Shown piece after piece: positions 1 to 124,000 of a stretch of 124,000 nt of DNA. The stretch is from NCBI GenBank assembly GCA_951406725.2, contig OX597815.1, positions 189,864,001 through 189,988,000 of the forward strand. The letters are read 5' to 3'. Under the pieces are notes generated by a model. It was given only the letters and a program-made list of their open reading frames with translations, ran no database searches and had not been told where the DNA came from. Positions within the stretch are counted from its first letter, which is position 1, and each line of letters starts with the position of its first letter. This DNA comes from Octopus vulgaris (Eukaryota). The translations under genes and the position numbers were made by a program.

Positions 1-40
<40 letters not shown>

Positions 41-1052
41 TACTACGGGCTTCTTTCAGTTTCCGTCTACCAAATCCACTCACAAGGCTTTGGTCGGCCT
101 GAGGCAATAGTAGAAGACACTTGCCTAAGGTGCCACGCAGTGGGACTGAACCGGAACCATGTGGTTGGTAAACAAGCTACTTACCACACAGCCACTCCTG
201 TGCCTATGGAAAAATAAACATTAATGTTTTTTTCTTTCTTCACAGGTTTCTTTATATCATCATCATCATCATTGTTGTTTAACGTCCGTTTTCCATGCTA
301 GCATGGGTTGGAGGGTTCGACCGGGATCTGGGAGGCCAGGAGGCTGCACCAGGCTCCAGTCTGATCTGGCAGTGTTTCTACAGCTGGATACCCTTCCTAA
401 CTCCAACCACTCTGTGAGTGTAGTGGGTGCTTTTTACGTGCCACCGGCACAGGGGAAAAATGAATTAAAAAGGCTTTTCTGATAATTTCTCCACTTTAAC
501 GATTAGATGTTCATAAGTTCACAAAAAGGTGACTCAGATAGGAGTTTGAAAACCACTTTTAAGGGAGAAATTCCTATCAGAGTCACACTTTTGTAAGCTT
601 ATAAAGATCCAGTTATTAAAGTAATCTTATTAGAGTGTGAAAAGAGGGTTAGGGTTTTTTGAATAACTGTGTGTTTCTTAAATGGCTTACAAACACCTTC
701 CACACTGCAATTGTTTTCATTCCAGCACACGATCTCAGATCAAATCACTTGCCTTGCGAGTACATCTCCGTAATATATGGAGGTTACTGTAACTAAATTT
801 ACATCGATTTTATCTTTTAAAATTAGTTTACATGAAAGCCATATCAGATACAGTATGCTGTATGAATTCAAAATGTGATCTTCAGCAATCAAAGCAGAAA
901 GAAATATTCATTCTGTCTATGAAAATGAAGCTTTGAGAGTCTGGACATACTAAAAATGGTTTGGTCAGTTTTGCTCAGGAAATTTTTCTCTTGCAGATTC
1001 CCATCGATCTGAATTACAAAGTTCAGCCAATATCGAGTTTCTGAAAACCTTA

Positions 1053-1281
1053 TTTACTCTTTACACTTTCTTTACTCTTTTACATGTTTCAGTCATTTGA
1101 CTGCAACCATGCTGGAGCACCGCCTTTAGTCGAGCAAATCGACCCCGGGACTTATTCTTTGTAAGCCCAGTACTTTTTCTATCGGTCCCTTTTGCTGAAC
1201 CGCTAAGTGACGGGGATGTAAACACACCAGCATCGGTTGTCAAGCAATGCTAGGAGGACAAACACAGACACACAAACACAT

Positions 1282-1329
<48 letters not shown>

Positions 1330-1490
1330 CAGACTTCTTTCAGTTTCCGTCTACCAAATCCACTCACAAGGCATTGGTCGGCCCGTTGCTATAGCAGAAG
1401 ACACTTGCCCAAGATGCCACACAGTGGGACTGAACCCGGAACCATGTGGTTGGTTAGCAAGCTACTTACCACACAGCCACTCCTGTGCCT
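1053..1490 (-). mobile_element. tRNA-derived SINE family A (about 30 full or partial copies in window), with internal (TA)/(TG) microsatellite
   Basis: Head GGCACAGGAGTGGCTGTGTGG..GGTTCAGTCCC (A/B-box-like), body ..GGCAAGTGTCTTCT.., tail (GTAAAAGA)n; recurs throughout window. Confidence 0.9.
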
Positions 1491-1554
1491 TTGATGAAAA
1501 TTCCAAGCAAGCTGGATGAGAATTAAGAAAACAATTCAGTTCAAGTCCCACTTT

Positions 1555-2125
1555 GATCATAAAGCACCTTCACGAATTAGAAAAAGTGTCTAAACTTGGT
1601 CAGATTGCTTCTCAGCTTAACCAAGGAGTTACTTTCTGCTTGTCATTGAAGATGGAACTGCAACAAAACCTCTTCAAGATAGAATCATCACAAATGATGG
1701 AAAGTTGGTTCCCTACAACCATATTCAATGAAAAACGATAATGGTTAGCAGCTAATGAGAAAAACAAATCAGAGCTAAGTTACATTCTTTGTCTGGTAGG
1801 ACATGAAGAGTGTTGGCTGCCATAGAGTTTTGAACCAAAATAGAACATTTAATACAAATACTGGAATCATTACACAAACTTTCGTAGAACAAGTGCAAAG
1901 TAATTCAGGAAATGATTACGACAGCAAATATGAATGTTTTGTCTCATTCTCCTTACTCGTCTGGTCTTGTTCCATCTGACTGTTATCATTTCAGATCATT
2001 GCAGCATTTTTTAGAAGGAAATTAGCTTATTAATTGTGAAAAGGTTGAAAATGGTGTGGAGTGCTTCTTTGCTTTGCAACTTGAAGAATTTTACAATTCG
2101 CCAAATAGATGGGATTATGTTATCA
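1555..2125 (+). pseudogene. Degraded mariner transposase remnant
   Basis: Reads HLHELEKVSKLGQ.. and HSPYSSGLVPSDCYHFRSLQHFLEG (cf. WVPHEL/YSPDLAPSDY region). Confidence 0.65.
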
Positions 2126-2133
2126 ATGTTATC

Positions 2134-2314
2134 AGGTACAGGAGTAGCTGTGGTGTGATAAGTAGCTTGCTTACCAACCACATGGTTCTGGGTTCAGTCC
2201 CACTGCATAGCATCTTGGGCAAGTGTCTTCTACTATAGCCTCAGGCTGACCAAAGCCTTGTGAGTGGATTTGGAAGACAGAAACTGAAAGAAGCATGTCG
2301 TATGTGTGTGTGTA

Positions 2315-2369
<55 letters not shown>

Positions 2370-2565
2370 CTGTGTATGCGTGCATGTGTATTCGTTTGTC
2401 TGTGTTTGTATGTTTATGTCCCCATCACTTAGCAGTTCAGCGAAAGAGACCAATAGAATAAGTTATAGGCTTACAATGAATAAGTCCTGGGGCTGGTATG
2501 TTCTGCTAAAGGTGGTGCTCCAGCATGGCTGCAGTCAAATGACTGAAACAAGTAGATAAGTAATA
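2134..2565 (+). mobile_element. SINE family A
   Basis: Same head, body and tail as 1053-1490. Confidence 0.85.
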
Positions 2566-2669
2566 AAGAGGGGAAATATTATCTTGATTAGATATATTAC
2601 TTAAGACCAAAGGAATATTGTTTCTTTTCCACCTGGAAGTGCTACTGTCATTTCTTCCCAACCTCTCTT

Positions 2670-3064
2670 TCTCTTTTACTCTTTTACTAGTTTCAGTCAT
2701 TTGACTGCGACCATGCTGGAGCACCGCCTTTAGTCGAGCAAATCGACCCCAGGACTTATTCTTTGTAAGCCCATTACTTATTCTATCGGACTCTTTTGCC
2801 GAACCGCTAAGTGACGGGGACCTAAACACACCAGCATCGGTTGTCAAGCAATGCTAGGGTGACAAACACAGACGCACAAACATATGCACATACATATATA
2901 CGACAGGCTTCTTTCAGTTTCCGTCTACCAAATCCACTCACAAGGCATTGGTCAGCCCGAGGCTATAGCAGAAGACACTTGCCCAAGATGCCACACAGTG
3001 GGACTGAACCCAGAACCATGTGGCTGGTAAGCAAGCTACTTACCACACAACCACTCCTATGCCT
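2670..3064 (-). mobile_element. SINE family A
   Basis: Near-consensus copy. Confidence 0.9.
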
Positions 3065-3355
3065 AATTCTTAGAAATTTAAATTGTTGTTCATAAACCCA
3101 TCATCATTTAATTTCCACTTGCATTGGTCAGATTAAATTTGTTAAGGCATATTTTCTACAGCCTGATGCCCTAGAAATTTAATGAAAATACACTGTAGCT
3201 GTTATTTGATTTGGAGGTCAATGCAGCCAAAATAGAAATGGGAAATAATTGTTGTGGGATTATCAAAATTTATTTAAAGGATTCAAAGTTTGTAACAGCT
3301 AAAACAAACAGTTATGAGAACAATAGGAAGAAAGAAATTTGTGAAGAATTTTTGA

Positions 3356-3590
3356 AGGCAGTGAGCTGGCAGAAACGTTAGCATGCTGGGCGAAATGCTC
3401 ATCAGTATTTCGTCTGTCTTTAAGTTCTGAGTTCAAATTCCGCCGAGGTCGACTTTGCCTTTCATCCTTTCGGGGTCGATTAGATAAGTACCAGTGACAC
3501 ACTGGGGTTGATATAATCGACTTAATCTATTTGTCAGTCCTTGTTTGTCCCCTCTGTGTGTAGCCCCTTGTGGGCAGTAAAGAAATAAGG
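3356..3590 (+). mobile_element. tRNA-derived SINE family B (about 25 copies)
   Basis: GGCGGCGAGCTGGCAGAA..GAGTTCAAATTCC head, GAGGTCGACTTTGCCTTTCATCCTTTCGGGGTCGAT core; ~20-bp flanking duplication. Confidence 0.9.
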
Positions 3591-3639
3591 AATTTGTGAA
3601 GAATCTTTTGAGAATTAATACATATGAGAGTCAACAACT

Positions 3640-3840
3640 ATCAAAACGGTTGCAAGATAACGAAAATTTTAGTAAAAATGAATAAGTAAATGAAAGGAAA
3701 TCAGACTGGTGAGTGTGTTAAATCAATAAGGCATTAAAAGAGAATGACTCACCCCAGACACAATAAAATATGCTTCAACACACGAATTCACATAAAGAAT
3801 CTTGTAAACCAAATACAAAAACAAAATATATATGTAATGC
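3640..3840 (+). mobile_element. PLE pLTR-like family D (degraded copy)
   Basis: Homologous to 12795-13285, 47590-47680, 62700-62835, 65817-65955, 67395-67710. Confidence 0.6.
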
Positions 3841-3926
3841 TTTTATACTAGTATTGCTTATATATTACCAGTGTTGTTTATATAATGAACTATGTACATC
3901 AGCAGCTCAGTTAAAAATTATATTTT

Positions 3927-4294
3927 ACTAGCAGTATCGCCTGGCGTTGCTCGGGTTTGTAAGGGAAATAACTATATAAGCATTTTTAGAGAGTTATAGC
4001 CAAAAAATAGCAAAAAAATGCATTAAAAATGGAAAAAAAATTATGGTAATTTTTTTTTTAAATCGTTGACTCATCGTAGACATTTTTAGAGTTACTTCCC
4101 TTATATAATAGCGAGAAAAAATGCATTAAAATCATAGACTTATCGTAGACACGCGCTAATACCCAGAAGGGCTCGATATGAATCATGACTATAAGATACC
4201 CGGTTTTAGTTAAACTGCACCGCAAAATGTGTGAGTAGTTAGGAATCTAAATCATAGGAGACAGACACACAACTTCACTTTTATATATAAAGAT
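3927..4294 (+). mobile_element. Non-autonomous Helitron/Helentron-like element
   Basis: Starts ACTAGCAGTATCGCCTGGCGTTGCTCGGG, ends CTTTTATATATAAAGAT; related copies 15095-15471(-), 31646-32040(+), 26108-26145. Confidence 0.6.
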
Positions 4295-5528
4295 GTGTTA
4301 GGAAAGCATAACTATATCATATATATATATATATATATATATACCCAGGCCTATTCCTCATTTTTTTTGTGATGAGTGGGTAACCACAGCAAGACACACA
4401 CCAGGCATTCCATTTATTCCTCAGCTCAAAGGAGCGAGCCCGGTTCTATGCTCAGGTCAAGGGTGTGGGTTCGACTACTGCACCAGTGGGGCATTGCATT
4501 CTTGAGCAGAGCACTTAATTTTACATTGCTCCAGTTTGCTCAGCTATAATAAATAGCATCCAGGAACTGAAACAGCCCTCACTCCCTCAATGCAACCCCC
4601 AATATGAGCAGCAGGGCCTGACAAACTATGCTAGTTTATCCCAGCAAATAAGTATATCATAAGAATTGAAATTTATAGGAATTTGCTTAATATTTATTAT
4701 TTTTTTTATAGGAAAGTAATAAATCATAATAAACCATAATAAATCATTGCTTAAAGAGTACTAACTGTTATACAATAAATTAACATCGTCCAAATACATG
4801 TTATTTTTATGTATAATTATAGAACTGAACATAAAGTCAAGACAGTTTTATGAATGCTATTGAGATTTGTTAAACACCTCTAAATGCTGATGTGAGGAAA
4901 TCACAGTATCTCCATTTAAATGTTTCAGTTGGCTATGGAGTTATTCTGGTGACCACAATACTTAGAATTGAATAGCTTCCAAGATCTTTTTAGCACTACT
5001 TTTATCAATACTAAAGAGAAGAATGGCCAAATCATGGCAGACAACGTTCTGACTCAGAACCACAAGGCATGGCAAACTAATAACGATATTTTATTTTTCT
5101 TTGCTGTACTATACACTGATTAAGTATAAAAGTATAAAAAAAAAATAAGAAAAATAAAATTGAAAGAAACGGAAAGAAAGAGAAATCTAGCTTAAGAGAT
5201 GTAGCAAAATTTGTGCCAAAAACGTAATTATTCCTAATTTGAAATGCAATGTAATGTTGAATTGTAAGAAATGTAATGTAACGTAGGATTTTTTTTTAAT
5301 AAACATATAATTTTAGCTCTGCTGAGAAATATAAACAAAGCAGTGTAAATTAAATAATTAATCATATTTGGCAATAATGAAATTTTTTTTTAAATGTTTA
5401 TTTTTTAAGCTATAGAATTTAACTGGATATGGCAACCAAATATTAGTGAACGCATACTATGGTATTGATGTTAAACTAAGGATAGCCTATGACCAAAAGA
5501 TTTCCAGTCATGAACCACCCCATTTCTT

Positions 5529-5755
5529 TTAACCCTTTAGTATTTAAACCGGCCATATCCGGCCAAAATAGCTAATCTGTTTTATGTTCAAAGTGACCAG
5601 ATCCAGGCCCTCACACCTACCCTACAATGTTATTCCACATTAAGTAATTACACCATCAAGATCTTGAAGATATGAGATAATGCATGATTAATTCAAATCA
5701 ATGGGAATCAATAAGCATTATGTTTGATAGAATAATCTGAACACTAAAGGGTTAA
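5529..5755. mobile_element. piggyBac-type MITE family 1
   Basis: TTAA|CCCTTTAG...CTAAAGGG|TTAA; second copy 89353-89581. Confidence 0.8.
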
Positions 5756-6087
5756 GCAATATGCATCCAGAACCAATGTGTCCTCTCCCTTCAAAGATGT
5801 CAGATTATGATATGAAGGAGAATACGTCGTTGTGTGTATGTTCGTGTGTGTGTGTGAGTGTGTGTGTTTGTTTGTGTTTGTTCCCAACCACCACTTGACA
5901 ACTGGTGTTGGTGTGTTTACGTCCCTGTAACTTAGCAGATCAGCAAAAGAAACCAATAGAATAAGTACCAGAGTTTAAAAAAAGTGCTGGGGTTGATTTA
6001 TTTGATTAAAATTCTTCAAGGAAGTGTCCCAGCATGGCAGCAGTTTAAACAAGTAAAAGTAAAATAAAGAGAAGATATACATATATA

Positions 6088-6300
6088 GAGGCGCAATGGC
6101 CTAGTGGTTAGGGCAGCGGACTCGCGGTCGCAGGATCGCGGTTTCGATTCTCAGATCGGGCGTTGTGTGTGTTTATTGAGCGAAAACACCTAAAAGCTCT
6201 ACGAGGCTCCGGCAGGGGGTGGTGATCCCTGCTGTACTCTTTCACCACAATGGCGGTGCCCCAGCATGGCCACAGCTCAAGAGCTGAAACTGGAAAAACA
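6088..6300 (+). mobile_element. tRNA-derived SINE (additional family)
   Basis: GGCGCAATGGCCTAGTGGTTAGGGCAGCGGACTCG..GGTTTCGATTC head; copies at 60150-60345(-), 73370-73750(+), 113130-113410(-). Confidence 0.8.
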
Positions 6301-6407
6301 AAAACAAAATATAGCTTACTATACATGCTTGATTTTAGGTTTTCTATTTTCCTTGTAATGGGCCTGAGATTTTAGGTAAATACCCAGTTTGTACTTGGAA
6401 TGTGTGT

Positions 6408-6680
6408 GAAGGCGCATGGCTTAGTGGTTAGGGCATTTGGCTCACGATTGTAAGGTCGTGAGTTCGATTCCCGGCGACGCATCGTGTCCTTGAGCAAGAC
6501 ACTTTATTTCATGTTGCTACAGTCCACTCAGCTGGAGTTGTACCAATATTTCTACATTAGGGGTACACGTGTCTGTGGATTGCTCAGTCACTTGCACGTT
6601 AATTTCACAAGCAGGCTGTTCCATTGATCGTATCAGCTGGGACCCTCGTCGTCGTAACTGACAGAGTGCTCCTGCTTGGA
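6408..6680 (+). mobile_element. tRNA-derived CORE-like SINE family C
   Basis: tRNA head then GTGTCCTTGAGCAAGACACTTTATTTC..GCTCCAGTCCACTCAGCTG; copies at 32716-33020, 98270-98575(-), 116780-117110. Confidence 0.75.
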
Positions 6681-8103
6681 ATGTGTCCAGAAAAGAGATA
6701 TACTTAAAAGTTCGCAATTTTAATTTTCTTGCATGCAACAAAAAGAGAATGTTTCTTACCTCCTGTTTCAGATATTGGTGGATATGCCCAGTATTTGTCA
6801 GGACGCTTACATGTTCTATTTAATGCCACTACTGTTATATAGCTTTAACAGCTTCCCTCAACGTGATTGTAGAGGGAAGCTGCTAAATCTTTCAGCTACC
6901 AGATGTAGTTTGACTCTGAAGTGGAGCTGTGCTTTCTACAGTCGATGAATGAATGTGGTTATTATGTGTATTGGTTCGTGAATACATTTTCAGTGAACCT
7001 GAAAGCACTTCTTGGCTGAAAACAATTAAATATATTTCTACAGCTAAATTCATGCTAAGGTGATTGTGCAGTGTTTCTGGAAACGTCCTTGGGCTGAAAT
7101 TTGTGACTTTGTGTTGCCTGAATAATTACAGAAGATCTCAACAGAATGCTTATCAAATATTTTTGTGGTATCTACGAGAAGTGGGGAAGTGTGTACGTAT
7201 AAGGATTAGGAAGCATTTTGCGTTATTTGTGAAGACGTTTATACTGTATAGTCTAAAACGTTATTTTCCTGTTTCCGTGTTTAGTTAATCTTAATGCTGT
7301 GTTTACATATGACTAGTCTTGCCATTAGAAATCATTTCAGAATGATCAATACCCTTTTACTTGTTTCAGTCATTTGACTGTGGCCATGGTGGAGCACCAC
7401 CTTAAGTCGAGCAAATCGACCCCAGAACTTATTCTTTGTAAGCCTAGTACTTATTCTAGCGGTTTCTTTTGCCAAACCGCTAAGTAACGGGGGTGTAAAC
7501 ACACCAGCATCGGTTGTCAAGCGATGTTGGGTTGGGGGACAAACACACACACACAAACATATACACACATACATACATATATATATACATATATACGACG
7601 GGATTCTTTCAGTTTCCATCTGCCAAATCCACTCACAAGGCTTTGGTCGGCCCGAGGCTATAGTAGAAGACACTTCTCCAAAGTGCCACACAGTGGGACT
7701 GAACCCGGAACAATGTGGTTCATAAGCAAGCTATTTACCATACAACCACTCCTACCCCTATGTAGAAATTAATAAGGAATGGTTTACGATTTTAGCTAAA
7801 TAAGTTACACATTACTGTTTCTATTGAGTACTTTTCTCCTGCTTGTTGCCACCAAACAGCAACAAAAGTCTGTGCCTGCTTCATGTCGGATGAGCTTTGT
7901 AATTGATCAGAGAATGTTAGCTGAATAATGGAAAAGCACACAATTAAGTACTAGCAGAAAAGAATTGGTATACTACCAATAAAACTATACACAAGCATCT
8001 GAATCTGAAAGAATGTTCAGAAGAACGAAATTGATGCCAGTCTCCTTCAACAAAGTTATTTCCATCTCCTCTCCTCTATGCATGTCTTTGGTTTCAGACC
8101 TAT

Positions 8104-8135
<32 letters not shown>

Positions 8136-8651
8136 ATCAGTTGGTTAGCATGTTGCCAATTGTGGTTATTAGCTCAGTAACCTCCAGCATGTAATTGGCT
8201 TGTAGTGTACACTACGGTAATACTAGTCAATTAATATTCCCGTTTTATCACCCAACCACAAGATTTTAATGAGATCCGGTATTCTGTAACTACAATGTCT
8301 GTAGCAGCATTAGTTACACACAACTTTCGTTGAACAAATATAATAAATTAAGATGAATAGACAATGACAGTTCAATGCATGCTACAAATGTTTCTATAGC
8401 ATGGTGATTTATTTGCAATTGGTGTCTTAGAAAAGTAGCGGACCAAAATTATTAGCCACCTCTGAACCACTGATAGAAAAAAAGTTGCTATTTTTTATTG
8501 ATGGTTCAGGATACCTGATGAAATGGTGGATAATTCTGACTTTCACAATATACCAATTGCAAATAGATTACTATAAGTTTGGAACATTTGTAGCATTCAT
8601 TGAAATGTGATTGTTCATTCATCTTCAGTTAGTGTATATGCACATGTGTGT

Positions 8652-8690
<39 letters not shown>

Positions 8691-9049
8691 TATGTATGTA
8701 CATATGTATAGTAACAGAAAGGGAGGAATTTCGATTATCCCCATGTGGTGAGTTGTAATATGTATATGAAATTAAAGAAGGAAAATGCACACTTTACATA
8801 GTTTTAATATAATTTTTAATACATCATATATTGTGTTTGTTGACCGGTTTCACTTTCTCTAATCCTGACTTTAAAATATATTTAAATGTGTATCTTCTTA
8901 AGAAAAAACTTTTTGTCCATGTCTGAGGAGTTTATGAATGAATCATTCAACAAGTAGAAAAATTTAAATGCAGTTAAATTAGATATTTCCATTCTAAATT
9001 GTTGAAGTTTGAATTAATTTTTCGCTTATGGAAAGTATTTGGGAAATTC

Positions 9050-10400
9050 TGGATATGGTCACAGAAGTCATCTAGTGTTTTATTCCTACATTTAGGTGGA
9101 AGATTATTGCTTCTGTCTTTAACCAGTGATTCATCCTCGTTGTTGTAGTCAGTTAGTGCTTCTGTGAGTCATAGTTTTCTGCAGAATTCTGAAATATTGT
9201 TTTTAAATTCATTATGGTTAACTCTTCGTGGGGTTGGAATGAACTTTAATCCTTTAACTAGTATATTGATCTTTGTTGCAGAGAGATTTTTCTTTGATAA
9301 ATTTGTTACTTTGGGTTTCTCCGAGGAGTTTTGTTCCAACATGTGTCCCTGTTTCTCTCCACTCGGTCTAAAAAAATTTACTGTAATTTGGTTGGTAGAA
9401 GTTAGTATTATTTATATCATTAATTATATCAGTATTGTTATTGTTATTATTATATTGGGATTACTGGGAGGTTGGTATTGCTGTCTAGGTTAACTGGTTT
9501 TACTTACGTGGTTCAGGTTTCTTCGTTGGAATAAATTGTTGAGGTGCTTAATTATGTTTAGGATGTTGAGGAGTTGGTTGTGCTGTCTGGGTAAATAGGT
9601 TGAGTTTCTTTGTTGAGAGGTAGAGGAAGTTTCTTGGACGTTTCTAGTTGCTGGGGAGTAAAATTTACTCCTAACCCTAGGTTGGTTTTTTCTAGAATGT
9701 CTTATTAGTGAGTTGTCCCTATTACTAGATTGAGAATGGGTTATTTCCAGGTGAGAAGTCAGTTTTGTGTGTTTGTGTTCTTTTGGATGTTTATAGTTAG
9801 ATCTCAGTGGACGTGTATTTATGTCTGTAGATGTACGTGTTCTAGATTTTTTTAGGAAGGGGTTATATGAAGTGTAGTCTCTTTTAAATTGAGTTTCGTA
9901 ACTAAGGAAGAAATTAAAACTGCTTTCCCATCGTTGCAGGGAATATATTTCTTCCGACTCACAGCTGTCTTTCCATAGTTTTATAACACTTTCCAAAAGT
10001 TGTTCATCAGCATGTTTAGTGAGTCTAGTAAGCATTTCTTCAGCGGTCGTTTCATATTTTTGTTCGTTATTCGATGCCCTGAGTTTAAGTAACTCAATCT
10101 CTATTTTCATTTTAATGTCATGATTGATGAAAGTGAAACCGGTCGACAAACAATATAAGATATATTAAAAATTATATTAAAACTATGTAAAGTGTGTACA
10201 TTTTCCTTCTTTAAATCCTTATCTATATAAATTGGAGCAATCTCGGGTATAACCAGCTGAAATTGATTGCAAAGATAATCTGACGCTCGACTGAGGATAG
10301 AAAACTCCGAATGATCCGTCCTTGTTTTCCTTGTATCATCTGTCTGGATATTTTGTTGTCCCTTTCTTGTTTCACCTAATAGTCTGGATGTTTTACGTTC
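9050..10400 (-). pseudogene. Penelope-like element, N-terminal ORF fragment upstream of RT
   Basis: 219-aa ORF 9490-10149; downstream reads KVTNLSKKNLSATKINILVKGLKFIPTP..EFCRKL, the NLS..KGLxFxPTP motif preceding PLE RT. Confidence 0.75.
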
Positions 10401-10416
10401 TTGTCCCATTTTTGTG

Positions 10417-10475
<59 letters not shown>

Positions 10476-10492
10476 TAGAGAGAGAGAGAGAG

Positions 10493-10551
<59 letters not shown>

Positions 10552-10838
10552 TAGATATAGATATATATGGATGTACGTATGTGTGTGTGTATATATACAT
10601 ACATACATACATACACACAGTAATCCCTCGACTATCGAGAGTGTTACGTTTCAAAGCCCCCATAGTAGGTAAAAATCCACGAAGTAGTGCACTGTATATT
10701 TTTTAAATTATTTTTATAATTTGTATATATTTATTTTATTATGGAAGCAAAACAACCCCACGGAGGATTCAACGTAAGCTTAAATAATAAGCTACGATAT
10801 GTGAGTCGTGATAGGTGAACCGCGATATGGCAAGGAAT

Positions 10839-10901
<63 letters not shown>

Positions 10902-10971
10902 GGAGTAAACACATAAATGTGAAACAAGGTGGAAAAAAAGAGTACTCAAATACCAGTGGTAGAGTAATATG

Positions 10972-11190
10972 CTTTATTTAAAGCAGCAGAAAATTCAACA
11001 AAACCTGTTACTCTGAGTTTCCCGTTGCCGTTCATCGGACAGTTTTTGCTAGAATGGAACCGATATGTCAATTCTATCCAGACTGGATAGAATAGACTTA
11101 TCGGTTCCATTCTAGCAAAAACTGTCCGATGAACGGCAACGGGAAACTCAGCTTAACAGATTTTGTTGAATTTTCTGCTGCTTTAAATAA

Positions 11191-11192
<2 letters not shown>
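10972..11192. repeat. Fold-back palindrome (~105-bp arms) of a pLTR-like sequence
   Basis: Arms are near-perfect reverse complements; flanked by (TA)n. Confidence 0.9.
11005..11042 (-). ncRNA. Hammerhead ribozyme-like motif (U4C core)
   Basis: CUGU-CCGAUGA-ACG GCAA CGG-GAA ACU CAG AGU A|ACAG. Confidence 0.5.
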
Positions 11193-11225
<33 letters not shown>

Positions 11226-11424
11226 ATGTATGTATGTATGTATGTATGTATGTATGTATGTATGTATGTATGTATGTATGTATGTATGTATGTGTGTGTT
11301 TGCGTGCGTATACACACACAGACACACACGGACATATACATAGATACATTTATAACAATCAAGGTTGAGAGATAATTCCAGGTAGATATAAAATAAGTCT
11401 CAGATGTCTCAGATGTCTCAGAAG

Positions 11425-11530
11425 TCTCCCTGATGAAGCTGTTTTACTAAATAGATTGTATTGATTAACTATTTAATTATCTAATTATATAATTAGCTCT
11501 TGGTAAATCAGCTGAAACCTGTGTCGGATG
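11425..11530 (+). ncRNA. Hammerhead ribozyme-like motif with long stem II insert
   Basis: UCC-CUGAUGA-AGCUG..~65 nt..CAGCU-GAAAC CUGU GUC|GGA. Confidence 0.5.
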
Positions 11531-11640
11531 TTTTATTTATTTGCTTATTAATGTCTATATTTTATGGATTTTATAGATATAAGAATAAATGAATAACTAA
11601 TTAATACACCAGTTTCCATTGTTAACTTTGTTTTATAAAT

Positions 11641-11673
<33 letters not shown>

Positions 11674-11731
11674 CATTTACGTATATATATGTATATATAT
11701 ATATGTATGTGTATATATATATGTGTGTATG

Positions 11732-11804
<73 letters not shown>

Positions 11805-12000
11805 CGGGAAGGTTTACGAAAATAATCAAAAGGCGAAGGCAGGAGGAGTACAAACAAACAATGTATTAGTATGGCTCTCAGGAATAGAAATAAAACAAGT
11901 CTTTTACGTTTCGAGCCTACGCTCTTCGACAGAAAGATACACAGAAAAGAAACAAGGAGAGAAAAAAATTGCGTGTAGGGGCTAACGATCCAACATGGCG

Positions 12001-12069
<69 letters not shown>

Positions 12070-12610
12070 GAAATTTTACCACTATGTGGAAACCCTTATG
12101 CTAGAAGAAGATCCGCTATGGTCTTAACCACTAAGAATTGTTCTCTAGAAAATTTAGCAAACACCAGAACCGTAAGCGAGCAAGACAAATGAAAAGTAAC
12201 AAAAATATAGATTATTCATAAACACATGTTTCACTATCAACAAATTACGTAATTTTACTTACATAGTGTATACATATGGTAGAGTAACCATGCTTCAAGC
12301 TCACCAAAAAGAATTATAGCTGTGCATCCAACCTGAACTCCAGCATTTTATGCTACATTATAATAAAAAAAACCAACTAATCAACCATATAACTTCCACC
12401 TTCAGTCTCTGCTGTTGGGTTTTTTATAAACTCTAGATTTTTCGCTCTAACTTGTAAGTAGTTCTACTACCCGTTGCTAGACATTCCACCCCCTTTCACA
12501 AATTGGATTAAAATGTTATCTCTGATTAGTAAAATCTTCTCTAACTTTGTTGCAAGTATGTATTTGCTCTCTTGCGAATGTTTTTTTACCATTTGCAGTT
12601 GCCATTCTAA

Positions 12611-13196
12611 TGCTTCAAAAAAAAAAAAAAAAAAAAAAGGAAAAGAAAGAAAAAGAAAACAAAGTTTATGCCATGTAGACCAAATTTGAATTAAAAAAAC
12701 TGTTTAGCTAATTAATGAAGAATCATTAAGTTTAGTATAAACTCGAAAATCTATTTGAAAGGAGGCACCATAACTGAAAATTTTAAAAGCATAATCTGTT
12801 GTGTCTGAGGGAAGTCATTTTCTTTTTATGCCTTATAATTTAACACACTCACCGGTAAAATTTCCACTTGTTTCATATTTTTATTTTCCTAAAATTTTCG
12901 TTGCGTCTTGCAACCTTTTCAATAGTCTTAGCCTATTGAAAAAGTTGCAAAACACAACGAAAATTTTACCGGTGAGTGTGTTAAATTATAAGGCACAAAA
13001 AGAAAATGACTCTCCCCAGACACAACAGACTATGTATGGTTTTTAAAATTTCAAATATGGCACCTCCTTTCAAATAGATTTTCGAGTTTATACAAAACTT
13101 AATGATTCTTCATTAATTAGCTAAACAGTTTTTAAATTCAAATTTGGTCTACATCCTATAAACTTTGTTTTCTTTATCTTTTTTTTTTTCGAAGCA
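12611..13196. repeat. Large fold-back: unique flank + family D arm and its reverse complement
   Basis: TGCTTCAAAA..GTAGACCAAATTTG.. vs ..CAAATTTGGTCTAC..TTTTCGAAGCA; centre TTTTCAATAG tcttagc CTATTGAAAA. Confidence 0.9.
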
Positions 13197-13379
13197 CCAG
13201 ACAGAACAGAATATGCTTCAACACACGAACTCATATAAAGAATTTTGCAAACCAAATCCAAAAACGAAATATAAAAACCATAGAATTTCCATTTACTATC
13301 GGTAAACTATATTTTCTTCCGTCAGCATTACAGTCGCAATTGAAAATAAAATTTCCTACATGTAACATGTATTAGTTCT

Positions 13380-13860
13380 GAGAGTGTGTATCCTGTTTTC
13401 TTCTCTTCTCATCTCTTTAATAGCTTGAAAGGACGCTGCATATTGTTGCCATTGTTTCAGGTGTACATCTTTCAACTGAATTATTTGCTGCTCGTGCATT
13501 ATAAGCTTTTCACGGAATCAACAACATATAATTGAGCAAACTACCTTTGATAACAGAACCATCAGCTAGAAGCAATATGGGTCTCTTGCAGGTGAATGTA
13601 CTATGTGCGCTCTCATCGATGTAAAGGACAATATAAGAGTTATACAACCTCATATTTTGTTTGAAATCATTATAAAAGGATTATTGGAATCTGACATTCA
13701 GCTTCGCATCATTCAAAAGGAAGGAAGCAGTTTTCCCTTATGGCATTGTTATTGAAGTATCCGTCACTAGGTTGTTCAAATATGAAACGTTTGGCCATGT
13801 GAAGCTGACATAGGATATTCATATCTCCACAGTAAAGTAGTTAAATGTTTTGTTTATTTG
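13380..13860 (-). pseudogene. Helitron Rep/helicase N-terminal fragment
   Basis: Frameshifted YNS..SFTSMRAHIVHSPARDPYCF.. then FAQLYVVD (Helitron FTSMG..GPY.F..FAQLYxxD block). Confidence 0.6.
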
Positions 13861-15059
13861 CATGTTGAACTGGATACTCTTTCGACAACATGTTTTCGAT
13901 TTTGACCAGTTTTCACTCCTTTATCGTTAGGCTCTCTTCTATTATTGTTGCATTAATTCTTGTCCTCCAGATTTCGTTCCCTTCGCATCCTGGGCCACAT
14001 GGCATTTCTTCTAGTATTTCCCCATTCATCATTTTCCATTTGATTTACTTTATCTCTGGATTGAGCATTTCTCATAATTTCCTGCTAATTCTTCATTTAA
14101 CCAATGCCCTCGAGCTGTTTTTCGTATAACTTCTATTTCTTTTTGACTTAAAGTGGATTTTCTTCACAGTCTTTCTCTATCTAATCTACGTGCGTGTTCG
14201 TACGTGGTGATTCCACATTTATCAGCTGGAACATTTCATAATAATATGTCAGCAATAAAGATAATATTATATATGCACACACGATATTAAAGTGTCCGAA
14301 AGATCGAACGAATTTGTTGCAACTGTGAAACGTTTTGCAAAGTAAATATGTCAAACTGTTAAAACAAACACCTCGTGCACCATTAGTGCAAAAGATTTCA
14401 AAATCCCTTTGCGTTCTTTCCTGCAAGAAGCTGTTGTTGTGAGGAATTTGCATACATATGTACATGCGTGCACACATACATGTATGCCCCTACCCCTCTC
14501 TCCTCCTTCCACGTGACTGATGTCCAGCCAGCTATGATCATTCTTTCTTGGCCTAAATGCCGACCGCCAACACTTCTTATGTACATCTCCTATGTCCCTG
14601 CCTTTAGGCTTTCACTGCCTTTAGGCTCAATTTGATTCATTCTCAGTCGAAAGACACCTGTTGTTATATTATTGTTGTTTGTATTTGTCATTGTGTACCA
14701 TGTTCTCCGTGTTTTGTCTTTGTTGCTGCATACATCTGCTAGATTTCTTACAAAGAATTCTAATGTTCTTAGCTTAGACTTTTTGGGGAGTAACCAGATC
14801 GAACTGTCTCAAGTGTAACTGCCCGAAACAGTAAGGACTGCTGGTAACTTGACTGAAGAAAGAAGGCCACGAATAGCCTGCCTTTTTTTGCCTGTCCTTC
14901 TAATTGTTGCTTCGCCTGTCCGCCTTTGTATCGTCTATCTGTCCGAATGTTTTATTGTCCTCTATTGCGTTTTTGCTACATTTTTTTATACGTACTTACA
15001 TACATACTTGCATAAGTACTAACATGTATGTGCGTGAGTTTGAGGTAAATGACAGTGTG

Positions 15060-15091
<32 letters not shown>

Positions 15092-15094
15092 TTG

Positions 15095-15471
15095 ATATCT
15101 CTCTCTGTATAAACGGCAGTTTGTCTGTGTGTCTGTCAGGTTGTACCCTCACCCTGACCACGGCTTTCAACCGATTCTGATGAAACTTGACACACACATA
15201 GCGCAATGTCATAATTCAAAACTAACGCAGCGAAAATTTTGAAAAGTTCCCCCAGTTCTGAAAAAAATCGATAAATTCGACATGGGGTCGAGAATGAGAA
15301 ACACAAACCACAGACCGTCTAGGGGACGCAACTCGACCTTTTTAACTCTCAAAAAAAAAATTTACCATCATTTTTTCCCATTTTTTTGCTATATTTTGGC
15401 TATAACTATCTAAAAATGCTTTATAGTTATTTCCCTTACAAACCCGAGCAACGCCGGGCGATACTGCTAGT
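15095..15471 (-). mobile_element. Non-autonomous Helitron/Helentron-like element
   Basis: Shares 5' ~110 bp with 3927 element. Confidence 0.6.
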
Positions 15472-15849
15472 CTGAATTAAAATTTGATCGTGTTCATTCT
15501 GAAAACACTTATACAACATAATATACTGTATTAGAATGAAAATGACGATAAAATGGGTGTAAAATATAGAAAAAAATGTCGAAACAAAAGCGACGGAATT
15601 ATAAATTTCATTATGTCTCTTTTCTGTCCAAACAACGAATATTGAGATACACTAAACTGCATTTCCGTTTCGTTTTCTTTCTCGCTTGTTTTTACTTTAT
15701 ATTAATTTTACGTTCAACTATGATACTTCCTTTGACTATTCTGAGGTAGAATGCAGCTGTAGTAGCACCCTAAATTCATACACACACACACAAACACACA
15801 CGCACGAACGTATGCACGCACGCATGCACGCACACACGCACGCACTTAT

Positions 15850-16200
15850 GTATGCATGTATGTATGTATGTATGTATGTATGTATGTATGTATGTATGTA
15901 TGTATCTATGTATGTATGTATGTATCTATGTATGTATGTATGTATGTATCACCTAAATTTATACACACACACGCACGAACGTATGCACGCACGCATTCAC
16001 GCACACACGCACGCACTTATATATATCTGTATGCATGCATGCATGCATGTATGCATGTATGTATGTATGTATGTATGTATGTATGTTTGTATGCATGTTT
16101 GTATGTATGTATGTATGTATGTATGTATGTATGTATGTATGTATGTATGTATGTATGTATGTATGTATGTATGTATGTATGTATGTATGTATGTAGCACC
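15850..16200. repeat. (TATG)n compound microsatellite
   Basis: Direct reading. Confidence 0.95.
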
Positions 16201-16484
16201 TACATTCATTCACAGACACGTTTGTATGTATGTACGTGTGTGTATGTGTGTATTGATATATGGTAACGGTAGACAATGACTTCGACGTTTCGGATTACTC
16301 GCCATTATTAGACTTGTGGTTCACTTTGGGTTTTTCTGTCTTCATATACATTTTGGCGAATTGCTCCTATGGTAGATGGGATAATGTGGATGAGAGTTAG
16401 GTATAATGAAGGTGGGAGGGGAATGTGCTTTTGTAAGAAGAGGGGGAATAGAAAAGGGTAGGAGGAACATATATGTTTGTAGTA

Positions 16485-16713
16485 TCTCTCTTTTACTCTT
16501 TTACTTGTTTCAGTCATCTGACTGTGGCCATGCTGGAGCATCACCTTTTAGTCGAGCAAATCGACCCCACGACTTATTCTTTGTAAGCCTAGTACTTATT
16601 CTATTGGTCTTTTTGGCCGAACCGCTAAGTTACGGGGACGTAAACACACCAGCATCGGTTGTCAAGCGATGTTGGGGGGACAAACACAGACACACAAACA
16701 TATACACACGCAC

Positions 16714-16760
<47 letters not shown>

Positions 16761-16930
16761 CATACATACATACATACATACATACATACACACAGCGGGC
16801 TTCTTTCAGTTTCCGCCAGCCAAATCCACTCACAAGGCTTCGGTCGGCCTGAGGCTATAGCAGAAGACACTTGCCAAAGGTGCCATGCAACGGGACTGAA
16901 CCCGGAACCATGTGGTTCGTAAGGAAACTA
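16485..16930 (-). mobile_element. SINE family A
   Basis: Internal (TAGA)n(TACA)n tract. Confidence 0.9.
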
Positions 16931-18347
16931 GTATATAGGTTTAAATAAAACTTTGCCAATATTGAAACGCTGAATCCTCCCCAATTTTCTTCTTGAAGAC
17001 ACAACTACTGAACCTCATCTCTGATTTAGTCACTTCCTGCAAATACAAAATCTTTTAAACCATAAGCATTTAAAACCAATGAATTTCTTCATTGACTAAA
17101 CATGTCATTCGCCTTCCTCTTCTTCTAACATAAATAACCCTGACGCAGAAAAGGAACTCTCTACTAGCAACGACAACAATAGCTTTTCCACCTCATTCTT
17201 CGACTACAATTATCGACAAATTATGCAAGTATGAACTATGATACCTTCAAAAAGATTCTAATTAACGATCTATCTCTAGAACACAAACAAGACGAGGACA
17301 AATGGTCCCTAGAGACAAAGATGCTGAACAACAATATTTTCACCTACCTACATTCTTTTGTGAACATTATGTGAACATTAGGCGTAGGAGTGGCTGTGTG
17401 GTAAGTAGCTTGCTTACTAACCACGTGGTTCCGGGTTCAGTCCCACTGCGTGGCACCTTCGGCAAGTTTTTTCTACTATAGCCTCGAGCTGACCAAAGCC
17501 TTGTGAGTGGATTTGGTAAGCAAACTACTTACCACACAGCCACTCCTTCGTCTATACATCTTTAATATTCCGTATTCTTCTTGAAGGTCATACTCTAAAG
17601 GATTGACTGTAATTCTTAATTTATTTTCAACTCTAGATTACATTAAACAGTTCAATTCCGAAAGGAGTAATCTAGGGGATATCCAGTGGACATTTAACAA
17701 ATTTAAATCCAAATTCGTCAGATTTAGTTAGGACTTGTAAATATTTATCGAAATAATATGCGCTCTGTCGAAGTCTCTGAGTTAGTGAACTATTTTCTTT
17801 TAAGTGCGACCTGAAGCATAATTTCCTGTGTTAGACAACAGTATTTTTAGTCTGAAATGCCAATATACTGTTTTACATGATGTAACACTGTCAGAAAAAA
17901 GTATTGTAACGAAGTTACTTTAATACATTTACAATTTAATGATTGAGTAGACAAGACTTAAGCAAAGAACTCAATATGAGTTATATAAGCAAGTAGTGTA
18001 CAGTCCGACGGGCAGAGTAAATCTTTATTCTTCGTAATGACACGGCTGTTTCATAAGAAAATTATTGATTTCTAAGTAAAATCAAAATAAATTTTTTCTA
18101 GAAAAAACGTGGGAGAATACAGTTCTGTTGTAAACTAAGTCAACGGATTGAAGTCTTCTAAATCTTTTTTTTATTTTTTATTTTCTCTTACAAAGTTGGT
18201 TCAAACAATAAATTTGTAATAAATGGACGTAAATTGTCATGAGCATCTATTTCTATTGACTCGTTAATAAAATAGAAGCTGAATTTTATTTAATCTACAG
18301 TAAATCTATTTGGCTCTTTATAGCGGATAACTATAAGAAGCCCGTCG

Positions 18348-18412
<65 letters not shown>

Positions 18413-19987
18413 GTGTGTGCGTGTGTGTTTGTCCCCCCCCCCCAACATCGCTTGACAACCGATGCTGGTGTGCTTACATCCTCGTAACTTAGCGGTTCGG
18501 CAAGAGAGACCGATAGAATAAGTACTAGGCTTACAAAGAATAAGTCCTGGGAGGTCTCGATTTGCTCGACTAAAGGCGGTGCTCCAGCATGGCCGCGTCA
18601 AACGAATGAAACAAATAAAAGAAAAAAGAAAAAAAAGAATAGGTGAGGAAACGTGAGTGTTCTGTTAGAACATCGAAGCAAAATGGTAGTTTTCATGATG
18701 GGTTGAAATCATAAAAAACACACACATGCACACACACACACACACACACATTCTATCATCACTTTTGAATGACAGGTCATCGTTCATCATGAGTATGTTC
18801 TGACGATCAAGAAAGAGTTTCCCTTGGATCTTCCTGTCGGGAGTCGTAGCGTCGTTGGCTGGTCTTAGATGACGATCAGTTGAATTGCTGAACGAAAATG
18901 TATATCTTTTGCCTGCGTGAAGAAGTAACTGACAACAACCGCGAACAATTAACTGAAGATTTTGATTTTATTATTGCCCATGGAGTTTTAACAGTGTTGG
19001 TCATTTACTAATAATAACAGCAATTACACTCCTAGAGAGACATATTGTTAGGTGTCTACAAACTTACTGATATAGTAGTTTGTGTTTGCCTCATCATAAC
19101 TAGAAACAATCGCGCTATATTTGTGGCGATTATAATCTTGTCCACTATCCACCTTAACCTACAATCCACCTTAACGAGAATGGAGACACAACGCTCAGCA
19201 TTCTGTAATTACCGCCAAAAACGGCCTCAATATAGGGCACAAGGAGAAGATTCTAGAAGAATGAATCACGTGATGGCCGAATGCTGATTGGTTGCTTGAT
19301 AGACAATTCAATTGAAATTACTGTAGTTTGATTGAGATGGATGACCGCGTACCTGTTACCTCGGTTTCGAAACATTGCTATAGTCCCGTGTTGTTGAGTC
19401 TATGCGATTGGCCTCGATTTAGACAAGCGAAATATGTATGGTGCACCATAATAAAGCACATGCTCACGTGTCACGCTTTATCTGTGATTTTTCGGAGAGG
19501 CACAGAGCACATTTTTGTCCCTCAAACCAAAACTCAACCTGAAAAGTCACCAATTTCAGTCGAGAGAACTGTTTGAAGAAAATTCCTTATGAGAACTGAG
19601 CACTGTCTCTGGAAATGCGTTCCAGGACGCATCCCAAAACTGGAACTGACATTGAGAATGGCGTATCAACAGTGGAGTGAGCGATTTTGAAGAAATTGAT
19701 TCTGATTAAATTGTAAACAGAGCGATAAATTTGTTTGCTTTCTTTTTGGACAGACCTCGAATATTTTTGACAAAGTTTACTGTTTTAATTCAACACCCAG
19801 CAGAATTGTAACATTGTTTGAAATCTAAACATCATAATTTTAAATTTCCTTTTCCTGCATATCATTAGCGTCTTTGCAAGGAGTAAAACATTAATTTGGA
19901 AAATCGATCAAACTCTACCTTATTATTTGTACTGAGTTCTTTGATTAATTGGTGTCTAGTCAATCAATAGCTAATTTACACACACAC

Positions 19988-20053
<66 letters not shown>

Positions 20054-20169
20054 TAACTCATTCATACACACACACACACACACACGTCTATGTATACGAG
20101 CATGAGCTAAAAATTTCATAGGTTGACAATGAAGGAGTGGTGCTAGAGCTGTGAATTGAATTCTTACAT

Positions 20170-20560
20170 GATTTAATTTCAATTCTCCTTAATTACCTCT
20201 GCCTTAGCGAAGGCGGAGGTATTGTTTCAGTCGTATTTGTCTGTTTTTCCTTGGACAAGATATCTAAAGAACCGCTTGAAGGACTCGGATGAAACATTCA
20301 GGATTGTTTGGCCTCGTGACTAGCACGAACTGATTAGATTTTGGGATCGATCCGGTACCAGACAAGGATTCTGGATTATTTTTCTGGGTTTTTTTACTTA
20401 AATTTTGAGAGCGTTCGGGTTCGTTTTTAGTATTCTCATTTGTGAGAGAAGTCAAGTTTATTTCAGATATTCTCATTCTAAAAATCATCTCTGGCTAATC
20501 TTTGAGAGGACGTTGGTGTTGCCTTGGCAGAGGTTTGCGCTCTCTGAGTGCTCTTGTTGA
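20170..20560 (+). mobile_element. Helentron-associated/DINE-like non-autonomous element
   Basis: 5' hairpin TACCTCTGCCTTAGCGAAGGCGGAGGTA, 3' CCTTGGCAGAGGTTTGCGCTCTCTGAGTGCTCTTGTT; second copy 46130-46498(-). Confidence 0.55.
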
Positions 20561-20754
20561 TAATTGCACTGTTTCATTCCAGGTAAACTGTCATCTGACT
20601 CTTCAAGGAAGACTTCAAGAGTAACTAGTAGTGACTTCTCTTGAAAATGGACAAAAGTTGGCTTCGTGGTGTTATCAGGTACCAGCAGAAAAAAAGGTTT
20701 TAGACCCTAAGGTCATACTGATATGGTTACTACATTAGGGTAAGGCGCTCCAGT

Positions 20755-20918
20755 TTTTGGCTGTGTGGTAAGTAGCTTGCTAACCAACCACATGGTTCCA
20801 GGTTCAGTCCCACTGCGTGGCATCTTGGGCAAGTGTCTTCTGCTATAGCCCCGGGCCGACCAATGCCTTGTGAGTGGATTTGGTAGACGGAAACTGAAAG
20901 AAGCCTGTCGTATATATG

Positions 20919-20951
<33 letters not shown>

Positions 20952-21160
20952 TTGTGTGTCTGTGTTTGTCCCCCTAGCATTGCTTGACAACCAATGCTGG
21001 TGTGTTTACGTCCCCGTCACTTAGCGGTTCGGCAAAAGAGACCGATAGAATAAGTACTGGGCTTACAAAGAATAAGTCCCAGGGTCGATTTGCTCGACTA
21101 AAGGCGGTGCTCCAGCATGGCCGCAGTCAAATGACTGAAACAAGTAAAAGAGTAAAAGAG
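20755..21160 (+). mobile_element. SINE family A
   Basis: Near-consensus copy. Confidence 0.9.
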
Positions 21161-21164
21161 TGCA

Positions 21165-21480
21165 AAAGTAGGCAGCTGAATTCAGAAGGGGAGGGGAATC
21201 TTGAAAGTGATCCCAGTTCTGGAAATCCTGAGTCTGCCATCAACGAGGAAAACATTGATCGGGTTCACCACATGGCGATGAATGACAGGCGATTGACAAT
21301 AAATCAAATAAGCAATTCTATTAGCATATCCCGTGACAGAGTTGAAAATATCATGTACAATGAACTTGGCGGCATGACGACGGTTTCTACTCGGTGGGTA
21401 CCACGGTCTTTCTTCTGACACCTGATCAAAACTGATTAAGGCTGATCACATCACGGGAAAACTTGACAACGAGACCGAGG
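21165..21480 (+). pseudogene. Mariner transposase fragment (HTH2 to WVPR)
   Basis: ESDPSSGNPESAINEENIDRVHHMAMNDRRLTINQISNSISISRDRVENIMYNELG..STRWVPR. Confidence 0.8.
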
Positions 21481-22023
21481 TGTTTTTGTTCATATTTTGA
21501 TTGTAAAGTGACAACACAAAAAATAACTGAGGCCCAAATACTTTGTCTAAAGAGACTCACACAAACCCTTAGAATCCTTTCAGCCATATGCATCTTGAAC
21601 AGCCGATAAGGTTTGTGATCACCAAGTATTTTTAATTCTTGTTAATTCTCGCTGCAGCGTTGCTTTCCGTGACATACAGGGTCTTTCTACGGACTTTTAT
21701 TCTTTGCATTAGGATCCAGCAAAGCCTTGTAAATTGATTGTTTTTCCTTTGGTAGCAGGGACATATCCTTGTTGTTGTTATTAAATCGGCCTTTGCGTTT
21801 CTTTCTTTTTACTCCCAATGTAGCGATGCTCAAATCATACACCTGGTCCTTGAAATTCGTTCAAGCTTCATCGAAATTGATATCATTGAACTTGTTTTAT
21901 ACAAGTTCTAATATATCCGATTGAGTTAATTTAGCAATATCAATTTGCGTTAGACGGTTCGCCCTATTTATGCATATTTCCTTATGTATAGATGCTTACA
22001 CACACACACACACGCACACATAG

Positions 22024-22059
<36 letters not shown>

Positions 22060-22663
22060 GCATATACATATACATATATATATATATATATGTACTTACA
22101 TATATACATGTATATACACACATACACACACATAGATACATACATACATACATACATACATACATACATACATACATACATACATACATACATACATACA
22201 TGCATGCATACATATTATATATATATATATATCTTCTTTTATTTGTTTCAGCCATGGTGGAGCACTGCCTTCAGTCGAGCAAATCAACCTCAGGACTTAT
22301 TCTTTATTACGGGGATATAAACACACCAGCGTCGGTTGTCAAGCGATGTTGGGGGAATAAACAGACACACAAACATACACACACATACGACAGGCTTCTT
22401 TCAGTTTCCGTCTACCAAATCCACTCACAAGGCTTTGGTCGGCCCCGACGCTATACTAGAACACACTTGCCCAAAAAGCCATGCGGTGGGACTGAACCCA
22501 GAACCATGTGGTTGGTAAGCAAGCTACTTACCACACAGCCACTACTGCACCTATGTATATGTATATTTGTATCTCTCTCTCTCCCTCTGTATTATATCTT
22601 GATGGATGGATGAATGGATGCATACATTTATATATATATATATAAAGATATATATATATATAA

Positions 22664-22713
<50 letters not shown>

Positions 22714-23012
22714 GTGAGGTAAACAGATAGGGAGAAAGATGCATACTTACATGGCATATTATTGCATATTTTAAATATTTACTTTGCAACGTCAAGGATT
22801 AAATTTATTTTTCACATCTAATTGCTTTCAATAACGATAAAAAATTCGCTGAGTTTACTCCTTCAGTGTTATTAAGGACATAAATATAAACTTGTCAGTT
22901 CTTGAATTTATAAGGAGAGTCAAGTTGTTTTAGTGAGAAACATCGTAAATTTAGGAGTCCTTAATGGAAGTTAGAACACTTAATTATGCATGTATGTATG
23001 TTACAGACACAT

Positions 23013-23052
<40 letters not shown>

Positions 23053-23369
23053 GCGGACGTGTATATAATATATATGCGTGTGTTTGTGCACATATATATG
23101 CCTATGCATGTACAAGATATATGTGTGTGCATAATACATGCAGGCACGTATATATATGTGTGCATATACATGTACATGTATACACACTCACACTCATACA
23201 TGACAATATGTGTTTTTTATATGCGCGAAAGCAACAAACATTAACTGAATAAACCTCTCATTACGAGTGTAGATCAGAAGGAATTTTATTGACAGTAACT
23301 TCGAAATTTCCATAGATGGCAGGTTGATCAGCAAACGTGCAATTAGTTGTACCTAGTGAGTATATTGGC

Positions 23370-23410
<41 letters not shown>

Positions 23411-23424
23411 CTTAATTAAAATAA

Positions 23425-23689
23425 AAACATGATGCCAAGGATTCAGCAGTACATATGTTTCGGGCCTTTATTAGACGGATTTATAACAATGCATAATGTG
23501 TGTCTATGGCCTTCTTCAGCCGCGCACAATTACTACCCCAAGGACGTAGAATTTTTGATGTAATACATGTCCTTGGGGTAGTAATTGTGCGCGGCTGAAG
23601 AAGGCCATAGACACACATTATGCATTGTTATAAATCCGTCTAATAAAGGCCCGAAACATATGTACCGCTGAATCCTTGGCATCATGTTT
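23425..23689. repeat. Near-perfect fold-back palindrome (~120-bp arms)
   Basis: AAACATGATGCCAAGG.. / ..CCTTGGCATCATGTTT; next to (TA)n. Confidence 0.95.
23591..23668 (+). ncRNA. Type I hammerhead ribozyme motif
   Basis: GCGG-CUGAAGA-AGGCC..GGCCC-GAA ACAUAUGU A|CCGC; mirrored on - strand in left arm. Confidence 0.65.
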
Positions 23690-23971
23690 ACTCCACCACC
23701 TACACCACCAAACGGTATATACAGGTGCTTACAATTATCAAGTACTCACCCTAAATTTCTATATATATATATATATATATATAAAGGTAGAAGAAAATGG
23801 AGATTGTGAAGTTAATAAGAGTTTATTATCAACAACAAATTGATCATTATTCCTTACAGCTGTTTCAATTATACACAGTGAAATTAATTAAATGTTAAGT
23901 TCATATTTCTGAGCATAATATCTTCAGAGGGGAAAAAATATACCATTAGATGTTCTATATACTTGTTTATA

Positions 23972-24019
<48 letters not shown>

Positions 24020-24026
<7 letters not shown>

Positions 24027-24227
24027 ACCGCGTGTGTACCGTTGGCGATTTTTTCCCTCTGTCTTCCCTTCTCTGGATCTTTCCTTCTCCTATGTTTCCG
24101 ACGAAGAGCTCCGCTCGAAACGTTAGACCCTCCTTCTTTTCTTCTTTCCTGAGCGTCCAATAATACTGTATTTGTTCCACGTCCTCGCGTTGTTGTGTTT
24201 TTTTTTGTGCTTTCATGTTTGGATTAA

Positions 24228-24235
<8 letters not shown>
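24020..24235 (+). mobile_element. PLE pLTR-like family F with hammerhead motif (24094-24128)
   Basis: GUUU-CCGACGA-AGAGC UCC GCUC-GAA ACGU U|AGAC; copies 47368-47570, 111355-111555; flanked by (TA)n. Confidence 0.65.
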
Positions 24236-24278
<43 letters not shown>

Positions 24279-25164
24279 TATATATATATATATATATAAG
24301 TTCAGCAAAATTTAGATTCAGATGAATATGGTACTTAAGTTAAAGGCACCAGAATTTGGTATGGTATTATCCATACAAATCAAATAATCATAATAAGCAA
24401 CAAGGATATCCAAGGTAGTGTAGTACAATCATTTCATGCTACTTCATTTTATTAAACACTGTAAGTATTACATCAGTTTTAAAAGTATTGTTAATACTTA
24501 CATCACATCATAACATCATGAATAAAAGACAGGAATTAATGATACGATGTAAACATATTTACTACACTACTTTTAAGATTATTCCCTAGATAATTAATAA
24601 TTAATCATGTGAGTAATTGGATATTATAACACCCACAAACCATGGTATAATGGATTAGGAATAATGCATACTTAAGTAAAATAGCAACGGAGATTTTTTT
24701 TAGTTACTGCTATCATAGAAATATCCTTCCACATCTATCTTTTATTCTTTTTTATGATAGAAGGATTCCATTTATATTATTTTTCATTTTCCTATATTCA
24801 TTCTCTTATTTTTCACATTTTATTTTCTTTGTATTTTCTGTTGTCTTGGTTTTATACTCATTTTAATTTATATTTTGTTTGGTTTTTGTTTTTACTTATT
24901 CTTCTCATTTAATACCAGTGGAATTTACTACACCACCCTCTCAATGAATCGTGGCTTAGCACACCATTGCAGCAATACCAATGGTATTGAGTCATCCCAT
25001 AAATAATGCGTTTTTTCAATTGCATGAACTAAAAGTCCAATCAGGACGGGATGAACTACCTGTATCGAGTTGCAAGCCAAAATTTTACCTTTTACTTATT
25101 CTTAGTGCAGATTCTGAAGAGTGCAGTACGATTTTAACAGTTATTTTTTTCAAAGCTACAAAGG

Positions 25165-26030
25165 AAGTGACAAAGGATCATATTCAGCATATTTTTATTT
25201 ATGAGTTCAATAAAGGCAACAACGCAACGGAAAGTGCGAGTAATATTAATGCAGTATATGGGGATCGGTCAAGAAGCGTAACCCAGTGTCAATGAGTGAC
25301 TGGTGACGAGAAATGGGTTCTCTATAAAAATGTCAAGCGCCGAAGACAGTGGGTAGGAAAATAGAAACATCGACACTCCAGTCTAAAAAAGGTCTTCACC
25401 TACGTAAGGTGTTGTTATATGTTTGGTGGTATATGAAAGGCTTAGTCCACTTTGAACTTTTAGACCCAAACCAAACGAGACCAAATCGGGTCAATGGGTT
25501 CCTCACAATCTTACCCAATCTAATCACGCGCAGAGAGTGAATGCGTGCTCTTCTTCGCTGTCACGTCTCACGAATGAATTTTTTTTTTTTTTGGACTGAA
25601 TAGTGACCGGTGACGAGAAATGGGTTCTCTATAAAAATGTCAAGCGCCGAAGACAGTGGGTAGGGAAAATAGAAAACGGTGCTCCACCTACCATATTCGT
25701 TGGACATTGCCCCATCTGATTATCATTTATACCGCAGGCTTCAAAATCATTTGAACGGAAAAAATATGAATTTTGTAGACGAGGTGAGAACAGTATTGGA
25801 GAGGTATTTTTCGTCATGACAAGTGAATTTTAGGATAATGTTTGACCACATACAGCAAAGATAACATTCCAAAGGCTGGAGCAGTTTGAATGGAAAACGG
25901 TGCTCCACCCACCATATTCCGCAGACTTCAAAATCATTTGAACGGAAAAAATATGAATTTTGTAGACGAGGTGAGAACAGTATTGGAGGGGTATTTTCGT
26001 CATGACAAGTGAATTTTGGAAGTGGAGCCT
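25165..26030 (+). pseudogene. Internally deleted and duplicated mariner
   Basis: HIQHIFIYEFNKGNNATESA..; VTGDEKWVLYKNVKRRRQW twice; KKGLHLRKVLLYVWW. Confidence 0.8.
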
Positions 26031-27239
26031 TGTAGAAAATGATCGTTAGATATTCTAAGCCTGATGTAGTCTTCGTAGTACTGTGACCTTACGTATTATA
26101 AGTTACAAGCATTATCGCCCGGCGTTGCTCGGATTTGTAAGGGAAATCGACCCCGGACTTATTCGTTGTAAGCCCAGTACTTATTCTATCGGTCTCATTT
26201 TGCCGAACCGCTAAGTGACGGGGACGTAAACACACCAGCATCGGTTGTCAAGCAATGCTAGGGAGACAAACACAGACAGACACACATACATATACATATA
26301 TACGACAGGCTTCTTTCAGTTTCTGTCTACCAAATCCACTCACAAGGCATTGGTTGGCCCGGGGCTATAGCAGAAGACACTTGCCCAAGGTGCCACACAG
26401 TGGGACTGAACCCGGAACCATGAGGTTGGTTAGCAAGCTACTTACCACACAGCCACTCCTGCGCCTATGTATGACTTAATTTTGAAAAATAAAAGAAGTA
26501 TAAAGAAACTGTACTATTTATGGGATGACCAGATATATCGTTAGATATTCTAAGCCTGGTGTAGTCTTTGTACTATTTTGTAGTACTTTGTAGTACATTG
26601 TAGTAACACCTTACGTGTTATAAGTTAATTATTTATTTTATTCCCTGACTTCCAGCCCTAACTATAACTATTAAATGTCCTGTACTAATATGAGTTCCTG
26701 TAACTCCGTAACAAGATAGATGTTGATACTTCACACTTAAAATAACTAGAAATACCCAGCTTCTCAATACCATAGCGTCCAAAATATTATAATAATCGCC
26801 AATAGCCTGCCTCTGGCCCCTAACGAATTCGTTCTGCATCAACTTTCTATACCGGATGTTAAGAATATTCATCCGTCGCAAGAGAAAACACCACCCTTGC
26901 ATAGCGTCGAAAATATTCTTGAATTCGTCGAAAGCCGGCCAAGTTGTTGAGTGTCAAATTTCAATAGTGGATGTTAATACTATTGAACCATGGTAAGAGA
27001 GAATAATAGTTTAAGGCTGATGGTCAGAAACAAGCGGCCAAATTCTGTGTAGATACAACAATGATCATATTCCTTCCTCTTCTTTTCTTTTCTTTACTTC
27101 TCTTTTCTTTTATTCCTTTACGTTGGTAGTTAATGTGTTGGGCTCTGACGACGATAGCGTTCCAATGGTCGATCACTGTATTTTCAATCCCTCAATCGAT
27201 CGATTAATTAAATTGAACCATGAGCGCACCCAAAATAAA

Positions 27240-27662
27240 TACTTATATCTTTACTACCCACAAGGGGCTAAACACAGAAGGGACAAACAAGGACAGACAA
27301 AGGGATTAAGTCGATTATATCGACCCCAGTGCGTAACTGGTACTTAATTTATCGATCCCGAAAGGATGAAAGGCAAAGTCGACCTCGGCGGAATTTGAAC
27401 TCAGAGCGTAACGGCAGACGAAATACCTATTTCTTTACTACCCACAAGGGGCTAAACACAGAGAGGAGACAAACAAGGACAGACAAACAGATTAAGTCGA
27501 TTATACCGACTCCAGTGCATAACTGGTACTTATTTAATCGACCCCGAAAGGATGAAAGGTAGAGTCGACCTCGGCGGAATTTGAACTCAGAAGATAGCGG
27601 CGGATGAAATACTGCTAAGCATTTTGCCCGGCGTGCTAACGATTCTGCCAGCTCGCCGCCTT
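27240..27662 (-). mobile_element. SINE family B, tandem dimer
   Basis: Two head-to-tail body/tail units, one tRNA head. Confidence 0.85.
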
Positions 27663-27885
27663 CCAAAATGTATACCTGAAACAGCTGTAACTCTATAATG
27701 ATCAAGAGACCCATTATTTATGCCATACATTCACACACACACACATCCGCATGAATTAAGTTTTATCAACTGGTAAACATACTTTTAAGTATCTTTTATC
27801 TTATTATAAGCCTCGAAGCTTATACTCATTCAAGAATAAACATAATCATTCAAGAAATAAACTCTTGGAAACCATTGGAACACGC

Positions 27886-28296
27886 GGATCTTTTCGGTTT
27901 GACCGGCAGTTTTTAAAAATAATTTCCACGTAACTAAACACTTTTAAACATCGTATACTGGTAGAATGTGTTTATAAAATATCTTTTTCTCTTGGCTTTA
28001 TTGAGAAAATTCTATGGTTTGTAAGATATTTGTTGTTTCTTTTTCTTCAATTTCTGCAATTTCAACCAATCAATGACGTCTATTGAGGTGAAAACATTCT
28101 ATGCCGTATGAATATGTCTATCGTTTAAGAAACAGATTGGGTTTATTTACATTTCTGAAGAAAAAAAGATAGCCTTCCCCCATCCCTAACCCTAAAACAG
28201 ATTGAAATGCAATAGATCGATACTAGGGTCATAATTATGGGTGACAATTTCATATGACACCGCTAGAAAAATCTGCCGGTCAAACCGAAAAGATCC
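27886..28296. mobile_element. MITE with GGATCTTTTCGGTTTGACCGGCAG TIRs and 8-bp TSD
   Basis: TIRs; TSD gaacacgc/aaactcgc (6/8); second copy 82744-83171 has perfect GTAAAATG TSD. Confidence 0.85.
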
Positions 28297-31119
28297 AAAC
28301 TCGCAGCCAACTTTGTTGTTTCTTGCTTCTATTATTGACAAGCACAAAATTCTCATTTAGAAACAATTCGTTTTACTTCCTTACAATCCTCTCGTCATGC
28401 GTCACCCGTTACCATTATATACATGTTTGAAACTTTCGTCAGCATACACTTTTAATTTTTAGCAAGATGCCTGATATTTTATTACATATGCACAATTTCT
28501 ATCTCACTTATGATTTTCTATTTTCTATGTGCGTATTTTTTTCCAATTCACCACACACCTTTTCTCCTCTTTTCCCGCATCGATTTTTTTTCAACTACAG
28601 TTTGTTTTATGTCAGTTTTTTCGGCACCTAATCAAAGCTTTTTACGATATTAAAATATTTTCTGTATCATCTATTACGTCCTTGTTTCCCATGTTTTATT
28701 GATTAATGTCTGTAAATTGGAAAACCTGAAATTCGGAGTTATCGTTGAAGTTTTCAACAGAGAGCATTTTATTTCTATTCCATCTTGAAACTATTATCTG
28801 AAATATTCGATCGTGAAAACTGAAAACCTTAAAAGATTAAGGTGGATCATTAAAAAGTACGTAAATAAAAATATGAGACTCAGAACACGGAGAAATCTGT
28901 TACTTAACATGGACTTAAGAAACATCTTTAAAAAATCCCAGAAAATTCTACAATTGCTTCCGAAGATTGTTACCAAAGAAATTGTCGTAGTTACACGATT
29001 AAAAAAATGCTCCTGGTGGATAAGACCAAAAAATTTCAGGTTGTTACTTAACATTTAAAACAACATATAACTAAATCTGAAACCACCACAGACACACACG
29101 TCATGAACCTAGAAACTCAGAAAGCTTTACTGCCCTTAATATTTCTTTCAGGTACCACATACGATACTTTAGGTCTAGAAATCTAACTACACTATCAACT
29201 CTAAATGTAAGTTGATACCTATTTCTTTACTGCCCACAAGGGGCTACACACAGAGGGGACAAACAAGGACAGACAAACGGATTAAGTCGATTACATCGAC
29301 CCCAGTGCATAACTAGTACTTATTTAATCGACCCCGAAAGGATGAAAGGCAAAGTCGACCTCGGCGGAATTTGAACTCAGAACGTAACGGTAGACGAAAT
29401 ACCGCTAAGCATTTCGCCCGGCGTGCTAACGATTCTGCCAGCTCGCCGCCGTAAGTTGATACCACAAAATAAATTGAGTTAGAAATAGTTAGCAGGCAAA
29501 TTACCTGGGAATTTATTCTTGGGGTTATAATGGGAGGCAAGGTTCACGATATCGGATGATTATCGCCTTGTCCCATTAAAATTGTTCTTTGTATTGTTTC
29601 AGGCTCCAGCAGGCGAGGAAAGAAGTCTCAAGTGGAAATGCAAATTCACAACCAGTTTTATTTACATAGTTACACAGAATAAATGAAGTGTGTCGCTCTC
29701 AATAGACCATCTCAAGCTGTGTACGTTTCGTTGTATCTCGGTTAACGCGGGCCCATTACCTCTGGAGATACGACGGGCAGGCAGGACTAGCCTGCAGACC
29801 CAGCCAGCGAATATGTATATTTAGCAAGCGCTTGCGGTGAAGAAGAGAGAGAATCTATTTGTTGGGCCCTTATATCCAGTTTGCCATCGCGAGCTTGTGC
29901 CGCTAGAAGGTAAATATGTATATAAACGATATTATTTCCATTGCGAAACAACTATATGGAAACAGGTGTTTCAAATTTTGGCACAAGGCCAGTAATTTAA
30001 TCGACTTCCCCAGTACTCAACTGATGCTTATTTTATCGATCTCCGAAAGGATAAATGGCAAAATCGACCTCAACGGAATTTTAGCTCAGAACGTACATAC
30101 AGACATAGTTACAGGTAGGTGGATAAATACGAAATACCGCTAAGCATTTTGCCTAGCCTGCTAACGATGTTGTCAGCTCACAGCCTTCACTAAATGGTTT
30201 TGAAGAGTCCATGGTAAGTAGTATTGTAAATTTACATAACTTGACATAACCGGTTTTTGTATGGCTATTCCTTCACTCTAACACTTTGACCTTTGCAAAT
30301 ACAATTGTAACGATTGACGAATCAAACATTAATATAAATAGGCGTTCAAGAAAACTCATTTACCTTTCGATAATTCCGCTTGGATAAGTAAAACAAAAAC
30401 AAGATAAATTATTTGATACTTGCATAGGCTAATTTAATGCGGTTCAATTGTGCAAATTAGAGACATTTATATCCTTGTCATTATAGGCAAAGGACACTTT
30501 ACAGAAAGGTTGGGTGGAATTTATAGAGAAGATGGACTCGCGAAATATGAGTGGATATGAATAGCCAGAATTAGGAAAGAACTAATAAAGCTATTTAAGG
30601 AAATAAGCGTACGCTTTACAGTAGATACTGTTCTTGGTATAGCTAACTTTTAGACATTACTTTCAATGAAGAGACAAAATATCAACCTTCATCATTAGCC
30701 TAATGAAAATTATGCTAAATAAATAAGAATTCCACACTCCTGGCTAATATTTTTTGTAATTCCTAACATTACTAAGGAAACCCGTTTGTCAGTGCTTCTC
30801 ATTATTAAAATGCATCTCCACGGAACATTGAATTCTTAGAGAAAATGCAATATCAGCATGCATCTAATATTTCAAAACGTAAAGTAGGAAACAGCGCATT
30901 ACGTGATGTAATCTCGTATATAATGTAAGGGTTAAAAGGAACGTAGATTTCGAGTTCTTTAAATTAATCTCGCTTCACTCTCCAAAACCATAAACCACAA
31001 AATTTGCAGTAGAAATTGATTAAGTTTTAGCTACACTACATGGATAAAAACTTCTCGTGTTCTATTAGAAAATACATTACCAACTGACTTTCTAATACAA
31101 TTAATTCAAATTATCGGTA

Positions 31120-31347
31120 CTACTTGGGAACAGTGGTCCCGGTGCGCACACTCGCGTAGTCGCGCATCCGCGCTAGCTAGTCGTGACTAGTCGATCTTAC
31201 AACGACTACCTAGCAAAGTAAATAAAACACAAAATAAATTTTTTTACACAAAGTAAATAAAACACAAAAACAAAGTAAGGATCGACTAGTCACGACTAGC
31301 TAGCGCGGATGCGCGACTACGCGAGTGCGCACACTGTTCTCAAGTAG
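31120..31347. mobile_element. Tc1/mariner-type MITE with long CpG-rich TIRs
   Basis: TA|CTACTTGGGAACAGTG...CACTGTTCTCAAGTAG|TA, ~70-bp inverted arms. Confidence 0.8.
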
Positions 31348-32284
31348 TACCCAAATCATCCACTTACCTGTAACTGTGTCTACTTTGTAGAAAAACGCAG
31401 CAACTATAGATTTTATTTTAACAAAAAGAAATATGCATTCATTTCATCAGCAAAATACCCAAGTGATCATTGCTTGAACTAGACTCGTTTATATACGTTT
31501 GTGACTGGAGTACGAGGTAATCTAAGGATGTTACACATGATAGATAAGTACTTTCTCTAAGAGAAGATTTATCTCTTATAAACTAACACCATGAAATTAT
31601 ACAGCTTATGAGACATTTAATATTCTAATATTAGCTTTATCATTTAGTAGCAGTATTGCCCGGCGTTGCTCAGGTTTGTTTCGACCCTTTAGAATTGGAA
31701 TTTTTGAAAAGTAAAACTTTTGCATTATGTAGCTTGTTATTCTCTTTAAGTGAATATTTTTCTGGTTGAAATACACCGAAAAATGGCGACACAGGAGTAA
31801 AAAAATCGTAAAAAGTAGGTATTTTCATAGAAAAAAAAAGCACCTTTTTGATGTAAATAATTTTTGGTGTTAACATGGTCCGATTTGAATTTTGTCTTCT
31901 ACGGAATGAAGAGCAAGCCTTCTTCTATCATACTCTCAATTTTGGTCAACTTGTGCTGCAGGGTCTCGGAGGAGATAGTGTTAGTTGAAGGCTACCAAAC
32001 CTGCCATACACAGACAACGTCAGCTTTATATAGAGAGAGATTACATGACTTAGGCAACAAACTTTACTTCACTTGTATACAATGTAATCTCAAATATAAT
32101 AAGACATGGCTGTGTGATTAAGACATTTGCCTTGCAACAATGTGGATTTTAGGATTCAGTTCTTACTATGCAGCAACTTGAGCAAGTGTCTTCTACTATA
32201 ATCCTCAGTCAGCCAATGCCTTGTGAGTGAATTTGGTAAATGGAAACTGTGTGGAAGCCTATCGTGCGTGTATATATGAATGTA

Positions 32285-32665
32285 TATAATTATTCAGTTT
32301 TATTTCAAGATTTCTTGCCAATAGAGAAAGAACAAGTTTCTAACCTAAATCCAGGGCTCCTTCATTGGAATTTCAACATCAACAACAGGGTATTTTTGTT
32401 TGTATGCATGTTTTCCTTTATGTATGTATTCTCATGCATATAGTTGCATATGTAGACATGCTCATATATATTTAAACGATAAATTTCTGGAAAGCTTTAC
32501 AGATTTTTACAGTTCCAGTGATGGATTGGATCAGTAATCTTCGAATTAGCTTTTTCCTTCCTGGTTTTCAGAAGCCTAATTTCTCAAGATTGGTATTTAG
32601 GCAGTGTGTTACATTTCCCAGAGCCCCCATAATTACAGTTATAAACCTGAACTTGTAATCTGGAT
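32285..32665 (-). mobile_element. 3' end of R4/NeSL-type LINE
   Basis: Homologous to 105600-106000. Confidence 0.8.
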
Positions 32666-33249
32666 AGAGCAAAATATATGTATGTTTGTATATGTGTATG
32701 TATGTGTATGTGGAGTGAAGGCACATGGTTTAGTGGTTAGGGCATTCTGCTCACGATTGTAAGGTCTTGAGTTCAATTCCTGGCAATGCGTTGTGTCCTT
32801 AAGCAAGAAACTTTATTTCACATTGCTCCAGTCCACTCAGCTGGCAAAAATGAATTGTACCTCTAATTCAAAGGGCCAGCATTGTCACACACTGTGTCAT
32901 GCTGAATCTCCCTGAGAACTTCATTAAGGGTCCAAGTGTCCGTGGAGTGCTCAACCACTTGCCCGTTAATTTCATGAGCATGCTATTCCATTGATTGTAT
33001 CAGCTGGGACCCTTGTTGTCATAACCAACAGAGTGCTCCTGTGTATGTTTGTGTGTGTTTGTTTTTGTCCTCACCACTGCTTGACAAACATTTGAGTTTA
33101 TTTATGTGCCTATAACTTACCAATTCAATTAAGTGACTGATAGTTTTGGGGACAAAATAAGTACTGGGGTTGATTTATCCTATCAAACCATTTAAAGTGG
33201 TGTTCCAGTATGGCCACAGTCCAATGATTGGAACAATTAAAACGTTAAC

Positions 33250-33516
33250 CAATTAACATTATTTACATTTTTTACAATTGACGGATATTTGTCTTCATCT
33301 TGTTTGTTGTTAACACAACGTTTCAGCTGATATACCCTCCCGCCTTCATCAGGTGTCTTGGGGAAATTTCGAACCTAGGTTCTCATTCCTAAGGTATTTT
33401 TCAATGTTGTTGTTGTTGTTATTATTATTATTATTATTATTCAAGTCACTGCCTGGAATCGAACTTGGAATCTTAGGGTTAGTAGCCCGCGCTCTTAACC
33501 ACTATGCTATATGCCC
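33250..33516 (-). mobile_element. Chimeric SINE family E: tRNA head + (AAT)n + PLE-like hammerhead tail
   Basis: Head GGGCATATAGCATAGTGGTTAAGAGCGCGGGC..GTTCGATTCC; hammerhead 33312-33357. Confidence 0.8.
33312..33357 (-). ncRNA. Minimal type I hammerhead ribozyme
   Basis: GACAC-CUGAUGA-AGGCGG..CAGCU-GAA ACGU U|GUGUU. Confidence 0.7.
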
Positions 33517-34074
33517 ATGGGCATATGGAGTAGTTGTTAACATTGTGTTAACAACAAACAAGATGAGGACAAATATTCGTCAAATGTAAATAGTGTAAAT
33601 AATTCCTCATCTCTTAAATATAGAACTGAATGACCAATGAAAATAATACATTTTTACCCTCTTCTTTTACTCTCTAACAAAATGTTACCCACCAATTTTA
33701 ACTATGCTATTTAATATTTCCTCATACTGCACATGACATGAGTAAATATGGTCAGCCCAAGGATAAAGTAAATTGCATTTGTCCAAGGTGCTACACAGCA
33801 GGACTGAAGCTGAGATCATGTGGTTGTGAAGCAAGTTTCTTACCACACAGCCATGCCTGCACCTGGTTAGGAGGTATTGTACATTCTTAAAATAGTTATT
33901 GGCTAGAATTATCTATAATTCTCAACAAATAATTATACAATTTAAAGAAAGAAGAAAAAAATTTATCTTCACCATAGTTTCATCAATAACAGGGCAAAAA
34001 CAAATAACTAAACGCATTAACAAAAACCGAGAGCAGAGAAATAAACAAAAATATACATACATACTTATATATTC

Positions 34075-36190
<2,116 letters not shown>

Positions 36191-36194
36191 TTGT

Positions 36195-37841
36195 AAAAAA
36201 TGAAGTTCGAAAATGCTGCTGTATTATATAATTTTTAATTTTTATATATACATTATAACATGTTTCAGTTCCTGAAATGAACCTTATCAAAAAAAGTTAT
36301 ATATAAAAAGAGACAGCTCATGCCGTCAAACACAAGAAATTCATTTATAATACACAACGGAGTCAGACATCTTAGAGTTCATGTATAGTTGATATATAGT
36401 TCATGTATAGTTGATATATAGTTTGAAGTATATTTCAAAGTGTTCGATGCAGTGGCCCACGGTGGCGATACGTATTCAATGCAAAAAACAGATCAAAGTG
36501 GTGGAAAGCGGTCAATACAGAAGATTGATGTTTCCGAAAGAGCGAGGAATTCATTTTTACCTTAAGCAATTGTGATGACCCATGGTGGAAGTTCGCTGGG
36601 TGGTTCTAGTGATTTTTTGTGAAATGCTTGGTTTTATAATGCCTGTTAGGTGGTCAATCTAGCGTAGCGTGACGTCATCAATGTTTTGACCAATCGTTTC
36701 GTTAGTTGGCTTTAATCAAGTGGAACGGGACGTCATCATTATTTTGACCAATCAGTGCATTATAACTCCCTCTTGTTTGTTTCCTGTCTTGACCAGTCGC
36801 TTCGTTAGTCAAGCATAGCGGGATGTCATTCAGATTCTGCCCAATCACGACTTATAGCTACATTAGATCTGTCCCCTGTCTGTACTTGTTAGGTGACTAT
36901 TCAAGCAGAAAAGGACGTCATCAATATTCTGACTAATGACTGTCCCCTGTTTGTATCCTGTCCATTCTAGCAGAGCTAGATGTCATCAACTTGTTGACCA
37001 ATCAGAATCGGGTCTGACCCTTAGCTGTATCGTATGTATCAGGGTCAGATTTGCACGAAAGAATTTTTTTCCTTTTTTTACTAAGGCATATTTCCGTCAG
37101 AGTGAGTGTCTGTTTGAAGTAGCGGCCGTGGTGAAATTTGGTTCTCCTTTTCGGAGGACTTATCTTTTGTTTTAGTATTCCTGGCCCAGGGTGTTTAAAC
37201 TTGGTCTAAATTTTTTTATGAAATATAGTTCTTTATTTTGGCGTTGTGTGAAGGTTGCGTTGTCACTGAATTTATAGAGCGGGTTAGTTGTAAATTTCGG
37301 ATTTACATTTCCAGCACATCTATCTATGTGTCCGCTGACCGGTATTTTGCGGTAATCAGGGTTTCTAATTTGTGATTTATGCACCGCCATCCTGTTACGT
37401 AAGCTATTTTTTGTATGGCCTATATACTGCCTATTGCAGCCTGCGCATGTTATGACGTAAATTAAGTTTTCTGATGCGCAGGTGAAGTTTGTTCTAATGG
37501 TGAACTGGTGGCCTTGTTCCAGTATAAATTCTGATCCTTCTTTCAAGATGACACAGATTCCGCAGTTGGGCCTTCCACATTTTCTAACTGCTGGTTTTGT
37601 GGTTGATGTTGAGTGCAGTGTAGCTTGGGTTAAAATCCTTTTCAAGGATTTTGGTTGCCGTTTACTTTTAATGATCGTGTGTGTTTCGAGGATCCGGTTC
37701 ATCTTTGGGTCTCCCTTTAGTAGGGCTGTGCTTTGTAGTATGGTGTTGAAGGCCTCATTGTTGAGTGGGTTGTGTGTAGAGATGTAGGGAAGGGTTTTTA
37801 ATTGTTCTTTCTTTTTTGGTTTTGTTTGTCTCAGGTCTTCA
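36195..37841 (-). mobile_element. 5'-truncated Penelope-like element (end of RT thumb, GIY-YIG, 3' region/pLTR)
   Basis: See CDS; hammerhead-like motif at ~36253-36296. Confidence 0.85.
37172..37840 (-). CDS. PLE ORF C-terminus: GIY-YIG endonuclease (open, 5'-truncated)
   Basis: [66 protein letters not shown]. Confidence 0.9.
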
Positions 37842-39040
<1,199 letters not shown>

Positions 39041-42000
39041 TCATCATCATCATCGTTTAGCGTCCGTTTTCCATGCTAGCATGGGTTGGACGGTTCTACT
39101 GGGGTCTGTGAAGCCAGAAGGCTTCATCAGGCCCAGTCAAATCTGGCAGTGTTTCTACGGCTGGATGCCCTTCCTAACGCCAACCACTCCGTGAGTGTAG
39201 TGGGTGCTGTTTACGTGCCACCCGCACTGGTGCCAGACAGAGCTGGCAAACGGCCACGAACGGATGGTGCTTTTTATGTGCCACCGGCACGAGGGCCAGG
39301 CAAGGCTGGCAACGGACACGAAACGGGGCGGTGCTGGCAACGGTCGCAAAACGGAAAGTTCTCTTACATGCCACCGGCACTGGTAACACATCTGCAATTT
39401 CCATTGATCGATTTCCATTGATCGATTTCGATTCTGATCCTCACTTGCCTCAACGGGTCTTCACAAGCAGAGTTTTGACATGCCACCGGCACTGGTAGCA
39501 CATCCGCAATTTCCATTGATCGATTTCGATTCTGATCCTCACTTGCCTCAACACGTCTTCACAAGTAGAGTTTTGTGTCCCAAGAAGGGAAGGTATGCAT
39601 ACGTAGGCCGGCTCCATCCCATGTAGAAGGCCACGGGTTATGGACTCACTTGTCCTGCCGGGTCTTCTCGCGCACAGCACACTTCCAGAGGTCTCGGTCT
39701 CTAGTCATTTCCTCAGTGAGACCTAAAGTTCGAAGGTCGTGCTTCACCACCTCGTCCCAGGTTTTCCTGGGTCTGCCTCTTCCACAGGTTCCCTCAACCG
39801 CTAGGGTGTGGCCCTTTTTCACACAACTATCTTCATCCATTCTCGCCACATGACCATACCAGTGCAAACGTCTCTCTTGCACACCACAACTGATGCTTCT
39901 TAGGTCCAGCTTTTCTCTCAAGGTACTTACACTCTGCCGAGTGTGAGTACCGGCATTACACATCCATCGGAGCATACTGGCTTCATTTCTAGCGAGCTTA
40001 CGCATATCCTCAGCAGTCACGGCCCATGTTTCACTGCCATGTAGCATGGCTGTTCGTACACACGCATCATACAGTCTGCCTTTCACTCTGTGCGAGAGGC
40101 CTTTTGTCACCAGCAGAGGTAAGAGCTCTCTGAACTTTGCCCAAGCTATTCTTACTCTAGCAGTTACACTTTCAGCACACCCGCCCCCGCTGCTGACTTG
40201 GTCACCTAGGTAACGGAAACTATCAACTATTTCTAGTTTTTCTCCCTGGAAAGTGACGGAAGTTGGTCTCAGAGCATTTTCAGTGTTTATTGTTCCTGAG
40301 CATCTGCCACATACAAAAACCATCTTCCTAGTTAGCCTTCCTTTGACATTGCTGCATCTCTTATGTGTCCATAGCTTACACTTGGTGCATCTTATAGAGT
40401 TTCTACCTACACCTTTTCTACAGATCGAGCAGGGCCATCTACCTGAAGGTGTTTGTGATTTGTCTACCTTCCTACTGATTACGACTTTGGTTTTAGCTAG
40501 ATTGACTCTGAGGCCCTTCGATTCTAATCCTTGTTTCCACACCTGAAACTTCTCCTCCAGTTCTGATAGCGACTCAGCAATTAGAGCAAGGTCATCAGCA
40601 TAGAGGAGCTCCCAAGGGCATCCTGTCTTGAATTCCTCCGTTATTGCCTGGAGGACTATGATAAATAGGAGGGGGCTGAGTACTGAGCCTTGGTGGACTC
40701 CTACCTCTACCCGGAATTCTTCACTGTACACATTTCCAACCCTCACCCTACTAGCGGCGTCCCTATACATGGCCCGCACAGCTCTCACTAACCATTCATC
40801 TATCCCTAGTTTCCTCATTGCCCACCAGATAAGGGATCGGGGGACCCTGTCGAAGGCTTTCTCCATGTCAACAAAAGCCAGGTACAGGGGCTTATCTTTG
40901 GCTAGGTATTTCTCCTGCAGCTGCCTTACCAGGAATATAGCATCAGTAGTACTTTTCCCTGGCACAAACCCAAACTGCATCTCATCTAAACTAACTCTCT
41001 CTCTAATTAGTTGGGCTATGACCCTCTCCGTAACCTTCATCACCTGGTCCAACAGCTTGATACCTCTGTAGTTATTTGTATCTAGGGCATCACCTTTACC
41101 TTTGTAGCAGTTGACTATTATACTGCTACACCAGTCATTGGGTATGACCCCTTTGTGTATCACCTGATTAACTATACGGGTGACTAGGCTATAGCCGACA
41201 CTACCAGACATTTTGAGCATCTCTGCAGTGATTCCTGATGGGCCTGGGGCTTTCCCTGTCTTCATGCTTCTAATTGCCTTAGCTACCACGGAACTATCAA
41301 CTCGGATAGCTGGTCCCTCTGTTGGGTCAACATTCGGCAGACTCTCTTTATCCCATTCATTTTCTTCATTCAGCAACCTTTCATAGTGGCATCTCCAAAC
41401 CTCTCTCTTTGCATCCTCATTTAGCGCAAGTGAACCATCTTCCATGCGAACACACTTCTCTCCTACCACATCACGATTCTCTCTCACACACTGTCTTGCA
41501 ACACGAAACACCTCCAGTCTTTGGTCCTCACGGCGCAGAACATTGGCAAATTTTTTCTTATCTGCTTCCCCTCTGGCTAAATAAACCTGTCTCCTAGCTT
41601 CTCTTTTGGCAGTCTGATACAATCCCCTGCTACCCCCATTTTTCCAGACCTTCCAAGCCTGTCTCTTTTCTCTAATAGCCCTGTCTACAATATTGTTCCA
41701 CCACCACGTTATTCTAGGTCGAGAGGGGACTTTGCACCAGCCACAGATCTGGTCAGTGGCTCTCAGCAGGTTGTCCCTTAGAAACGTCCAGCTGTCTTCT
41801 ACCCCCTGTGATGCTCTATCCCCTTCTACTTCGTCAGAGGCTTCAAGTAATATGTCCCTAAATCTCTGTCCATTTGCAGGATCTTTAAGCTTCCAGATCC
41901 TTCTTCTCCATATTTGTCATCTTCTGGTTGTCCTCCTAGTCCTGATCCTAAAGTCACTAACTACCAGTCTATGTTGTGGGGTACATTCTTCACCTGGGAA

Positions 42001-42446
42001 GGTTTTGGCATTTATAAGCAGCCATCTCTCCCTTTGCCTTGTAAGGATGTAGTCAATTTGGCTGGTATGTTGGCCCGATTGGTAAGTGACTAGGTGGCTG
42101 GTAGGTTTCCTGAAGTTAGTGTTGCAAATCATAAGATTATTTGCATCGCAGAACTCCAGCAGCCTGGTTCCCTCCTCGTTGCGGGAGCCATAGCCATAGC
42201 CTCCATGTATGCCATGGAAGCCCCCAGCATGTCGTCCAACGTGACCATTGAAGTCACCAGCCACAAAGATAAGGTCTCTGTCGTTCGTCAACGAGGTAGT
42301 CTGCAGTAGAGTGTCATAGAATCGGTCTTTCTGTCCATCGGGTAGCCCCGACTGAGGAGCATAGGCTGATATAATGGTTGCTAAACTATGATGAAGCACT
42401 AATCTAATCTTAAGTATTCTGTCACATACTCTGATTACCTCAATTA
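39041..42446 (-). mobile_element. RTE-clade LINE, 5'-truncated in the APE domain, (GAT)n tail
   Basis: APE motifs ([20 protein letters not shown]), RT motifs, 3'UTR with ~59-bp units. Confidence 0.95.
39646..42446 (-). pseudogene. RTE APE-RT polyprotein, one premature TGA at ~41917
   Basis: ORFs 41917-43203 and 39646-41622 are in one frame; YRGIKLL, QFGF, DMEKAFDRV, GVHQGSVLSPLLF, LYADD, FRYLG. Confidence 0.95.
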
Positions 42447-42459
42447 ATATATATATATC

Positions 42460-42523
<64 letters not shown>

Positions 42524-42880
42524 GATAGATATATATATATATATATGTAGATATATATATATATATATGTAGATATATATATATATATGTAGATAGATAT
42601 ATATATATATGTAGATAGATATATATATATATATGTAGATAGATATATATATATATAGATAGATATATATATATATATGTAGATAGATATATATATATGT
42701 AGATAGATATATATATATGTAGATAGATATATATATATGTAGATAGATATATATATATGTAGATAGATATATATATATATGTAGATAGATATATATATAT
42801 ATAGATATATATATGTAGATATATATATATATATAGATATATATATGTAGATATATATATATATATAGATATATATATGT

Positions 42881-42915
<35 letters not shown>

Positions 42916-43015
42916 GATAGATATATATATATATATATATGTAGATAGATAGATACATATATATGTAGAGATATATATATATATAGATAGATAGATACTC
43001 ACATACATACATACA
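42447..43015. repeat. (TA)n/(TAGA) compound array
   Basis: Direct reading. Confidence 0.95.
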
Positions 43016-43691
43016 TACGTACATATTATATATCCATATATAAACTCAATTAATTTGAGCAAATGCTTTGCGACAAATATTTTTGCCCAGAAATAAACAG
43101 AAATAATGCAGACAACATCCAAATAAGAATACAAACAAGCGAGCAAAATATATAATGAGACTATACAGTGGAACGGCAATCCTGCACATATAAATGTAGA
43201 CAATGTAAGACATAGCTGAATTCAAAAATATACAATATCTCGTCTCAGTTATTAACAGAGTTCAGAAAAGACAAAAATAATCAAAGAAACAAAACCAAGA
43301 TTAACTATCTTAGAAGTAATCACCGACTCGATGTTCAGCCAAAGTAAAAGAAACTATGCTTCTGATATGCTATAAATATAGCAGACATTTCCTAGACTAT
43401 GTCAATTTTGGTTCATGCCCACATTACAAACTGTGGCTTATAAATCAAAACAAACTACAAATATTTCAAAATCACACTATGAATTATGATAAGCTGTGTG
43501 TTGTACTACAGCAGACACTGACCACCAAATGCATATTATTGCAGTGTAGGAGAAAGCCTTGTCAATATATTTATTTAACCAGTCACACTTTGGGATTATT
43601 TGCTGTCAATGCAGGCCTTCCAAGTTCCCTATATTTCTGGATTATATCTTATTAAAGTTCACCTCTCTCTCTCTCTCCCTCTCCATTTCCT

Positions 43692-43718
<27 letters not shown>

Positions 43719-43722
<4 letters not shown>

Positions 43723-43993
43723 CCTGAATGACACAACAATGGACTATAATAACTGCTATAATTTAATCATCCATAGTCTGATATAATAATAATATTTCAG
43801 AATATAAAAATTCCTTCTTCAGATAAACAATGTTTCAAGTGAACTATATCTCTACGCCTGGGCTGGGCCAAGTTCGCAACTGCTTGGGAGTTTATCTGAA
43901 GAAGGAATTTTTATATTCCGAAATATCATATCAGATTATGGATGATTAAATTATAACAGCTATTATAGTCCATTGTTGTGCCATTTAAGACAC
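43719..43993. repeat. Fold-back palindrome with hammerhead motif (43891-43931, +)
   Basis: UUUAU-CUGAAGA-AGGAAU UUUUAU AUUCC-GAA AUAU C|AUA; inverted copy in left arm. Confidence 0.8.
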
Positions 43994-44398
43994 ATTATAT
44001 TTTTTACAAACAATACACCATGCTTCAATCAAACTACAATACTCTCCTATATATATATATATATCATCATCATCATCATCATCATTAACATCATTTAGCA
44101 TCCGCTTTCCATGCTAGCATGGGTTGGACAGTTCAACTGGGGTCTGTGCAGCCAGAAGGCTGCATCAAGCCCAGTCTGATCTGGCAGTGATGCCCTTCCT
44201 AATGCCAACCACTCCGTGAGTGTAGTGGGTGCTTTTTACGTGCCACCCGCACAGGTGCCAGACGGAGCTGGCAAACGGCCACGGACAGATGGTGCTTTTT
44301 ACGTGCCACCGGCACGGGGGCCAGGCGAGGCTGGCAACAGCCACGAACGGATGGTGCTTTTTACGTGTCACGGGCACGGAGGCCGGGTAGCACTGGCA

Positions 44399-44431
<33 letters not shown>

Positions 44432-44628
44432 CATATATATATATACACATGTAGAAGGTTGAAAGGAACACACAAGTTGGATATATATGGGAAAACAAGT
44501 CAAGACAGAAAATGGTAAAATAATTTTATAAAAACATTTCAGTACCAGTTTTAGTCATTGAGACTTTTTCAACTGTAAATATGGAAAACAATTGAATATT
44601 TTAGCATTTTCTACCTTGACTTGTTTTT

Positions 44629-44664
<36 letters not shown>

Positions 44665-44825
44665 AAATACAAAATGGGACAAGAACGCAAAACATCCAGA
44701 CAACTAGGTGATAAAAAAAGGGACAACAAAACATCCAGATAGACGATACAAAAAAACAAGGACAGGTCATTCGAAGCCTTTTATCCTCAGTCAAGAACCG
44801 GATCATCCTCGCAATTTCGGCTGTA

Positions 44826-45445
44826 TTAGTAAGTCTTAGTGAGTAGGAAGACTGTCAAATCACAAACCCTTTCAGGTAGATGGTCCTGCTCAATCTGTAG
44901 AAAAGGCATGGGTAGAAACTCCATACGATGTACCTGGTGTAAGCTATGGACACATAAAAGGTGCAGCAATATCAAAGGAAGGTTAACCAGGAAAATAGTT
45001 TTTGTGTGTGGCAGATGCACAAGGGCAATAAGCACTGAAGATGTACAGAAAACAGATTCCATTACATGCCAGGGGTGAAACTAGAAGTAGTTAATAGCTT
45101 CCATTACTTAGGCAACCAAGTCTGTAATGGGGGTGGTTGCTCTGAGAGTGTAGTAGCTTGGGCAAATTTCAGGAAGCTCCTATCTCTGCTGGCAATTAAG
45201 GGCCTCTCGCTCAGGATGAAAGGTAGACTGTATGATACATGTGTGTGAACTGCCATACTACATGGAAGTGAAACAGGGGCCATGACTACTGAGGTCATGC
45301 GTAGGCTTGAAAGAAACAAAACTAGTATGATCAGCTGGATGTGTAATGTCAGTGTGCAGACATGATAGAGTGTAAGCACCCTCAGAGAAAAGTTGGACCT
45401 AAGAAGCATCAGATGTAGTATGCAAGGAGGATGGCTGCACTGGTG
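44826..45445 (+). pseudogene. Diverged RTE RT C-terminal fragment
   Basis: SGRWSCSICRKGMGRNSIRCTWCKLWTHKRCS.., homologous to 39646-40500. Confidence 0.9.
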
Positions 45446-47104
45446 TGGTCATGTGTTATGTATCAATTGTTGATAATAAAGTAATATGTAGTCAGACACA
45501 GTACACTGCCAAAAACAGGTTACGGAATTGTGTTGTGAATTTTCTTCTGATGGTCCATGTGACTTTGCAGCGAGCTGGCAGAAATGTTAGCACGCCGGGC
45601 AAAATGCTTAGTGGTATTTTGTCTGCCATTACGTTCTGAGTTCAAATTCTGCCGAGGTTGACTTTGCCTTTCATCCTTTCAGGGTCGATAAACTAAGTAC
45701 CAATTATGCACTGGGGCCGATGTAATCGACTTAATCCGTTTGTCTGTCCTTGTTAGTCCCCTCTGTGTTTAGCCCCTTGTGGGTAGTAAAGAAATATATA
45801 TTTTCATTGGAGGCTAACACACATCCATTTGCAATAAAGGTGAATGTTTATATTTGTGTTTCTCATACTTAAGTCAAACATTTCGGCTGAATAAAATGAT
45901 TGATTCTCAGCAACTATTTTTCATCACCGCATTCAGCTAACTGTCCCCACCCTCATCTTGTTGCCCAATGCACTTTTAACACAGCCATTCCTGCTCTCCA
46001 AAAAACATATAATCTGGATTCTCCATAAGCAAATATCTATTATTGGTTAAACATAAGGATACTGTAATAACCATGTATTGATCTCCTATTTCCAATACAA
46101 AAATATACAATATTGCAAAAACTAATAAGAACAAGAGGACTCAGAGAGTGCAAACCTCCACCAAGGCAACACCAACGTCCTTTCAACGATTAGCTAGAGA
46201 TGATTTTTAAAATGAGAATATCTGAAATAAACTCGACTGCTCTCATGAATGAGAATACTAAAAATTAATCCAACTGCTCTCAAAAATTAAGGAGAAAAAA
46301 ACAGAAAAATGATCCAGAATCCTTGTCTGGTGCTGGATCGATCCCAAAATCTAATCAGCTCGTGCCAGTCACGAGGCTAAACATCCCTGAAAGTTTCATC
46401 CAAATCCATCCAGCGGTTCTTGAGATATCTCGTCCACTGTCAAACAAACAAACATGACTGAAACAATACCTCCACCTTCGATAAGGTGGAAGTAATAATT
46501 ATTTCAAACTTTGCCTCAAGGTTAGCAAGTCTGGGGGAAAGGGGACAGTTGATTACATCGATTCTTGTACTCAGCTGATAGTTCTATCGACCTCTAAAAT
46601 TATGAAATACCCAATGGAAACTGAATTCATAATTTAAAGCCAGAAGTGCAGGTAAGCATTTTGGCAAGCATATTAACGACTGCCAGTTCACTGTCTTAAT
46701 TAAAATAAAACTATTTAATTTGAAATACTTTTCGCTTTCCTAAGTCTTCAATCTCCCATTAAGTTATTAACATTCTATTATAAACAGTGATGATTCTCAG
46801 TAATCCAACACAAGACTAAATCAACTGTTACAATCTTGTCTCTCACTTTGCTTAAATACTAAGAAAATACACTACATTTTCAGTCAAACTATACCACTAG
46901 GTATGTACAATGGAATCCAAGACTGAAATATGGTATGTCAGGTGGATATACCATATTTTGAAGCATTCATTAGTCCTCTCCTTCAATTATTCTGAATTCT
47001 TCATTTTGCGGTCATTTTGCCATGTCTCTCTCTCTCTTTGAGTTAAACTGATGCTGTTGGAATACCAAAAAATATAAAAACCAAGTTGGTGTTAATATTG
47101 CTCT

Positions 47105-47860
47105 CTTTACTCTTTTACTTGTTTCAGTCATTTGACTGTGGCCATGCTGGAGCAGTGCCTTTAGTCAAGCAAATAGCCCCTCAGGACTTATTCTATTGGT
47201 CTCTTTTGCCAAACCGCTAAGTTACGGGGACGTAAACACACCAGCATCAGTTGACAAGCGATGTTGGGGGGAGGGAACACAGACACACAAACACATACAT
47301 ACATACACACATACATACATACACACATACATACATACACACACTCATACATATATATATATATATGTGACCGCGTGTGTACCGTTGGCGATTTTTTTTC
47401 CTCTGTCTTCCCTTCTCTGGATCATTCCTTTTCCTATGTTTCCGAGGAAGAGCTCCGCTTGAAACGTTAAACTCTCCTTCTTGCTTTCTTTCCTGAGCGT
47501 CCAATAATACTATTTGTTCCACGTCCTTGCGTTGTTGTGTTTTTTGTGCTTTCTTGTTTGGATTAACTTTATATATATATATATATATATTGTTTTGGGA
47601 TTTGGTTTGCAAGATTCTTTATATGTTAAATAATAAGGCACTAAAAGAGAATGACTCTCCCCAGACACAACAGAATATATATATATATATATGACGGGCT
47701 TCTTTCAGTTTCTGTCTACCAAATCCACTCACAAGGCTTTGGTCGGTCTGAGGCTATAGCAGAAGACACTTGCCCAAGGTGCCATGCAGTGGAACTGAAC
47801 CCGGAACCATGTGGTTCATAAGCAAGCTACTTCCTACACAGCCACTCCTACGCCTATATT
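47105..47860 (-). mobile_element. SINE family A with family F and D pLTR pieces in its internal microsatellite
   Basis: SINE halves separated by 47368-47680. Confidence 0.85.
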
Positions 47861-48079
47861 TGTTATATTTACTTTACAATGTTACGTTCTTTGATTATCT
47901 CCCTTGAAAACACGTTCATGGTTTTCACATAACCTATGGTGGCGTTGCTGTTTCCAAAGTTTTATTTCCGTTTCTCTATTAGTAATTTTACTTGCATATC
48001 TATCTTCCTAGAAACTGATGGATAAAGAGATCAAACTCCATAAATAAACAGCAGCGAAACAGTTCAGAAATTAAATGAC

Positions 48080-48460
48080 ACTAACAGCACCATCCGAACG
48101 TGGCCGATGCCAGCGCCGCCCCGACTGGCTCCTGTGCCGGTGGCACATAAAAAGACCATCCGAACGTTGCCAGCACCGCCTTGGCTGGCTTCCGTGCCGC
48201 TGGCACGTTAAAAGCTCCAACCGATCGTGACCGATGCCGGACCCCACCCTGGTACCTGTGCAGGTAGCACGTAAAAAGCACCCACTACACTCGCGGAGTG
48301 GTTGGTGTTAGGAAGGGCATCCAGCCGTAGAAACTCTGCCAGATCAGACTGGAGCCTGGAGCAGCCCCTGGCTTCCCAGACCCCGGTCGAACCGTCCAAC
48401 CCGTGCTAGCGCGGAAAACGGACATTAAACGATGATGATGATGATGATGATGATGATATT
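48080..48460 (+). mobile_element. RTE 3'-UTR-only copy (about 20 such copies in window)
   Basis: ..GGAAGGGCATCCAGC..CCAACCCATGCTAGCATGGAAAACGGACGTTAAAC(GAT)n. Confidence 0.9.
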
Positions 48461-50370
48461 CAAGGGTTGCTAAAAGCAGCAGCAGAAGAGGAGGCAGTGG
48501 TAGCAACAACTGATGTTGGACACTTGAGGGATGATTGCTACTATACTGACCACAGAGGGATGTAAAGTAGGTAGGTAGGTTTAGTTTGGTACGGTTAGGG
48601 TTAGGGCTTTTTTTTTTTTAAATCATATGGCTGTGTTATTTTTTTTAACCATTCCAAGGAGATTATGTTTTTGTCGGGCTTTGGTTTGGGAAATTGGGCG
48701 ATTTTCAGCATGCATGTTTATGGGTGGAAATGAGCGGCTTGGCAGAGGTCTGCGCCCTCCAAGTGCTTTTCCAGTTTTAAATGGAAACATGTCAGATACT
48801 GTTAACATAATGACAAGATTGCAGGAGAAGCAAACATGTGCGCACTTGCAGATTTGTACACTTTATACACACATCCATCCCTCTCCTTTTATCTCTCTCT
48901 CTCTCTCTCTCTCTCCACACATACCTGTGTGCATGTGCATGCACATGTGCGTATGCATGTATGTGTATGTGTGTGTGTGTATGTGTAAGTTTGTGCATGT
49001 ATGTGTGTTTGTACGTGCATGCGTCTGTGTGGATGTGTGTGCATGCATGTGTGTGTGTGCATGCATGTGTGTGTGTGTGCATGCATGCGTGTGTGTTTGC
49101 ATGCATGCATGTGTATGTGTTTGTGCATGTGTGTGTGCATGCATGCGCGTGTGTGTGCATGCACGTGTGTCTGGGCATGCATGTGCGCGCATGTGTTTGT
49201 GCATGCACGTGTGTGTGTGTGTGTGTGTGTGTAATAGAGAGAGAGAGAGAGATGCACAGACGAAAAGGCAAGACAGGCATCGTCGGAACGGCTTTGATCA
49301 AAGGTCTGCCGAATCAGAGCTCAACCAGGTCTGAACAATAACAACAACAACAAAAACCGCTTGCAAATAAGTCTACATGTTAACATGTAAAGGAGAATGT
49401 CAACATCAAAAATATAGATCAAACCCAATTTATTCAATATGTCAACCAATTTGTCTGAAGTTAAATGAGATATGTAAAATAACACGACAAATAAATCATT
49501 AAAATGTCTTCCAAACGTGAACAACTTAAACAATTAAATGATTCGCTTTCACATCCAGAACATTACTCAGCTGCCGTCAAGTTTATAGATGTAATGCATT
49601 AACTATGGAATGAAATCGAAGACATAATTTATTATACATACAACATTTATGCTATTTGTAAGACAATTTACTCGTAAACTATGGAATGACATTAGAGACA
49701 TAATCTGTTTCGAGACAAAACGTTGATGCTGTTCATAAGAGAACTGACAAATAAATTATTGAATGAAATTGAAGATGCTATCTATTATAGACACAGTATT
49801 TATACTTATACGTAGGACAATTGACTAATAAACTATGGAATGAAATTAGAGACATAATCTACAATACATACAACATTTATTCATCAGTCTATTGACTGAT
49901 AAAATGAAATCAAGAATATTGAAGATAGAAAGCCCTATAGCTATGATATATTCAGTGATAGGCAGGAAGTCAAATTGATGTATAAGATATATTCAAAATA
50001 CTTCTTTGATTTGTTTATTTATGTTGCTAATTCAAAGTTTTACTGTTAAGTGTAGTTGCTAGGAATACTCTAGGCTGTGCTGTGCTGTGTCTATACATAC
50101 ATGATAAACACAGAGATAATATTCTTTTATTCTTTTACTTGCTTCAGTCATTTGACTCTGGCCATGCTGGAGCACCACCTTTAGTCAAACAAAGTGACCC
50201 CAGGACTTGTTCTTTCTAAGCCTAGTACTTATTCTATCGGTCTCTTTTGCTGAACCGCTAAGTTACAGGTACGTAAACACACCAACATCGGTTGTCAAGT
50301 GATGGTGGGATAACAAACACAAATACATAAATACATGCATACATACATGCATACATACATGCATACATAC

Positions 50371-50414
<44 letters not shown>

Positions 50415-51242
50415 ATGTATGTATGTATATGACAGGCTACTTTCAGTTTCTGTCTACCAAGTTCACTCACAAGGCTTTGGTCAGCCTGAGGCTATAGCAG
50501 AAGACACATGCCCAAGGTGCCACGCAGTGGGATTGAACCCGGAACCATGTGGTTGGGAAGCTAGCTTCTTACCACACAGCCACTCTTGCACCTATATTAT
50601 TATAACATTTATTGTACATATTTATATAAATTTCTGATGACTGCTGGTAGAGATGTAGGAGATCAGAATAGGGTGTATGCATAACAACTGTACATAGCAA
50701 TAATTAGTAAGGTGCAAGATGCCAGAAAGAGGAAGAGTTGGTCCATGTAGAAAGCACCCATGCTGGTACCATAAGAAAATCGCTCATGCTGGGTACCTCA
50801 TGAAAAGCACTTGTGCTGGTGCAACATAAAAAGTACCCAGTCCACTCTGTAAAATGGTTGGCATTAGGAAGGGCATCCAACCATAAAAAAACCATGCCAA
50901 AACAAACAAGTAAAGCTTGGTGCTGCCCTTCGACATGCTGGCTCTTGTCAACCCATACCAGCATGAAAAATGAATGTTAAATGATAATGATGATGATATG
51001 GATTCTGCATGTGTGTTTGCTTGTTGAAAGCTGAGATGTGCTTTTAGCAAAAACTAATCTGCCTCTAGCTTGTTTTTGGTGAGAAGTGAAGATGTGTCTC
51101 ACGGGTTTCTCTCTCAAACTCTGCAGTTGTTCTTTGTGGGTTTTTGTTTTTGGTTTTAATACACTGAAAAGAGAAGGAACCACAAAGACATTAGGAATGG
51201 TTTACATGACATGAAATGCTATCCCTGCAAACTGATTGATTG

Positions 51243-51469
51243 TTAACCCTTTTTTTTACTATATTTCTGTTGAGATGCTCTGTGTTTCATTCAATCATTT
51301 TTAAATATAACAAAGAATTTAACAAAATAACTTAGTTATCATTAAGCTAGTGTTATGAACATAAATTGTGACTAAGGTTTGGAAGATTTTAATTCAAGAC
51401 TTATGAAGACAAGACATTTGTACTCAGAGCCAGTGGTGGTTTCAGCCAGGATGATAACAAAAGGGTTAA
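51243..51469. mobile_element. piggyBac-type MITE family 2
   Basis: TTAA|CCCTT..AAGGG|TTAA; adjacent copies 55322-55548 and 55572-55798; partial 84420-84733. Confidence 0.8.
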
Positions 51470-54211
51470 TAAGGATAGACCACATGACATGAGTGTGATC
51501 TATGTCTGGTATGGACCTGTTAACTGAAAAATGTGAGGTTCAATTCTAGGTCTCACCGCATATATATTGTAGGAGCTAAATTCAGATTTTGTAGGCTCCT
51601 GGGCTGCATATACTGACCTGGCTCACAGTGATATTTTCAAGAACTCTTCCCTAAATTTCTAGATTAACTAAAAACTTATTGACAACTCTCAGAGGTCCCT
51701 GAATTACAGCTCATGCCTTAATCCCTGGATTAACAGCTTAGTGACAGCTTACTGAGCTGCATGGATTACAGTCTCTAAAGCACATGCCTTAATCCGGCAC
51801 TGGACATCATATGTATTCTGGCATCTTGGAATTGATTATCTTTAGTGATGTGAGACATTCCATACATAGCACAACTGTGTTCGAATGATTTCCTGCCATT
51901 ATTTATAAGTTCCGAGAAGACACATTCAGTTTAGTTTATGTGACAAGATAACAAGTGCATAATAATTATATTTGCATATTTGTACAATTGTTTATTTTTT
52001 CATTTTCCCACCTGCCAAGATTATGTAACAAGGTAATTATCATTGTTATTATTATCATCTTCATCATTATATTCATCATTATTATTAACATTATAAAGGC
52101 GGTGAGCTGGCAGAATCGTGAGCATGCCGGGTGAAATGCTTAGCGGAAATTCATCTGTCTTCACGTTCTGAGTTCAAATCCTGCCAAGGTTGACTATGCC
52201 TTTCATCCTTTCAGGATAGATAAATTAAGTACCAGTTGAACACTGAAGTCAATGTAATTGAATCATCCCCCTCCTTCCTCAAGCTTCCTCCATATTTGCT
52301 GCCCTTGTGCCAAAATTCGTTACATGGCACAGGCACCAGTGTTTTTTATGTGACACCATCACCAACAGAGTCACCAAGTGCCTTGCTAGACAAAAAAGAC
52401 AAAACCCCCTCAGTCAGGTGGGTAGTAGTGAGGGAGAGTACAGGACACCACAAATAAACGTAGAACACAATGAGAAAACATAAAAACAAACACGGAAACG
52501 GACTTTTTTTAACAACGAAAAAACAGAATACAAGACAAACAATACAAGGAATATTCCCCTTCATCAGCTGCCCCTGGTTCGACTCAATGCGTGTTTCGAA
52601 GGTAAGGGTATATATATATATATATAAATGTGTTTCTGTGTGTGTGTGTGTGTGTATGTGTTCTCCACTACTTGGTAACTGGTGTTGGTGTGTTTATGTT
52701 CCCATAACTTAGCAGTTTGGCAAAAGAGACCAATAAGTACCGGGTCTGAAAAACCAAAAAAAAAAGAAAACTGGAATTGATATTCATTTGACTAACATTT
52801 CTTCAAGGCAGTGCTCCAGCATAGCCACAATCAAATGACTATAAGATGAAAGATAAAAGATACTGTCAACGAGACACACATACAAACATCCTTCTCTCTT
52901 ACGTAGACACATGCACAATTTCTCTCTCTGTCTCTCCTCACCTCTTTCTCTCTCTCCCACCTCTCTCTCCCACCTCTCTCTCTTCTCACTTCTCTCTCTC
53001 ACACACACATACACACGCTCTCTCTCTCTCTAAAAGAGGTCTCCATTAACAAAGATAACACAAAAGGAGAATAAGATTTATATATTATGTTCAGTCATTT
53101 CTGAAGAAAATTTTCACATAGGAGTGGCTGTGTGGTAAGTAGCTTGCTTACCAACCACATGGTTCCAGGTTCAGTCCCACTGCGTGGCACCTTTGGCAAG
53201 TGTCTTCTACTATAGCCTCGGACTGACCAAAGCCTTGTGAGTGGGTTTGGTAGACGGAAACTGAAAGAAGCCCATCGTATATATGCATATACATGCATGT
53301 GTGTGAATATGTTTGTGTGTGTGTGCTTTTCCCCCCAACATCACTTGACAACCAATGCTGTTGTGTTTACATACCCGTAACTTAGCGGTTCGGCAAAAGA
53401 GACCGATAGAATAAGTACTAGGCTTACAAAGAATAAGTCCCGGGGTTGATTTGCTCGACTAAAGGCAGTGCTCCAGCATGGCCGCAGTCAAATGACTGAA
53501 ACAAGTAAAATAATAAAAGAAAAGAAAAGAATTTTATTTCAGTTATAAAATAACTGTGAGAACAGAAACTTGGGAAATTAATGTATTTGAACTAAAGGAT
53601 GGAAATCCTATGTGGTCGCTCAACCTGATAGGAGTTCAACCACTGAGAAAGTCAGATAGAGACAGAGACACACAAAGATATCTATTAACCCAGAAAATAA
53701 TGAAAGGCAAAGATGACTGTGGCAGGATTTGAACTCTGGATGCAAAGAGCCATAACAAGCTCTGCAAGACTGATTATTTTGCCAGTCATCCCCCATATTG
53801 AATAATGTGGAAGTATGTGAAACTAAATAAACTGAATTTTATTCCATATTTTGATTATTAAATTGAAAACGACAATGGCTTTAAAAAATGTAAATGACAT
53901 TAATATCAATTTTTAATTAAGTTGAACTATCTTTCAATTAAATTCCAGAAATATCATTGATAGTCTTTCATTACAAACTGAATTGTCATTACAATGCTGA
54001 AACCTCACTCCATCCAACCAATTATCATATTCTTATTTTTAAAATAAAATTCAAGCTCATTTAAACACATCATTATGACAAAATATCATGGCACAAATCT
54101 GATTTTGTGTCAAGTCATTGAAATGCTGCAAAAATGATTAAATGTCACTTATAGTGAATGTTAATGTATTTAACTAACCTGAAATGTTTAATCAATAAAG
54201 TCCACTTACAT

Positions 54212-55105
54212 CAGGGGTTCTCAACCATTTTTTTATCTATGGACCCCTTCAATTACTATTTTTTTTCTGGTGGACTCCCATAGCCATTTGATGTTTAAAA
54301 ATAGTTTTATAGAAACTGGGATGAGGTGGTCAAGCATGACCTTCGAACGTTGGACCTCACAGAGGCAATGCCAAAAGACCGAGACCTCTGGAGATATGCT
54401 GTGACTGCGAAGACCCGACAAATGAAGTGAGTTCATGGCTCGCAGGACAGCCGGCTGTGCTGACCTTGGATTGTAGAGTGACCTGCTGTGCTTGAGGAGA
54501 CCTATTGAGTCAAGTACATCAACATCAAAATAAGAATCAAATGGAAATTGTAGTTGGGATGCCTGTGCCAGTGGTACATAAAAATCACCATCTGAACGTG
54601 GCAGATGCCAGCGCTGCCTTAACTGGCATCCATGCCAATGGTACGTAAAAAGCACCAACTGAGTATGGACATTGCCAGCCTCCTCTGGCTCCTGTGCTGG
54701 TGGCACGTAAAAAGCACCCACTACATTCATGGAGTGGTTGGTGTTAGGAAGGGCATCCAGTTGTAGAAACACTGCCTGATCAGACTGGAGCCTGGTGCAG
54801 CCTACTGGCTTGCCAGTCTTCAGTCAAACTGTCCAACACATGCTAGCATGGAAAACGGACGTTAAACGACGACGATGATGATAATGTCTTTTAAAATTCC
54901 TAGTTTGTTTTTCACACATTTACTCATGTAGGTTGAACCATATAAAATGTTAGAGGAAGAAACCTAGCTGTTTCTTGCAACACATACCAAGATATACATC
55001 TAAAACCAAATTTTTTGAGGATCCCTAATTTTCTATTTTGTTACATGGACCCCCAAAAATCTTATATGGACCTTCAGGGGCCATGTGGACCCTTGAGAAA
55101 CACTG
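54212..55105. mobile_element. hAT (Charlie-like) MITE interrupted by an RTE 3' fragment (54315-54885)
   Basis: CAGGGGTTCTCAA..TTGAGAAACACTG; 8-bp TSD acttacat/gcttacag. Confidence 0.7.
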
Positions 55106-57077
55106 GCTTACAGAGTTTAAACATCACGAAGAAGAATGATAAATACGGTCCCTTATGGGTGGAATGTCATTCAACATGATGTGTTGCATCCATTTTGCAG
55201 TCTGGGTCTCATCAGGTGCATCCACACATTATGTTGTGTCTCGCTAAAGGTCCTGAGTTTTGGTTGTCATGTCGTTATGTGCCCGTCTGGTTAGCGACTG
55301 AAACTTTACAACAATTCTCAATCAACCCTTTCGTTACTGTATTTTTTTGAGATGCTCTGTGTTTCTTTCAATTAATTTTAAATATAACAAAGAATTTAGT
55401 AAAATAACTTAGCCACCATTCAGCTAGTATTAGGAACATAAATTGTGACTAAGGTTTGGTGGAAGATTTTTATTCAAAACTTATGAAAATAAGACATTTG
55501 TACCCAGAGCCAGAGTTGGTTTCAGCCAGGTTGGTAACCCAAGGGTTAGGATTGTTTCTCTATTATATATTTTAACCCCTTTGTTACCATATTTCTGTTG
55601 AGATGCTGTGTTTCTTTCAATTAATTTTAAATATAACAAAGAATTTAGTAAAATAATTTAGCCACCATTCAGCTAGTATTAGGAACATAAATTGTGACTA
55701 AGGCTTGATAGGAGATTTTAATTCAAAACTTATGAAAATAAGACATTTGTACCCAGAGCCAGAGCTGGTTTCAGCGGGGTTGGTATCAAAAGGGTTAAAT
55801 TAGCTTTCTATAATAATTGCAAACATTTGTAAAATATAGACAAATAACTGCTTATAAAAAAGAAAAAATTGGTAGGGGAAGTGAACGGATGGGCAGGGAT
55901 GGATTGAGTCACATTGGGTTTAAGACAAAAGAATGGTACTAGAAAAGAGAAGGGGGCAGATATATGCAGGCTAGAATGTCTAGGGGCTGAAAGGTTGTTG
56001 AGCTAGCTATCATAGGTCAGGATGCATATACATGCATTCACATACACATGCTCATACATACACTCACACAAGGGATATTGGTCCACCTGCCCTTATTGTC
56101 AGGTTTGTATAATTCATGTTTGTATAACCCATGATTGGAAGACAATCTTACCAGAAGTCTGTCATTGCAGTCACCTCAAAACTAGGGCAGCTCGCAGACA
56201 ATCTGACTCGCTTCACATTTATATTACTGAAGGTGAATCACATACCCCTACACATATATATACATACCCACATGCATACATACACTCACACATACATATG
56301 TACATATACATGCACTTTTTTATATGTATATATTTACACATACATATACATACCTGCTCCTACCTAATACATATATTTTTATAAACACCCATGTACACCC
56401 ACCCACACACACACAGGTGTATGCATATACCCATACACATATATATTTATACACACACACATATATACACATGCATATATATATATATATATATCTGCAT
56501 ATACACATAATAGAAAAATGTTACAAAATAGAAGCTACATGTGGAAATGTAAGGGGAATGTATATATATTCATACACATGCATGTGCAATCCACATACAT
56601 GCACATACATGTATGTAGGCATACACCCACACATAAACGCCCCACTCTCCCCACACATGTATACATATATCTACACACGCCCACCCACACACAAATATAC
56701 TTGCACACATACACATTCCTGCATCACGTTAGTTTTTCAAGCATTAACTAATTGTTGGTATATAATATCATTATTATTATTATTATTATTATTAATAAGT
56801 AGCTGCATTGTAAGGTTACATATCTGAACTTATATGAACATCAATATTTGCTCACAAGTGCAAAAATATAGAAAAACATATTTTTGCTTCTCTACATAAT
56901 CCATCTGTTCTGTTAGTTTAGAGGCTAATCTCTGATACCTTTTAGTTTACATACTTTAGTGACTCACAGTTGTGTTCCAGAGGTATCATGTAGGAACGTT
57001 GCTACAGGTCACTCAGCTATAGAAATGAGTTGCGACATCACTAGTGCCAAGCTGTATCGACCTTTGCCTTTCGCCAC

Positions 57078-57311
57078 CAGCGTGGTGGTATCTCTTAGAT
57101 ACCCTAAATTATAATTTTAATAATAATTATTACCTTTGAAGGTTTTTATTCCCATGCTGGCCACCTGATATGATTGGTATTTAAATAACGATCTTATCCT
57201 TATTTATATAAATTTATATATTTACTTCGTCATTATATTCACTGTGGTGGTATTTTGATCATATCACACCAGGAGTTTTAGGCAGACAATTTAAACTGGT
57301 CGTGTGCATAC

Positions 57312-57369
<58 letters not shown>

Positions 57370-57400
57370 ACGTTCGTATATGTAAGTATATCATATGTTG

Positions 57401-57459
<59 letters not shown>

Positions 57460-57700
57460 TATTTGTATTTATGTGCTATCTGAGTATATTCCACTGATGA
57501 AGGCAAAGCATTTCTTATGCAGAGCCAGAAATCCGGGATCTGGAATTATCCAGTATTTTTTTGTTTTGCTAGTTCATTTTGTCTCTTCTCTCCTGGTGCT
57601 GTATGACCATTTAATGTTGTTTTAGAGTCAAGTTTTGGCTGCTATTTCCAGCGTGATTGTATCTCTTAGATACCCTAAATTATAATTTTATATACATACA
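57078..57700 (+). mobile_element. PLE pLTR-like unit with ~45-bp terminal direct repeat and hammerhead-like core (57495-57535)
   Basis: CCAGCGTG.T.GTATCTCTTAGATACCCTAAATTATAATTTTA at both ends; CUGAUGA-AGGC..GCCAGAAAU. Confidence 0.55.
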
Positions 57701-58895
57701 TATATATATATATACACACATACACACACACATATATTTGAGTTGTGATATGCCATTTAATTTAGATATATCATATAAAACACTTCACAAAAAGAGTTAC
57801 ATTTTTGTTGTTCGTTAGGCTTCTAAGTAAGTTCAGATCACACTGACAGATGATTCACAATTATAACGAGGGATTATTCAACCCAGGACTTGAAGTGCCA
57901 TGGAAACCAGTATCCATAAGAATCTGATAGGCTAATTCCTCTTCAAAAAAGAACAAAAACACCTCACTATCATCTTGAATTTTGAAGGGACTTCCACTCA
58001 ATTCCAGCGCCTGAAAGCCTTTTTGTTCTACCAGCTAAAACTCTTTTGAATGCCCAGCTATTAATCAAGTTATGTTAGCTTTGACCAACCTGTATTCTTG
58101 TATAATCTGGAACTACATTTCCCAATATGTAAAACAAGAGGATATGATTTGAGGGAGATTTTCACATATTTTTAGTAGGCTGAGCGCCCTTTTATTGGTT
58201 TCATATTGGCTTTTCTTTAGGACATGTTTTGACATATTGTGGTATTAAATTTCTTCATTTACTACGAATTGTCGCATAGTAATAAATCAAAGAATAATGG
58301 AATCACTTCCCGCACATATAAAGAGAAGATGAACTCCTAAAGCTAAATCTAACCTTCTGCAAGGTAGAATACTTTTCTAAAAACATTATGACATATCCAT
58401 TATTGACACTGTTATCCCAACTACAATAATTTGATTACCTCTACGACAATAGCCTGCAGAGATTCTAGCTTATTTTCCTTTATTGCATGATTCTATTTCC
58501 AGGTAGCAATCAGAATGCATTCATAGTTTTAATGGGTTATGGAAAAATATATGGGAATCGAATTGAATTTAATTCAATTTGAAAGGGAAACGATAGTGTA
58601 TTGCCTTGGCATCACATGCTTCGGTAAATATATAATGGGTTCAGATTTAGAAATGAAATATTCTGACTGTTTATTTACCTTTTTTATTTTTATTTATTTA
58701 TCTTATATATTGCAGGTTTGTGAACAATAGAGTCGTTAGTGACAAGTTTGCAATGCATCAGTCTACAATCTTTGCTCCATTTCTGACAGCAAGAGTGACA
58801 GGGGAGCACGACCGGATTTTCACTAATATTTATAATCTTCAAATCTTCACCAATATACATTGGCAAAAGACTTACAATACGTGTAAACAGATGTG

Positions 58896-58934
<39 letters not shown>

Positions 58935-60391
58935 CAAATAAGAAAATGGAGAAACAAATTCAGTTTGTTCATCAACTTACGGATATTATAATGTTAGATT
59001 ACGTGCGGATGGCACGTAAAAAGCACCCACTACACTCACGGAGTGGTTGGCGTTAGGAAGGGCATCCAGCCATAGAAACACTGCCAGATTTGACTGGGCT
59101 TGATGAAGCCTTCTGGCTTCACAGACCCCAGTAGAACCGTCCAACCCATGCTAGCATGGAAAACGGACGTTAAACGATGATGATGATGATGATGATTTAC
59201 AAATGAGAATATCAAAAGCATACAAAATATTATATAAATCAATAGATAATATATTATAATACAAATACAGTCTTTAAAAGTCATATTATAAATTATTGCC
59301 CGTAGTGGGTTACACCCATAACCCCTATCTTACTTTATACATATATATATATATATATCTTGTATAAACTTTCGTGGGTAAGACTGGAACAATGCAAAAT
59401 ATGGAACAATGCTGGAACAATGCAAAATAAATCAAAGGTAAATCACAAGAAAACAGGCAAATGAATTAATGATTTACCTGATTTCTTGTGATCTATCTTG
59501 GATTCCTTTGACATAGTTCCAGCCTTGCCCACAAGTTTTATATAATTCATTCCACACAATGCTTCATACTAACTATTCCATATATATATAATCAAAATAA
59601 GCAACAGGATATCAAGTAGTGATGCAGTGTGACCAGTGGCTCCATTTAATTGAACAATGTAATCATTACATCAATTTAAATGCAGTGCCATCTTCAGCTG
59701 CATAAATAAATAATGGAATTTTAACAAGTAGGATTTTTAACATTAATATGATAAATATAAATTAATATAATTAATAAAAATAACATTAATATAATTTGTC
59801 TTAAACATTTTAACAGAGCAAGAATATGGACGAAATTCATGTTGTCACTATTGTAGCTATATATATATATATATATATTGTTGTTGTGACCCCTTTGATC
59901 ATGAATGACCATGAGATTGCACCGTGAAAGACCAGCAGTCACCCATGCATACCAGCCACCCCTCTCCATGCCGGCGATGTTTTCCATGGGAAAGGCAAAG
60001 GCCAATACAGCTTGGCACCAGTGACATAGCAGCTCATATATTAATGTGCAGGAGGCTGAGTACTCCACAGACACGTATACCCTTAATGTAGTTCTCAGGG
60101 AAATTCAGCATGGCACAGAGTATGACAAGGCTGGCCCTTTGAAATACAGGTACAACAAAACACGAAAAAAGAGTGAGGGAAAGCTGTGGTGAAAGAGTAC
60201 AGCAGGATTCACCACCACCCACTACTGGAGCCTCATGGAGCTTTAGGTGTTTTCGCTCGATAAACACTCACAATGCCCATTTTCAGAATTGAAACCATGA
60301 TCCTACAACTGCGAGTCTGCTGCCCTAACCACTGGCCATTGCGCCTCTACATATATATATATATATATATATACATACACAACTATTGTAG

Positions 60392-60434
<43 letters not shown>

Positions 60435-60487
60435 CACATATATACATACATATGTATATGTACATACTTACATCTATAAGTATATAT

Positions 60488-61240
60488 ATCATCATCATCA
60501 TCATTTAACGTCTGCTTTCCATGCTAGCATGGGTTGGACGGTTCAACTGGGGTCTGGGGAGCCCGAAGGCTGCACCAGGCCAGTCAGATCTGGCAGTGTT
60601 TCTACAGCTGGATGCCCTTCCTAACGCCAACCACTCCAAGAGTGTAGTGGGTGATTTTATGTGCCACCGACACAGGTGCCAGACGAGGCTGGCGAACGGC
60701 CACGCTCGGATGGTGTTTTTATGTGCCACCGACACAGGTGCCAGACGAAGCTGGCGAACGGCCACGCTCGGATGGTGTTTTTATGTGCCACCGACACAGG
60801 TGCCAGACGAAGCTGGCGAACGGCCATGCTCGGATGGTGTTTTTATGTGCCACCGACACAGGTGCCAGACAAGGCTAGCAGACGACCACGCTCGGATGGT
60901 GTTTTTATGTGCCACCGACACAGGTGCCAGACGAAGCTGGCGAACGGCCATGCTCGGATGGTGTTTTTATGTGCCACCGACACAGGTGCCAGACAAGGCT
61001 AGCAGACGACCACACTCGGATGGTGTTTTTTTATGTGCCACCGACACAGGAGCCAGATTAGGCTGGCGATCGGCCACGATTGGATGGTGATTGTTACGTG
61101 CCCACAGCATGGAGGCCAGTCGGTGCGGTACTGGCTACGGCCACGTTCGGATGGTTTTCTTGTGTGTCACCGGCACTGGTATCACAAGATACAAATTCCA
61201 TTGATGTTCATCTATTTTGATTTTGTTTGATTTTTGATTT
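60488..61240 (-). mobile_element. RTE 3'-UTR copy with ~59-bp VNTR (about 7 units)
   Basis: TTTTATGTGCCACCGACACAGGTGCCAGACGAGGCTGGCGAACGGCCACGCTCGGATGGTG repeated; sister copy 118370-118840. Confidence 0.9.
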
Positions 61241-62249
61241 TATGCATATATATATATGCATATTGGGCACAGGGTATCAAGAAACGTGTACAACAAAATG
61301 TACGAGTACATGGAATATGAGCTACTTTTTTATTAACAACGAAAGACATAAATGGAAAACAAGAGAAACAACATAAAGAACGACCCTTCGTTGGTTGTTG
61401 GCTGTTTTTCTAGTCTCGTATTTTGAGCATTTAACAATATATGCTTTCGATAAAATAGTTGCTCCCGCAAAGCAAATTAAATAAAATTTGGGATTTTGCA
61501 GAGGGTCAAAATCGGTAACACAAACAGGACAGTGAAAACAAACAGGAAGGGCTGCTAAGCCTAAACGAGGTTGTGGTGGCAAACGCATAAATCAGGCTTG
61601 GACAGGAGACAGACAAGAACACGTCTTCCACACAGCCACACTTTTATACAAGAGGAAGATATGGTAGGCCTATAGAGACATTTAATCTATTTCTTCATTA
61701 TCACTCTTTTGTTACTTTTCTTCAGCTTATCTAAATATATTAATTTACAGGGTATTTTTCCCTGATTTATGATATTCCTTGTAATAATTGTAATAATTTC
61801 ATACTCAAGCACCATGTAATTTGAAGAAAATGGTTTTGTTAATTTAATTAAAAGTACATTACAGCTAATAAATATAGAATTTATGAACTTCCTATGAAGA
61901 CAAAAATTGATTATTGATATCAATGTAAATATCTTAAACCCTGGTGACTACTGTTTTTGTAGTAATTTTCTTCAAGAAATTAATGTAAATATACTTTATA
62001 ACTGGAAAACTATTTGTTCTCATTGAAAATCTATAGATCTATATATCGGTTGATTAATTTCTGTATTAATCTATATCACTAGTTGAAGTCTAAATAGATT
62101 ATATGTGTGTTAAAGAAAGCTTATATGTGTTCAGAGCTGTGGTTCTCATCACAACCATGTTTTGCCTAGGAACTGCTTTGATTCCAATTTCCCTTTACTG
62201 ACCCTCATAAACATTTCATGCTTAAAAAATCTTGTGTTTTTATAATTAC

Positions 62250-62466
62250 AAGGGTGTACTGCAAATTTCCTGGGTTTGGGTAAAAGAAAATACAGGAAGA
62301 TCAGTTAATTATGATTTTATTCAACATATACCCCTTTCAGATTCATACACTTATTGCAGCAGCCCTTCAGTTTTTCTAAGCCCCGTAAAAGAACTCAGAA
62401 GGTGGGGCCACCAACCAGGCCCCTTTGCAATACCCTTAAAGTCAGGAACTTTTCAGCACCCCCTTA
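62250..62466. mobile_element. Non-autonomous mariner-like element
   Basis: AAGGGTGTACTGCAAATTTCCTGGGTTT / AAAGTCAGGAACTTTTCAGCACCCCTT TIRs, TA flanks. Confidence 0.6.
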
Positions 62467-62791
62467 TTAGGAATTGTATTTAAAAATTGTTAATCTATTT
62501 TGTGTTTTGCAGAAATATAACTAGTTTATTGTACATACATTTTAATAACCAACTCTTACATGGACCCCCAGAGACCACAGGGACCCCAGTTGAGGATCAT
62601 AGGTTTAGGGTATTATGAAACAACAGTAGCCACCAGAGAAATCACATTTGTGAAAAAATACATTTGAAGAGCATTCCAGCTTAACTTTGAATGAGTATTC
62701 TGTTGCGTCTGGGGAGGGTCATTTTCTTTTTGTGCCTTATAATTTAACACACTCACCGGTAAAATTTCCACTTATTTCTTATTTTTATTTT

Positions 62792-62831
62792 CCTAAAATT
62801 TTCGTTGCATCTTGCAACCTTTTCAATAGTC
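62792..62831 (-). ncRNA. Minimal hammerhead-like motif with U3:A8 core (family D)
   Basis: GACUA-UUGAAAA-G-GUUGC AAGAU GCAAC-GAA AAUU U|UAGG. Confidence 0.55.
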
Positions 62832-62899
62832 TTGACTCTTGAATGAGCAGACATTATCAAATGAATTCTAGCCATAACTATTTTGTATTTTTAGTTATT

Positions 62900-63580
62900 T
62901 TATTGACTGAGGAGAGCGAAAAGCTTGGATTGATGATTAACTGCCAGAAAACCTTCCCAATGGTCTGTACCAAGAAGGCACAGGTACCTACATGTTGCTT
63001 GATGGTAAATGGCACTGGGATGGAGCAGAAGGACAGTTTCATATATCTGGGAAGTTGGATAACATCAGATGGAAGGTCAGATAGAGACATTGAATGCAGA
63101 ATTGGATTAGCAAAGATGACTTTTATGGATATGAAGAGCATTTTTGTGCAAAGAGAATTGGAATGGAAGTCAAGAAAAGACTAGTGAAGTGCTACATCTG
63201 GTTGGTGCTAACGTATGGGTGTGAGTCTTGGAGAAGAGACTCAGAGCTGCAGAAATGTGGTTTTATAGAAAAATGATTAGAATCTCGTGAGTACAGAGGG
63301 TGACGAATGTGGAAGTGTTGGAGAAGATGAAAGTGAAGAGACAGTCTATGGATACGATCAGAGAGAGTCAGTGGAGATTTGATGGTCATTTTCTCAGAGA
63401 GGATAACAGAACGGAGTGTTACATGGCGGAGATTGAGCTGGTGGAGAGGAGGGCGAGAGGAAGACAGAGAATGAAGTTGTTTGACTGGATGAAGAAGAGA
63501 ACGAACATGCAGAGTGAGAAAGACCTGGATGATGTTGTGAGAGACAGAAATAAATAGAAGAGGAACAAGCCATGATTTAT
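62900..63580 (+). pseudogene. RTE/BovB-like RT C-terminal fragment (second RTE family)
   Basis: EESEKLGLMINCQKT..FIYLGSWITSDGRSDRDIECRIGLAK..YGCESW..RARGRQR. Confidence 0.85.
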
Positions 63581-64004
63581 CAAAGGCATGAATGCACCAT
63601 GAAGCAAGAGGAGGAGGAGATGAAGGAGGAGGAGGAGACGAAGGAGGAGGAGGAGGAGGAGAAGAAGAAGAAGAAGAAGAATATATTTTATCCAATATTA
63701 TCCAATGTGTCCCTTATTTTAATGGTACAGGTAGAATATAATTTGAAGGAGATTTCATTGCCATTTCTAGAAGACTAAGCAACCACGAAGAGGTACCTCT
63801 GTTAGTTTGTTTACAATGCAGTTGACTTATATGTCGTTCAACTTAACTCAAGGCAATCTGACTCTCTTCCATTTTGTAAAAGATGAAAATGTAATTGCAA
63901 AAGGAATTACTGTTTCATCTCCAGATGTTTAAATCTGCTTTTCTTTCCAGGAATTTGTCAGATATAATTTGCTGGATAGTTAGTTTGATTTCTCTGAAAA
64001 TACA

Positions 64005-64123
64005 ACAGCAGCAGCAACATCATCATCATCATCATCATCACCATCATTATCATCACCACCATCATCACCACCACCATCATCATCATCATCATCACCATTA
64101 TCATCATCACCACCACCACCATC

Positions 64124-64155
<32 letters not shown>

Positions 64156-64182
64156 CATCACCATCATCATCATCACCACCAA

Positions 64183-64214
<32 letters not shown>

Positions 64215-64670
64215 ACACCACCATCATCATCACCACCATCATCATCACCAACACTATCATCATCATCACCACCATCATCACCACCACCATCATCATCACC
64301 ATCATCATCATCACCACCATCATCATCACCACCATCATCATCGTCGTCGTCACCATCATCATCACCATCACCATCATCACCATTATCATCATCATCACCA
64401 CCATCATCATCATCACCACCATCATCACCACCACCATCACCACCACCATCATCACCATCACCATCATCATCACCACCATCATCATCATCACCACCATCAT
64501 CACCCCCACCACCATCATCATCACCATCATCACCACCATCATCATCATCACCACCATAATCACCATCATCGTAGTCATCATCATCATCACCATTATCATC
64601 ATCATCACCACCATAATCACCATCACCATCGTCGTCGTCATCATCATCATCACCATTATCATCATTGTCG
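64005..64670. repeat. (CAT/CAC)n triplet array at an RTE tail
   Basis: Abuts RTE 3' terminus at 64670. Confidence 0.9.
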
Positions 64671-66044
64671 TTTTATGTCTGCTTTCCATGCTTGTGTGGG
64701 CTGAATTGCTTGACTGACTGAATCTAACAAGCTGGAGGGTCACATCTTGATGAAATCTCTCAGCTTTCACATGGCTTCTGCAGCAGGTTACTCCTCCTAA
64801 TGCCAACCACTTTACAGAGTGCTTTATTTATTTATTCATTTACTTATCTTTTGGCACCATCTCAGTTGAGGTCACCTTGAAAGTCACAGGAGTCATCAGG
64901 ATCCCTCTTGACTGAGAGGCAGAACAGAAAATAGGAGATAGATTTATGTAAAGTGTTGAAAGGTATATGCGGGGGAGTAAAAAGAATAGCTTTATTTCTG
65001 TGGAAAAGATTCAATGCTACCCTGCATTATATATATAGGTGAGTGGCATGGATGGAGTGGTGCCAGAAAAAAGTGATAAAAATAGTGGTGACAAGATGCC
65101 AGAGCATATCCTCAAGGTACCATATCCAAGAAGGTAAATAGAGGAGAATGTGGAGAGAGAAAGGTCAGTCAGAATGGGTAACTGTTGCAAAAGTGAGTGA
65201 TAGGGTGGTGGGAGTGGTGGATTGAAATAGGGATGGAGGTCGTCAGAGATTGAGAAGCAGTGGGTGCAGTGAATAGTGAACAAGGAGAGGGGTGGTTGAT
65301 GGTAAATATGAGGGGGAGGATGATGGCAAGAAAGCAGTAGGGCGGCGAGCTGGCAGAATCATTAACACGCCAGGTGAAATGCTTAGCGGTATTTCGTCTG
65401 CCGCTACGTTCTCAGTTCAAATTCCACCGAGGTCGACTTTTCCTTTCATCCTTTCGGGGTCGATTAAATAACTACCAGTTACGCACTTGGGTCAATATAA
65501 TCGACTTAATCCATTTGTCTGTCCTTGTTTGTCCCTTCTGGGTTTAGCCCCTTGTGGGTAGTAAAGAAATAGGTACTATATCCAAGAAGGTAAATAGAGG
65601 AAAATGTGGAAAGAGAATGGTCAGTCAGAATGGGTAACCGTTTCAAAAGTGAGTGATAGGATGGTGGGAGTGGTGGATTGAAATAGGGATGGAGTTTGTC
65701 AAGCAGTGGGTACAGTTAAATAGTGAACAAGGATAGGAGTGGTTGATGGTAAATATGATGGGGAGGATGATAGCAAGAAAGCAGAACGGATGTCAAAAGG
65801 TAAAGGCTCAGAAGATTCAAGACTATTGAAAAGGTTGCCAAGATGCAACAAAACTTTTAGGAAAATAAAAATAAAAAGTAAGTGGAAATTTTACTGTTGA
65901 GTGTGTTAAATTATAAGGCACAAAAAGAAAATGACTCTCCCCAGACACAACAGAATACTCATTCAAAGTTAAGCTGGAATGTTCATCAAATGTATTTTTT
66001 CACAAATGGGATTTCTGTGGTGACTACTGTTGTTTCCTACCACA

Positions 66045-66290
66045 GGCAGATGGCGTAGTGGTTAAGAGCGCGGGCTTCTAACTGCAAGATTTCGAGTTCG
66101 ATTCCAAGCAGTGACCTGAACAATGATAATAATAATAACATCGAAAAATACCTTAGGAATGAGAACCCAGGTTCAAAATTTCCCCAAGACACCTGAAGAA
66201 GGCTGGAGGGTATATATCAGCCAAAATGTTGTGTTAACAACAAACAAGATGAGGACAAAAAAATATCCATTGAATGTAAATAATAGAAAT
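66045..66290 (+). mobile_element. Chimeric SINE family E
   Basis: tRNA head, (AAT)n, hammerhead with GAAAC mutated to AAAAT. Confidence 0.8.
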
Positions 66291-67394
66291 ATTTCAATTC
66301 AGAGTAAAAATAGATTGGAGGAAATTTAGGTTGAAAGATTCTGAAATTAATGGAAGAATTTTAATGACTTAATAAGGCTGAAAATTCAAAACAATTAAAG
66401 AAAGATATTTTTATTTTTATTTTGGGGATGTAATTTACTGTAAAACAGATTCAGTGATCAAGAAAATTTAATCTGGTACAGTTTTACTGAGAAAGTTTAT
66501 TATTTAACCTTTAGCAATAACCTCTGTCCTTTTTTTTTTTTTTTTTTTTTTTTGCAGCTTCTTTTCCTGTTGTTACAAAAACCTATTGTTGTACTATACT
66601 TTAAACTTTCCTGTGCTACTTTATCTGTTTCATCAACCTTCTTCTGATTATTTCATTATAACCAAGCCAATAAAGGAGCTTCTGTGAAACTGCTTGGCAT
66701 GCTGGAAATGTGTTGTCTAGTTTAACACCAGTAAACTTCAATAAAGATCCCAGCACCAGTGTTGGGTTAACCATTAAACAAAATAAGAACAAGCTCAGGA
66801 CATCAAGTGAAGCAAAGCCTCACAAAAATAGTAAATGGTTTATGGCACAAAAGAAATCACTTTAAACTTGCTAAAATAATATTTAGGATGCCTTATTTCT
66901 ACTAGGTATAGAAGCAGGCGCAGGAGTGGCTGTGTGGTAAGTAGCTTGTTTACCAACCACATGGTTCCGGGTTCAGTCCCACTGCGTGGCACCTTGGGCA
67001 AGTGTCTTCTACTATAGCCTCGGGCCGACCAAAGCCTTGTGAGTGGATTTGGTAGACGGAAACTGAAAGAAGCCCATCGTATATATGTATATATATATAT
67101 ATATATGCGTGTATGTGTTTGTGTGTCTGTGTTTGTCCCCCTAGCATTGCTTGACAACCGATGCTGGTGTGTTTATGTCCCCGTTACTTAGCAGTAACGA
67201 GACCAATAGAATAAGTACTGGGCTTACAAAAAGAATAAGTCCTGGGGTCGAGTTGCTTGATTAAAGGTGGTGCTCCAGCATGGCCGCAGTCAAATGACTG
67301 AAACAAGTAAAAGAGTAAACAGATTTGTTACATAAGTTTAATTTTGAAAATCCTATCAAAGACTTTGCAATTAAAAAAACTAGAAAGCTTCAAA

Positions 67395-67710
67395 TATATT
67401 TCGTTTTTGTATGTGGTTTGCAAGATTCTTTTTGTGAATTCGTGTGTTGAAGCATATTTTATTGTGTCTGGAGAGAGTCATTCTCTTTTAGTGCCTTATT
67501 AATTTAACACACTCACTGGTCTGATTTCCACTCCTTTACTTATTATTTTTTACTAACATTTTCATTACAACTTGCAACTTTTCAATAGTTTTCATTGATT
67601 CTGTCTGGATAGGATCAATGACTATTGAAAAGGTTGCAAGTCGAAATGAAAATGTTAGTAAAGAATAAGTAAATGAGTGGAAATCAGACCAGTGAGTGTG
67701 TTAAATTTTC
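67395..67710. repeat. Family D pLTR fold-back
   Basis: Arms ~67500-67605 / 67620-67708. Confidence 0.8.
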
Positions 67711-70700
67711 AAATATAAATAAAGTGGAAGCATATACAAAAATAGAAGGTGGCACGATGGCAGAAACATTAGCATGCCGGGCGAAATGCTTGACGGTATT
67801 TTGTCTGTCTTTACGTTCTGAGTTCAAATTCTGCTGAGGTTGACTTTATCTTTCGTCCTTTCAAGGTCGATAAATTAAGTACCAGTTATGCACTGGAGTC
67901 GATGTAATCGACTTGATACCTTTGTCTGTCCTTGTTTGTCCCCTTTATGTTTAACCCCTTGTGGGCAATAAAGAAATAAGAAACATTAGCATGCTAGGTG
68001 AAATGCTTAGCCATATTTCGTCTGTCTTTACATTCTGAGTTCAAATTCCGCAAAGGTCGATTTTGCTTTTCATCCTTTCGAGGTCGATAAATTAAGTACC
68101 AGTTATGCACTGGAGTCGATGTAATCGACTTAATACCTTTGTCTGTCCTTGTTTGTCCCCTCAATGTTTAGCCCCTTGTGGGCAATAAAGAAATAAGTAT
68201 ACACAAAAATAAATTTTGTTTTCCATCTTATTGTTACATTTGTTTCATTTTTGAAAAGTAAGAATTTATTTTATGGTTTATTATTGTTTATATTTCAAAT
68301 TACATATATATTGGGGTACCAAAATCATTTAAGTGCTTAGGGCCTTTATGGGTCTTAAAATCCAAGCTTGAGTCCCAAAATAATTTGAGTGGAGTTCACT
68401 GTTACAATATCCAGAAAATAAATATCTCCCTCTGTGGGTGACTCGATATCCCTCTCTCCTTTTCCCACTTCATGAGACCCCTGAAAGATCTTACTTATTG
68501 CCCTTCCTTCTCTGATTAAATCATAAAAAAAGGAAGAATACATTAGATAATATGGTCCTAAATGTAATCTTGACAACTGGCATCCGTGCTAGTGGGGTAC
68601 AAAGAGCACCAAAAGAGCACCATATGAAGGTGATCGTTGCCAGAGCAGCCAACTGGCTCCATGCCAGTGGCACATAAAAGGGAAACATTCGAGTGTGATC
68701 GTTACCAGCGTTGCCTTACTGGCACCTGTGCTGATGGCAGGTGTAAAAAGATTCGAGTGAGGTCATTGCCAGTACCGCCTGACTGACCCCCGTGCCAGTG
68801 GCACGTAAAAAGCACCCACTACACTCTCGGAGTGGTTGGTGTTAGGAAGGGCATCCAGCTGTAGAAACTCTGCCAGATCAAGATTGAAGCCTGGTCCAGC
68901 CATCTGGTTCACTGGCCCTCAGTCAAAATCGTCCAACCCATGCTAGCATGGAAAGCGGACATTAAACGATGATGATGATGATGATGATGAAAATGGTTTA
69001 GATGATCCCAAATGCAATGGCATTGGTCATTCGTTGGTGTGATCGATTGAGGATGACCTGAAGCTAAGCAATAATGACTGTCTCATTCTAATTCACACAT
69101 CTTGAAAGTTTCACTATGTCTGACCTTTCTGTTTTTCTGCATTCAGAAAAAAAAATAATAATCTGTCATTATCAGTGATGACATTCAGAGAGAGAAACAC
69201 TGAAACAACGACTATTAATGACAAAAATGTCAGCTCATCATCACCACCACCACCACCACCACCACCATCATCATCATCACCACCACCACCATCACCGCCA
69301 CCACTGCATCATCATCATCACCGCCACCACTGCAACTACCACCATCACCACCACTACCACTGCCATCTTCATCATCACCGTCACCACCACCACCACCACC
69401 ATTTTCATCATCTTCAATGTCACCACCACCACCACCAGCATCATCACCGTCACCACCACCACCATCCTCATCATTGTCACCCCCATCATCATCACCGTCA
69501 CCATCACCACCATCATCACCACCGCCACCACCACCATCATCATCACCGTCACCACCACCACCACTCTTTATCATCATCATCTATAACATTATCCTCCTCA
69601 TCACCATCATTACCAGCATTGCTGCTGCTACAACCAATACCAACCTTCATCGCTTTTGTTGTGGTAGTTATTCTTATTGTTGTTTAATCTCATACCAACC
69701 ATAATCAGTGCTCAAAAACATGTGTCACAAAGTTATTGCTCATATATTTAATGTGACTAGGGCAGTGAGCTGGCAAAATTGTTAGTATGTCAGGCCAACA
69801 TGTCAGGTATTTTCATCTATCTTTATATTTTGAGTTCAAATTCTGCAGAGATTGAATTTACCATTCATCCTTTTGAGATCGATAAAATATGTACCAGTTG
69901 TGTACTGGGGTTGATGTAATTGACTTACCCACTCCACTGAAATTGCTGGCCTTGTGCCAAAAATTGAAATCAATATATTTTAATGTGGTGAGAATTAAAC
70001 TGATAACTACAAATAATTATACTTAATGAGTTAAAAAGAAATATTTGACAATGTTTAATGTTATTTTCGTTTCTCTGTCAAATACAGATGACATTTGATC
70101 TATTTCAGCTTATTAGGATCTCATCAGCAAAGTGTTGCCTTCAGTTTCAGAATAAATTAACTGACAATATACACTTGGAAATAAGTGTAAGAGAAAAATT
70201 ATTGACTACATAATAGAGAATTAATTAATCAGAAATCTAATTATGTATGTGAATATATATTTAGCCTAGAACTAAATTATTCTGGGAGATATAATCCCCA
70301 GAATGTGAGTTTGGCAATTAAAGTAAAATTATCTAAATATCAGAACTGTCTATTCTCTCTAAGGCTTATTGTCTTCAAATTATTTGCAAGTAAGACTAAA
70401 TATACCTATGTATTCTCATATGAGATTAATTAATATATAAGTTCTGTGCTGCGTTGCATAATTTAGTCCCAAATCTGGCCTCTCCAGAACCTTGGACTTC
70501 TTCCGCCAGCAGCATCTTCGAACATCAATGCAATAACCCCTTTCCATTCAGCAGATGTGAGGAAAATGTCATTGCTTTAATAATCAAATCAGTTTCTATG
70601 GTATGGAGGGCCATAGAAATTTTCCCATGTCATTCCAGCACAATAAAAATATACTGTTATTACATCAAAGCACCACATTTTCTCAATTATGCCATTTTGT

Positions 70701-73324
70701 TTAAAATACCAAAAATATCAAAAAAACTGAAAAGGACAGATAAATCAAAAAGATTCTAAATCTACTAAACATTATTCTATCTTCCATTTTGTTTCATTCC
70801 AAACATAAATTGAATCCTGAGGGAAATATTTTATAATACCACTGTGTTTATTATTTTATTGTGTTCTATTATTTTGCAAGAACACTAACATAATTTACAC
70901 AAAAACTCAAAATCTATCATATTCAATATCCTTTTGCATATAAACTTCAATTCACTCTTGGTTGTTTTCTGCATTTTTTGCTGTCTTTTTTAGGTGTTGT
71001 TTGTTTTTTTTTCATTAAATTCTTTTTTGCTGTTTCATTTTCTTATGCGTTCTGTTTTTATTCCTTGTAACAACACATCAACATAGAGAATAAATACCAA
71101 GATACTGTTACTATTCTGAAACCTCTCTATAATAAACATTCTGCAACTAAATGTTCATAGAATATATGACACACTATTGACAAAAGCTATACTTGAGTTA
71201 TAATAATATTATACAAAGAAGAATCTCTAAGTTTGAAATTTATTTATCAACTGATCAAACAAAACAGCAATTTCTAAAAATATTTTGTATCAATTTTTTT
71301 TTTTTTTATATTTGCTACAAGCAAATAAATCTATTACTTGGGAAAGCATTTCCCATTGTTGATTTATTTATTTTATCATTTCAATTTTTATTACAACAAA
71401 AAGGCTGTCCTTTTTATAACGTATATAAATTTTAGAGAGCGATCTGTTTACATGATTTACATTATTCTTCTTATAACATCAACAATCTGTGTTTGTATCT
71501 TAGAAATTTCAATAAATATCTTCTTTAATCTTCATCAGGTTCTTCCTGTTGAAATTTTTTGACACTGTCTCCCTTTCTCCTTCTGCATTTCTTTCTGTAT
71601 ATTTCTCTCTTTCTCTTTTACTCTTTCTCTTCACCCCTCTCTCTTCTACTCTCCCTCTCTCTCTTTCTTCCTCTCTTGTTTCACATACTTGTATCTTGTG
71701 ATGCATGCGTTCCTATCATTAGGAGTTTATATGGTGGAAAATGTACTTCGGAACAATAAATTACTGAAGGGCATTCACTCAATTTGAAGCAAAAGAGAAA
71801 CAAGAAGACCAGAATAACTGTCGACATTGTGTTTCAATACAAGGCTTTATTCAAAAGGGGTAGAACGATTTGCTGGGATTTTAATGTATGTGCATTCTTT
71901 GAGAGTGCCCTGACATATCAACCTGTTCCACCAATTAAAAATACATTTAACTTCATATATGTGTGTGTATGTGTGTGTTTGTTTATATATATACATATAG
72001 GTATAGATACAGATATATAGATTCATATATATATATATATATATATGCATGAATAGATCAAGATTGAAGCCTGGTGCAGCCATCTGGTTCGCCAGCCCTC
72101 AGTCAAATCATCCATCCCATGCTAGCATGGAAAGCAGACGTTAAACGATGATAATGATGTATATATGTATGTACATATGTGTGTGTAGATTTATAGAGAT
72201 ATATACATATACATACATATATATGTGTGCGCGTGTAAATATAGATAGGTATAGATGCAGACATATATATGATTTATACACAGAGAGGCAAGCCATTAAC
72301 AAGTTGCCTGACATACTAGAAAGAACAGTCAAAATGTCCAAACCACAGTTAAGTTTGGACTTTCTGACTGTTCTTTCTAGTATGTAAGGTGACCTGTTAA
72401 GGCTCACCTCTTTTGTGTTTAAATGTACACTAATTTTTATATGAAAAATATGTCTATTGACTTTGTATACATACTAAGCCACTGGTAGAAAAAATTTCTA
72501 TAATTTTTTCCTATCCTATAGAAATTTAAGAAATATATATATGTATATGTATACATTTGTATACATTTTCTTGACAGGCCCTTCTATATATTTTGTATTT
72601 TTATGCACATATATATTTTTTACCATTAGTGTTTATATATGTATTCCTTTTATATATTGAATATATATATACACACACATATACGATGGGCTTCTTTCAG
72701 TTTCCATCTACCAAATCCACTCACAAGGCTTTTGTCGGCCCGAGACCATAGTAGAAGACACTTGCCCAAGGTACCACACAGTGGGACTGAACTCAGAACC
72801 ATATTGCTGGTAAGCAAGCTACTTACCACACAGCCACTCCTATGCCTTAATTATAATTATGTTTTTCTTTAAAAAAATATAGACAGTGCTGAAGTCGAAC
72901 CCAAGGCCCTAGACAAGTATAACAGATACAATAGAAAATGTTCAAATCAGGCAGACTATGATTAACACATAAATATACAGGTTTAATTAGGATAAAATAA
73001 GAATTGTCCAATCTGAAACAGATATTGATATTTTAGAAATATAAAAATATAGAAATATTTAAAAAAATAGAAATATTAAAATATAGAAATATAAAAAATA
73101 TATGAATACTAATAGTATATATGGACATAGAGATGTATAGATATGTCAACATAATAATAACAGAATATAGATAAAAATAATAATGGAATATAGGAAAAAG
73201 ACGTTTTTAAAAATTCAAAATATAATATAGAGAAAATAACAGGCATTAAAGAGTTTTTGGTAACGTGGTAGAGGAAAATATAATGATTTGAACTTTTTCT
73301 ATTGTATATGTTACACTTATGTGT

Positions 73325-73370
<46 letters not shown>

Positions 73371-75339
73371 AGGCACAATGGCCCAGTGGTTAGGGCAGCG
73401 GACTCGTGGTGATAGGATCATGGTTTCAATTCTCAGACTGGGCGTTGTGAGTGTTTATTGAGTGAAAACACCTAAAGCTCCTTGAGGCTCCAGCAGGGGC
73501 TGGTGGCAAACCCTGCTGTACTCTTTCACCACAACTTTTTCTCATTCTGTCTTCCTGTTTCTGTTGTACCTGTATTTCAAAGGGCCAGCCTTATCACACC
73601 CTGTGTCATGCTGAATCTCTCACCAAAACTATGTTAAAGGTACACGTGTTTGTGGAGTGCTCAGCCACTTGCACATTAATTTCCCAAGTGGGCTGTTCTA
73701 TTGATTGGATCAGCTGGAACCCTCATTGTCATAACCGGTGGAGTGCCACGATAAATATATATCTATTTATATGTATGCCTGTGTGAGTGTGTATGTTATT
73801 CTCTCTCTCTCTTTATCATGACTTTATGTGGTTGTTGTAAATGAAAGTCACTCTCATACAAGTGGTCTACTTCTTTTCCAGCCTTCTAGGGAGACATGTT
73901 TCATCATGGGATGAAGGTTGGTGACAGGAAGGGCATCCAGCAGTATAAAATCAGCCTCAACAAATGCTGTCCAACCCATGCAAGCATGGAAAAGTGGATG
74001 TTAAAACAATGTTGATGATGAAGATGAAGATGATGATGATAATGACAATGATGATGATAATGATGACGATGGCACCGATGATGATGATGATGACAATGGT
74101 GATGACGGTGATGATGATGATGACAATGGTGATGACGACGATGATGATGATGATGGTAATGACAATGATGATGATGACAATGGTGATGACAATGGTGATG
74201 ACAACGACAACAAGGATGATGATGATAATGATGATGATGATGATGACAATGGTGATGACAACGATGATGATGATGATGACAATGGTGATGACAACGATGA
74301 CGAGGATGATGATGATAATGACGATGATGATGATGACAATGGTGATGACAACGATGATAATGACAATGGTGATGACAACGACGACGACGACGATGATGCT
74401 GATGATGACAACGACAAAAATGATAGTGAAATTTATTCATCGATTGCTATTCACAAGCAACTAAGTCCGTATTTACGAAAATATCAGGGCCTGATGCTAT
74501 TCTGTTCATCTAGCCAGAACATCTTCATGGCTGAACTATATATAACTGTTAATGGCTACCTTCTGTACACTTAGCATTAAGCATTCTATTTTACTTAACA
74601 CATGGATACAATACAATACCATACAATAGAATAACGTGTTTGTTGTTATAGATTCAACTTCTGTCTCAGGCACTGAAATAAGTTCTTAAATAAAGTCGAT
74701 CATTGAGTTTACTTTACTCTGTCTAATAAAGCAAGCAATTTAATGAGCTATGTTTAGTGTTGGCCTTAAATGCGTATCCAAAATGTTGAAAGCAATTCTG
74801 TGCTGAAACTAATGTTGAGTGTTCCCAATCAGCTAAAAGGCAATTTATTGATTTCTTAGAAAGTAATTCATAAAATCAGCATTGCTGAATATGATTTAAT
74901 GCTTCATTATTTATACTAGAACGTAAGTGTTATTCGTGCTATGAAATCCAGGAAGATGAATGGCTAAATCAACATTAGCAGAGTCTATGGGATCTAAGAC
75001 GATGAATGAATGGCTAAGATGACACTAGCGAAATCTATCAGATATAACGCCTTCCAAACTTTTCGTTACATGACTAGGTTCTGATGAGCCATAAAAACAA
75101 ATGAAATTATTGAAGACAATAATAATATAATAATGAGCTGATTGCATTCAGTGCTCAGGTACACAGTGACTCACCTGAAAAAGGTAAAAAAAATGGGGAC
75201 AGAAAACAGTAGTCAGTCCAGTAAATAAAGACAGTGATGAAGGCCATAAATGCATGCAGAGTATACAAACAATTTATCCCTATAAGGTTAATTCTCCAGG
75301 GCAACTGACTTGGTAAACACCCACAAAATTATTAACTAT

Positions 75340-75585
75340 TGCACCAACAACCACCTTGAGCACTTTTTTGAGCTCTATGTGTCTAACACATGTGGGAATG
75401 CCTACAAAGTCAGAAAACAGCTCAGCTCCCATGACTTTCAGAAACATTTTTTTCAGACTCAGAGTTGCTGAAGCATAGAACAAACTACCTGCATCAGTTG
75501 TTAGCTGCTGAGGCATTGCATCATTTAAAACCTTCATACTTCCAGAAATTCACCAATACTACACCTGATATCCACCAGATGCCTT
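75340..75585 (+). mobile_element. 3' end of CR1-like LINE
   Basis: Homologous to 123085-123300. Confidence 0.8.
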
Positions 75586-77209
75586 TTCGTGATGCTGATT
75601 CTTGCCTTTTTTTTTGCCTTTTTTTTTTTAATGTAATTGACTTAATCCCTTTGTTTGTCCTCTCTATGTTTAGCCCCTTGTGGGCAATAAAGAAATAAGA
75701 AGTATGCTTTTCTACCACATGGTACCAGGTTCAGTTCCACTGTGTGACACCTTAGGCAAGTGCCTTCTACTATAGCCTTGGGCTGACCAAAGCCTTGAGT
75801 GGATTTGGTAGATGGAAACTAAAAGAAGCCTGTCATATTTGGGTGTGTGGCAGGGAGGTTGTGTGTGGGGTGGGAGGTTGTGTGTGTGTGTGCATCTTTG
75901 TGTCTGTGTTTGTCCCCACTACTGCTTGGCAACCAGTGTTGGTGTGTTTATGTCCCTATAACTTAACAGTTCAGCAAAAAGAAGCCAATAAAATAAGTAC
76001 CAGACTTTAAAAAAAAAAAAGAACAGAAAAAATTCATTCGACTCAGAAAAAAAAAGATTCTTCAAGGTGGTGCCCCAGAATGGCCAGTCTAATGACCGAA
76101 AGAAGCAAAAGATAAAAGATGCCTGCAAAAGAAGTCTTGCACCATAAAGTAAGAAATAAAGGTTTGATTCCTATTAGAATCCTTTCCCTTCCATTAATTC
76201 AGTCAAGGCATGAACACCACAACATCATATTTTCCATTTGTATTAAATTAAAATCATGAAACTAGTTTTTTAAAAATGCATATGCAGGAGTGGCTCGGTG
76301 ATAAGTAGCTTGCTTACCAACCACATGGTTCCAGGTTCAGTCCCACTATGTGGCAATTTGGGCAAGTGTCTTCTACTATAGCCTCGGGCCAACCAAAGCC
76401 TTGTGAGTGGATTTGGTAAACGGAAACTGAAAGAACCCCGTCGTATATATGTGTGTCTGTGTTTGTCCTCCCCCCCCCAACATCGCTTGACAACCGATGC
76501 TGGTGTGTTTACATCTACATAACTTAGCAGTTTGGCAAAAGAGACCAATAGAATAAGTACTAGGCTTACAAAGAATAAGCCCCGGGGTCAATTTGCTCGA
76601 CTAAAGGCAGTGCTCCAGCATGACCACAGTCAAATGACTGAAACAAGTAAAAGAGTAAAAGAGTATGCTCCAAAGAAAATACTAATTAGTCAAACCTGTT
76701 AATTATCACGAAAATAGAAATTTACTTAAAAATTCTCTAACAGCAGCATATCTGAACAAAAGGGAAAACTTTAATAATTATCTGAAGTGCTGGCAGCAAA
76801 GATTTTTTAATATTCTGGAATTGTAGAATAAATATTCTAACCGTTCTGATTCCCTCTTGTGAGCTTTCTGTTTGTTTGCTCAAATTAAATTATTACTATC
76901 ATTTATAATTCTTTTGGCTTTTATTTCAATTCATATTGACTTTAAATGAACAATGCGTGTTTACCATTATGCCTAGTAGAAACGTTATACAACATGTTAT
77001 CTTTGAAAAATGCATTATAAAATATAAATAACATTGCTATTACAAACACACTCACACATATATATACACATATGTGTGTGTATACATATATACATATATA
77101 TATGTGTGTGTGTGTGTGTATATATATATATACAAATATAAATATATACCTATGCATAGTCTATATGTGAATATAAATATATACATATGTATGTATGTAT
77201 GTATATATA

Positions 77210-77247
<38 letters not shown>

Positions 77248-77360
77248 TGTCTATTTATGAATATAAATATATACATATGTATATGTATGTATATATATAT
77301 AATAATACATACATATGTATGTATATGTATATATATGCATATATATATATCCAACTATTT

Positions 77361-77405
<45 letters not shown>

Positions 77406-80400
77406 GCTACTGTTTTGAATAGTATATATATTTTAGTATATATTGTTTAATATTCCTGTGTATATATTTTGGTAGAAATCCAAGGCAAGTAATTAACACT
77501 GATGGTATAAATAGAGGGAAAACTTACTACTGTGAGATCCTATTACGTGATCGCATATAATACAAACTGATAATGAAGAAAATTGCAGTTGAATAGCTTC
77601 TCTATAATGATAGATTTGATGACGCAGAAGAAATGCAAGATATTTCATGAAAAAAATTATTTCTTCTTCAGAAATTTTTGCCAATATTCCAATTTTTTTT
77701 TTGCTGAATCTTTACAATTTTACAAATAAATGTGAATTTTTTTTTTTCCTGCTCAAAGTGAAAGGCACTGCAGCCTAAATTATAGAATGAAATACTAAAA
77801 GTTTATTCATTCTCAAATATAAGTAATTTGTCTGTTATTCCATACTTTTTCACTCCATGTGCTGTGACTATTGGTGTGATCAATTGCAGACATTTATACT
77901 CTTTTCTGAAGATTCATAATTTTTCAATAGATAGATACCTATTTCTTTACTACCCACAAGGGGCTAAACACAGAGAGGATAAACAAGGACAGACAAACGG
78001 ATTAAGTCGATTATATCGACCCCAGTGCATAACTGGTACTTATTTTATCGACCCTGAAAGGATGAAAGGCAAAGTCGACCTCGGTGGAATTTGAACTCAG
78101 AATGTAGCGGCAGACAAAATACTGCTAAGCATTTTACCCGGCATGCTAACAATTCTGCCATCACACCACCTTTTCAATAGATAGATACAACAGTGGTTTA
78201 CCATTACCGTCTGTCAGTCTATTTATATTTTTTCTGTAAGTTTTCTTTTCTGATAATAACCCTGAGCCATAGGACTAATTCAACCCTTAGGCAAGGAAAC
78301 AGTTTATGTGACATTAGGGCATGCCTACTTTCCAATGGGCCTCTGTGCCATATGTCTTGGAGCCATCTGTTCTCTGAGTTCTGTATCCCGTAACCACAGG
78401 GCCATCTGCTCTTTTATTCATAACTGGAATCCTTGATATGTACTACCACCACAGGTTAGGGAACACTTCGCAGCTATGGTGATTAACTCTAAAATTACCA
78501 AAACTCCTGGACTCTTGAAATACAGTTTCACTTCTGGATGCCATTTAATGGTTTGCTCAAGATTAATGATTAATACCTGAATGATATTACATTAAAGAAC
78601 TTTATTCCTGAGTTATAAAAATAAAAGCACCTTGCATATGTAAAGGTCTTTAATATGATGTGGTTGTGCACATGGGGCAATAATGTCTAAGCAAGACATT
78701 CTTTAATAGAAATTTCCACTTAACACTTTGGGGCTTACAGTAAATAAATAGAAACATTTCTGAGGTTTGTTACAAAAGAAAAGGGAAAATAATGACAAGG
78801 TTATTGAATTAAATAAAGCATATTTAAGGATATTAAAACTAGAGATAATATTTGATCTTATAAAGTAGAACAGGGCTAAGGTTTCATTGTTGTATATAGA
78901 AACAGAAAAACCAGAATGGATGTTCATGTTCCAAATATAAAAATCTGTTTAATTAATCAATATTAATATTTTTTGGCATTATGAGTTGGCAGAAATGATT
79001 GATTGTTAAATTAAATTCGACTTAGAGTATTATATTTTTGATAATTCAATGATGACCACATTGTTGGCTGTAGCAGTGTCTTGAGACAACACTAATTATA
79101 TAAGCTAATAAAGGAGTTTTCAATGTGGTATTTTGACCTGCTAGAAAAGGCAGCTACGTTGCCTCACACTCCACCTTTAAAAGTGGAAGGACACAATTTT
79201 ATGATATAATGCAATGTGGTAAAATAGAACTAAATTCATGGTCCCAGCAGACAAAATGAAAAAGGTGTTGCCCTGAGGATGGTGAGGGAGATGTACTGGA
79301 TCAACCTCTCTCACATTTGTTGATAGGATGATTATCCCAGATTTAGATGATTACCTTAGATACATTGTCTGAAAGTATGATAGGACAATCATAGCAAGAA
79401 TGGTTTGATTTGGGATTTACTCAGTCAAGTTTGCTAAAAGGCTAAACAAGAATTATCAATGAGTAACTAAGATAAGAATAGTTAGTGATGGTCACAACTG
79501 GCTACAACTATACTGAAAGTAAAACTGAAACATTTTGTTGTTATTGTTGCTTAGCTCCAAATTGGCTCTCATCAAAAATATTCCAACTGGTACCATAGCA
79601 AATTTTTAAAGCCATTAGTTAATCTATCTAGGACTATATCTTACACCATAACATTCTCTACATTTTTTAACATGCTAGCTGTGATCTGAGGGAGATTTGG
79701 CTGCTGTTTCTGTAGAGGCACTCTGTAAAATTGTTCATGAACAATTAGTAAAGAATTGGATCTGAGGTACCCATATGGCAGGTGATAAGGTGGCGAGCTG
79801 GCAGAAACGTTAGCGTACAGGGCGAAATGCTTTGCGGTATTTTGTCTGCCACTACATTCTGAGTTCAAATTCCACCGAGGTCGACTTTGCCTTTCATCCT
79901 TTCGGGGTCGATTAAATAAGTACCAGTTATGCACTGGGGTTGATATAATCGACTTAATCCACTTGTCTGTCCTTGTTTGTCTCCTCTGTGTTTAGCCCCT
80001 TGTGGGTAGTAAAGAAATAGGTATCCATATGGCAGGTGAACATTCTACCGTAAAACAATCTGACGCATGTATCATACTGCATTTTTGCTGTGCCAGGAGA
80101 GGAAGTAAAAATTATCCTTTTAATTATGTAAACATCGATCGAAAATAATTGTTCGAAAACAATTATTCAAAAAACATTTATTTGAATGAAAAATTGTATG
80201 AATGAAAATTATTCAGAAGAACAATTATACACAATGTTAATCATTCTAAATTTTTTATTTTATTTAAAGAAAAATGATAAAATTAAAAATCAAGTACACA
80301 AGTGATATTTATTTCGAATAACTGTTTATGAACAACTGTTTTTGAGCAATTTTATGATACGAAACATTTTTTCTGTCATATATATGAAAAAATCAGTGAT

Positions 80401-81253
80401 GCTGTACAAAAAATATATCTGGAAGTTAAAACAGAATCTGTGCTTTACATGTTTAAATACATTATTATCCTTCTTTTCTGTGTTCCTTAGTTTTTTTATT
80501 TCACATACTCATTGTTAACTCTGAGTTTAGTGACAACACTTACTCTTTTACTCTTTTACTTGCTTCAGTCATTTGACTGTGGCCATGCTGGAACACTACC
80601 TTTTGTCAAGCAAACTTATGTATGTATGTATGTATGTATGTATGTATGTATGTGTGTGTATATGTTTGTGTGTCTGTGTTTGTCCCCCTAACATCACTTG
80701 ACAACCGATGCTGGTGTGTTTACGTCCCCCGTAACTTAGCAGTTCGGCAAAAGAGACCAACAGAATAAGTACTAGGCTTACAAAGAATAAGTCCTGGGGT
80801 CGATTTGCTCGACTAAAGGCCATGCTCCAGCATGGTCAAAGTCAAATGACTGAAACAAGTAAAAGAGTAAAAAAGAGAGAGAACCTATAGCTCTTTCCAT
80901 AATTTCACAACTACACACACACACGCACACACACACATACACATGTATGAATGCATGTATGAATGTGTATGTTTGTATGTGTGTGTCTATGTAGTTGTAT
81001 GTGATTGTGTATTCTTTTACATATTCCATCACTTGAACAAAAGTGTAGCATATGGCACTGTCAGTTTCGCCTGTCAAGAAACCATCTGGGCAATTTGTAT
81101 CTTGTAAGCTGTGTGGAATAAATGATCTCTTGCTTAAAAAAAAGAGGCAAGAATCAGCATCACGAAAAGGCATCTTTGTGAAAGACAATACATTCAATAA
81201 TACATTCTCCCAACCCATGCAACCATGGACAAACTGACGTAAATTAATGAATG

Positions 81254-81329
<76 letters not shown>

Positions 81330-81373
81330 ATATATATATGTGTAGATAGGTAGATAGCTGGATAGATAGATAC

Positions 81374-81421
<48 letters not shown>

Positions 81422-81438
81422 AGATAGGAAGATAGCTG

Positions 81439-81485
<47 letters not shown>

Positions 81486-82743
81486 GGACAGACAGGAAGA
81501 TAGATAGATAGATCAGATTTAATTTAGTTTCTACCAACTGAATTTACTCACAAGGCATTGGTAAGCTTGGGGTTATTGTCAAAGACATTTGCCCAGGTTG
81601 CCAAGCAGTGGAACTGAGCTGGTGTGTGTGTGTATGTGTGTGTGTGTATGTGTGTGTGTGTGTGTGTATGTGTGCCTGTGGGGGCATGTGTGTATGAGTG
81701 TATGTATGTAGGTATTTATGTATATAGGTAGGTAGGTAGCTAGGTACCCCCTCACACACTCACTCATACATACCTCATTAGCATTCGGAGGTTAGTAGTA
81801 CTTTACTAAAAGGAGTTATTTATCTTTATTTTAGTATTAACATTTATATTAAGGAAAATGTCATACCACTTATTTTCTGAACACCAGCAATCAATATGCC
81901 AACTTACAGATTTGTAAGGCAGCATCACCATTATCGCATACTTTTAGGACGTAGCTGTTATTTTTGTTTAAAAATAAATACATTTTGTTACTTTGATGTT
82001 GAAAATGACAATCTACAAACATAAAGCATTCTTCGTCTTCAAAAGAACTATTTAATCAATGTAACATTTTCCTGTCCAATGGACACCTTTTGGCATCGAT
82101 TTGTCAGAAAATATTTTGGATTATCTGATCTCATAAATTCATCATTTTGTAGATAAAAGCTAAGAAAATAAAAATACCGTATATGCAATATCTAGTTTCA
82201 TCTGTTGCTAGATTAACAATGTTCCTTGATGCTGCCTGAGTTATTCTCATCTATGGTAATTGTTCAACCAATAGGAAACACTTCAGTTAATTCCTTGCAG
82301 AAAGAAGAACGTTATTCCTCCATTATTGAATCACTAATTTCTATCTACACAAATTTCCTTTAAAACATAATCTTCAAAAGCTTCACAGAACCTTTGAATG
82401 GAGGAGACAAAATAAGGATTTGACTATTAGCAGTCAGTCTTTCTACTCTGCAGTTACTCTTCATGCTGAGTAAACTTCAGTAGAATATCAAAACACTCAT
82501 GCATAATACGTGTCTTTTGTTAATATTTTAGTTCAACTAAAAATTATGCTTATTTATATAACATTATCAACCAAACTTGTTTTATTCGTAACAAAATAAA
82601 GGCGAACTCTCCCTGAGTTTGCTTTGATTATAGACGTAAATTAACTACAGCAACTTTATATGCGAACAAGTGAGTGACTTCAAGCAGCTTCTACAGCTTT
82701 GCTAAAATGAATTCATAACAAATTATACTTGCCAAGTAAAATG

Positions 82744-83171
82744 GAATCTTTTCGGTTTGAACGGCAGTTTTTTCTAGCGGTGTCATATGAAATTGTCACC
82801 CATAATTATGACCCTAGTATTGATCTATTGCATTTCAATCTTCTTTAGGGTTAGGGTTAGATAGGGTTAGGGGTGGGGGAGGTTATCTTTTTTTCTTCAC
82901 AAATGTAAATAAACCCAATGTGTTTCTTAAACGAGGGACATATTCATACAGCACATAATGTTTTTTACCTCAATAGACGTCATTGATTGGTTGAAATTGC
83001 AGAAATTGAAGAGAAAAAAACAACAAATATCTTACAAACTATAGAATTTTCTCAATAAAGCCAAGAGAAAAAGATGTTTTATAAACACATTCTACCAGTA
83101 TACGAAGTTTTAAAATTTTTTTAGTTACCTAGAAATTATGTTAAAAACTGCCGTTCAAACCGAAAAGATCC
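82744..83171. mobile_element. MITE (family of 27886) with internal TTAGGG repeats
   Basis: Perfect 8-bp TSD GTAAAATG. Confidence 0.9.
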
Positions 83172-83459
83172 GTAAAATGAGATATTCCAGGCCATTTCTA
83201 TGCTTTATCAATAAACTGATGAGTGCATTAAGGACTTAATCCTGTGTCAATGATTTCTATAGTTTAGTCCTGGAAACTGCTATAAATTTGCTGCTCAAAC
83301 AATAAAGTCATCAATTCTATTGTTTCTTTCCATTTCATCAGTTTTTTTCTTTTTTTATTAGTTTCAGTAATTGTTTTAGGATTTTTGTAGAGCAAAGTAA
83401 AGCTGTTCCTATTGTTAGATTAACTAGAAGGTCTGTCGTGCACAGGCTTTGATTTCTTA

Positions 83460-83960
83460 ATGGATGGAGTTTTTCGTCGTCATCGTTATCATCATCATCA
83501 TCGTCATTATCATCATCATCATCGTCATTATCATCATCATCATCATCATCATTACTGTCGTCATTATCATTATTGTCATCACCATCATCATCATCGTCAT
83601 TGTCATCAACATCACCATTCTCATCATCATCATCATCATCTTCATCATTGCCATCATCGTCATCATTGTTGTCGTCAGCATCATCACTATCATCATCGTC
83701 ATCATCACTGCCATCACCATCATCATCACCATCACCATCAGCATCATTAACATTGCCATCATCGTCATCATTGTTGTCGTCAGCATCATCACAATCATCA
83801 TCATTGTCATCATCACTGCCATCATCATCAGCAGCACCATCAGCATCATCAACATTGCCATCATCGTCATCATTGTTGTCGTCAACATCATCACTATCAT
83901 TATCATTGTCATCACTACCATCATCATCATCATCATCATTCCCATCATCACCATCAGCAT
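83460..83960. repeat. (CAT)n-derived array with ~105-bp higher-order period
   Basis: CATTGCCATCATCGTCATCATTGTTGTCGTCAGCATCATCAC three times. Confidence 0.85.
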
Positions 83961-84275
83961 CAATGCTTTAATTACGATATTGTTGCTTAAGATCCCAGTA
84001 AGCTTTGATTGAACAAACCATTAATCAAAGGCATTCCTTGATCTGACCATTCTCTCTGTTCGCATATTAGGGGCAATGCTATCGTCCCTATTACCATATC
84101 ATAGCTTATGACCTTTCTACCTGTTCACATATTGAGGACTGTTACAATCCAGTGCGTGCTTTCTTTTATACAAGCCGACAAAGTGTGATTTAAGGGACAT
84201 TCCCCTACCGACTTTAGCAGCTAATCTAATCACAAAAAGAATCCATTATAAGTCTTCTACTCTATGTGGATATTC

Positions 84276-84815
84276 TATTGGGTTGGTGCATAATTATTGC
84301 AGCATTTTTCAACAAATTTTATTCAACAAAAACAACTTTAAATGATTATTCCGGAGCATATTCACCATCTACTTCAATTACTGTTTCCCATTTGCTTGGC
84401 AGATGGTCAGACCATCATTTAACCCTTTCATTACTGTATTTATTTTGAGATGCTCTGTGTTTCTTTCAATTACTTTAAATATAACAAAAAACTTAGTAAA
84501 ATATCTTAGTTATCATTAAGTCAGTGTTAGGAACATAAATTATGACTAAGGTTTGGTGGAAGATTTTAATTCAAAACCGATAGAAACAAGACATTTGTAC
84601 TTTTGAATTAAAATCTTCCACCAAACCTTAGTCATAATTTATGTTCCTAACACTAACTTAATGATAACTAAGATATTTTTCTAAATTTTTTGTTATATTT
84701 AAAGTAATTGAAAGAAACACAGAGCATCTCAAAAGATGTTTTTGTTAAATATTGTTATTGTTTTTGTTGAATAAAATTTGTTGAAAAAAAGCCACAATAA
84801 TTATACATTAACCCA

Positions 84816-84818
<3 letters not shown>
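84276..84818. mobile_element. MADE1-like mariner MITE containing a folded-back piggyBac MITE; second partial copy 84857-85078
   Basis: TATTGGGTTGGTGCATAATT..TTAACCCAATA. Confidence 0.7.
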
Positions 84819-84848
<30 letters not shown>

Positions 84849-86642
84849 CTGCATTTGAGCATAATTATTGTTGCTTTTTTTCAACAAATTTTATTCAACA
84901 AAAACTACAACAATATTTAACAAAAACACCTTTAAATGATTATTCCGGAGTATATTCACCATCTACTTCTATTACTGCTTCTCATTTGCTTTGCAGATGG
85001 TCAGACCATCATTTAAAGATGTTTTCGTTAAATCAAATTTGTTGAAAAAAAGCTGCAATGAATATGTACCAACCCAATATGTTCCTATACCTATTGGATA
85101 GGTTTCCAGTTCAGCATATTACTACTCGTCTCAATATTCGTGACAAATCCCCAATTTGTCCCAGTGTCCAGATGTCTGTTCTCATCATTTTTCTTCAACT
85201 CATTCTCATGTTCTCTCTCTCTGCAAACTGACCCTGTACCATGTATGATGCTTTTCTTTATCAAGTCTCATGTAGGCAATGACAAGTGGCCGAGGCTTTT
85301 GAGGATGTGCTGTGCTTGAGAAGACACATCAAGCAAAGTGAAATTGTAGCTGTGGCCGGTGCCAGTGGAACGTGAAAGGTACCTGTGCCGATGACACGTA
85401 AAAGGCACCCAGTCCACTCTGTAGAGTGGTCGGCATTAGGAAGGGCTTCTAGTTATAGAAACTATGCTAAAGCAGACCTTGCCAATACTGGTGCCACATG
85501 AAAATTACTCAGTCCACACTGTAAAGTGGTTGGCATTAGGAAGGGCACCCAGCTGTAGAAATGAAGGTAAAACAGACAATTGGAGTCTGGTGCAGCTCTG
85601 CAGCCAACCCATTCCGGTCAAACTATGTAACCCATGCTAATTGGAAAATGGAGGCTAAATGATAATCAGGAGGAGGGAGGGGAGGAGGAGGAGGAGAAGG
85701 AGGGTGAGGAGGTGGAGGAAAAGGAGGAGGAGGAGAATGACGATTATGATGATGAGGAGAAGGAAGAGGAGGACGATTATGAGGAGGAAGAGGAGATGGA
85801 GGAGGAGGAAGAAGAGGTGGAGGAGGAGGAAGAAGTGGTGGAGGAGGAGGAAGAAGGGGTGGAGGAGGACGAAGAGGTGGACGATTAGATGATGAGGAGG
85901 AGGAAGAGGTAGAGGGTGGGGATGATGACAATGGTGATGAGAAGGAGGAGAAGGAGGATGACGATTATGATGATGATGATGAGAAGGAAGAGGGAGTGGA
86001 GAATGATGATGATGATAATTCCTCTGTCTTTACACATTCTGTGTTTCTACAAATACAATTCTCTAACTCTTACACACACACACACATGCTAATTCCTTTA
86101 AACGACCTGCTGTTCGCTCAGCTCCCTAGCGTTACATCTTTTTACACTGATTAGTATGGTGACCTATAATGGAGTTCACCTCACATCTCTAGAATGCCTC
86201 TGCTACAGGACATTCGTATTCTTACATCTCATTGAAAAATGGCCACATTCCAACATCTAAGCCATTGTTATTATCAATCCAATACCAAACAGACTCTAAC
86301 ATTTATATCTGGTGATTCATCTGAGCACTCTATTTCATTGGTTGTGTGACCCCTATCTGATCTGGTGCCTATGAGGGAATTCCTATGCAGTTGATCAACC
86401 CAGTAAAAACAGCAGTCAAATCTCTGATAGATTACATTTTATCATGTTAAAAATAAAGGACATATTAGATAATATAGTCTTGGATTACCCTAAAAAATGA
86501 TGGAATAGTCGTGTCTGGAATATATCTCATCATAGGTGCCCTTAATATTAACCTAGAGCTGAACAACAACAACAACAGCAAAAAAAAAAAACAATGAACC
86601 CAGTGCATATCTTCCACAAATGTTAGTATTTCCAATGATACA

Positions 86643-89148
86643 AGGCAGTGAGCTGGCAGAAACATTAGCACACTGGGCGAAATACTTAGTGGTATTTCGT
86701 CTGTCATTACATTCTGAGTTCAAATTCCGCCGAGGTCGAATTTGCCTTTCATCCTTTCAGGGTCGATAAATTAAGTACCAGTTGCATACTGGATCAATCT
86801 AATCAAAATTTCAGGCCTTGTGCCTAGAATAGAAAAGAATATTATACAGAATGTAAGGCGGCAAGCTGGCAGAAACGTTAACACTCCGGGCGAAATGCTT
86901 AGTAGTATTTCATCTGTCTTTACATTCTGCGTTCAAATTCTGCTAAAGTCGACTTTGCTTTTCATTCTTTCTGGGTCGATCGATAAATTAAGTACCAGTT
87001 GCATACTGGATCAATCTAATCAACTGGACCCCTCCCTTAAAATTTCAGGCCTTGTGCCTAGAATAGAAAAGAATATTATACAGAATGTAAGGTGGCAAGC
87101 TGGCAGAAACGTTAACACTCCGGGCGAAATGCTTAGTAGTATTTCATCTGTCTTTACATTCTGCGTTCAAATTCTGCTAAGGTCGACTTTGCTTTTCATT
87201 CTTTCTGGGTCGATAAATTAAGTACCAGTTGCATACTGGATCAATCTAATCAACTGGACCCCTCCCTTAAAATTTCAGGCCTTGTGCCTAGAATAGAAAA
87301 GAATATTATACAGAATGTAAGGCGGCGAGCTGGCAGAAACGTTAACACTCCGGGCGAAATGCTTAGTAGTATTTCATCTGTCTTTACATTCTGCGTTCAA
87401 ATTCTGCTAAGGTCGACTTTGCTTTTCATTCTTTCTGGGTCGATAAATTAAGTACCAGTTGCATACTGGATCAATCTAATCAACTGGCCTCCTCCCTCAA
87501 AATTTCAGGCCTTGTGCCTAGAATAGAAAAGAATATTATACAGAATGTAAGGCGGCAAGCTGGCAGAAACGTTAACACTCCGGGCGAAATGCTTAGTAGT
87601 ATTTCATCTGTCTTTACATTCTGCGTTCAAATTCTGCTAAGGTCGACTTTGCTTTTCATTCTTTCTGGGTCGATAAATTAAGTACCAGTTGCATACTGGA
87701 TCAATCTAATCAACTGGCCTCCTCCCTTAAAATTTCAGGCCTTGTGCCTAGAATAGAAAAGAATATTATACAGAATGTAAGGCGGCAAGCTGGCAGAAAC
87801 GTTAACACTCCGGGCGAAATGCTTAGTAGTATTTCATCTGTCTTTACATTCTGCGTTCAAATTCTGCTAAAGTCGACTTTGCTTTTCATTCTTTCTGGGT
87901 CGATAAATTAAGTACCAGTTGCATACTGGATCAATCTAATCAACTGGCCTCCTCCCTCAAAATTTCAGGCCTTGTGCCTAGAATAGAAAAGAATATTATA
88001 CAGAATGTAAGGCGGCGAGCTGGCAGAAACGTTAACACTCCGGGCGAAATGCTTAGTAGTATTTCATCTGTCTTTACATTCTGCGTTCAAATTCTGCTAA
88101 AGTCGACTTTGCTTTTCATTCTTTCTGGGTCGATAAATTAAGTACCAGTTGCATACTGGATCAATCTAATCAACTGGCCCCTCCCTCAAAATTTCAGGCC
88201 TTGTGCCTAGAATAGAAAAGAATATTATACAGAATGTAAGGTGGCAAGCTGGCAGAAACGTTAACACTCCGGGCGAAATGCTTAGTAGTATTTCATCTGT
88301 CTTTACATTCTGCGTTCAAATTCTGCTAAAGTCGACTTTGCTTTTCATTCTTTCTGGGTCGATAAATTAAGTACCAGTTGCATACTGGATCAATCTAATC
88401 AACTGGACCCCTCCCTCAAAATTTCAGGCCTTGTGCCTAGAATAGAAAAGAATATTATACAGAATGTAAGGTGGCAAGCTGGCAGAAACGTTAACACTCC
88501 GGGCGAAATGCTTAGTAGTATTTCATCTGTCTTTACATTCTGCGTTCAAATTCTGCTAAAGTCGACTTTGCTTTTCATTCTTTCTGGGTCGATAAATTAA
88601 GTACCAGTTGCATACTGGATCAATCTAATCAACTGGACCCCTCCCTCAAAATTTCAGGCCTTGTGCCTAGAATAGAAAAGAATATTATACAGAATGTAAG
88701 GTGGCAAGCTGGCAGAAACGTTAACACTCCGGGCGAAATGCTTAGTAGTATTTCATCTGTCTTTACATTCTGCGTTCAAATTCTGCTAAAGTCGACTTTG
88801 CTTTTCATTCTTTCTGGGTCGATAAATTAAGTACCAGTTGCATACTGGATCAATCTAATCAACTGGCCTCCTCCCTCAAAATTTCAGGCCTTGTGCCTAG
88901 AATAGAAAAGAATATTATACAGAATGTAAGGTGGCAAGCTGGCAGAAACGTTAACACTCCGGGCGAAATGCTTTGTAGTATTTCATCTGTCTTTACATTC
89001 TGCGTTCAAATTCTGCTAAGGTCGACTTTGCTTTTCATTCTTTCTGGGTCGATAAATTAAGTACCAGTTGCATACTATGGTCGATCTAATCAACTGGGGC
89101 CCTCCCCAAAAATTTCGGGCCTTGTGCTTAGAGTAGAAAAGAATATTT
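86643..89148 (+). repeat. Head-to-tail array of 11 SINE B copies, 230-bp unit
   Basis: GAATATTATAC recurs at 87071, 87301, 87531, 87761, 87991, 88220, 88450, 88680, 88910. Confidence 0.95.
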
Positions 89149-89896
89149 CTAATGATACATTAGATATATTTATCCCTGTATGAACAGAGTTAATTGCTTG
89201 ACCTTTCGATGATACAAGGCTCCCATCAACAACAGGTTCTACCTATTGATTTGTATCAGAGGGGGCAACCAATTACATCAACACCAGCGCTAAAGTGGTA
89301 TTTATAGTATTGATCCTGAGACAATGAAAGACAAATTTAACCTCAGAAAGGTTTAACCCTTTAGTGTTTGCATTATTCTGCCAAAATTAATGCTTTTTTA
89401 TCCACATTGTTTTGAACTAATCATGCATTATCTTGTAGCTCTGAGATTTCAATGAGGTAGCTGTTAATTTTTAAAACGATATTGTAGGGTTGGTGTGAGA
89501 GACCAGATCTCGCCAGTTTGAACATAAAACAAGCAGAATACTTTTGGCCGGACATGGCCGGTTTAAATGCTAAAGGGTTAAACTCAGAACATAAAGAGCC
89601 CTAACTACATACAGCAATGTATTTTGCCCAGAGCTCTGATGATTCTATCAATCACCCAGCTTATGTATATTTGTAATATACAATCTTTTTTGATGATTGA
89701 TTATCTCATGAGAAAAGGGAAGAAATACTTCATCATAAATTTATATTCTCAATGAAGCAACACTAAACTTAAACATTATCTTCACAAAATTTGGGATGTT
89801 TTAAACCAAGTTGTCATAATATGGTCCTTTAACCTCATATGCAGCCTTATTGTATAGGCTTCCTGCCAATTTATTCTGTTTTATTAAGAAGTCAGG

Positions 89897-90305
89897 AGGC
89901 GCAGGAGTGGCTGTGTGGTAAGTAGCTTGTTTACCAACCACATGGTTCCGGGTTCAGTCCCACTGCGTGGTACCTTGGGCAAGTGTCTTCTACTATAGCC
90001 TCGGGCCGACCAAAGCCTTGTGAGTGGATTTGGTAGACGGAAACTGAAAGAAGCCCATCGTATATATGTATATATATGCGTGTGTGTGTTTGTGTGTCTG
90101 TGTTTGTCCCCCTAGCATTGCTTGACAACCGATGCTGGTGTGTTTATGTCACCGTTACTTAGCGGTTCGGCAAAAGAGACCGATAGAATAAGTACTGGGC
90201 TTACAAAAGAATAAGTCCCAGGGTCGAGTTGCTCGATTAAAGGCGGTGCTCCAGCATGGCCGCAGTCAAATGACTGAAACAAGTAAAAGAGTAAAAGAGT
90301 AGAGT
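89897..90305 (+). mobile_element. SINE family A (young, near-identical to 66917-67320)
   Basis: Shared diagnostic variants. Confidence 0.9.
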
Positions 90306-91219
90306 AAGTCAGGATTGATATAAATATGAAGAAAACAGAATGTAGGTGCTATTAAACTAAGTAAAACACTGAATTTCATGTTCAGTCCCTATACAAGGTT
90401 TTCAGCTCAGTCCTACCACAGGGCACCTGGAACAAGTGCTCTCTATTATAGCCCCAGGTCAACTAAAGCCTTGTGAGTGGATTTGCTGGACAGAAACTGA
90501 AAGAAACGTTGGAAACTTGAGAATAAAAGAAGCTATTTTAATTAACAAGCACACACATGAATTAATAACAGATTTGAACTGCACCCAACTGATTTTATAC
90601 TAGCGTAATGCAAATCAAACCTTTATGCATTTGCACTACAAAGCAAGGAAATCAGCTACCAATATTTTCTTCATCAGAAACAGGAGACAGAGGAAAGTCC
90701 AAGAGAAATGGAAGACAGGGGAAAAGCTCACTAACGATCCACATGTAGTTACATTTTGAAGCAAATATATATATATATATATGTAAGTTCACTTAGAAGT
90801 TTGATGAGCCTCATTAAGGTATAGTAATATCGAATGAATTACTGGTTCGTTACCTAATATTTGTTGTGAATATTAATTATAATACTCATGAATAATAGGT
90901 AATTAGATAAACCAAGGTTTATATTTATTCAAGAAAAATAAGAAATTGGAGATAAATCAATTAATAAGTATATTCATTAACTGCAAAAATAAACATAATC
91001 TCTAATGGCGATGATGATGATGTTTATTTTTGCAGTTAATGAATATACTTATTGATTGATTTATCGCTCATTTCTTATTTTATATATATGCACACACACA
91101 CATATATATTTAATTAAAGACTATGTTAACCTCAGAAGAGATGGTTGCTTCCAAGGAAATACTGGTTCAATATCTAGTCCTTTTGGTGAATGAAATTCTC
91201 TTAAAGCAATAGGTATATA

Positions 91220-92513
91220 TCAGGTCATACCATAAGTTCTGTCCGATTTTACCTTTTTTAAAATCGAATGGAATTTTATAGTATTTTTTAATGTCTAATG
91301 GAATTAAAAGTTATTTTTAGGCATTTATGTACATTTAAACTCATTAAGTATTATTTTACAAAATAATAGAATTAAAATTTCTTTGATTAAAACCTTTTCT
91401 AACATGGAAGTATCCAAAGAGCATTTAAGGCACATAATGCTTTATGAGTACAAAAAAGGAAACTCTGAAGCCGAAGCAACTTGAAACACAAACTCAGTTT
91501 AAGGGGAAGAATGCTTGAATGAAAGAACTTGCAGTAGATGGTTTGCAAAATTCAGAAGTGGAGATTTCAGCCTTGAAGATGAAGATCAAACTGGATGTCA
91601 AGTTGAGTTTGATGATAAGCTCCTTGAGGCACTAGTTAAAGAAAATCCTGTATTATCAGTTGAAAAACTAGCAATAAAGCTTAGTTCAAACCATACAACT
91701 GTTCATCATCATCTTCAACAACTTGGAAAGGTTCTTAAACTTGGAAAATGGGTGCCTCATGAATTGTCCGAAAGCAACCACAAATCCCGAGTTGACATCT
91801 GCTCTTCTCTCCATTCTCGTGAACTCATTTCACCCTTTTTGGATAGACTTGTGACTGGTGATGAAAAATGGATCTTCTATTGAAATGTTAACTGTCATAA
91901 ACAGTGGCTTGGTAAAATGGAAACAGCTCAATCACAACCGAGAAGGGAACTTCATGGGAAAAAGGTTCTTCTCTCTATCTGCTGGAATTGCAAAGGAGTA
92001 ATTCACTTTGAATTGTTACCACCTAATGCAACAATCACTGCTCAAGTCTCCTGTCAGCAATTAGAGTGTTTAAACCAAGCTTTGAAGACAAAAAGACCCG
92101 CTTTAGTGAATTGAAAAGGAGTGATGTTTCATCAGGACAATGCATGACCCCACACTGCAAAGATCACATCACAGAAGATCGAAGAGCTTGGTTGGGAAAA
92201 AATTCCTCATCCACCTTATTCTCCCGACCTTGCTCCTTCAGACTATCATTTGTTTTGTAGTTTACAGAATCATTTGGGGTGGGGGGACATAATTTTCACA
92301 AGTCAGTAGGAGGTCGAAACTGACATTTCTGAGTTCTTCACTTTGAAACCAAAAGAGTTTTAAATTGATGGGATTAAAAAGCTTGTAAATAGATGGAAGG
92401 AATTCATAGATAATCAGGGAAAGTACATTGATGATTAAATTTCAATTAAATATAACATTTGATCACTTGTTTTCTTTATTCAAATTTCGGACAGAACTTA
92501 TGGGATGACCTGA
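91220..92513 (+). mobile_element. Full-length (1294 bp) mariner, inactive
   Basis: TA|TCAGGTCATACCATAAGTTCTGTCCGA..TCGGACAGAACTTATGGGATGACCTGA|TA. Confidence 0.95.
91404..92440 (+). pseudogene. Mariner D,D34D transposase with several stops
   Basis: MEVSKEHLRHIMLYEYKKG..WVPHEL..TGDEKW..HQDNA..HPPYSPDLAPSDYHLF. Confidence 0.95.
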
Positions 92514-93086
92514 TATTAAGCATATAGTTTATATCCGTTTAATAGTAGAAAAGAAAATGGAGATAAGGAAGTTAATAATTGTTTATTATTAACAACTAAT
92601 CGCTCATTTTCCCTTCTTACAGACATTTCAATTAATACTCAGTAATTTAATTACAAATTTCTACATTAAATTTGCATTTATGTGAAGTGAAGCCCACATA
92701 TAACATCCAAATGTACATCTTTTACCCTTAATGAATTTGTAATTAAATTATTGAGTATTAATTGAAACAGCTGTAAGAAGCCAATTTGTTGTTAATAATA
92801 ATCAATTAACTCCCTAACCTCCATTTTCTTTTCTTCTTTTAAATGGATATAAACTATGTATATATTTCTTTATTGCCGACAGGGGGCTAGACATAGAGGG
92901 GACAAACAAGGACAGTGCAAAAGTATTAAGTCGATTACATCGACCCCAGTGCGTAACTGGTACTTATTTAATCAACCCCGAGAAGATGAAAGGCAAAGCC
93001 GATCTCAGGAGAAATTTGAACTCAGAACATAACAGCAGTAGAAATAATACTAAGCATTTCGCCCGGCATGCTAACGTTTCTGCCAG

Positions 93087-93128
<42 letters not shown>

Positions 93129-93134
93129 TGTGCA

Positions 93135-93199
<65 letters not shown>

Positions 93200-93894
93200 A
93201 CATATATATACACGCACACATATGTTTTACTCTTTCACTCTTTTACTTGTCTCAGTCATTTGACTGTGGCCATGCTGGAGCAGTGCCTTTAGTTGAGCAA
93301 ATCAGCCCCAGGACTTATTCTTTGTAAGAGACTGGTAGAATAAGTACTAACTTATTCTACCGGTCTCTTTTGCCGAATCACTAAGTTATGGGGATGTAAA
93401 CACACCAGCATCAGTTGTCAAGCGATGTTAGCGGGGGCAAACACAGACACACACACACATACACACACACACATATATATATATACATATATATGATGGG
93501 CTTCTTTCAGTTTCTGTCTACCAAATCCACTCTCAAGGCTTTTGTTGGCCCAAGGCTATAGTAGAAGTCACTTGCCCAAGGTGCCACGCAGTGGGACTGA
93601 ACCCGGAACTATGTGGTTGGTAAGCAAGCTGCTTACCACACAGCCACTCCTGGTAAATATGCATGTTTTGGTGAGTATGCATATGTATATGTTTGTGTCT
93701 CCTAGTCTTGACATCACATGATTGCTGTAAATTGATATCATTTAATTTCAATATTCTGCAAAAACATGTCTGGCCATGGAAAAATATTATTTGGCTCAGC
93801 AACAGGAAAGGCACCTGTCTCACTGAAACCCCTTCCAACCCATGCAAGCATAGAGAAGGGGACATTAAAATAATGATGGTGATGGTGATGATGG

Positions 93895-93931
<37 letters not shown>

Positions 93932-96067
93932 GAGAGCAATGATGATGATGAAGACGACAACAATAATGATGATGACGATGATGATGACGACGACAATGAT
94001 GATGATAAGTCTAAAATTTCCTTTTAATTTCATACTATACATACTCTTTTACTCTTTTACTCTTTTACTGGTTTCAGTCATTTGACTGTGGCCATGCTGG
94101 AACACCGCCTTTAGTTGAGCAAATCGACCCCGGGACTTATTCTTTGTAAGCCCAGTACTTATTCTATCGGTCTCTTTTGCCGAACTGCTAAGTGACATGG
94201 ACGTAAACACTCCAGCATCGGTTGTCAAGCAATGCTAGGGGGACAAACACAGACACACAAACATATACACACACATACATATATATACATATACATATAT
94301 ACGACAGGCTTCTTTCAGTTTCCGTCTACCAAATCCACTCACAAGGCATTGGTTGGCCCAAGGCTATAGCAGAAGACACTTGCCCAAAATGCCACGCAGT
94401 GGGACTGAACCCGGAACCATGTGGCTGGTAAGCAAGCTACTTACCACACAGCCACTCCTGCACCAATATACTTATATTGTTTTTGCTAAAATTCTTCTCT
94501 TTGACCCTTTTTTTTGGCAACTTTGCTTGATACCATTTCCAAGTATGAAACCAGTAAGGTTTGGACTTTTAAGAGAAGAATCAGACCAAGAACTAAATAA
94601 TATCAACATTTCTAAAAATTCTTCCCTGTCTTCTAAAGTCAGGTTCTCTTGTTAATTTTGAGCTTCGGCTTTGCAACTCATTAACAGGGAACTTAAAATA
94701 TGTCTGAACCAATGATTTAAATATATATATAAAAACATACTTAAATATACATAAAATATACTTGATTAAAATATACTTCCATGTACTTTAACTTCACTTA
94801 ATTAAATTATACTTAAATATATTTAAAATATATATAATTAAAATATTCTCAAATATACTTAAATTATTCTTAATTAAAATATACTTAAATAAGCTTAAAA
94901 CATAATTAGTGTTTAAGTATGTCTTGTACAGTATTTATGTACTCTTCACTTTCACTTTATGCAAATGAGTTATATCTGGTACAATTTTGTTTAAATTTTA
95001 ATATATAGACTTTTGCTACATTTTTCTGGCATTTCGGAGGAAATTAGAAAGCAAATTTTAATGATAAACAAAACATAGTCAGTTCAATCCACATTTCCAG
95101 TTTAGTGAAATTTAGGTCCTTCATAGGCCTAATTTCACTAAATACATACACATACAACAAGTACATTCATAATACAATTCTATATTTAAGAGATGAGGAA
95201 TTATGTTCATTATTTACATTATTTACATTATTACGTTTATATATTTGTTGTGCTAAACTGGCAAAAAGACCATTCCGAAATACAACAATTATTTACATTA
95301 TTTACATTTGATGGATATTTGTCCTCATCTTGTTTGTTGTTAACACAATGTTCCGGCTGATATACCCTCCAGCCTTCATCAGGTGTCTTGGGGAAATTTC
95401 GAACCTGGGTTCTCATTCCTAAGGTATTTTTCGATGTTATTATTATTATAAAAAGCACTCACTACACTCTCGGAGTGGTGCAGCCTTTCGGCTCAACAGC
95501 CCTCAGTCAACCCATCCAACCCATGCCAGCATGGAAGACGGATGTTAAACGATGATGATGATGATGATGATGATGAGGTTGATGATATACAAATGAAATA
95601 TGCCTTGTACAATTTGCAAATACTTTAATCAGCATCCCTCAGCTAAGTCATTGTGTATACTCTTTACTCTTTACTCTTTACTCTTTTACTTGTTTCAGTC
95701 ATTTGACTGCGGCCATGCTGGAGCACCGCCTTTAGTCAAGCAAATCAACCCCGAGACTTATTCTTTGTAAGCCCAGTACTTATTCTATCGGTCTCTTTTG
95801 CCGAACCGCTAAGTGATGGGGGATGTAAACACACCACAACATCGGTTGTCAAGCAATGCTAGGGGGACAAACACACACAAACACACACACATACAAATAT
95901 ATACATATATATATACATAAATTTAAAAAATTGAGGGAGATAAATTAATATTAATTTTAATATCAATTTAAAACCAGTAGTCCAGCATTCAAAAAATCTG
96001 AGGAGTCAGAGAAAATTCAAATATATGTGTATATTGGCAGGGCTGGCCTGCTAGGTAGCCGGCCAGA

Positions 96068-96174
96068 ATGCTAGAAAAAGATCATCAACGATCAAACTAC
96101 AAGGGAAATTCTCTAGAGAATTTCTTTAGAGAATTTCCCTTGTAGTTTGATCGTTGATGATCTTTTTCTAGCAT
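96068..96174. repeat. Perfect 48-bp-stem hairpin inside a SINE A insertion
   Basis: Direct reverse-complement match. Confidence 0.95.
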
Positions 96175-97816
96175 ATATATACATATATACGACAGGCTTC
96201 TTTCAGTTTCCGTCTACCAATTCCACTCACAAGGCATTGGTCGGCCCGGGGCTATAGCAGAAGACACTTGCCCAAGATGCCACACAGTGGGACTGAACCC
96301 GGAACCATGTGGTTGGTTAGCAAGCTACTTACCACACAGCCACTCCTGCACCTATATTTATATCTATATTTATTCATAACCAGTTCTGTAGTTGTGCCCA
96401 AGTAATATACTGTTGCACATGCATTTTTTTTCCAAGATATTAGAAATAACATTGAAAATCAATCAGTGTATTAGCATATTACTAGAATACTCTTATAGTA
96501 TTGGTCTCTTTCTTTTACTCTTTTACTTGTTTCAATCAGATTCTTAATACATAAATGTTTTTAATTGCAATGCAATTAACTTCTTTATTGTATTAAGCGG
96601 GTGAAGGTAAAGAAATATTTTTACCGTTAATTTATAATACAAATAAGAAAATGGAGAAACAAATTTAGTTTGTTCATCAACTTTCGGATATTAGAATGTT
96701 GAATTATTTATTCATTTAACAAAATGAGAACCGCGAACCTCCGACTGTGAGTCCACTGCCCTAACTACTGGGCCATAGCACCTCCAAAAGTGAATTAGGT
96801 ATAACTTATTTGCATAATAATATATTTAAACTTGTACTATATGACAGTAAGGAGTACATAAAGAAATAATGTAGAATAGAAATGGTTGTTAAGTATGATG
96901 GATGGCAAGAATAACAAGACTGTGGTTTAAACAAATCTAATTGAAATATCAACCACATAGACTACAGAAATAATAACCTGCCAACAATCATATTGGAAAT
97001 GAGCAAGTTTTAACAACCAGTTAAGTGCAGGAGATAAAATCATAAAAATGGGGTTGAATAGAAGTAATTATTGCTAATCAAATGTTCCTATTTATGATTA
97101 ATAAGATCAATATCGACCAAAGTCCTTGAATGGGAATCAGTACAAAAGCTGCCTTTTAGAATTTGACTTGAAAATTTCGAAAATACTTTTTCATGCTCTT
97201 TTGCTTCTTATTATTATTAGAGTTTAGTGATTATAGCGTCATTTCATGGACATTTCTTCAAAGACTGGTTGACCACTTGGGAAAAGCCAAATGAATAAAG
97301 GAGTCTCTACATAATCACTACAGAAATAACAGCCAAAGCTTCTTTAAATCACATCTCGTTACACTTAAAAGAGAAGGATATATTGAATAACATAGTCCTA
97401 GCTACAACTGTCATGATGAAACTAACTCTGATTAACCTAGGGCTAAATAAGTAAATGCTATATAATTCTGCATTTAAACCTACCATGTCAGACACAAATA
97501 TTTTACCAGGTTTATTTTCAAACTGACCAGATTAAGCATCTCACACCTACTCTATAATGTCATAGAAAAACTAAGCAATCACATCATTGAAATCTTGAAC
97601 ATGCAAGATACTCTTTTACTTTGTTCAGTCATTTGACTGCAGCCATGCTGGAGCACCGCCTTTAGTCGAGCAAATCGACCCCAGGACTTATTCTTTGTAA
97701 GCCTAGTACTTATTCTATCAGTCTTTTGTCGAACCGCTAACTTATGGGGACGTAAACACACCAGTATCGGTTGTCAAGCGATGTTTGGGGGGGGGGGGGG
97801 ACAAACACACATTTAT

Positions 97817-97850
<34 letters not shown>

Positions 97851-100800
97851 GACGGGCTTCTTTCAGTTTCTGTCTACCAAATCCATTCACAAGGCTTTGG
97901 CCAGCCCGAGACTATAGTAGAAGACATTTGCCCAAGGTGCCACGCAGTGGGACTGAACCTGTAACCATGTTGTTGGTAAGCAAGCTACTTACTACACAGC
98001 CACTCCCGTGCCTACGGATTAGATAAATTTTGCTAGAAAAAGTATCAAAATTTCACTGAAATGTATTCCAATACTTTAAAAAAGGAAGAACACATTGGAT
98101 AATGTAATCCCAAATATATGCGAATAAAAGATTGAATGGTCATGGCTTGAATGCCTTTGATCTATGATCTGCTCAGTCAGGCTTAACCTGGGGCTAAACA
98201 ACAACAATAGCTGTGTTTATGCAAGTCAATGAGGAAACAACAACAACAAAATTAGGAGCACTCAGCCAGTTATGACGACAAGGGTCCCAGCTGATATGAC
98301 TAAAGGAACAGCTTGCTTGTGAAATTAATGTGCAAGTGGCTGAATACTCCACAGACACGTGTACCCTTAATGTCATTCTCAGGGAGATTCAGCATGACAT
98401 AGTGTGACAAGGCTGGCCCTTTGAATTTACAGGTATTTTTCATTTTTGCCAGCTGAATGGACTGGAGCAACGTGAAATAAAGTGTCTTGCTCAAGGACAC
98501 AACACATAGCCAGGAATTGAACTCACGACCTACAATCGAAAGCCAAATGCCCTAACCACTAAACCATGCACCTTCATAACAACAACAACAGCCAACAACT
98601 CCATATGTATATCTTCAGCCAAAGAAACGTCTTCGTATTTCTAGTCATTATTTATACATCTCTGACTAGTTAATCACGGGGATGGTCATGGCTGGAATAC
98701 CAATGATATAAATTTGCTCGATCAGAGTTGACCTGGTGGGTGTGTGAGAAAGGGCTACTGACAACTGTATTTACAATTCTACTTCACTTCCAAGAGCTAG
98801 ACAGATCAATAATAGAAAACAGGAGATGTATGCAGAGTGCGTAGTAATACTAATATGATATTTCCATTTCATATTTGCTGCGCTGTTTATGAGCATAATA
98901 TACTGTCATTTAAGCAGATGATGTTTATTCTGTACACTCTAGTTCAGTAGCTGCTACACACCAACGTTAGAACAATGGATAATTGACGAGCAATGAATAA
99001 ATGATGAGCAGATCTGTGGCTTACAGTTTTGGCATTAGATTCTTACTAAAGATATTTTGTTCTTTATGAGACACAGAAAGAAAGCACTCTGTAGTGTATT
99101 TATATATATATATATATATATATGAGTTGTTTTTCTTTTATTCTGATACAGAAATGGACTGCAAGATTGATTATAAACCCAAGAGTATTGGGCTATTTCT
99201 ACAGACAGTTCTTAAGAAATTAAGATTAGTATTTTCCATCATAAATATTTGTTACCAATTAACTGATATTAAAGTTCTTGGTAATATAATGTGATATTAT
99301 TGCTGTTGCATTTTATGTTTTTATGGATTATGTTACAGAAATTATCATATGTGTAATGAGAATTGATTTTCTTGATGGGAAGCCTCTAACAGTGCAGCTT
99401 GACCAGACATATGCTGAGAAAGTAGATGAAAAGGCATTCAATAAGTACTTCTAGTCATAACTAGTTTGTCTTTCGGGGAGATATGCAATCGTAAAATTAA
99501 GGGGTGCTTTAAAATAAAGGGCTTAAAGTATGCAATATATTTGTAAAATTTATCATGAGGTTTGTTTTTTTTAAGGCAGTTTTAACTCTGGCATTGAAGT
99601 GGTTAAGTGATGCCATAAAAGTCCCTGCCACAGCTTGCTTCCAACCCTAATGGTATTGACGGTGAGCTGGCAGAATCGTTAGCACGCCAGGCGAAATGCT
99701 TAGCAGTATTTCGTCTGCCGCTACATTCTGAGTTCAAATTCCACCGAGGTCAACTTTGCCCTTCATCCTTTTGGGTCGATTAAATAAGTACCAGTTACAC
99801 ACTGGGGTCGACATAATCGACTTAATTCGTTTGTCTGTCCTTGTTTGTCCCCTCTGTGTTTAGCCCCTTGTGGGTAGTAAAGAAATAGGTATTTCCTCTG
99901 TTTTTACATTCTGAGTTCAAATTCCGCCAAGGACGACTTAGCCTTTCATCCTTTCGAGGTCGATTAGATAAGTACCAGTTACGCACTGGAGTCAATATAA
100001 TCGACTTAAGCCCCTTGTGGGTAGTAAAGAAATGGGTATTCTTTCAGTTTTTCTTTTACTCTGTTACTCGTTTAACTGTTTCAGCCATTAGACTGTGGCC
100101 ATGCTGGGACACCACCTTGAAGACTTTAGTTGATCAAGTTATCCCTTATATTCAAAGTTTGGTACTTATCCTAATAGTCTGTTTATTATTGAACTGCTGT
100201 GTTGGAGGGACATAAACAAACTAACACCAGTTAGCTGTCTGTGAGAGAGACAAACACACAGAGAAAGATGCACACACCATACTCTTGCTCTTCCCCCCAC
100301 TATCCATCTTTACTTTTTGTCGCCTCTGCCATTGCCAATCACCCCCTTATTGACACCACCCTACACATAGCCCCCACCTTCTCCCCAGCCACTTGTTCCT
100401 TCCTCCCTTTCACACATTCTGTTCCTTCAGATGTTCTTGCATCTGTTTGTCTTTTCTTTTCTCTCTCTAATTCTGTTTGTCTTTTCTTTTCACTCTTTAA
100501 TTCCACCCTACATTCACTTAACCAAATTTACCCTAAATCAGTATTTCTCAACCAGGGTTCATGTTGACCACTAGCATTTGGCCCGGCGTGCTAACGTTTC
100601 TGCCAGCTTGCTGCCTTACATAAAATATGTATTCTTTTCTACTCTAGGCATAAGGCCCAAAATTTTTGGGGAGAGACCCAGCCAATTAGATCGATTCCAA
100701 TTCACAACTGGTACTTGATTTATCAACCCTCGAAAGGTGAAAGGCAAAGTCGACCTCGGTGGAATTTGAACTCAGGATGTAAAGACAGACGAAATACCAC

Positions 100801-102299
100801 TAAGCATTTCACCCGGTATGCTAACGTTTCTGCCAGCTCGCCACCTTGAATGGATAACATTTTTTAATTTTTTTATTTATCTAGTTTCAGCTCACATGCT
100901 GTGGCCATGCTGGGGCACCGCCATTTGGTGTTGCTACATGATTTTACTTCACGAGTGCTTTTTAGCAATTGCCATTTGGTGCATGAGAGAGTTCGATGCA
101001 GCTGCCCTCATCTGCACCTCCTGCCATGAAGTTGGTTCATCTGGGATGCCTGACAAGAAGAGATCCAGTTTCATTTTAAAGACATCTGCGTCCACCCCAT
101101 GCATGTCTCTTAGGTTCTTAGCATATAATGCTAAATAAAAAACCGGATGACTACAGCTGGAATGTGGATCCCTTTGTTTCTTATTTTATGGATCATAGGT
101201 CTGCTGGATCAAATTTAATCTGATAATAAAAAAATACAGTATTGCACTATAGGGACAATTATTGTCTTTTGTATTGGTGTCATTGGCAAGTATATATATG
101301 TTGGAAAGTATATATATGTAGTTATAAGATCTAAGGACCTAAGCGTAAGAAGTTTGTAAGCTTCAAGCAGTCCTTGGTGAGTAAAAAAAAATGTACAGGA
101401 ACAATAGCAACTTATTGGTGCCAAAGGCTGTAGGCTTTCAAATTATATCTATAGTGAGTTAAGTTGGGGTTCCTTAATGACAAAGTAATCTTCATATAAT
101501 TAATGTATCTGCAGCCTAGTGAGTAGCTAGTTGAGTACTCCTCATTGAGTAATTATGACATCAGAGGGTCAACTAGCTAGGAAACATATGCAGACTGGAT
101601 TTTAACTGCTCCTCTCCCTTAATTTGGATGTGTGTATGTCTGTCTGTCTGTGTCTATATTTGTTATTAGTGACAAGCAGTAATAGTTCAGAATAGCATTC
101701 TGTATATCTTACTCAATGTGGTTATGGTCTAGAAGCCAGAAAGTCTATGAGATGCTTTCTCAAGATGAATACCGCAGTAGTGTGGCTTTCTATAGTATAT
101801 ATCCAAGTAAACGGAAAAATATATACGTACATGCATACATAAATACATATACCCAATGCAGGAAAAGCAGTAAAATGTGACAACCGATGCACACCTTGCG
101901 TAGTTAACTCCAAAGATACCACCCACATCATATGCAGTTGTCCAAAAATGTCCTCATGGTATTATCTACATTGTAATCCAACATCAGACAGTTGTAAGAC
102001 CCACTCCGGTATCACACTATAGTTAACTAGACAAGTAAGGACATGACTGTCTATAACCAGCTTTGCCAACTTCTTGACCCCTCAACGTCCTATGTCACAG
102101 TATTTATAATGACTATCACATACCACTCATCGTGTGGGAGGGGTGTTCCATTATTACTATTATCCCCATAACGTCTCCACTTTTAATTTTGATTTTTTTC
102201 TCCTAGGGAGTGTAATTTTATTTCTTTTTATTAACAATAGTTTTTACATCACCCTACCTCCTTTTCGGGTTTTTGTTTTTTCATACAGTTATAAATTTA

Positions 102300-103000
102300 A
102301 TATTTTCCCGTTTGACATCCACTTCCAGGGACTCAGTACATTTTCTTCACTTAGCTTAAAACCTCATTCTCTTATCTTTTTGACAACCCTTTTTACATGT
102401 TCTAAATGTTGTTCGTGTGATCCACTTTTTATTAGGACATCATCTAGATTGGCAATAGTAAAATCACAGTCTGCCTGCATTGTATCCATTACTTGTTGAA
102501 ATACAGAAGGAGCCACTTTTGCACCAAAGGGAAGCCGTTCAAATTTAAACAAGCCACAGTGTGTATTAACGGCTAAGTGTGAGCATTCTTCTACTTGGAT
102601 AGGTAAATATGCCTCTGAGAGGTCTAATTTTGAGAAGAATTTCTCTCCATTCAATTATGCAAACACTTCTTCAGGACTCAGCGATGGGTAATTATGCGAG
102701 ATTAAGCAATCGTTCAAACCCATCGAAAAATATGCCCCAACTCATAACTTATTATTTTTCTTTTACATAGACCATAGGTGCTGTTCAATCTAAGTGGTCT
102801 GTCTTCTCAATTATTCTTAGCCTTTCAAGTCTTTCAAATTCCCTATTTACCTCTTCTAGCACCGTGAACGTTACATTATGCTTTTGGCTTAAATACAGGT
102901 GTTACGGTTTATTTTAATGCAATATTTTCCTTTGTTTTCATACAGCAGCCCAGTTCATTCGAAAAAACATCTGGGAATAAATGTTTTATTTTTCATTTCA
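102300..103000 (-). pseudogene. Gypsy reverse transcriptase fragment
   Basis: FSKLDLSEAYLPI..GLFKFERLPFGAKVAPSVFQQVMD..NLDDVLI. Confidence 0.9.
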
Positions 103001-103189
103001 ATCCCTCAGCCGCATTCAAACCTTTGACTGAACCAACTATATTCCCACACAAAACACTTATGGGTGTATTTTACAATTTGAACAGTTCCATGCACTCTGA
103101 ACTGAATAGATTAACTGCATTTTTTAACACATATACTTTTGCCATTTTCATTTGGTCACAAATTGTCACATTACTGGGGTACCAGTCTT

Positions 103190-103790
103190 TCTCTTTTCCC
103201 TACCCTCTGCCTTCAGCACTTGACATTTTTATAGAGAACCCATTTCTTGTCACCACTATTCAGTCTAAAAATGGTTCATTCGTAAGACATGACAGCAAAA
103301 GAGAGCACACATTCAATGTCTGCGCGCGATGAGACTCAATAAGTTTGTGAAGAGCCTGCTGACTCAATTTGCTGACTTTTCCAATGGCATGTAGGTGTTG
103401 ATGAATGGTTGAATGACCAAATCCAAGCTTCTCTGCTAGTTCCTCAACCGTTAGGGTTTGCAGGACATCATCATCGAGCTCTGCAGATCTTCCAGGATAA
103501 GGCTCCTCTTCTAGGCTGTAGTTCCCAGCTTGCAATTTTGGGAACTACCGCTGATACTGGCTTATTGTCCAATCTCCATATACTACATTAATATTCTTCG
103601 CACTTTCCTTTGTGTTGTTGCCGTTATTGAACTCATAAAGCAAAATATGCCGAATATGCTCCTTTGTTACTTCCATAATAGCTTTGAAAAAATAACTGTT
103701 AAAATCGAACTGCACTCTTCAAAACTTGCACTAAGAATAAGGAACACGGTAAAATTACTACCTGCTTTTATAACAAATTGATATAGGTAG
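103190..103790 (-). pseudogene. Mariner 5' fragment inserted in the Gypsy element
   Basis: SLEEEPYPGRS..LGFGHSTIHQHLHAIGKVSKL..DKKWVLYKNVK; same family as 25165-26030. Confidence 0.85.
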
Positions 103791-104248
103791 TTTATCCCAT
103801 CTCTCTCCAACTTTTAGTTAACAAACAAGTGGTATGTGATAGTCATGGTATGTGATAGTCATTACAAATACTGTGACATCACAAAAATCAAATTATCTAT
103901 AGGCTGACCCAATACTTCCAAGTTTCTTCAGTTACAGTATCTAACTGCATTTTAACTCTTATATTATATTTTCAATCAACACATTTACGAATTCCCTCTT
104001 TGTCGCATTACCATTTTCTTTTGACAACATCTTGTTTACTTTTTCCTTTGTTCCAACGTTTTGTCATCTTGGTTTTTCAGGGCACTTTTATATATCCAGT
104101 TTTTCCACAACAGAAACATCCCACGTTCTTAAATGGACAGTTTTTTTCTCAGCTATAGACCGCCACATTCAAAACATGGCTTTGTTTCCTGACTTTTGTC
104201 CTGTTTCTACTGTATTTCAGTACAAACACGATTTCTATTCTGCCTGTT

Positions 104249-105060
104249 TTACACTTGTTTCGCTTGGGAACAATCTTTATGTTCAATTTTGTCTGTGACA
104301 TGTCTTCGATTTACTACTCTTTCACACTCTTCTGGCACTTGTGGTAAGGTTACAGCCTGGTTGTGTTCCAGTTTAGCAAGAATTCTTGTTCTTATTTCTG
104401 TGCTTTTTTCTGCCATTAGCCCCTGAGTAAATATCAGGCACTTGAGCATGTCTGGCATTAACTCATCCAGTTTGAACTTTTCACATTCTGTGTCAACTCT
104501 ACCAACATATGTGATGTAGTCCTCCTCATTGTTCTTTCCTAGATTCAAACATTTCCAGCATGTATTGAACAACAAGCTTTTCTTGCTAAAAATTCTACAC
104601 AATATGTCTTTTGTATTTTTAAAGTTTATATCAAAAGGGTTTTGCGGGAGTATGGAATTTCTGTGACCCTCATGTTCTTCTGCTGCCAGTTTTCTTAGGA
104701 TCAGACACGTATTCATATCGTCATCCCAATCTTTGCACTCTTTACTGAAGATCTGTTTGTATCTTATATAGTACACCTTGAAGTTAACTCCTTCATCTGG
104801 TTCGTATCGGAATTCTGTTAATTGAGTTTGCAACATTATCTGGTGAGAACATGTCCTTTCAGCATTTTTGGATAACTTACTATTCATTAATTGCAATATC
104901 TGCTGCTGTAATAATAACTGTTGTTGCAGTTGCTGTAATTGTTGTTGTTGTTGCAGCTCGAGCAAAGTGACCAACAATTCTTCCATAATTTTACAATTTT
105001 GTATATCATAAAATTCACACAAAAAACTGTTGTGAGTTTCATAACTCCTTGTGAATTTGT
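104249..105060 (-). pseudogene. Gypsy gag-like ORF
   Basis: EFRYEPDEGVNFKVYY..CEKFKLDELMPDMLKCLIFTQGL. Confidence 0.75.
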
Positions 105061-106069
105061 TTGATCCTAGTGAGTTTGTTAATTTCTTATCACCACTATT
105101 ATAATCCAACTGTACTCCGGTATAGCAATACAGTTAGTTAGACAAGACACGACTATCTATGATTAACTTCAACTTCTCAATCACTTGACTTCCTACATCA
105201 CAGTATTTGTAACGACTAGCACAACCACATATCACATGGGAGGAGTGTTCTATAATTATCATTATCCCCATAACAATCTACCAATGAGACATGATATTGT
105301 AGCTAGGACACTGTATTACAAGATCCATCAAAAGGATAACCCTGAGTACAAAGAAATAAGAAACCACAGTATTGTAGAAGCCATAGCCACTCATAATAAA
105401 AAGGAATACTGGTGGAATGTCTCAGTGAAAACTTCAATAAAATGTAAGCACAACAGACCTGATATAATGATTTGGGATAGAGAAGAGAAACTGTGCACAG
105501 TTGTAGAAATTAGCTGCCCAACAGATGTTAACATAAAGCTGAAGATCAGTGTAAAAGAGAACACCTATGCTGAACTATTGAGAAATCTACAGTTACTCTA
105601 TCCAGATTACAAGTTCAGGTTTATACCTGTAGTTATTGGGGCTCTGTAATATGTAACACACTGCCTAAATACTAATCTTGAGAAATTAGGCTTTTCAAAT
105701 CCAGGAAGGAGAAAGCTAATTCGAAGACTACAGATCCAATCCATCACTGGAACTGTAAAAATCTGTAAAACTTTCCAGAAGTTTATCATTTAAATATATA
105801 TGAGCATGTCTAGATATGCAACTATATGCATGAGAATACTTACATAAAACAGAACATACAAATCTAAACATATACATACATACATACATACAAAAATACC
105901 CTGTTGTTGATGTTGAAATTCCAATGAAGTATCCTTGGATCTTGGTTAGAAACTAACTCTTTCCCTATTGGCAAGAAATCTTGAAATAAAACTGAATAAT
106001 GACATACATACATAACATATACATACATACATACATACATATATACATAAATAATATATACATACATAA

Positions 106070-106168
<99 letters not shown>

Positions 106169-109100
106169 ATATATATATATATATATATACATACATACAT
106201 ACATACGTACATACGTATGTATGTATAGACGTGTATGTGTTTATGTATGTATATATAAATATATATATACATATATATAAACATATACATACATACATAT
106301 ATGCATGCATGCATGTATGCATACATACATGGATGCATGCATACATACATATATACATAAAAAAATACACACACATTCACACACATATATGTATGTATGT
106401 ATGTATGTATATATGTACATCTTAAGTATGTAGAACATTTTTCATTACTTGAAATTGTGCCAAGACTGCTATCATTCTTATGGCATTATTTCCAGCTATC
106501 AAAGTCATGATGGTGACAACTTCCCGACTTTATTATTATTGCTTCATCGTCTTTTTTGTTAAATGATTATAGCTTCTTCAGGCTCTCAACATATTATTAA
106601 AGTTTATCAATTCTTTGATTTATATACTCAATGGCAGCATTGCTAGACACATTTTATATAACCATGTAGTATCGTTTTGTTTGATATCAATATTAAAATG
106701 CCATATTAGATTATATGGAAACTACGCGTCTATTTCCCATGGGAGATATTAATTTTGCCATTTTCTTTGATATAATATTAACAGTTATTTGATGTGGGTT
106801 TTCTAACATTGCATTTTTTATTGTATTTTTTTGTTATTATTATTATTTTTTTTTGTAAGTATTGGATGTGTTGATGAATAATATTATTATATATTACAAT
106901 AGACCAAACTACTTAAATTTTCCAACTTTTAGATGTTTCATGAATGATAAAACAGAATGATAAAACTAACCAACAAGTTATTTTCCTGAAATATTTACAT
107001 CTTCACTTCAAAATATTCATATTATTTTCAGACTGATATTACCCAGAATTGATATTCTAATCTAATATCAAAGAATTTGTCAATTTTCTGAAATTTCTTT
107101 AGTGTAATTTTCTAGTTTGCCAAACACAATAGCTACGTTATTATTGGAAGATATTCCTTGGTTTCTTAACCAAAAATTTCATTTTTGATAGGGTTATTTT
107201 TTATTTGTTTTTTATCATTTATCTTTTACTTGTTTCAGTCATTAGACTGTGGCCATGCTGGGGCACCACCTTGAAGAATTTTTAGTTGAATAAATTCACC
107301 CCCCATGTACTTCTTGTTTATATTTTTTTAAAGCCTGGTACTTCTTTTATCACTCTCTTTAGCTGAAATATTATCAAGTTATGGGGGTCATAAACCCACC
107401 GACACCAGTTTTCAAGTGTTAGTGGGAAACAAACACAGGTACAGAGATATACACACACTCATACATACATACATGCATGCACACACACATGCATACACAC
107501 ATACACATGCACACACACACACACATGCACACATGACAGGCTTCTTTCAGTTTTCATCTACCAGATCCACTGATAAGGTTTAGATCAGCCTGAAGTTATA
107601 TTGGAAGACACTTGTGCAAGGTGCCACGCAGTAGGATTGAACCTGGAACCACGTGGCTGAAAAGTAAACTTCTTACCAAGCAGCCATACCTGTTGTGACT
107701 TTTGTTTCATTTTTCTCATTCAGTTGTGTTCCCCTTGTATTGGCTGGTTCCTTTCTCTCTGAAGTTCTCTTTAGAGATTTTTGTCTGCTACAGTAATGAA
107801 TTCTTACAAAGAATTTGAGATTATTATTATTATTATAGGATATTATTTACCATGGATCGTGGGGCGACCTGCTGTGGTTGAGGAGACCTATTGAGTCAAG
107901 TACATCAACATCAAAATAAAAATCAAATGGAAATTGTAGTTGTGATACCCTTGCCAGTGGCACATAAAAAGCACCATCTGAACATGGGCGATGCCAGCCT
108001 CCTCTGGCCCCTGTGCCGGTGGCACGTAAAAAGCACCCACTACACTCACAGAGTGGTTGGTGTTAGGAGGAGCATCTAGCTGTAGAAACACTGCCAGATC
108101 AGACTGGTGCAGCTTCCTGGCTTTCCAGACCCCAGTCGAACCATCCAACCCATGCTAGCATAAAAAACGGACGTTAAATGAAGCACAAGGTTTCAAAACT
108201 TTTGTGGGAAGATCAGTCATTTGAATCATTCCAATTTAATATATCAACCCCAAAAAGAACGTAAACTAAAGCTGACATAGTAAAGCTGACCTTTGCTGTT
108301 ACCAAACATTCCCTTACTGACACTGGCCCTCAAATATCCCTGACCTGCCCCACCAGAATCTTGCTTCTTTTTGTCTCCCACTCATTCTGGTCCTTCTGTT
108401 ATCTTTGTTCTCTGTCTGTTTGTTTCTCTGGTATTGTTGGCTTTTGATACCAAACAACCCACGACTGTCTATTGCTCCATGTTAAAAATTCCTTGTTTTA
108501 AAGCAATCTAAATTAAAACCTATAAAAATTCTTTATTAATTTACATTCCGAACACTAGTTTGATAACACTTTTACTCTTTTACTTGTTTCAGTCATTTGA
108601 CTGTGGCCATATTGGAGCACCACCTTTAGTCAAGCAAATTGACCCCAGGACTTATTCTTTGTAAGCCTAGTACTTATTCTATCAGTCTCTTTTGCCAAAC
108701 CACTAAGTTATGGGGACATAAACACACCAGCATCGGTTTGTCGGGGGACAAACACAGACACACAAACATATACATGCATATGCATACATACATACATATA
108801 CATATATAGGACGGGCTTCTTTCAGTTTCCATCTGCCAAATCCACTTACAAGGCCATGGCTATAGTAGAAGACACTTGCCCAAGGTGCCACACAGTGGGA
108901 CTGAACCCAAAACCATGTGGTTCGTAAGCAAGCTACTTACCACACAGCTACTCCTACAAACAAGTTATATTAAATTCTTCATTATTTTTAAAATGAATTC
109001 TAACAATGGTTGTGTATTTCATCAGAAATGTAATAACAAAAGGGTTAATCTCAGCTTAAACCTTGTCAAACAGCTCAACCATCAAAGATAATCTAGATGT

Positions 109101-110294
109101 GACCACCTTATCTTTTATATTTCAGAAATAGAATGCATTTGACAACAATATTAAATATATTTGCTTTGATCTTGAAAGTCAAAGTTGACCTTTGAACTCC
109201 AGAGTTGGAATAAATACTACAAGGTATTTTTCTCAAAGCATTAACTATTTATTAATCTATCTCTGACATTTTTGTATTTTACAAGAAGGATTTCAAACAG
109301 AAGTACAAATTTGCAAATTTTTGTGGCTAAAGGAGGAGTCAGTTATAAATGACCCCAGTAAATAATGAGTACCAAGTTACTTTAACACCCTAGAAAGAAT
109401 AAAAGGTAGAGTCACATTTGGTGGGATTTGAAGTCAGATAATAAAAAGCTGTAACCAACTACCACAAGGCACTCTATTCATTCTGCCAATCTGCCAGTCT
109501 CATCATCACCATCATCATCATCATCATCATCGTTTAACATCCGTTTTCTGCGCTAGCATGGGTTGGACGGTTCGACTGGGGTCTGGGAAGCCAGGAGGCC
109601 GCACCAGGCTCCAGTCTGATCTGGCAGTGTTTCTACAGCTGGATGCCCTTCCTAACGCCAACCACTCCGTGAGTGTAGTGGGTGCTTTTTACATGCCACC
109701 GGCACAGGTGCCAGGGGAGTCTGGCAGCGGCCACAATCAGTGCCAGACTCCCTTGGTACCTGTGCCAGTGGCACGTAAAAAGCACCATTCTTAATAATAT
109801 CGGATTTTGTTTGTTAAATGATTTTAAAAAAATAATTTATGAACACAGTGCAAGTATAACTATATGGTTCAGGAGCATGCTTCATAACCACATGAGTTTA
109901 GGTTCAGTTCCACTGCATGGCACCTGAGACAAGTGTCATGTACTACAGCCTCAGTTAACCTGATATCTTGTGAAGGATTCACAAGATACAAAAGAAGTTT
110001 TGTCCCATCTTAAATCCTTTCTACTGTAGACACAAGGCCTGAAATTTTGGGGGGCAGAGAGTAAGACATTTACATAAGCCCCCCAATGCTCAACCGGTAC
110101 TTAATTCATTAACCCTGAAAGAATAAAAGGCAAAGTCGACCTCAGTGAAATTTGAACTCAGAATAAGGGCATCCAGCTGTAGAAACTCTGCCAGATCAAG
110201 ATTGGAGCCTGGTGCAGCCATCTGGTTTGCCAGCCCTCAGTCAAATCGTCCAACTCATGCTAGCATGGAAAGCGGACGTTAAACGATGATGATA

Positions 110295-110326
<32 letters not shown>

Positions 110327-111749
110327 TGCAGCCTGGCATGTTAAAGATTCTGCCAGCTTGCTACCTTATGCCTGCAACTTATATCAAATTAATGTTTTGG
110401 TCCTAAGAATTAAATGGTTAAAAAATTTTTTTTTATATACTGGTTATTAGAGACTTATATTAACTGGTAATTGCAGAACTGGGTGCAGACTAAGGGATTT
110501 CCACCCCAGATATATTTTGTTATCTTACTTTAATACCTATGAGACTTTGTTTCATGGTGTTTTTTTTTTAGTTATTTTACAGCCTGTGTGCTGTCTTTAT
110601 TCTTTGCAACCTCTATATTTCCTAAGCCCAAAGAAAAACCCTTTATCAAGTCACTTCAACAGCTAAAAATAGCAACCAAATCTCCCTAGAATTACATCCT
110701 ACTTGAAGAATGTGCCACGACATTCTTTCATACTTTACTTGTTTAATTTATTGGATTCAGCCCATGCTGGAGCACCATCTTGATGGGGTTTTGTCAATCA
110801 AATCATCACCAGTATTATTTTAATCTTTTAGCATTCAGATTTTTCTTTTTGATTTAAAAAAAAAAAATTTTTTCTTGCAAGTACTCAGTGACCCTGTCAG
110901 TGCAGGTGCCACTTAAAAAGCACCCAGTCCGCATTGTAAATTGATTGGTATTTGAAAGAACATCCAGCTGTAAAAAGACTTGCCAAAACTGACCTCGCCT
111001 GTGCTTGTGCCATGTAAAAAGCACTAAGTCCACTCTGCTGAATGGTTGGTACTAGGAACGGCATCCAGCTGTAAAAAATCCTGTCAAAGCAATCACAGAA
111101 GTCTGGCACAGGCTTCTGCCTGACCAGCTTTTGTGAAACCGTCCCACCCATGCTAGCATGGAAGGCGGACATTAAACAAAGATGATTATTCCGTCAAGCA
111201 TAATGCTTATTATTCTCATTGTTTTGAATTAATCATACCTTTAAAATTTCGAGGATGTGAGTGTTTATTTTTAGAATGGTGTTGTAGGGTAAGTGTGAGA
111301 GGTAGGGTCTGGCTAGTTTTAACATAAAACAAGTAAAATATTTTGATTTTCAATATGTGACCACGTGTGTATCGTTGGTGATTTTCTTTCCCTGTCTTCC
111401 CTTCTTTGAACTTTTTCTATATTTCTGACAAAGAGCTCTGCTCAAAACGTGAAATCCACTTTCTTTTCTTTCCTTTCCTGAGCATCCAATAAGACTGTAC
111501 TTATTCCATGTCCTCACATTGTTGTTTTTCTTGCTTGTTCATGTTTGGATTAACTAGAATATTTTGGCGGGTCATTGCCAATTTAAATGCTAAATGGTTA
111601 GGCCCGGTACTTCTTCCATCAATCATTCTTTGCCAAACTGCTAATTTATGGAATTATCTTATATTTTGCAGTATTTCCAAATCCCAGAGTGTGGGATGCC
111701 ATCAAAAGTTACTTTTTTACTATAGCTAATCCATGCTATTCTGAGATAT

Positions 111750-112481
111750 TTTGTTATTTACATGCTCTCCTTAATATCAATGATTATCACACGGTTTGGT
111801 CTTTATAAACCAGACACCCCTTTATAAAATGTTCTCTGCTCTTTTGATATGATTTTGTGTTTTCCTAGTGTGAAAAACAGTTTGCCAGAAAGTACAGATA
111901 TCAATGTTTTATACATTATTGATAGACAGGTGATCAGTTGATAATAATTCTTCGGCTGATGGTGTCTAGATCTTGGTGGATACAAGTTACTTTGATTTCC
112001 ATTAACCAGCCTCTCATATTATTTGTGATTGTTCCAACTGAATGTTAAAAAGTCTTACAAGAACTTTGGGTGTGTTTATATGATATTTCAACCAAACGTT
112101 TGGCACTCTATCAGTTTCAGTCGATTCCATTTTGGTATTCTGGTTCTTTAATTTTTATCTATTTTTCTATATATTATATATATATTTTTTTCCCTTCTCT
112201 TTTGTTCGGTTTCCTCTGTAATCCACACTGCCTTTTCGCCGTAACTGACTGCTGCTTTTCTTCCATACGTCTTCTCAATATTTCTTTATTACTGGTTTTG
112301 TTGGTGATTCTTTAATCTTTATGTTTGACTTATTTAATCTTCTATAGAATGTTCTGGGTTTTCTTTCAAATAGTTCATTATGTTTAAAGAAGCATTCATG
112401 CCTCTCAAATTGCTTAATATGTTGTGTCTTTGCTGATATTTCTTGTCTTTCTCATTCTCTCTCTCTGTATATATATATACA

Positions 112482-112556
<75 letters not shown>

Positions 112557-113419
112557 ATATCCATCTATCTATCATCTGTCTATCTCTTTTTTACTGTGAC
112601 TTCTTTTCCTTGATGTGATATTGTATTTTCTTAATATATATTATTTTGCTTCCATATTCTAATATTTGAGTTTCCTGTCTTCTGTTTACTCAGTATTGAT
112701 AGATTCCTAGCATCTTCCTTGAATCACATTTTTTTTTCTTCACGTTGCTATTATGGGTTTGTGTGAATATTCATTTGTCTTCTCAAGAATGTGTCTTCAT
112801 ATATTTTTTTTTTTATACATATAGTCACAGTAACAGAATAAATGAATTAGTTTACAAGTGAAGGGAAGAGAATCTATATGTTCTTTCAGCCCGCTAAAAA
112901 TAATAACCATTTCCTAAATTGTACCTTATAATGCTTGCTTCATCCATTACCCTTGTGACAAATAAAAGAAATCATTATATTTACTTTCAATGCAAGCTCC
113001 CAACACTTTTTGTAATTTCCCCTCATTCATCACATTTATGGTAATAATAAAAAATTATTATTATTATTATTATTATCATTATTGTTGTTATTATTATTAT
113101 TATTTCTTTTTTGCGCCCTTTTCAAGGCTAGCCAGGCTCATGGGCCCGGTTTCCCGGTTTCTATGGCGTATGTGTTCCCTCCAACTGGACGGGACGCCAA
113201 TCCATCGCAGCGTTACTCAAGAAACAGGAAGAGAGAGTGAGAGAAAGTTGGGGTGAAAGAGTACAACAGGGGTCACCACCACCCCCTGCCGGAGCCTCGT
113301 GGAGCTTTAGGTGTTTTCACTGAATAAACACACACAACGCCCGGTCTGGGAATCGATACTGTGATCCTCCGACCACAAGTCCGCTGCTCTAACCACTGAG
113401 CCACAACGCCTCCACATCA

Positions 113420-113469
<50 letters not shown>

Positions 113470-116330
113470 CTAAAGTGGTGAGCTGGCAGAATCATTAGCA
113501 CGCTGGGCAAAATGCTTAGTGGTGTTTCGTCTGTTGCTGTGTTCTGAGTTCAAATTCTGTCATGGTCGACTTTGCCTTTCATCCTTTTGGGGTTAATGAA
113601 TTTAGTAACAGTCGTGTACTGGGGTTGATCTAATTGACTGGCCCCCTCCCCCAAAATTTTGGGCCTTGTGCCTAGAGTAGAAAAGATTATTATTATTATT
113701 GCACATCTGAGCATGATCGTTGTTAGAGCCATGGATTGGCTCCCATGCCGGTGACTCATGAAAAGCACCATTCAAGTGAGATCGTTGCCAGTGCCACTGG
113801 ACTGGGTCCCGTGCAGGTAGCATGTAAAAACACCTTTTGAGCATGGTCGTTGCCAATGCCGCCAGACTGGCTCCTGTGCAGGTAGCATGTAATAACATCT
113901 TTTGAGCGTGGTCATTGCTAGAACTGCCTGACTGGCACGTAAAAGTACCCACTACACTCTCGGAGTGGTTGGCGCTAGAAAGGGCATCCCAGCTGTAGAA
114001 ACTTTGCCTGATCAGATTGAGCCTGGAGCAGCCCTCTGTTTCGCCAGTCCTCAGTCAAACCGTCCAACCCATGCTAGCATGGAAAGTGGACGTTAAATGA
114101 CGACGACGACGACAATGATGATGATGATGGTGATGATAATGAGTATTATTGACTGAATTAAGGGCAGAATCATTAACATGCTAGGCAAAATGCTGAGCAG
114201 CATATTGTTCATTTTTATGTTCTGAGTTCAAATTCCTTGCACCAAGGTGAACTTTGCCCTTCATTCTTTCAGAAGTACCAGCTGAAGTCTGCAGTTGATA
114301 TTATTGACCATCTCTTCCCTCAAAACCGCTGATCTATTGCCAAAGTTTAAAATCACAATTATTGGCTGAATCGGTAATGTACCAGACAAAATGCTTCGTA
114401 GCATTCTGTGTTCAAACACTGCTGAGGGCGACTTTGCCTTTAAATGCTTACCACATTGATCTTGAGTGTGCTCAGGCACTGCAAGAGTCAACGATGTGAA
114501 ACATTATCGTTGGCTTTCTTGTAATCTATCCAGTCAAAAGCTAGGTTCTTTCTTATACATGCCTCACTTGACATCATGCTATCACTATACAGCAGATCAG
114601 AAGTTCTTACAATTTCTTTCTGCATCTTTTTCCTCCTCTGCTAATTGCTTCTGCTTCTTCTTCAGAAAAAGCTATGCAATTCATTTCCTACGAGGCCTGT
114701 TAACAATTTTCAGAGTGTATTGGTAAGCATGTAAAAAGCCAATAATTACAGACTTTCCTTCTCTTTTTGTTGTCTTTCTCTATTTGTACCATCTCCCCTT
114801 TTGTTATCCATGTTGCCATTTCTGTTGCCATTTCTATACAGTCAGTAGGAAATGGTTGAATATAGCTGTGCATGCCTGAGAGATTTTTTTAGTCAGAATC
114901 CCAAAACACAATTTGGTCAGAGCTTTCCAGTTTGTTATTTTCTTTTGCATCTTTTCCAAATTTTCATCTTTAATATTGATATTCTCTCAAGATGGTGAGC
115001 TGGTGGAACTTTTAGCACATCAGGAAAAATACTTAGTAATATTTCACCCATCTTCGCATTCTGAGATCAAATTCTACCAAAGTCAACTTTACCTTTCATA
115101 CTTTCAGAGTCAATAAAAATAAGTACCAGTTAAACACTGGGGTCAATATATGTTTCTTTACTACCCACAAGGGGCTAAACACAGAGGGGACAAACAAGGA
115201 CAGACAAACGAATTAAGTCGATTACATGGACCCCAGTGCATAACTGGTACTTATTTAATCGACCCCGAAAGGACGAAAGGCAAAGTCGACCTCGGTGGAA
115301 TTTGAACTCGGAATGTAACGACAGACGAAATACGGCTACGCATTTTGCCCGGCGTGCTAACGGTTCTGCCAGGTCGCCAATCTATTTATCTGCTCCCCCG
115401 AAATCACAATTTTTGCTTTGTGACAAAATTTGAAATCCATTTTTATATTCTCTTGCTTTGGTCCATTTTCCATTCCATTTAAAAATTTCTGTAACCAATC
115501 AACTTCCCTATTATGTTGAACTTGTTTTGTTCCAAATGTCTGACCAAAAGTTCCTTGCTGCTTCAGTATTTGTCATATCAGTTCCTTGATATTCCTTCTC
115601 ATTGTTCAATTGCCAATAAAATTTCATTTCATTGTTTCTGAAGACTTTGATCTGCTGATATTGGTTTATTCCATGTCGGTTTCTTGTTGTCTTACCTAGT
115701 ATTGTATTAATTTTTCATCTTACTTCTTTGTTAGTTACCTGTAATAATCTGTTACCTGTAATAATCTGTTACCTGTAATAATCTGTTACCTGTAATAATC
115801 TGTTGCTAATTTATTTCCTTTGGAGCTCGTTTTTGTTTCATTCCTTTACCAACTTCTTTTCAATCATTGCATTTATCCTTCCCCCATTCAATTTGATCCT
115901 CAAGTCTCCATTTCCACCCATAGTTCTTTATTTTCTGCTTTTCCTTAACTTTTAACACCAAGAATTTTCACAGCAGCAGACACTTCATAGTACATAAAGT
116001 CATTTAGATCTGTCATACTTTCAAAATAGATTTTCATTAACAGCTCATCCAGCTTTCTTGCTACTTTGCATACATTTTCATTTAATTCCTCTCAAAGTTG
116101 GTGCTTTCTTTCTTTCACTCACCTGAATCTTATTTAGCTGTTGCAGTAAGCTCCTTTTCTTCTCAGTAAAATCCTTTCCTATCACAAAGAAAATTTAATT
116201 TTCATTTTCATTTCTCCCATGATTAATCGTTGGACTCTGCTATATTCTTTTGGTTTCTTCCTCTTCAACATAACCATGTTTTTCAAACTTTTTCTGTTTT
116301 GAAGATGTCACCCAGCTCCAACTGGGATAG
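111750..116330 (-). pseudogene. Fragmented R4/Dong-like LINE RT N-terminal region, interrupted by SINEs
   Basis: PKNYYQLITCLSIMYKTLISVL..ISKEQR (111803-111985); FWSDIW-like block near 115550. Confidence 0.5.
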
Positions 116331-116391
116331 CCACTGTCTTTTTACAGTTCAATGTTTTCTAGTCTAGAAGTCTCTGTTCTGTGAAAGAGAA

Positions 116392-116425
<34 letters not shown>

Positions 116426-117189
116426 GTTTAACGTCCGCTTTCCATGCCTGCATGGGTTGGATGATTTTGACTGAGGGCTGGTGAGCCAGATGGCCGCACC
116501 AGGCTCCAATCTTGATCTGGCAGAGTTTCTACAGCTGGATGCCCTTCCTAAAGCCAACCACTCCGAGAGTACCTTTCATTATCCATATTTTACACATCCT
116601 TTTTCTTTGGCAGACTCTCTTCTATAGCAACATTCCATCACAGTCTTATTGTCATTTTGCTATCATTTTCTCCTAATCTTCATAGCAGTAGATAAATTGA
116701 CCAGGCTCATCTTGTTGCCTAGTGGGACACTTACCATATGAGAGACCTTTAATGCAGTTGTGATAATACTTTTTGTATGGCATTACATTGTGGTTCAGTG
116801 GTTAGAGCATCGGGCTCGCAATCATGAGGTAGTGAGTTCGATTCCCAAACCAGGCTGTGTGTTGTGTTCTTGAGCAAGACACTTTATTTCATGTTGCTTC
116901 ACTTCACTCAGCTGTAGAAATGAGTTGCGGGGTCACCGGTGCCAAGCTGTATCGGCCCCTTTGCCTTTCCCTTGGATAACATCAGTGGCATGGAGAGGAG
117001 AGGCTGGTATGTAGGGGCGATTGCTGGTCTTCCATAAACAACCTTACCCAGAATTGTGCCTCAGAGGGTAACATTCCAAGTGCAGTCTCATGGTCATTCA
117101 TGACCGAAGGGGATTTTTACATTTATTGAGAAAACTGAAAACTGAGGCATTAAGGTGTCACAACTACAACTGTTGTGACAATTTATTGA

Positions 117190-117530
117190 GACACTTTCTG
117201 GTTCAGATGTTTTCAAGATGGCTGGAAAAAGGTCAATATTGACGAACGTTCTGGGAGACCCACAACCAGCAGAACTGAGAAAAATATCGCAGATTTGCGT
117301 GTAGCTGTGCGGGGAAATTGTTGAATCACCATCTGTGAGCTATCAGGGGATGTACAGATTAGTTACAGTTCAGTTCAGTCCATTATCACTGAAGATTTGG
117401 GTATGAGGTTTCTGTTTTTCAAGTTTGTGCTGAAGCTGCTTTCAACTGGCCAAAATGACACTTGGGTTTCCGCTGCACAAGATCTCTTTGATTGTATCGA
117501 GAACAATGTAAACTTTTTGAAAATTTTGCT
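117190..117530 (+). pseudogene. Mariner transposase HTH fragment
   Basis: WFRCFQDGWKKVNIDERSGRPTTSRTEKNIADLR..IITEDLGMR. Confidence 0.75.
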
Positions 117531-117964
117531 TAGGTCTCTGAGCTGGTATCACCAAGCTTTTGGCAAAATTTGATGCAGATTTTCTGCTCAACTTTTTTTG
117601 TCATGGTCAATGCAATGATCACATGCTACACACCTTCCTTCCAAGCACTACTGTAGACAGCGGAAGAGAGGAAGAATGTTAAAACTTAATGTGCTTGCAC
117701 AGCAGAAATCAAGGTCAATCTTTGCCAAGCAGCTTTACTCTGTGTGCTTTAGATATTTATTGATCAGATCACGTATCTTCTACGACACTGTCATGATTTC
117801 TCACCTCCTACCACAGTGATGGTAGAGAGGTAAATGAAACATGATGGAAGCGGTGAAGCAGAGCGAGAAAGATGAATGAAAGAAGGATGAATGGGGTTTC
117901 ATTCCGTAACCTGAGTTCCACTGATACTGATATAGTAGAGATGGTAGTGGGTTGGGTAGAGGGG

Positions 117965-117967
117965 TGA

Positions 117968-118006
<39 letters not shown>

Positions 118007-118190
118007 TAATAACATCAATAAATACCTTAGGAATGAGTACCCAGGTTTGAAATTTCCCCAAGACACCTGATGAAGGCTGGAGGGTATATCAGCTGAAACG
118101 CTGTGTTAACAACAAACAAGACGAGGACAAATGTCCGTCAAATGTAAATAATGTAAATAATGTAAATAATGTACATAATTCCTCATCCTT
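117965..118190 (+). mobile_element. SINE family E, 3' part with hammerhead (118062-118107)
   Basis: GACAC-CUGAUGA-AGGCUG..CAGCU-GAAACGCU|GUGUU. Confidence 0.75.
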
Positions 118191-120064
118191 GTCGTCATCA
118201 TCTTCATCACATTATCGTCATTGTCATTATCATTGTCACCATCATCATCTTCACTATCATCATTTTCCCTATCATCACCATCATCATCATCATCTACTAC
118301 TTCATCATCATCATCACTATCCTCAACATCATCATCGTCATCATATTCATCATTGTCATCATTCATCATCATCATCATCATTTAACGTCTGCTTTCCATG
118401 CTAGTATGGGTTGGACGGTTCAACTGGGGTCTGGGGAGCCCGAAGGCTGCACCAGGCCAGTCAGATCTGGCAGTGTTTCTACAGCTGGATGCCCTTCCTA
118501 ACGCCAACCACTTCGAGAGTGTAGTGGGTGATTTTATGTGCCACCGACACAGGTACCAGACGAGGCTGGCGAACGGCCACACTCGGATGGTGTTTTTATG
118601 TGCCGCCGACACAGGTGCCAGACGAAGCTGGCGAACGGCCACGCTCGGATGGTGTTTTTATGTGCCACCAACACAGGTGCCAGACAAGGCTAGCAGACGA
118701 CCACGCTCGGATGGTGTTTTTATGTGCCACCGACACAGGTGCCAGACGAGGCTGGCGAACGGCCACGCTCGGATGGTGTTTTTATGTGCCACCGACACAG
118801 GTGCCAGACAAGGCTAGCAGGGTGCCAGACAAGGCTAGCAGATCATTATTGTCATCATTATGGTCACCATCACCATCCCCATTATCATCGTCATAGCCAT
118901 CATCATCATCATCATATTCATCATTGTCTTCATCATTATCGTCACCCTCACCACCACCTTCATCACCATCTTCATCATCATTGTTGTCGTTGTCATCATT
119001 ATTGTCATCATCTTCATCATCAACGTCATCTTCATAGTCATCATCATCATAATTGTCATCATCATCATCATCATCATTAAAGATTATCTTAATACAGAAA
119101 TCACATTTGGATGTCTCCATCAGTTCCTCCTATTGGTATTTCCTTTATTCTGTTAAACCCAAATTCAAAACCCAAAAACTCTACTGGATATTCCCATCGT
119201 CATTAAACTCCCTTCTTTCACAGAAAACATTAGATTTTAAATAAACACATTAAAGCTGAACAAAATTTCAAAAAGAAAATTGATTTATTTTGAAATTTTT
119301 CTGAAAAGAATTTTATTTAATGACTTGTATTTCTGATGTATCGCTATAGCAACCATAAATCAGTCTTTATATAGCTTGTTTTAAATGCAATATGTACATT
119401 ATTTAAATCACACCAACTAATCAGATATTTATATTATAAATATCTGTTTTACTGAGCAGGTTTACATCAAAAATAGATAAAAGTCATTTTTATCATGAAC
119501 TTCACAAATGTATCATTTTAAATAATCAGTGAACAATATGATATATGCTTCTCACTCATACTCCCTCTCTCTCTCTCTCCTCTTTTAGAATTCTTCCTGA
119601 TGTGTCTTTAGAGATTTAACAATAACAAATATGGCATTCTATCTCTTGTAATAATAGTTTATTTGGAAATAATGAATAGTAGTGCAAAATTCAGCTATAA
119701 TAATTTATAGATGTGTAGAGAAGCATATATTTATATATATTGCGGCCTTTTATTAATCTTGGCACCAGGTGCCATAAAATATGAACTGAGAAGTTCAGTA
119801 TAAATTAAGCACAATTACTGCTTAATTTTGTACATGCAGTTGTTGATGTTTTTGTTGTTTAGCTCAGATCACCAGTGATTGAGAAGCGCTTTAACCAAAG
119901 ACATTCCAGCCATAGCCATCCCACTTTTTATTCAATCAGTGTATCTAAGATAACATTTTTTTAATGTGTCATTTATATTTTTAGAGACAGTCAGTTGTGA
120001 TTTGAAGGGGACATTTGGTAGATATTTCTAGCAGAATGAGTAACCACATAGAGGCTTCTTCCTA

Positions 120065-120074
<10 letters not shown>

Positions 120075-120098
<24 letters not shown>

Positions 120099-120428
120099 GA
120101 TTATTACTATTATTATTATTACTATTATTATTATTATTATTATTATTGAGTGAGAGAGCAGTGCATGCCATCAAAGTGACACTGGGGTAAAATATACGAA
120201 GCCCAGTATACCCATCATGACTACCTGTCTGATAAGGGTACACCAGGCACATGCATCACAACCATCGTTGTGCGCGACATGGTGATCTCATATACTTCCC
120301 CCACTACTTCCGCTCGTGATCAGAGATGCACATATTGTCAGCTACTAAGGGATATGCTCAACTGGTTAAGCTCAAACAACTGACAAGCAAATCTGTGGTA
120401 TTGAGCAGAATATTTGCTGTAGCCCATC

Positions 120429-120474
<46 letters not shown>

Positions 120475-120725
120475 ATTATTATTATTAAAACATTGAGCTG
120501 GTAGAATCATTAGCAGACTGGACAAGATGCTTAGCGGCATTTCATCCATCTTCACACTCTGAGTTCAAAATCTGCTGTGGTTGACTTTGCGTTTCATCCT
120601 TTCAGGGTTGATAAATTAAGTACCAGTGACACACTGCGGTCGATGTAATTGACTAGTCCCCTCCCACCAAGATTTCAGGCCTTGTGCCTATAGCAGCAAA
120701 AATTTTTCTTCTTCTTCTTCTTCTT

Positions 120726-120799
<74 letters not shown>

Positions 120800-120939
120800 C
120801 ATCATTATTATTATTATTGTTGTTGTTGTTGTTATTATTATCATTATCATTATTATCATCATCATCATCATCATCATCATCATCGTTGTTGTTGTTGTTG
120901 TTGTTGCTGTTGCTGTTGTTGTTGTTATCATCATCAATA

Positions 120940-120995
<56 letters not shown>
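120075..120995. repeat. (ATT)n/(CTT)n/(GTT)n/(CAT)n compound triplet tracts around SINE copies
   Basis: Direct reading. Confidence 0.9.
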
Positions 120996-120997
<2 letters not shown>

Positions 120998-122163
120998 AGT
121001 GGTGAGCTGGCAGAAACGTTAGCATGTCGGGCGAAATGCCTAGCAGTATTTCGTCTGCCACTACCTTCTGAGTTCAAATTCCGCCAAGGTCGACTTTGCC
121101 TTTCATCTTTTCGGGGTTGATAAATTAAGTACCAGTTACGCACTGGGGTCGATGTAATTGACTTAATCCGTTTGTCTGTCCTTGTTTGTTCTCTCTGTGT
121201 TTAGCCCCTTGTGGGTAGTAAAGAAATAGGTATTTCATCTGCCTTCCCATTCTGAGTTCAAATTCCACCGAGGTCAACTTTACCTTTCATCCTTTCGGGG
121301 GGCCAATAAATAAAGTACCAGTGACACACTGGGAGGGGGGGGGGGGTCAATATAATCGACTACTCCTCTCCCCCAAAATTTCAGGCCCTTGTCCCTTAGT
121401 AGAAAAGATTATTATTGTTGTTGTTATTGCTATTGTAGTTGCTGTTTTTAATGTCAATTAATATGGCGAGCTCTGAATAAGCTGACTTAGGAACTGAAAG
121501 AAATTAATCACCTTATCACTATTATTTAGTGTTCAACTATATACTCGTTAGATGAGGTTACATTTGTCATTACACAGCCAAGGTAAAATTTGACAGGTGC
121601 AAATAAACACTCCTGCAGTTTAATGCATATAAGATTATTACCAAAGATTTATTTTAATTCTGTTTGTCACAAATTAGACAGCAAATCGTGGGAATCCATT
121701 GTAATAACTAAGAAGCCCCTCAGCTGAAATCATCGTTATTCTGATGATTTGGATCATGTTATATATGTGTATTCTTCACATGTGATGAAAGGTTCTGGTG
121801 AATGTTGAGAAGGTGAAACATAATCAAGGCTTGCTAGTCTCGCTTCCTTGAAATATATGTAGTTATGCATGGATGGATGGATGGTTGAAGGCTGGGAGAT
121901 ATGGAGGATGCATGTATGTATGTATGTATGTATGTATGTATGTACATATAAATCTATGTGAGAAGGCACATGGCTTAGTGGTTAGGGTATTCAAACTCAT
122001 GATCTTGAGGTCATGAGTTCAACTACCAGCAGTGTGTTGTGTTTTTGAGTAAGACACTTTATTTCATAATACAGTTCTATATATTCAGAGATAAGGAATT
122101 ATGTACATTATTTATATTTGACAGATAATTGTCCTCATCTTGTTAACACAACGTTTCGGCTGA

Positions 122164-123365
122164 GGACATTACTCAGATCACTGACAGTGGCTCATGGGTG
122201 GATGTTGTCTACCTTGACTTTGCTAAGGCTTTCAACTCTGTGCCACACAAAAGGCTTATGGTGAAACTCTCTGCAATGGGTGTGGGGGATGACCTTTTTA
122301 ACTGGTTGAAATCCTTCATCCTCAGCCGAAAGGAGGTAGTCACAGTTCTAGGACAGCACTCTACACCATATGAGATGTCATCGGGTGTACCACAGGGATC
122401 TGTCCTTGGTCCCCTCCTGTTTGTGGCATACATTAATGACATCGATGCCAATTTAAAGAATGCCACAGTATTGAAATATGCAGACGACATCAAGCTGTAC
122501 CTTGAAATCAAGAGGACTGATCCTGATGTCTACAACTCTTTCCTGCAATCAGACCTAGACACAATGCAGCAATGGATCACAGACTGGCAACTGAAACTGG
122601 CTGTGGACAAGTGTACCACCATGCATTTTGGGAGAAAAAACCCTGCGTCCACATACTCCCTCCACAACACTGATATCAAGAAATCCTCTTGCGAGCGTGA
122701 CCTAGGCATCACTGTCAGCAGTGATTTGCGTTGGACAAAGCATATCTCTAAAATTGTCAAGAAGGCCGAGGGTGTCTTGGCATCACTCAGCAAGACTTTT
122801 GTTAGCTGCTCTCCAGCCATCTATTTAAAACTGTATACAACTATGGTACGACCACACTTGGAATTCGCATCATCAGTTTGGAATCCCTATCTTGCTCAGA
122901 ACATTGACCTCCTGGAATCTGTCCAGAGACGTGCAACCAAACGCATACCCTCCATCAGACACCTACCATATTCTGAGCGCCTTGTTTCCCTGGGCATGGA
123001 TTCACTGAAGCTCCGGCGTCTGGCAACGGACTTGGTAAACGCCCACAAGGTTATCAACCACCTCACCAACAACAACACTGAACACCTTTTTGATCTCCAT
123101 GTGTCTAACACACGTGGACATGCCTACAAAGTCAGAAAACAACACAGCTCCCATGACTTTCGGAAACATTTTTCACGCTCAGGGTTGCTGAAGCGTGGAA
123201 TAAACTGCCTGCGTCAGTTGTTGACTGCCATGACACTGCATCCTTTAAGGCCCTCATGCTTTCCGAAATCCGCCGAAACTACACCTGATTATATATACAC
123301 TTTAGATGAGTTGTAGTGCACCTGAGCACTGTACACAATTATTATGATTATTATTATTATTATTA
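122164..123365 (+). mobile_element. 5'-truncated CR1-clade LINE with (ATT)n tail
   Basis: See CDS; splits a family E SINE. Confidence 0.9.
122198..123316 (+). CDS. CR1 reverse transcriptase fragment (frame shifts near C-terminus)
   Basis: DVVYLDFAKAFNSVPH..SGVPQGSVLGPLLF..KYADDIKLY..RDLGI..RPHLEFASSVWNP. Confidence 0.9.
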   Translation: MDVVYLDFAKAFNSVPHKRLMVKLSAMGVGDDLFNWLKSFILSRKEVVTVLGQHSTPYEMSSGVPQGSVLGPLLFVAYINDIDANLKNATVLKYADDIKLYLEIKRTDPDVYNSFLQSDLDTMQQWITDWQLKLAVDKCTTMHFGRKNPASTYSLHNTDIKKSSCERDLGITVSSDLRWTKHISKIVKKAEGVLASLSKTFVSCSPAIYLKLYTTMVRPHLEFASSVWNPYLAQNIDLLESVQRRATKRIPSIRHLPYSERLVSLGMDSLKLRRLATDLVNAHKVINHLTNNNTEHLFDLHVSNTRGHAYKVRKQHSSHDFRKHFSRSGLLKRGINCLRQLLTAMTLHPLRPSCFPKSAETTPDYIYTLDEL

Positions 123366-123453
123366 TATACCCTCCAGCCTTCATCAGGTGTCTTGGGGAA
123401 ATTTCAAACCTGGGTTCCCATTCCTAAAGTATTTTTCAATGTTATTATTACCA

Positions 123454-123515
<62 letters not shown>

Positions 123516-123586
123516 ATCACTGCTTGGAATCGAGCTCAGAATCTTGGGGTTATTAGCCCACGTTCTTAACCACTTTGCCATATGCC
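123366..123586 (-). mobile_element. SINE family E, 5' part (3' part at 122090-122163)
   Basis: tRNA head, (AAT)n, first half of hammerhead. Confidence 0.8.
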
Positions 123587-124000
123587 TGTGGGCATAATAA
123601 TGGAAATAATGTACTTCATTTCATGTTGCTCCAGTCCACTCAGCTGTCAAAAAATGAGTTGTACCTGTAATTGAAAGAACCAGCTTTGTCACATTCTGTA
123701 TCAATGTGAATCCGGGTTCAGTCCCACTACATGGCATCTTGGGCAAGTGTCTTCTACTATAGCCTCAGGCCGACCAAAGCCTTGTGAGTGGATTTGGTAG
123801 ACAGAAACTGAAAGAAGCCGTCATAGTCAGGACGCCATGATCGATCGTTAGATCCTACACGCATTTTTTCTCTCCTTTTTTCTCTCCTTTTTTTCTCTCC
123901 TTGTTTCTCTCCTTGTTTCTTTCTGTGTATCTTTCTGTCGAAGAGGGTAGGCTCAAAATGTAAAAGACTTTTTCTATTTCTATTCCTGAGCGCTATACTA

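What the first reader, a model, noticed from the sequence alone, without database searches (positions are those of the whole stretch)
33250..33630. tRNA-headed SINE carrying a Penelope-type hammerhead ribozyme (family E)
Seen: three copies (33250-33516, 66045-66290, 122090-123586) share the same join of a pol III A/B-box tRNA head, an (AAT)n linker and a tail, and two more keep linker + tail (95200-95450, 117965-118190). The consensus tail folds as a complete minimal type I hammerhead: stem I GACAC/GUGUU, CUGAUGA, stem II GGCUG/CAGCC, GAA-ACGU-U cleavage. Here the copy is fused head-to-head to an internally deleted inverted copy (33519-33630), a PLE-like arrangement. Established: PLE pLTRs encode such minimal hammerheads with a palindromic stem III; SINE tails normally come from their partner retroelement. 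Inference: a pol III SINE that parasitises a PLE and may self-process, unlike the usual LINE-partnered SINEs. I cannot confirm that it is undescribed.
Basis: partly seen in the sequence, partly recalled or inferred. Interest (0 to 1): 0.85.

Follow-up and report, generated by a model that had tools for sequence, protein, structure and literature searches.

The report
tRNA-headed SINE with Penelope-type hammerhead tail
This is a decayed copy of a short mobile element that joins a tRNA-like promoter head to a tail carrying a minimal hammerhead ribozyme motif; its insertion scars look like those of Penelope-like retroelements rather than LINEs, which is an unusual but not unprecedented design.

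Summary
The 124-kb window has six copies of one element. Three are full (head, (AAT)n linker, tail), two are 5'-truncated, and one is an inverted, internally deleted copy joined head-to-head at 33519-33631.

- **Head:** canonical pol III A and B boxes at tRNA spacing, but no cloverleaf.
- **Tail:** the consensus is a complete minimal type I hammerhead with every hallmark published for Penelope-like-element (PLE) hammerheads. Every genomic copy, including this one, carries a disabling lesion, or in one case a nested LINE.
- **Insertion scars:** one unit has a 12-bp target-site duplication. In the two units where both ends can be read, an inverted partial copy sits at the 5' end and a ~35-nt extension occurs at one end only. 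These are PLE-style scars.
- **Second family:** an unrelated family in (TA)n tracts carries the same ribozyme design with compensating stem changes.

What is not shown: no PLE gene lies in the window, no copies were found elsewhere, and Repbase/Dfam could not be searched. Self-cleavage is unlikely to matter for propagation, because it would cut the head from the 3' end. Schistosome SMalpha elements are a precedent for pol III SINE-like elements with hammerheads.

Verdict: a new variant of a known kind, of moderate interest.

The parts
33257..33520 (-). Direct full-length copy of the element (unit A): CCAT + head + linker + tail, ending inside the 9-mer repeats with no 3' extension
33442..33520 (-). 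tRNA-like head. A box TAGCATAGTGG at 33499-33509 and B box AGTTCGATTCC at 33455-33465, at canonical tRNA spacing. No cloverleaf.
   Evidence: ARAGORN none; Rfam none
33406..33441 (-). (AAT)n/(AAC)n linker, variable in length between copies
33312..33357 (-). Hammerhead motif of this copy. Stem I 5' strand GACAC 33353-33357; CUGAUGA 33346-33352; extra A 33345; stem-loop II 33325-33344 (carries U10.4>G and C11.1>U); GAAACGUU 33317-33324; stem I 3' strand GUGUU 33312-33316. The predicted cleavage site lies between 33317 and 33316.
33257..33311 (-). 3' part of the tail: AACAACAAACAAGATGAAGAC... followed by degenerate (TGTAAATAA)n repeats
33509..33526 (.). Perfect 18-nt palindrome ATATGCCCATGGGCATAT at the head-to-head junction
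33519..33631 (+). Inverted, internally deleted copy. Head nt 1-22 at 33519-33540 is joined (GTTAA microhomology) to the tail from hammerhead position A14 onward, 33541-33603. The 3' extension follows at 33604-33631. It lacks CUGAUGA and stem II.
33248..33256 (.). Candidate target-site duplication ACCAATTAA, paired with ACCAATGAA at 33633-33641. It matches at 8 of 9 positions and is ambiguous.
66040..66291 (+). Full-length copy (unit B), hammerhead at 66188-66235 with G12>A. The 5' end is fixed by the end of homology with a paralogous flank at 62617-62814.
123365..123612 (-). Unit C, 5' part: 21-nt leader (17 nt of inverted 9-mer repeat plus ATGC), head, long linker, and the tail up to hammerhead loop 2
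122164..123364 (+). Nested 5'-truncated LINE (RVT_1) with an (ATT)n tail, inserted in loop 2 of the hammerhead of unit C. It is not part of the element.
122068..122163 (-). Unit C, 3' part: CAGCCGAAACGUU|GUGUU..., 9-mer repeats and the 3' extension ending ...GAACTGTATT
122056..122067 (.). 12-bp target-site duplication ACTTTATTTCAT of unit C, paired with ACTTCATTTCAT at 123613-123624. The target is a copy of another tRNA-SINE family.
117964..118193 (+). 5'-truncated copy: last 10 nt of head, linker, tail and part of the extension. Hammerhead at 118062-118107 with C11.1>U and U16.1>C.
95171..95449 (-). 5'-truncated copy starting in the linker, with the extension. A 54-nt foreign insert lies at 95234-95287. 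Hammerhead at 95342-95387 with A13>G and G16.2>A.

Best explanation
Positions 33257-33631 are one insertion unit of a non-autonomous retroelement, here called family E. It has three parts: a tRNA-derived head that keeps only the pol III A and B boxes, an (AAT)n linker, and a ~190-nt tail.

The tail behaves like a miniature Penelope pseudo-LTR. It holds ~50 nt of body, a minimal type I hammerhead, ~45 nt more, (TGTAAATAA)n repeats and an optional ~35-nt extension.

**Proposed mechanism (inferred).** Pol III starts at the head and reads through the T4-free element. The tail is then recognised in trans by the reverse transcriptase/GIY-YIG endonuclease of a Penelope-like element elsewhere in the genome. 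Target-primed reverse transcription with template jumps leaves the observed scars: 5' truncations, a short target duplication, an inverted partial copy abutting the 5' end, and an extension at one end only.

**Role of the hammerhead.** It most likely came along as part of the module the PLE enzyme needs, not as a device the SINE uses to cut itself. Cleavage would detach the promoter head from the 3' end. All copies in the window are dead relics decaying mostly at CpG sites.

**Shown:** anatomy, copy set, consensus ribozyme, one target duplication, inverted copies, one-end extension.
**Inferred:** pol III transcription, PLE dependence, passenger status of the ribozyme.
For: **Composite unit**
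- 3 of 3 heads are joined to the tail with identical junctions, and two copies are 5'-truncated.
- (AAT)n lies only on the 5' side of the tails, so the tails did not insert independently into a microsatellite.

**Head**
- The A and B boxes sit at tRNA positions 8-18 and ~52-62.
- No T4 run occurs on the sense strand of any copy.

**Hammerhead**
- The consensus passes a strict descriptor that gives 0 hits in 200 simulated windows.
- The isolated motif folds with stems I and II.
- An unrelated family in (TA)n tracts has the same design. Across the two families 94% of cells pair, 0 of 500 shuffles reach this value, and all five stem I pairs change on both sides.

**Integration scars**
- Unit C has a 12-bp target duplication, proven against three other copies of the target SINE.
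- Inverted material lies inside the unit at the 5' end in units A and C.
- The extension sits at one end only in both units.
- This matches the published description of PLE insertions.

**Tail origin**
- The tail is unlike the 3' ends of both LINE families in the window.
Against: - No PLE open reading frame (GIY-YIG or PLE-type RT) was found among the 128 stop-free frames of at least 95 aa that were scanned, and a local tblastn found only LINE-type RT.
- No pseudo-LTR sharing the tail was found.
- There are only six copies, all from one window. No copies turned up in metagenome or viral collections, or through a protein-space search with the antisense open frame.
- Short 3' tandem repeats are also typical of CR1/L2-type LINE tails.
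- The target duplication of unit A is ambiguous, and none was found for units B, D and E.
- Unit B shows no inverted leader.
- Rfam does not recognise the motif.
- In the full tail the minimum-energy fold forms stem II but not stem I.
Confidence: 0.55

Rival explanations
1. It is an ordinary LINE-partnered tRNA SINE of the stringent type. The tail, with its stem-loop and (TGTAAATAA)n end, comes from the 3' UTR of a CR1/L2-like LINE that is not in this window. The hammerhead-like motif is inherited baggage with no link to PLEs.
For: - 3' short tandem repeats, 5' truncation and a 12-bp target duplication all fit LINE-mediated insertion.
- A 9-bp hairpin AGAUGAGGA/UCCUCAUCU brackets the repeats.
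- Some LINEs and SINEs are reported to carry ribozymes.
Against: - Both LINE families in the window have unrelated 3' ends.
- The motif has all the PLE-specific hammerhead hallmarks.
- 3' ends vary between copies, with or without the extension, and the extension lies at only one end of a unit that also holds an inverted duplicate. This is described for PLEs, not for LINE-mobilised SINEs.
Confidence: 0.25
2. It is not one element but a nesting. A short PLE-derived hammerhead element inserted repeatedly and independently into the (AAT)n tail of a simple tRNA SINE.
For: - PLEs prefer microsatellite targets.
- The second hammerhead family in the window sits inside (TA)n tracts.
Against: - All 3 heads carry the tail.
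- The junctions are identical in every copy.
- One truncated copy keeps exactly the last 10 nt of the head.
- (AAT)n is never present 3' of the tail.
- Unit C is bounded as a whole by one target duplication.
- A single ancestral nesting that then amplified is compatible with the best explanation.
Confidence: 0.05
3. It is a retrozyme-like element. Transcripts self-cleave at the hammerhead, are circularised, and are copied from RNA circles.
For: - The hammerhead consensus is intact.
- Animal non-LTR retrozymes are thought to be PLE dependants.
Against: - There is no tandem arrangement, and only one ribozyme per unit.
- Copies are colinear, not circularly permuted.
- All copies span the cleavage site.
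Confidence: 0.05
4. The hammerhead is a chance resemblance in an AT-rich repeat.
For: - Rfam gives no hit.
- No single genomic copy is intact.
Against: - The descriptor gives 0 hits in ~50 Mb of simulated sequence.
- Two unrelated families share the architecture with compensatory stems.
- The lesions are scattered, mostly CpG transitions that differ from copy to copy, so the ancestor was intact.
Confidence: 0.03

Closest known systems
SMalpha / Sjalpha SINE-like retroposons of schistosomes (Ferbeyre et al. 1998; Laha et al. 2000, as summarised in PMC6765202 and PMC8490949)
   Same: Both are short, non-coding, pol III-type elements with a promoter followed by a type I hammerhead that has a weak helix III. 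Both are dispersed in an invertebrate genome.
   Different: - SMalpha carries a canonical hammerhead with loop-loop contacts and occurs largely in tandem arrays, where dimers can form. Family E has the minimal PLE-type motif, is dispersed as single units, and has a microsatellite linker and PLE-like insertion scars.
Minimal hammerheads of Penelope-like elements and their dispersed solo copies (Cervera & de la Pena 2014, PMC4209133)
   Same: The ribozyme architecture matches feature by feature: CUGANGA and GAAA boxes, an extra nucleotide after A9, the G10.1-C11.1 pair, a palindromic CG at 15.2-16.2, helix II of 6 bp and helix I of 5 bp.
   Different: Those motifs sit in the pseudo-LTRs of RT/endonuclease-coding PLEs or as orphan fragments. 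Here the motif is fused downstream of a tRNA-type pol III head and propagates as a SINE.
Animal non-LTR retrozymes and short non-autonomous Penelope elements (PMC7229834, PMC7761336, bioRxiv 10.64898/2026.07.22.740005, PMC6685494)
   Same: These are non-coding hammerhead-bearing elements proposed to depend on PLE enzymes.
   Different: Retrozymes are tandem arrays expressed as circular RNAs and have no pol III head. Family E is not tandem and is not permuted.
tRNA-derived SINEs with LINE-derived tails (the SINE2/tRNA class, including the tRNA-derived octopus SINEs of Ohshima & Okada 1994, cited)
   Same: Both have a tRNA-type head with A and B boxes, a length of ~300 bp, 5' truncations and target duplications.
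   Different: The tail is not a recognisable LINE 3' end, and the 3' ends and 5' leaders vary in a PLE-like way. Identity with a catalogued SINE could not be checked.

Membership tests
tRNA-derived SINE | 5' head with internal pol III A and B boxes at tRNA spacing | tested here: met
   The A box T(A/G)GC(A/G)(T/A)AGTGG lies at head nt 8-18 and the B box (A/G)AG(T/C)TCGATTCC at ~51-62, in 3 of 3 heads.
tRNA-derived SINE | Head recognisably homologous to a tRNA (cloverleaf or a tRNA model hit) | tested here: not met
   ARAGORN finds nothing in the window, the three heads or their consensus, even with relaxed thresholds. The Rfam tRNA model gives no hit at E<=10. Only an anticodon-loop-like CU-NNN-AA and partial D and T stems can be read by eye.
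tRNA-derived SINE | Short, non-coding, dispersed, multi-copy, with target-site duplications and 5' truncations | tested here: met
   Six copies at 74-94% identity. Unit C has a 12-bp duplication with the empty site shown. Two copies are 5'-truncated. The duplications of the other units were not resolved.
tRNA-derived SINE | 3' tail shared with an autonomous partner retroelement | not testable with these tools
   The tail matches no LINE 3' end in the window. No eukaryotic genome or repeat library was available.
PLE-type minimal hammerhead | Catalytic boxes CUGANGA and GAAA with helices I and II in type I order | tested here: met
   Met by the consensus. Among the genomic copies only the LINE-split one keeps both halves intact.
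PLE-type minimal hammerhead | Unpaired nucleotide between A9 and G10.1; G10.1-C11.1 pair; palindromic 15.2-16.2; helix II of 6-8 bp; helix I of 4-5 bp | tested here: met
   The consensus has an extra A, a G-C closing pair, CG at 15.2-16.2, a 6-bp helix II and a 5-bp helix I. The criteria come from PMC4209133.
PLE-type minimal hammerhead | Located in the pseudo-LTR of an RT/GIY-YIG element | not testable with these tools
   No PLE coding sequence was found in the window, and none could be fetched.
PLE-type minimal hammerhead | Self-cleavage (as dimers) | not testable with these tools
   This needs in vitro transcription. Folding only shows that the motif is compatible with the structure.
Penelope-like insertion architecture (Craig et al. 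2021) | Inverted 5'-truncated copy immediately adjacent to the 5' end | tested here: met
   Unit A has a 113-bp inverted copy with a perfect 18-nt palindromic junction. Unit C has a 21-nt inverted leader inside the target duplication. Unit B has none.
Penelope-like insertion architecture (Craig et al. 2021) | 30-40-bp extension present at only one end of the insertion unit | tested here: met
   The ~35-nt extension sits on the inverted arm only in unit A and on the direct arm only in unit C.
Penelope-like insertion architecture (Craig et al. 2021) | Partial tandem copies forming pseudo-LTRs | tested here: not met
   No head-to-tail tandem of the element was seen.
Animal non-LTR retrozyme | Tandem repeats, each with a hammerhead, giving circular RNAs | tested here: not met
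   Copies are dispersed and single, with one ribozyme per unit. RNA could not be tested.
Rfam Hammerhead families | Score at or above the curated threshold | tested here: not met
   No hit at the gathering threshold in the whole window, nor at E<=10 in three copies. The consensus itself could not be submitted to the tool.

The most novel reading that the evidence does not exclude
Family E is a true SINE whose autonomous partner is a Penelope-like element rather than a LINE. A pol III transcript would gain access to the PLE reverse transcriptase and GIY-YIG endonuclease by carrying a miniature pseudo-LTR with its hammerhead. That would make the hammerhead module, cleaving or not, the recognition handle for PLE retrotransposition.
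Probability: 0.4. Interest if true: 0.7.

Novelty: new variant of a known kind. Interest (0 to 1): 0.5.

Why it matters
SINEs are textbook parasites of LINEs, and how PLEs choose their RNA templates is unknown. A short pol III-driven element that is copied by PLE machinery would give a compact substrate of ~300 nt. With it one could test which part of a pseudo-LTR the PLE enzyme recognises: the hammerhead fold, the repeats or the extension. One could also test whether the ribozyme has to cleave.

It would also add a partner class to SINE classification. It may explain part of the large population of orphan minimal hammerheads scattered through invertebrate genomes.

If instead a LINE with this tail exists, the element is an ordinary SINE that happens to carry a ribozyme fossil.

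Tried and rejected
1. **Rfam and ARAGORN.** Neither found a tRNA or a hammerhead. I therefore relied on explicit descriptors and box positions.
2. **External copies.** Two metagenome scans and one viral scan with invariant tail strings gave 0 hits. A protein-space search with four antisense open frames spanning hammerhead, linker and head also gave 0 hits. Sequence strings were absent from the paper library.
3. **PLE genes in the window.** Pfam on 128 stop-free frames of at least 95 aa found LINE RT and endonuclease, a Mos1 HTH and DUF7083, but no GIY-YIG. A local tblastn with the LINE proteins mapped only LINE-type RT fragments.
4. **Organism.** The LINE RT search returned only 50-74% relatives from anonymous assemblies. 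The repeat content recalls octopod genomes from memory, which is a lead and not a test.
5. **Inverted or tandem leader upstream of copy 66040.** The best alignment is no better than shuffles.
6. **Head-tail homology (a second tRNA remnant in the tail).** Not significant.
7. **The 230-bp tandem array at 86803-89147 as a retrozyme.** It has no CUGANGA box.
8. **Empty site for unit A.** The flanks belong to other repeats in a different arrangement, so this was uninformative.

Full report
**1. What is there**

The window is 36% G+C and packed with eukaryotic repeats. Read on the minus strand, 33520->33257 has three parts:
- a 79-nt head, CCAT-GGGCATATAGCATAGTGGTTAAGAGCGCGGGCTACTAACCCTAAGATTCCAAGTTCGATTCCAGGCAGTGACTTG;
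- a 36-nt (AAT)n/(AAC)n linker;
- a 149-nt tail.

- two more full copies, 66040-66291 (+) and 123612-123365 plus 122163-122068 (-);
- two 5'-truncated copies, 117964-118193 (+) and 95449-95171 (-);
- the inverted partial copy, 33519-33631 (+).

Every head in the window is followed by the linker and the tail. The junctions GTGAC(C/T)TGAAT... and ...AAC-AT(C/T)GAAAAATACC are the same in all copies. One truncated copy keeps exactly the last 10 nt of the head. (AAT)n is never found 3' of a tail. The composite, not its parts, is therefore the unit that spread.

**2. The head**

The A box (TGGCGTAGTGG in the consensus) occupies head positions 8-18, and the B box (GAGTTCGATTCC) sits about 43 nt further on. 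That is the layout of a tRNA gene. An anticodon-loop-like CU-NNN-AA can be read by eye.

The cloverleaf, however, is gone:
- ARAGORN finds nothing in the window, the three heads or their consensus.
- The Rfam tRNA model gives no hit at E<=10.

The sense strand of every copy lacks a T4 run, apart from a foreign insert. This is compatible with pol III read-through but only weakly informative, because 20% of shuffles also lack one. Weak profile hits link the head to the heads of another tRNA-type SINE family in the window.

**3. The hammerhead**

The CpG-corrected majority consensus of the tail is GACAC-CUGAUGA-A-GGCUGG-AGGGUAUA-UCAGCC-GAA-A-CG-U-U|GUGUU. It passes a strict minimal-hammerhead descriptor. 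That descriptor found nothing in the real window and nothing in 200 second-order Markov simulations of it, about 50 Mb counting both strands.

Beyond the two catalytic boxes, the consensus has all the features that Cervera and de la Pena (PMC4209133) give as signatures of PLE hammerheads:
- an unpaired nucleotide between A9 and G10.1;
- the G10.1-C11.1 pair;
- a palindromic 15.2-16.2 dinucleotide in place of a real helix III;
- a long helix II and a short helix I.

The isolated motif folds with stems I and II. In the whole tail only stem II appears in the minimum-energy fold.

No genomic copy is an intact ribozyme:

| Copy | Lesion |
|---|---|
| 33357-33312 (the finding) | U10.4>G and C11.1>U |
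| 66188-66235 | G12>A |
| 118062-118107 | C11.1>U and U16.1>C |
| 95387-95342 | A13>G and G16.2>A |
| unit C | both halves intact, but a 1.2-kb LINE sits in loop 2 |

The lesions differ from copy to copy and are mostly CpG transitions, which is what neutral decay of an intact ancestor would give. Rfam does not report a hammerhead in any copy.

**4. An independent witness in the same window**

Relaxing the descriptor by one core mismatch turned up a second, unrelated family, here called G. Its copies lie at 24020-24235, 47365-47574 and 111355-111553. A sister subfamily lies at 11830-12000 (-) and 123833-124000.

G elements are ~200 bp, sit inside (TA)n tracts, and have T-runs and no pol III boxes. 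The consensus, GUUU-CUGACGA-A-GAGC-UCC-GCUC-GAAA-CG-U-U|AAAC, also passes the strict descriptor.

I aligned the hammerheads of E and G and counted pairs:
- 94% of cells pair, against 75% in shuffles (0 of 500 shuffles reach it) and 26-49% when partners are slid.
- All five stem I pairs change on both sides.
- One stem I pair shows A-U, C-G and G-C.

What the two families share is the fold and the core, not the sequence. This also shows that short hammerhead-bearing, microsatellite-seeking elements, of the kind reported for PLEs and their derivatives, exist in this genome.

**5. Insertion anatomy**

*Unit C.* It inserted into a copy of another tRNA-SINE family. Alignment of the two flanks with three other copies of that family shows an 11-12-bp overlap. 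This gives a target-site duplication, ACTTTATTTCAT at 122056-122067 and ACTTCATTTCAT at 123613-123624. Inside the duplication the unit starts with a 21-nt leader. It consists of 17 nt that match the 9-mer repeat in inverted orientation at 16 of 17 positions, followed by ATGC, the reverse complement of head nt 3-6 (GCAT). The unit ends with the 9-mer repeats followed by CATAATTCC(T/C)TATCTCT...GAACTGTATT.

*Unit A (the finding).* The direct copy ends within the 9-mer repeats without the extension. The inverted copy consists of head nt 1-22 joined at a GTTAA microhomology to the tail from hammerhead position A14 onward, and it does carry the extension. The two copies meet in a perfect 18-nt palindrome. 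A 9-bp duplication matching at 8 of 9 positions is possible but ambiguous.

In both units where it can be judged, there is inverted material at the 5' end and the ~35-nt extension at one end only. Craig et al. (PMC8557442) describe exactly these features for PLE insertions: frequent 5' truncation, an inverted 5'-truncated copy adjacent to the 5' end, and a 30-40-bp extension often present at only one end. The partial tandems they also describe were not seen. Unit B has no detectable leader.

**6. What could not be shown**

- No GIY-YIG or PLE-type RT was found among the 128 stop-free frames of at least 95 aa scanned with Pfam. A local tblastn with the LINE proteins mapped only LINE-type RT fragments.
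- Only two LINE families are present, and their 3' ends are unrelated to the tail.
- No further copies were found in metagenome or viral collections.
- A protein-space search using the open antisense frame that spans hammerhead, linker and head found nothing.
- No eukaryotic genome or repeat library is available here. The partner, the genome-wide consensus and prior description therefore remain open.

**7. Mechanism**

The best reading is a pol III-transcribed composite whose tail is a miniature pseudo-LTR that PLE enzymes copy in trans (confidence about 0.55). I rate the existence of the composite SINE with a hammerhead-consensus tail at about 0.85.

I do not think self-cleavage drives propagation, for four reasons:
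- Each unit has a single ribozyme whose helix III is only the palindrome ACGU, so two RNAs would have to pair.
- The inverted copy lies on the other strand and lacks the catalytic half.
- Cleavage at GUU|G would separate the promoter-bearing head from the ~110-nt 3' part.
- All six copies are contiguous across that site.

The ribozyme is more likely retained because it is part of what the PLE enzyme recognises. Published PLE hammerheads cleave poorly in vitro. The palindromic junction and the internal deletion at a microhomology fit template jumps between cDNAs, but that is inference.

**8. Comparison with what is known**

- Pol III SINE-like elements with hammerheads are known from schistosomes, as SMalpha and Sjalpha.
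- Orphan minimal hammerheads and PLE-dependent non-coding elements are known as retrozymes and short non-autonomous Penelope elements.
- Full-text searches found no tRNA-headed SINE with a PLE-type tail. Repbase, Dfam and SINEBase could not be queried, and subscription papers are not covered.

I therefore class this as a new variant of a known kind, with moderate interest (0.5).

Noticed in passing
24020-24235 (+), 47365-47574 (+), 111355-111553 (+); sister subfamily 11830-12000 (-), 123833-124000 (+): A second family of ~200-bp non-coding elements lies inside (TA)n tracts. Its consensus is also a minimal hammerhead (GUUU-CUGACGA-A-GAGC-UCC-GCUC-GAAA-CG-UU|AAAC). The sister subfamily has CUGUCGA (A6>U) in both copies, so it may be a non-canonical or dead core.
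   Followed up: partly
122164-123364 (+); related fragment 75301-75569 (+): A 5'-truncated LINE (RVT_1) with an (ATT)n 3' tail is inserted exactly in loop 2 of the only otherwise intact hammerhead copy.
   Followed up: partly
39649-43221 (-), 3' UTR down to ~39050: A near-complete LINE has APE endonuclease, RT and a PHD finger. Its 3' UTR holds 62-65-nt tandem repeats and ends ...ccaacccatgctagcatggaaaacggacgctaaac(gat)n. This is the source of many 3' fragments scattered through the window, for example 95452-95540.
   Followed up: partly
6405-6560, 32715-32900, 116785-116940, 121958-122067 + 123613-123700: Another tRNA-type SINE family begins GGCACATGGCTTAGTGGTTAGGG... and continues ...GACACTTTATTTCATGTTGCTCCAGTCCACTCAGCTGG. 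One copy is the target that unit C split.
   Followed up: partly
86803-89147: A 230-bp unit is repeated 10 times at 98% identity. It is built from a SINE-like sequence and contains GAAACGUU but no CUGANGA box, so it is not a retrozyme array.
   Followed up: partly
34051-36190 and 37841-39041: Very long (AT)n tracts of 2.1 kb and 1.2 kb lie just to the right of the finding. They produce stop-free 'ORFs' in several frames.
   Followed up: no
95234-95287: A 54-nt foreign insert with short inverted ends (TGTTGT...ACAACA) lies inside the 9-mer repeats of copy 95449-95171. It carries the only T5 run in any copy.
   Followed up: no
62617-62814 (-) vs 65840-66039 (+): A paralogous stretch of 93.5% identity ends exactly at the 5' end of copy 66040-66291. 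The other copy continues with unrelated sequence, so it is not a simple empty site.
   Followed up: partly
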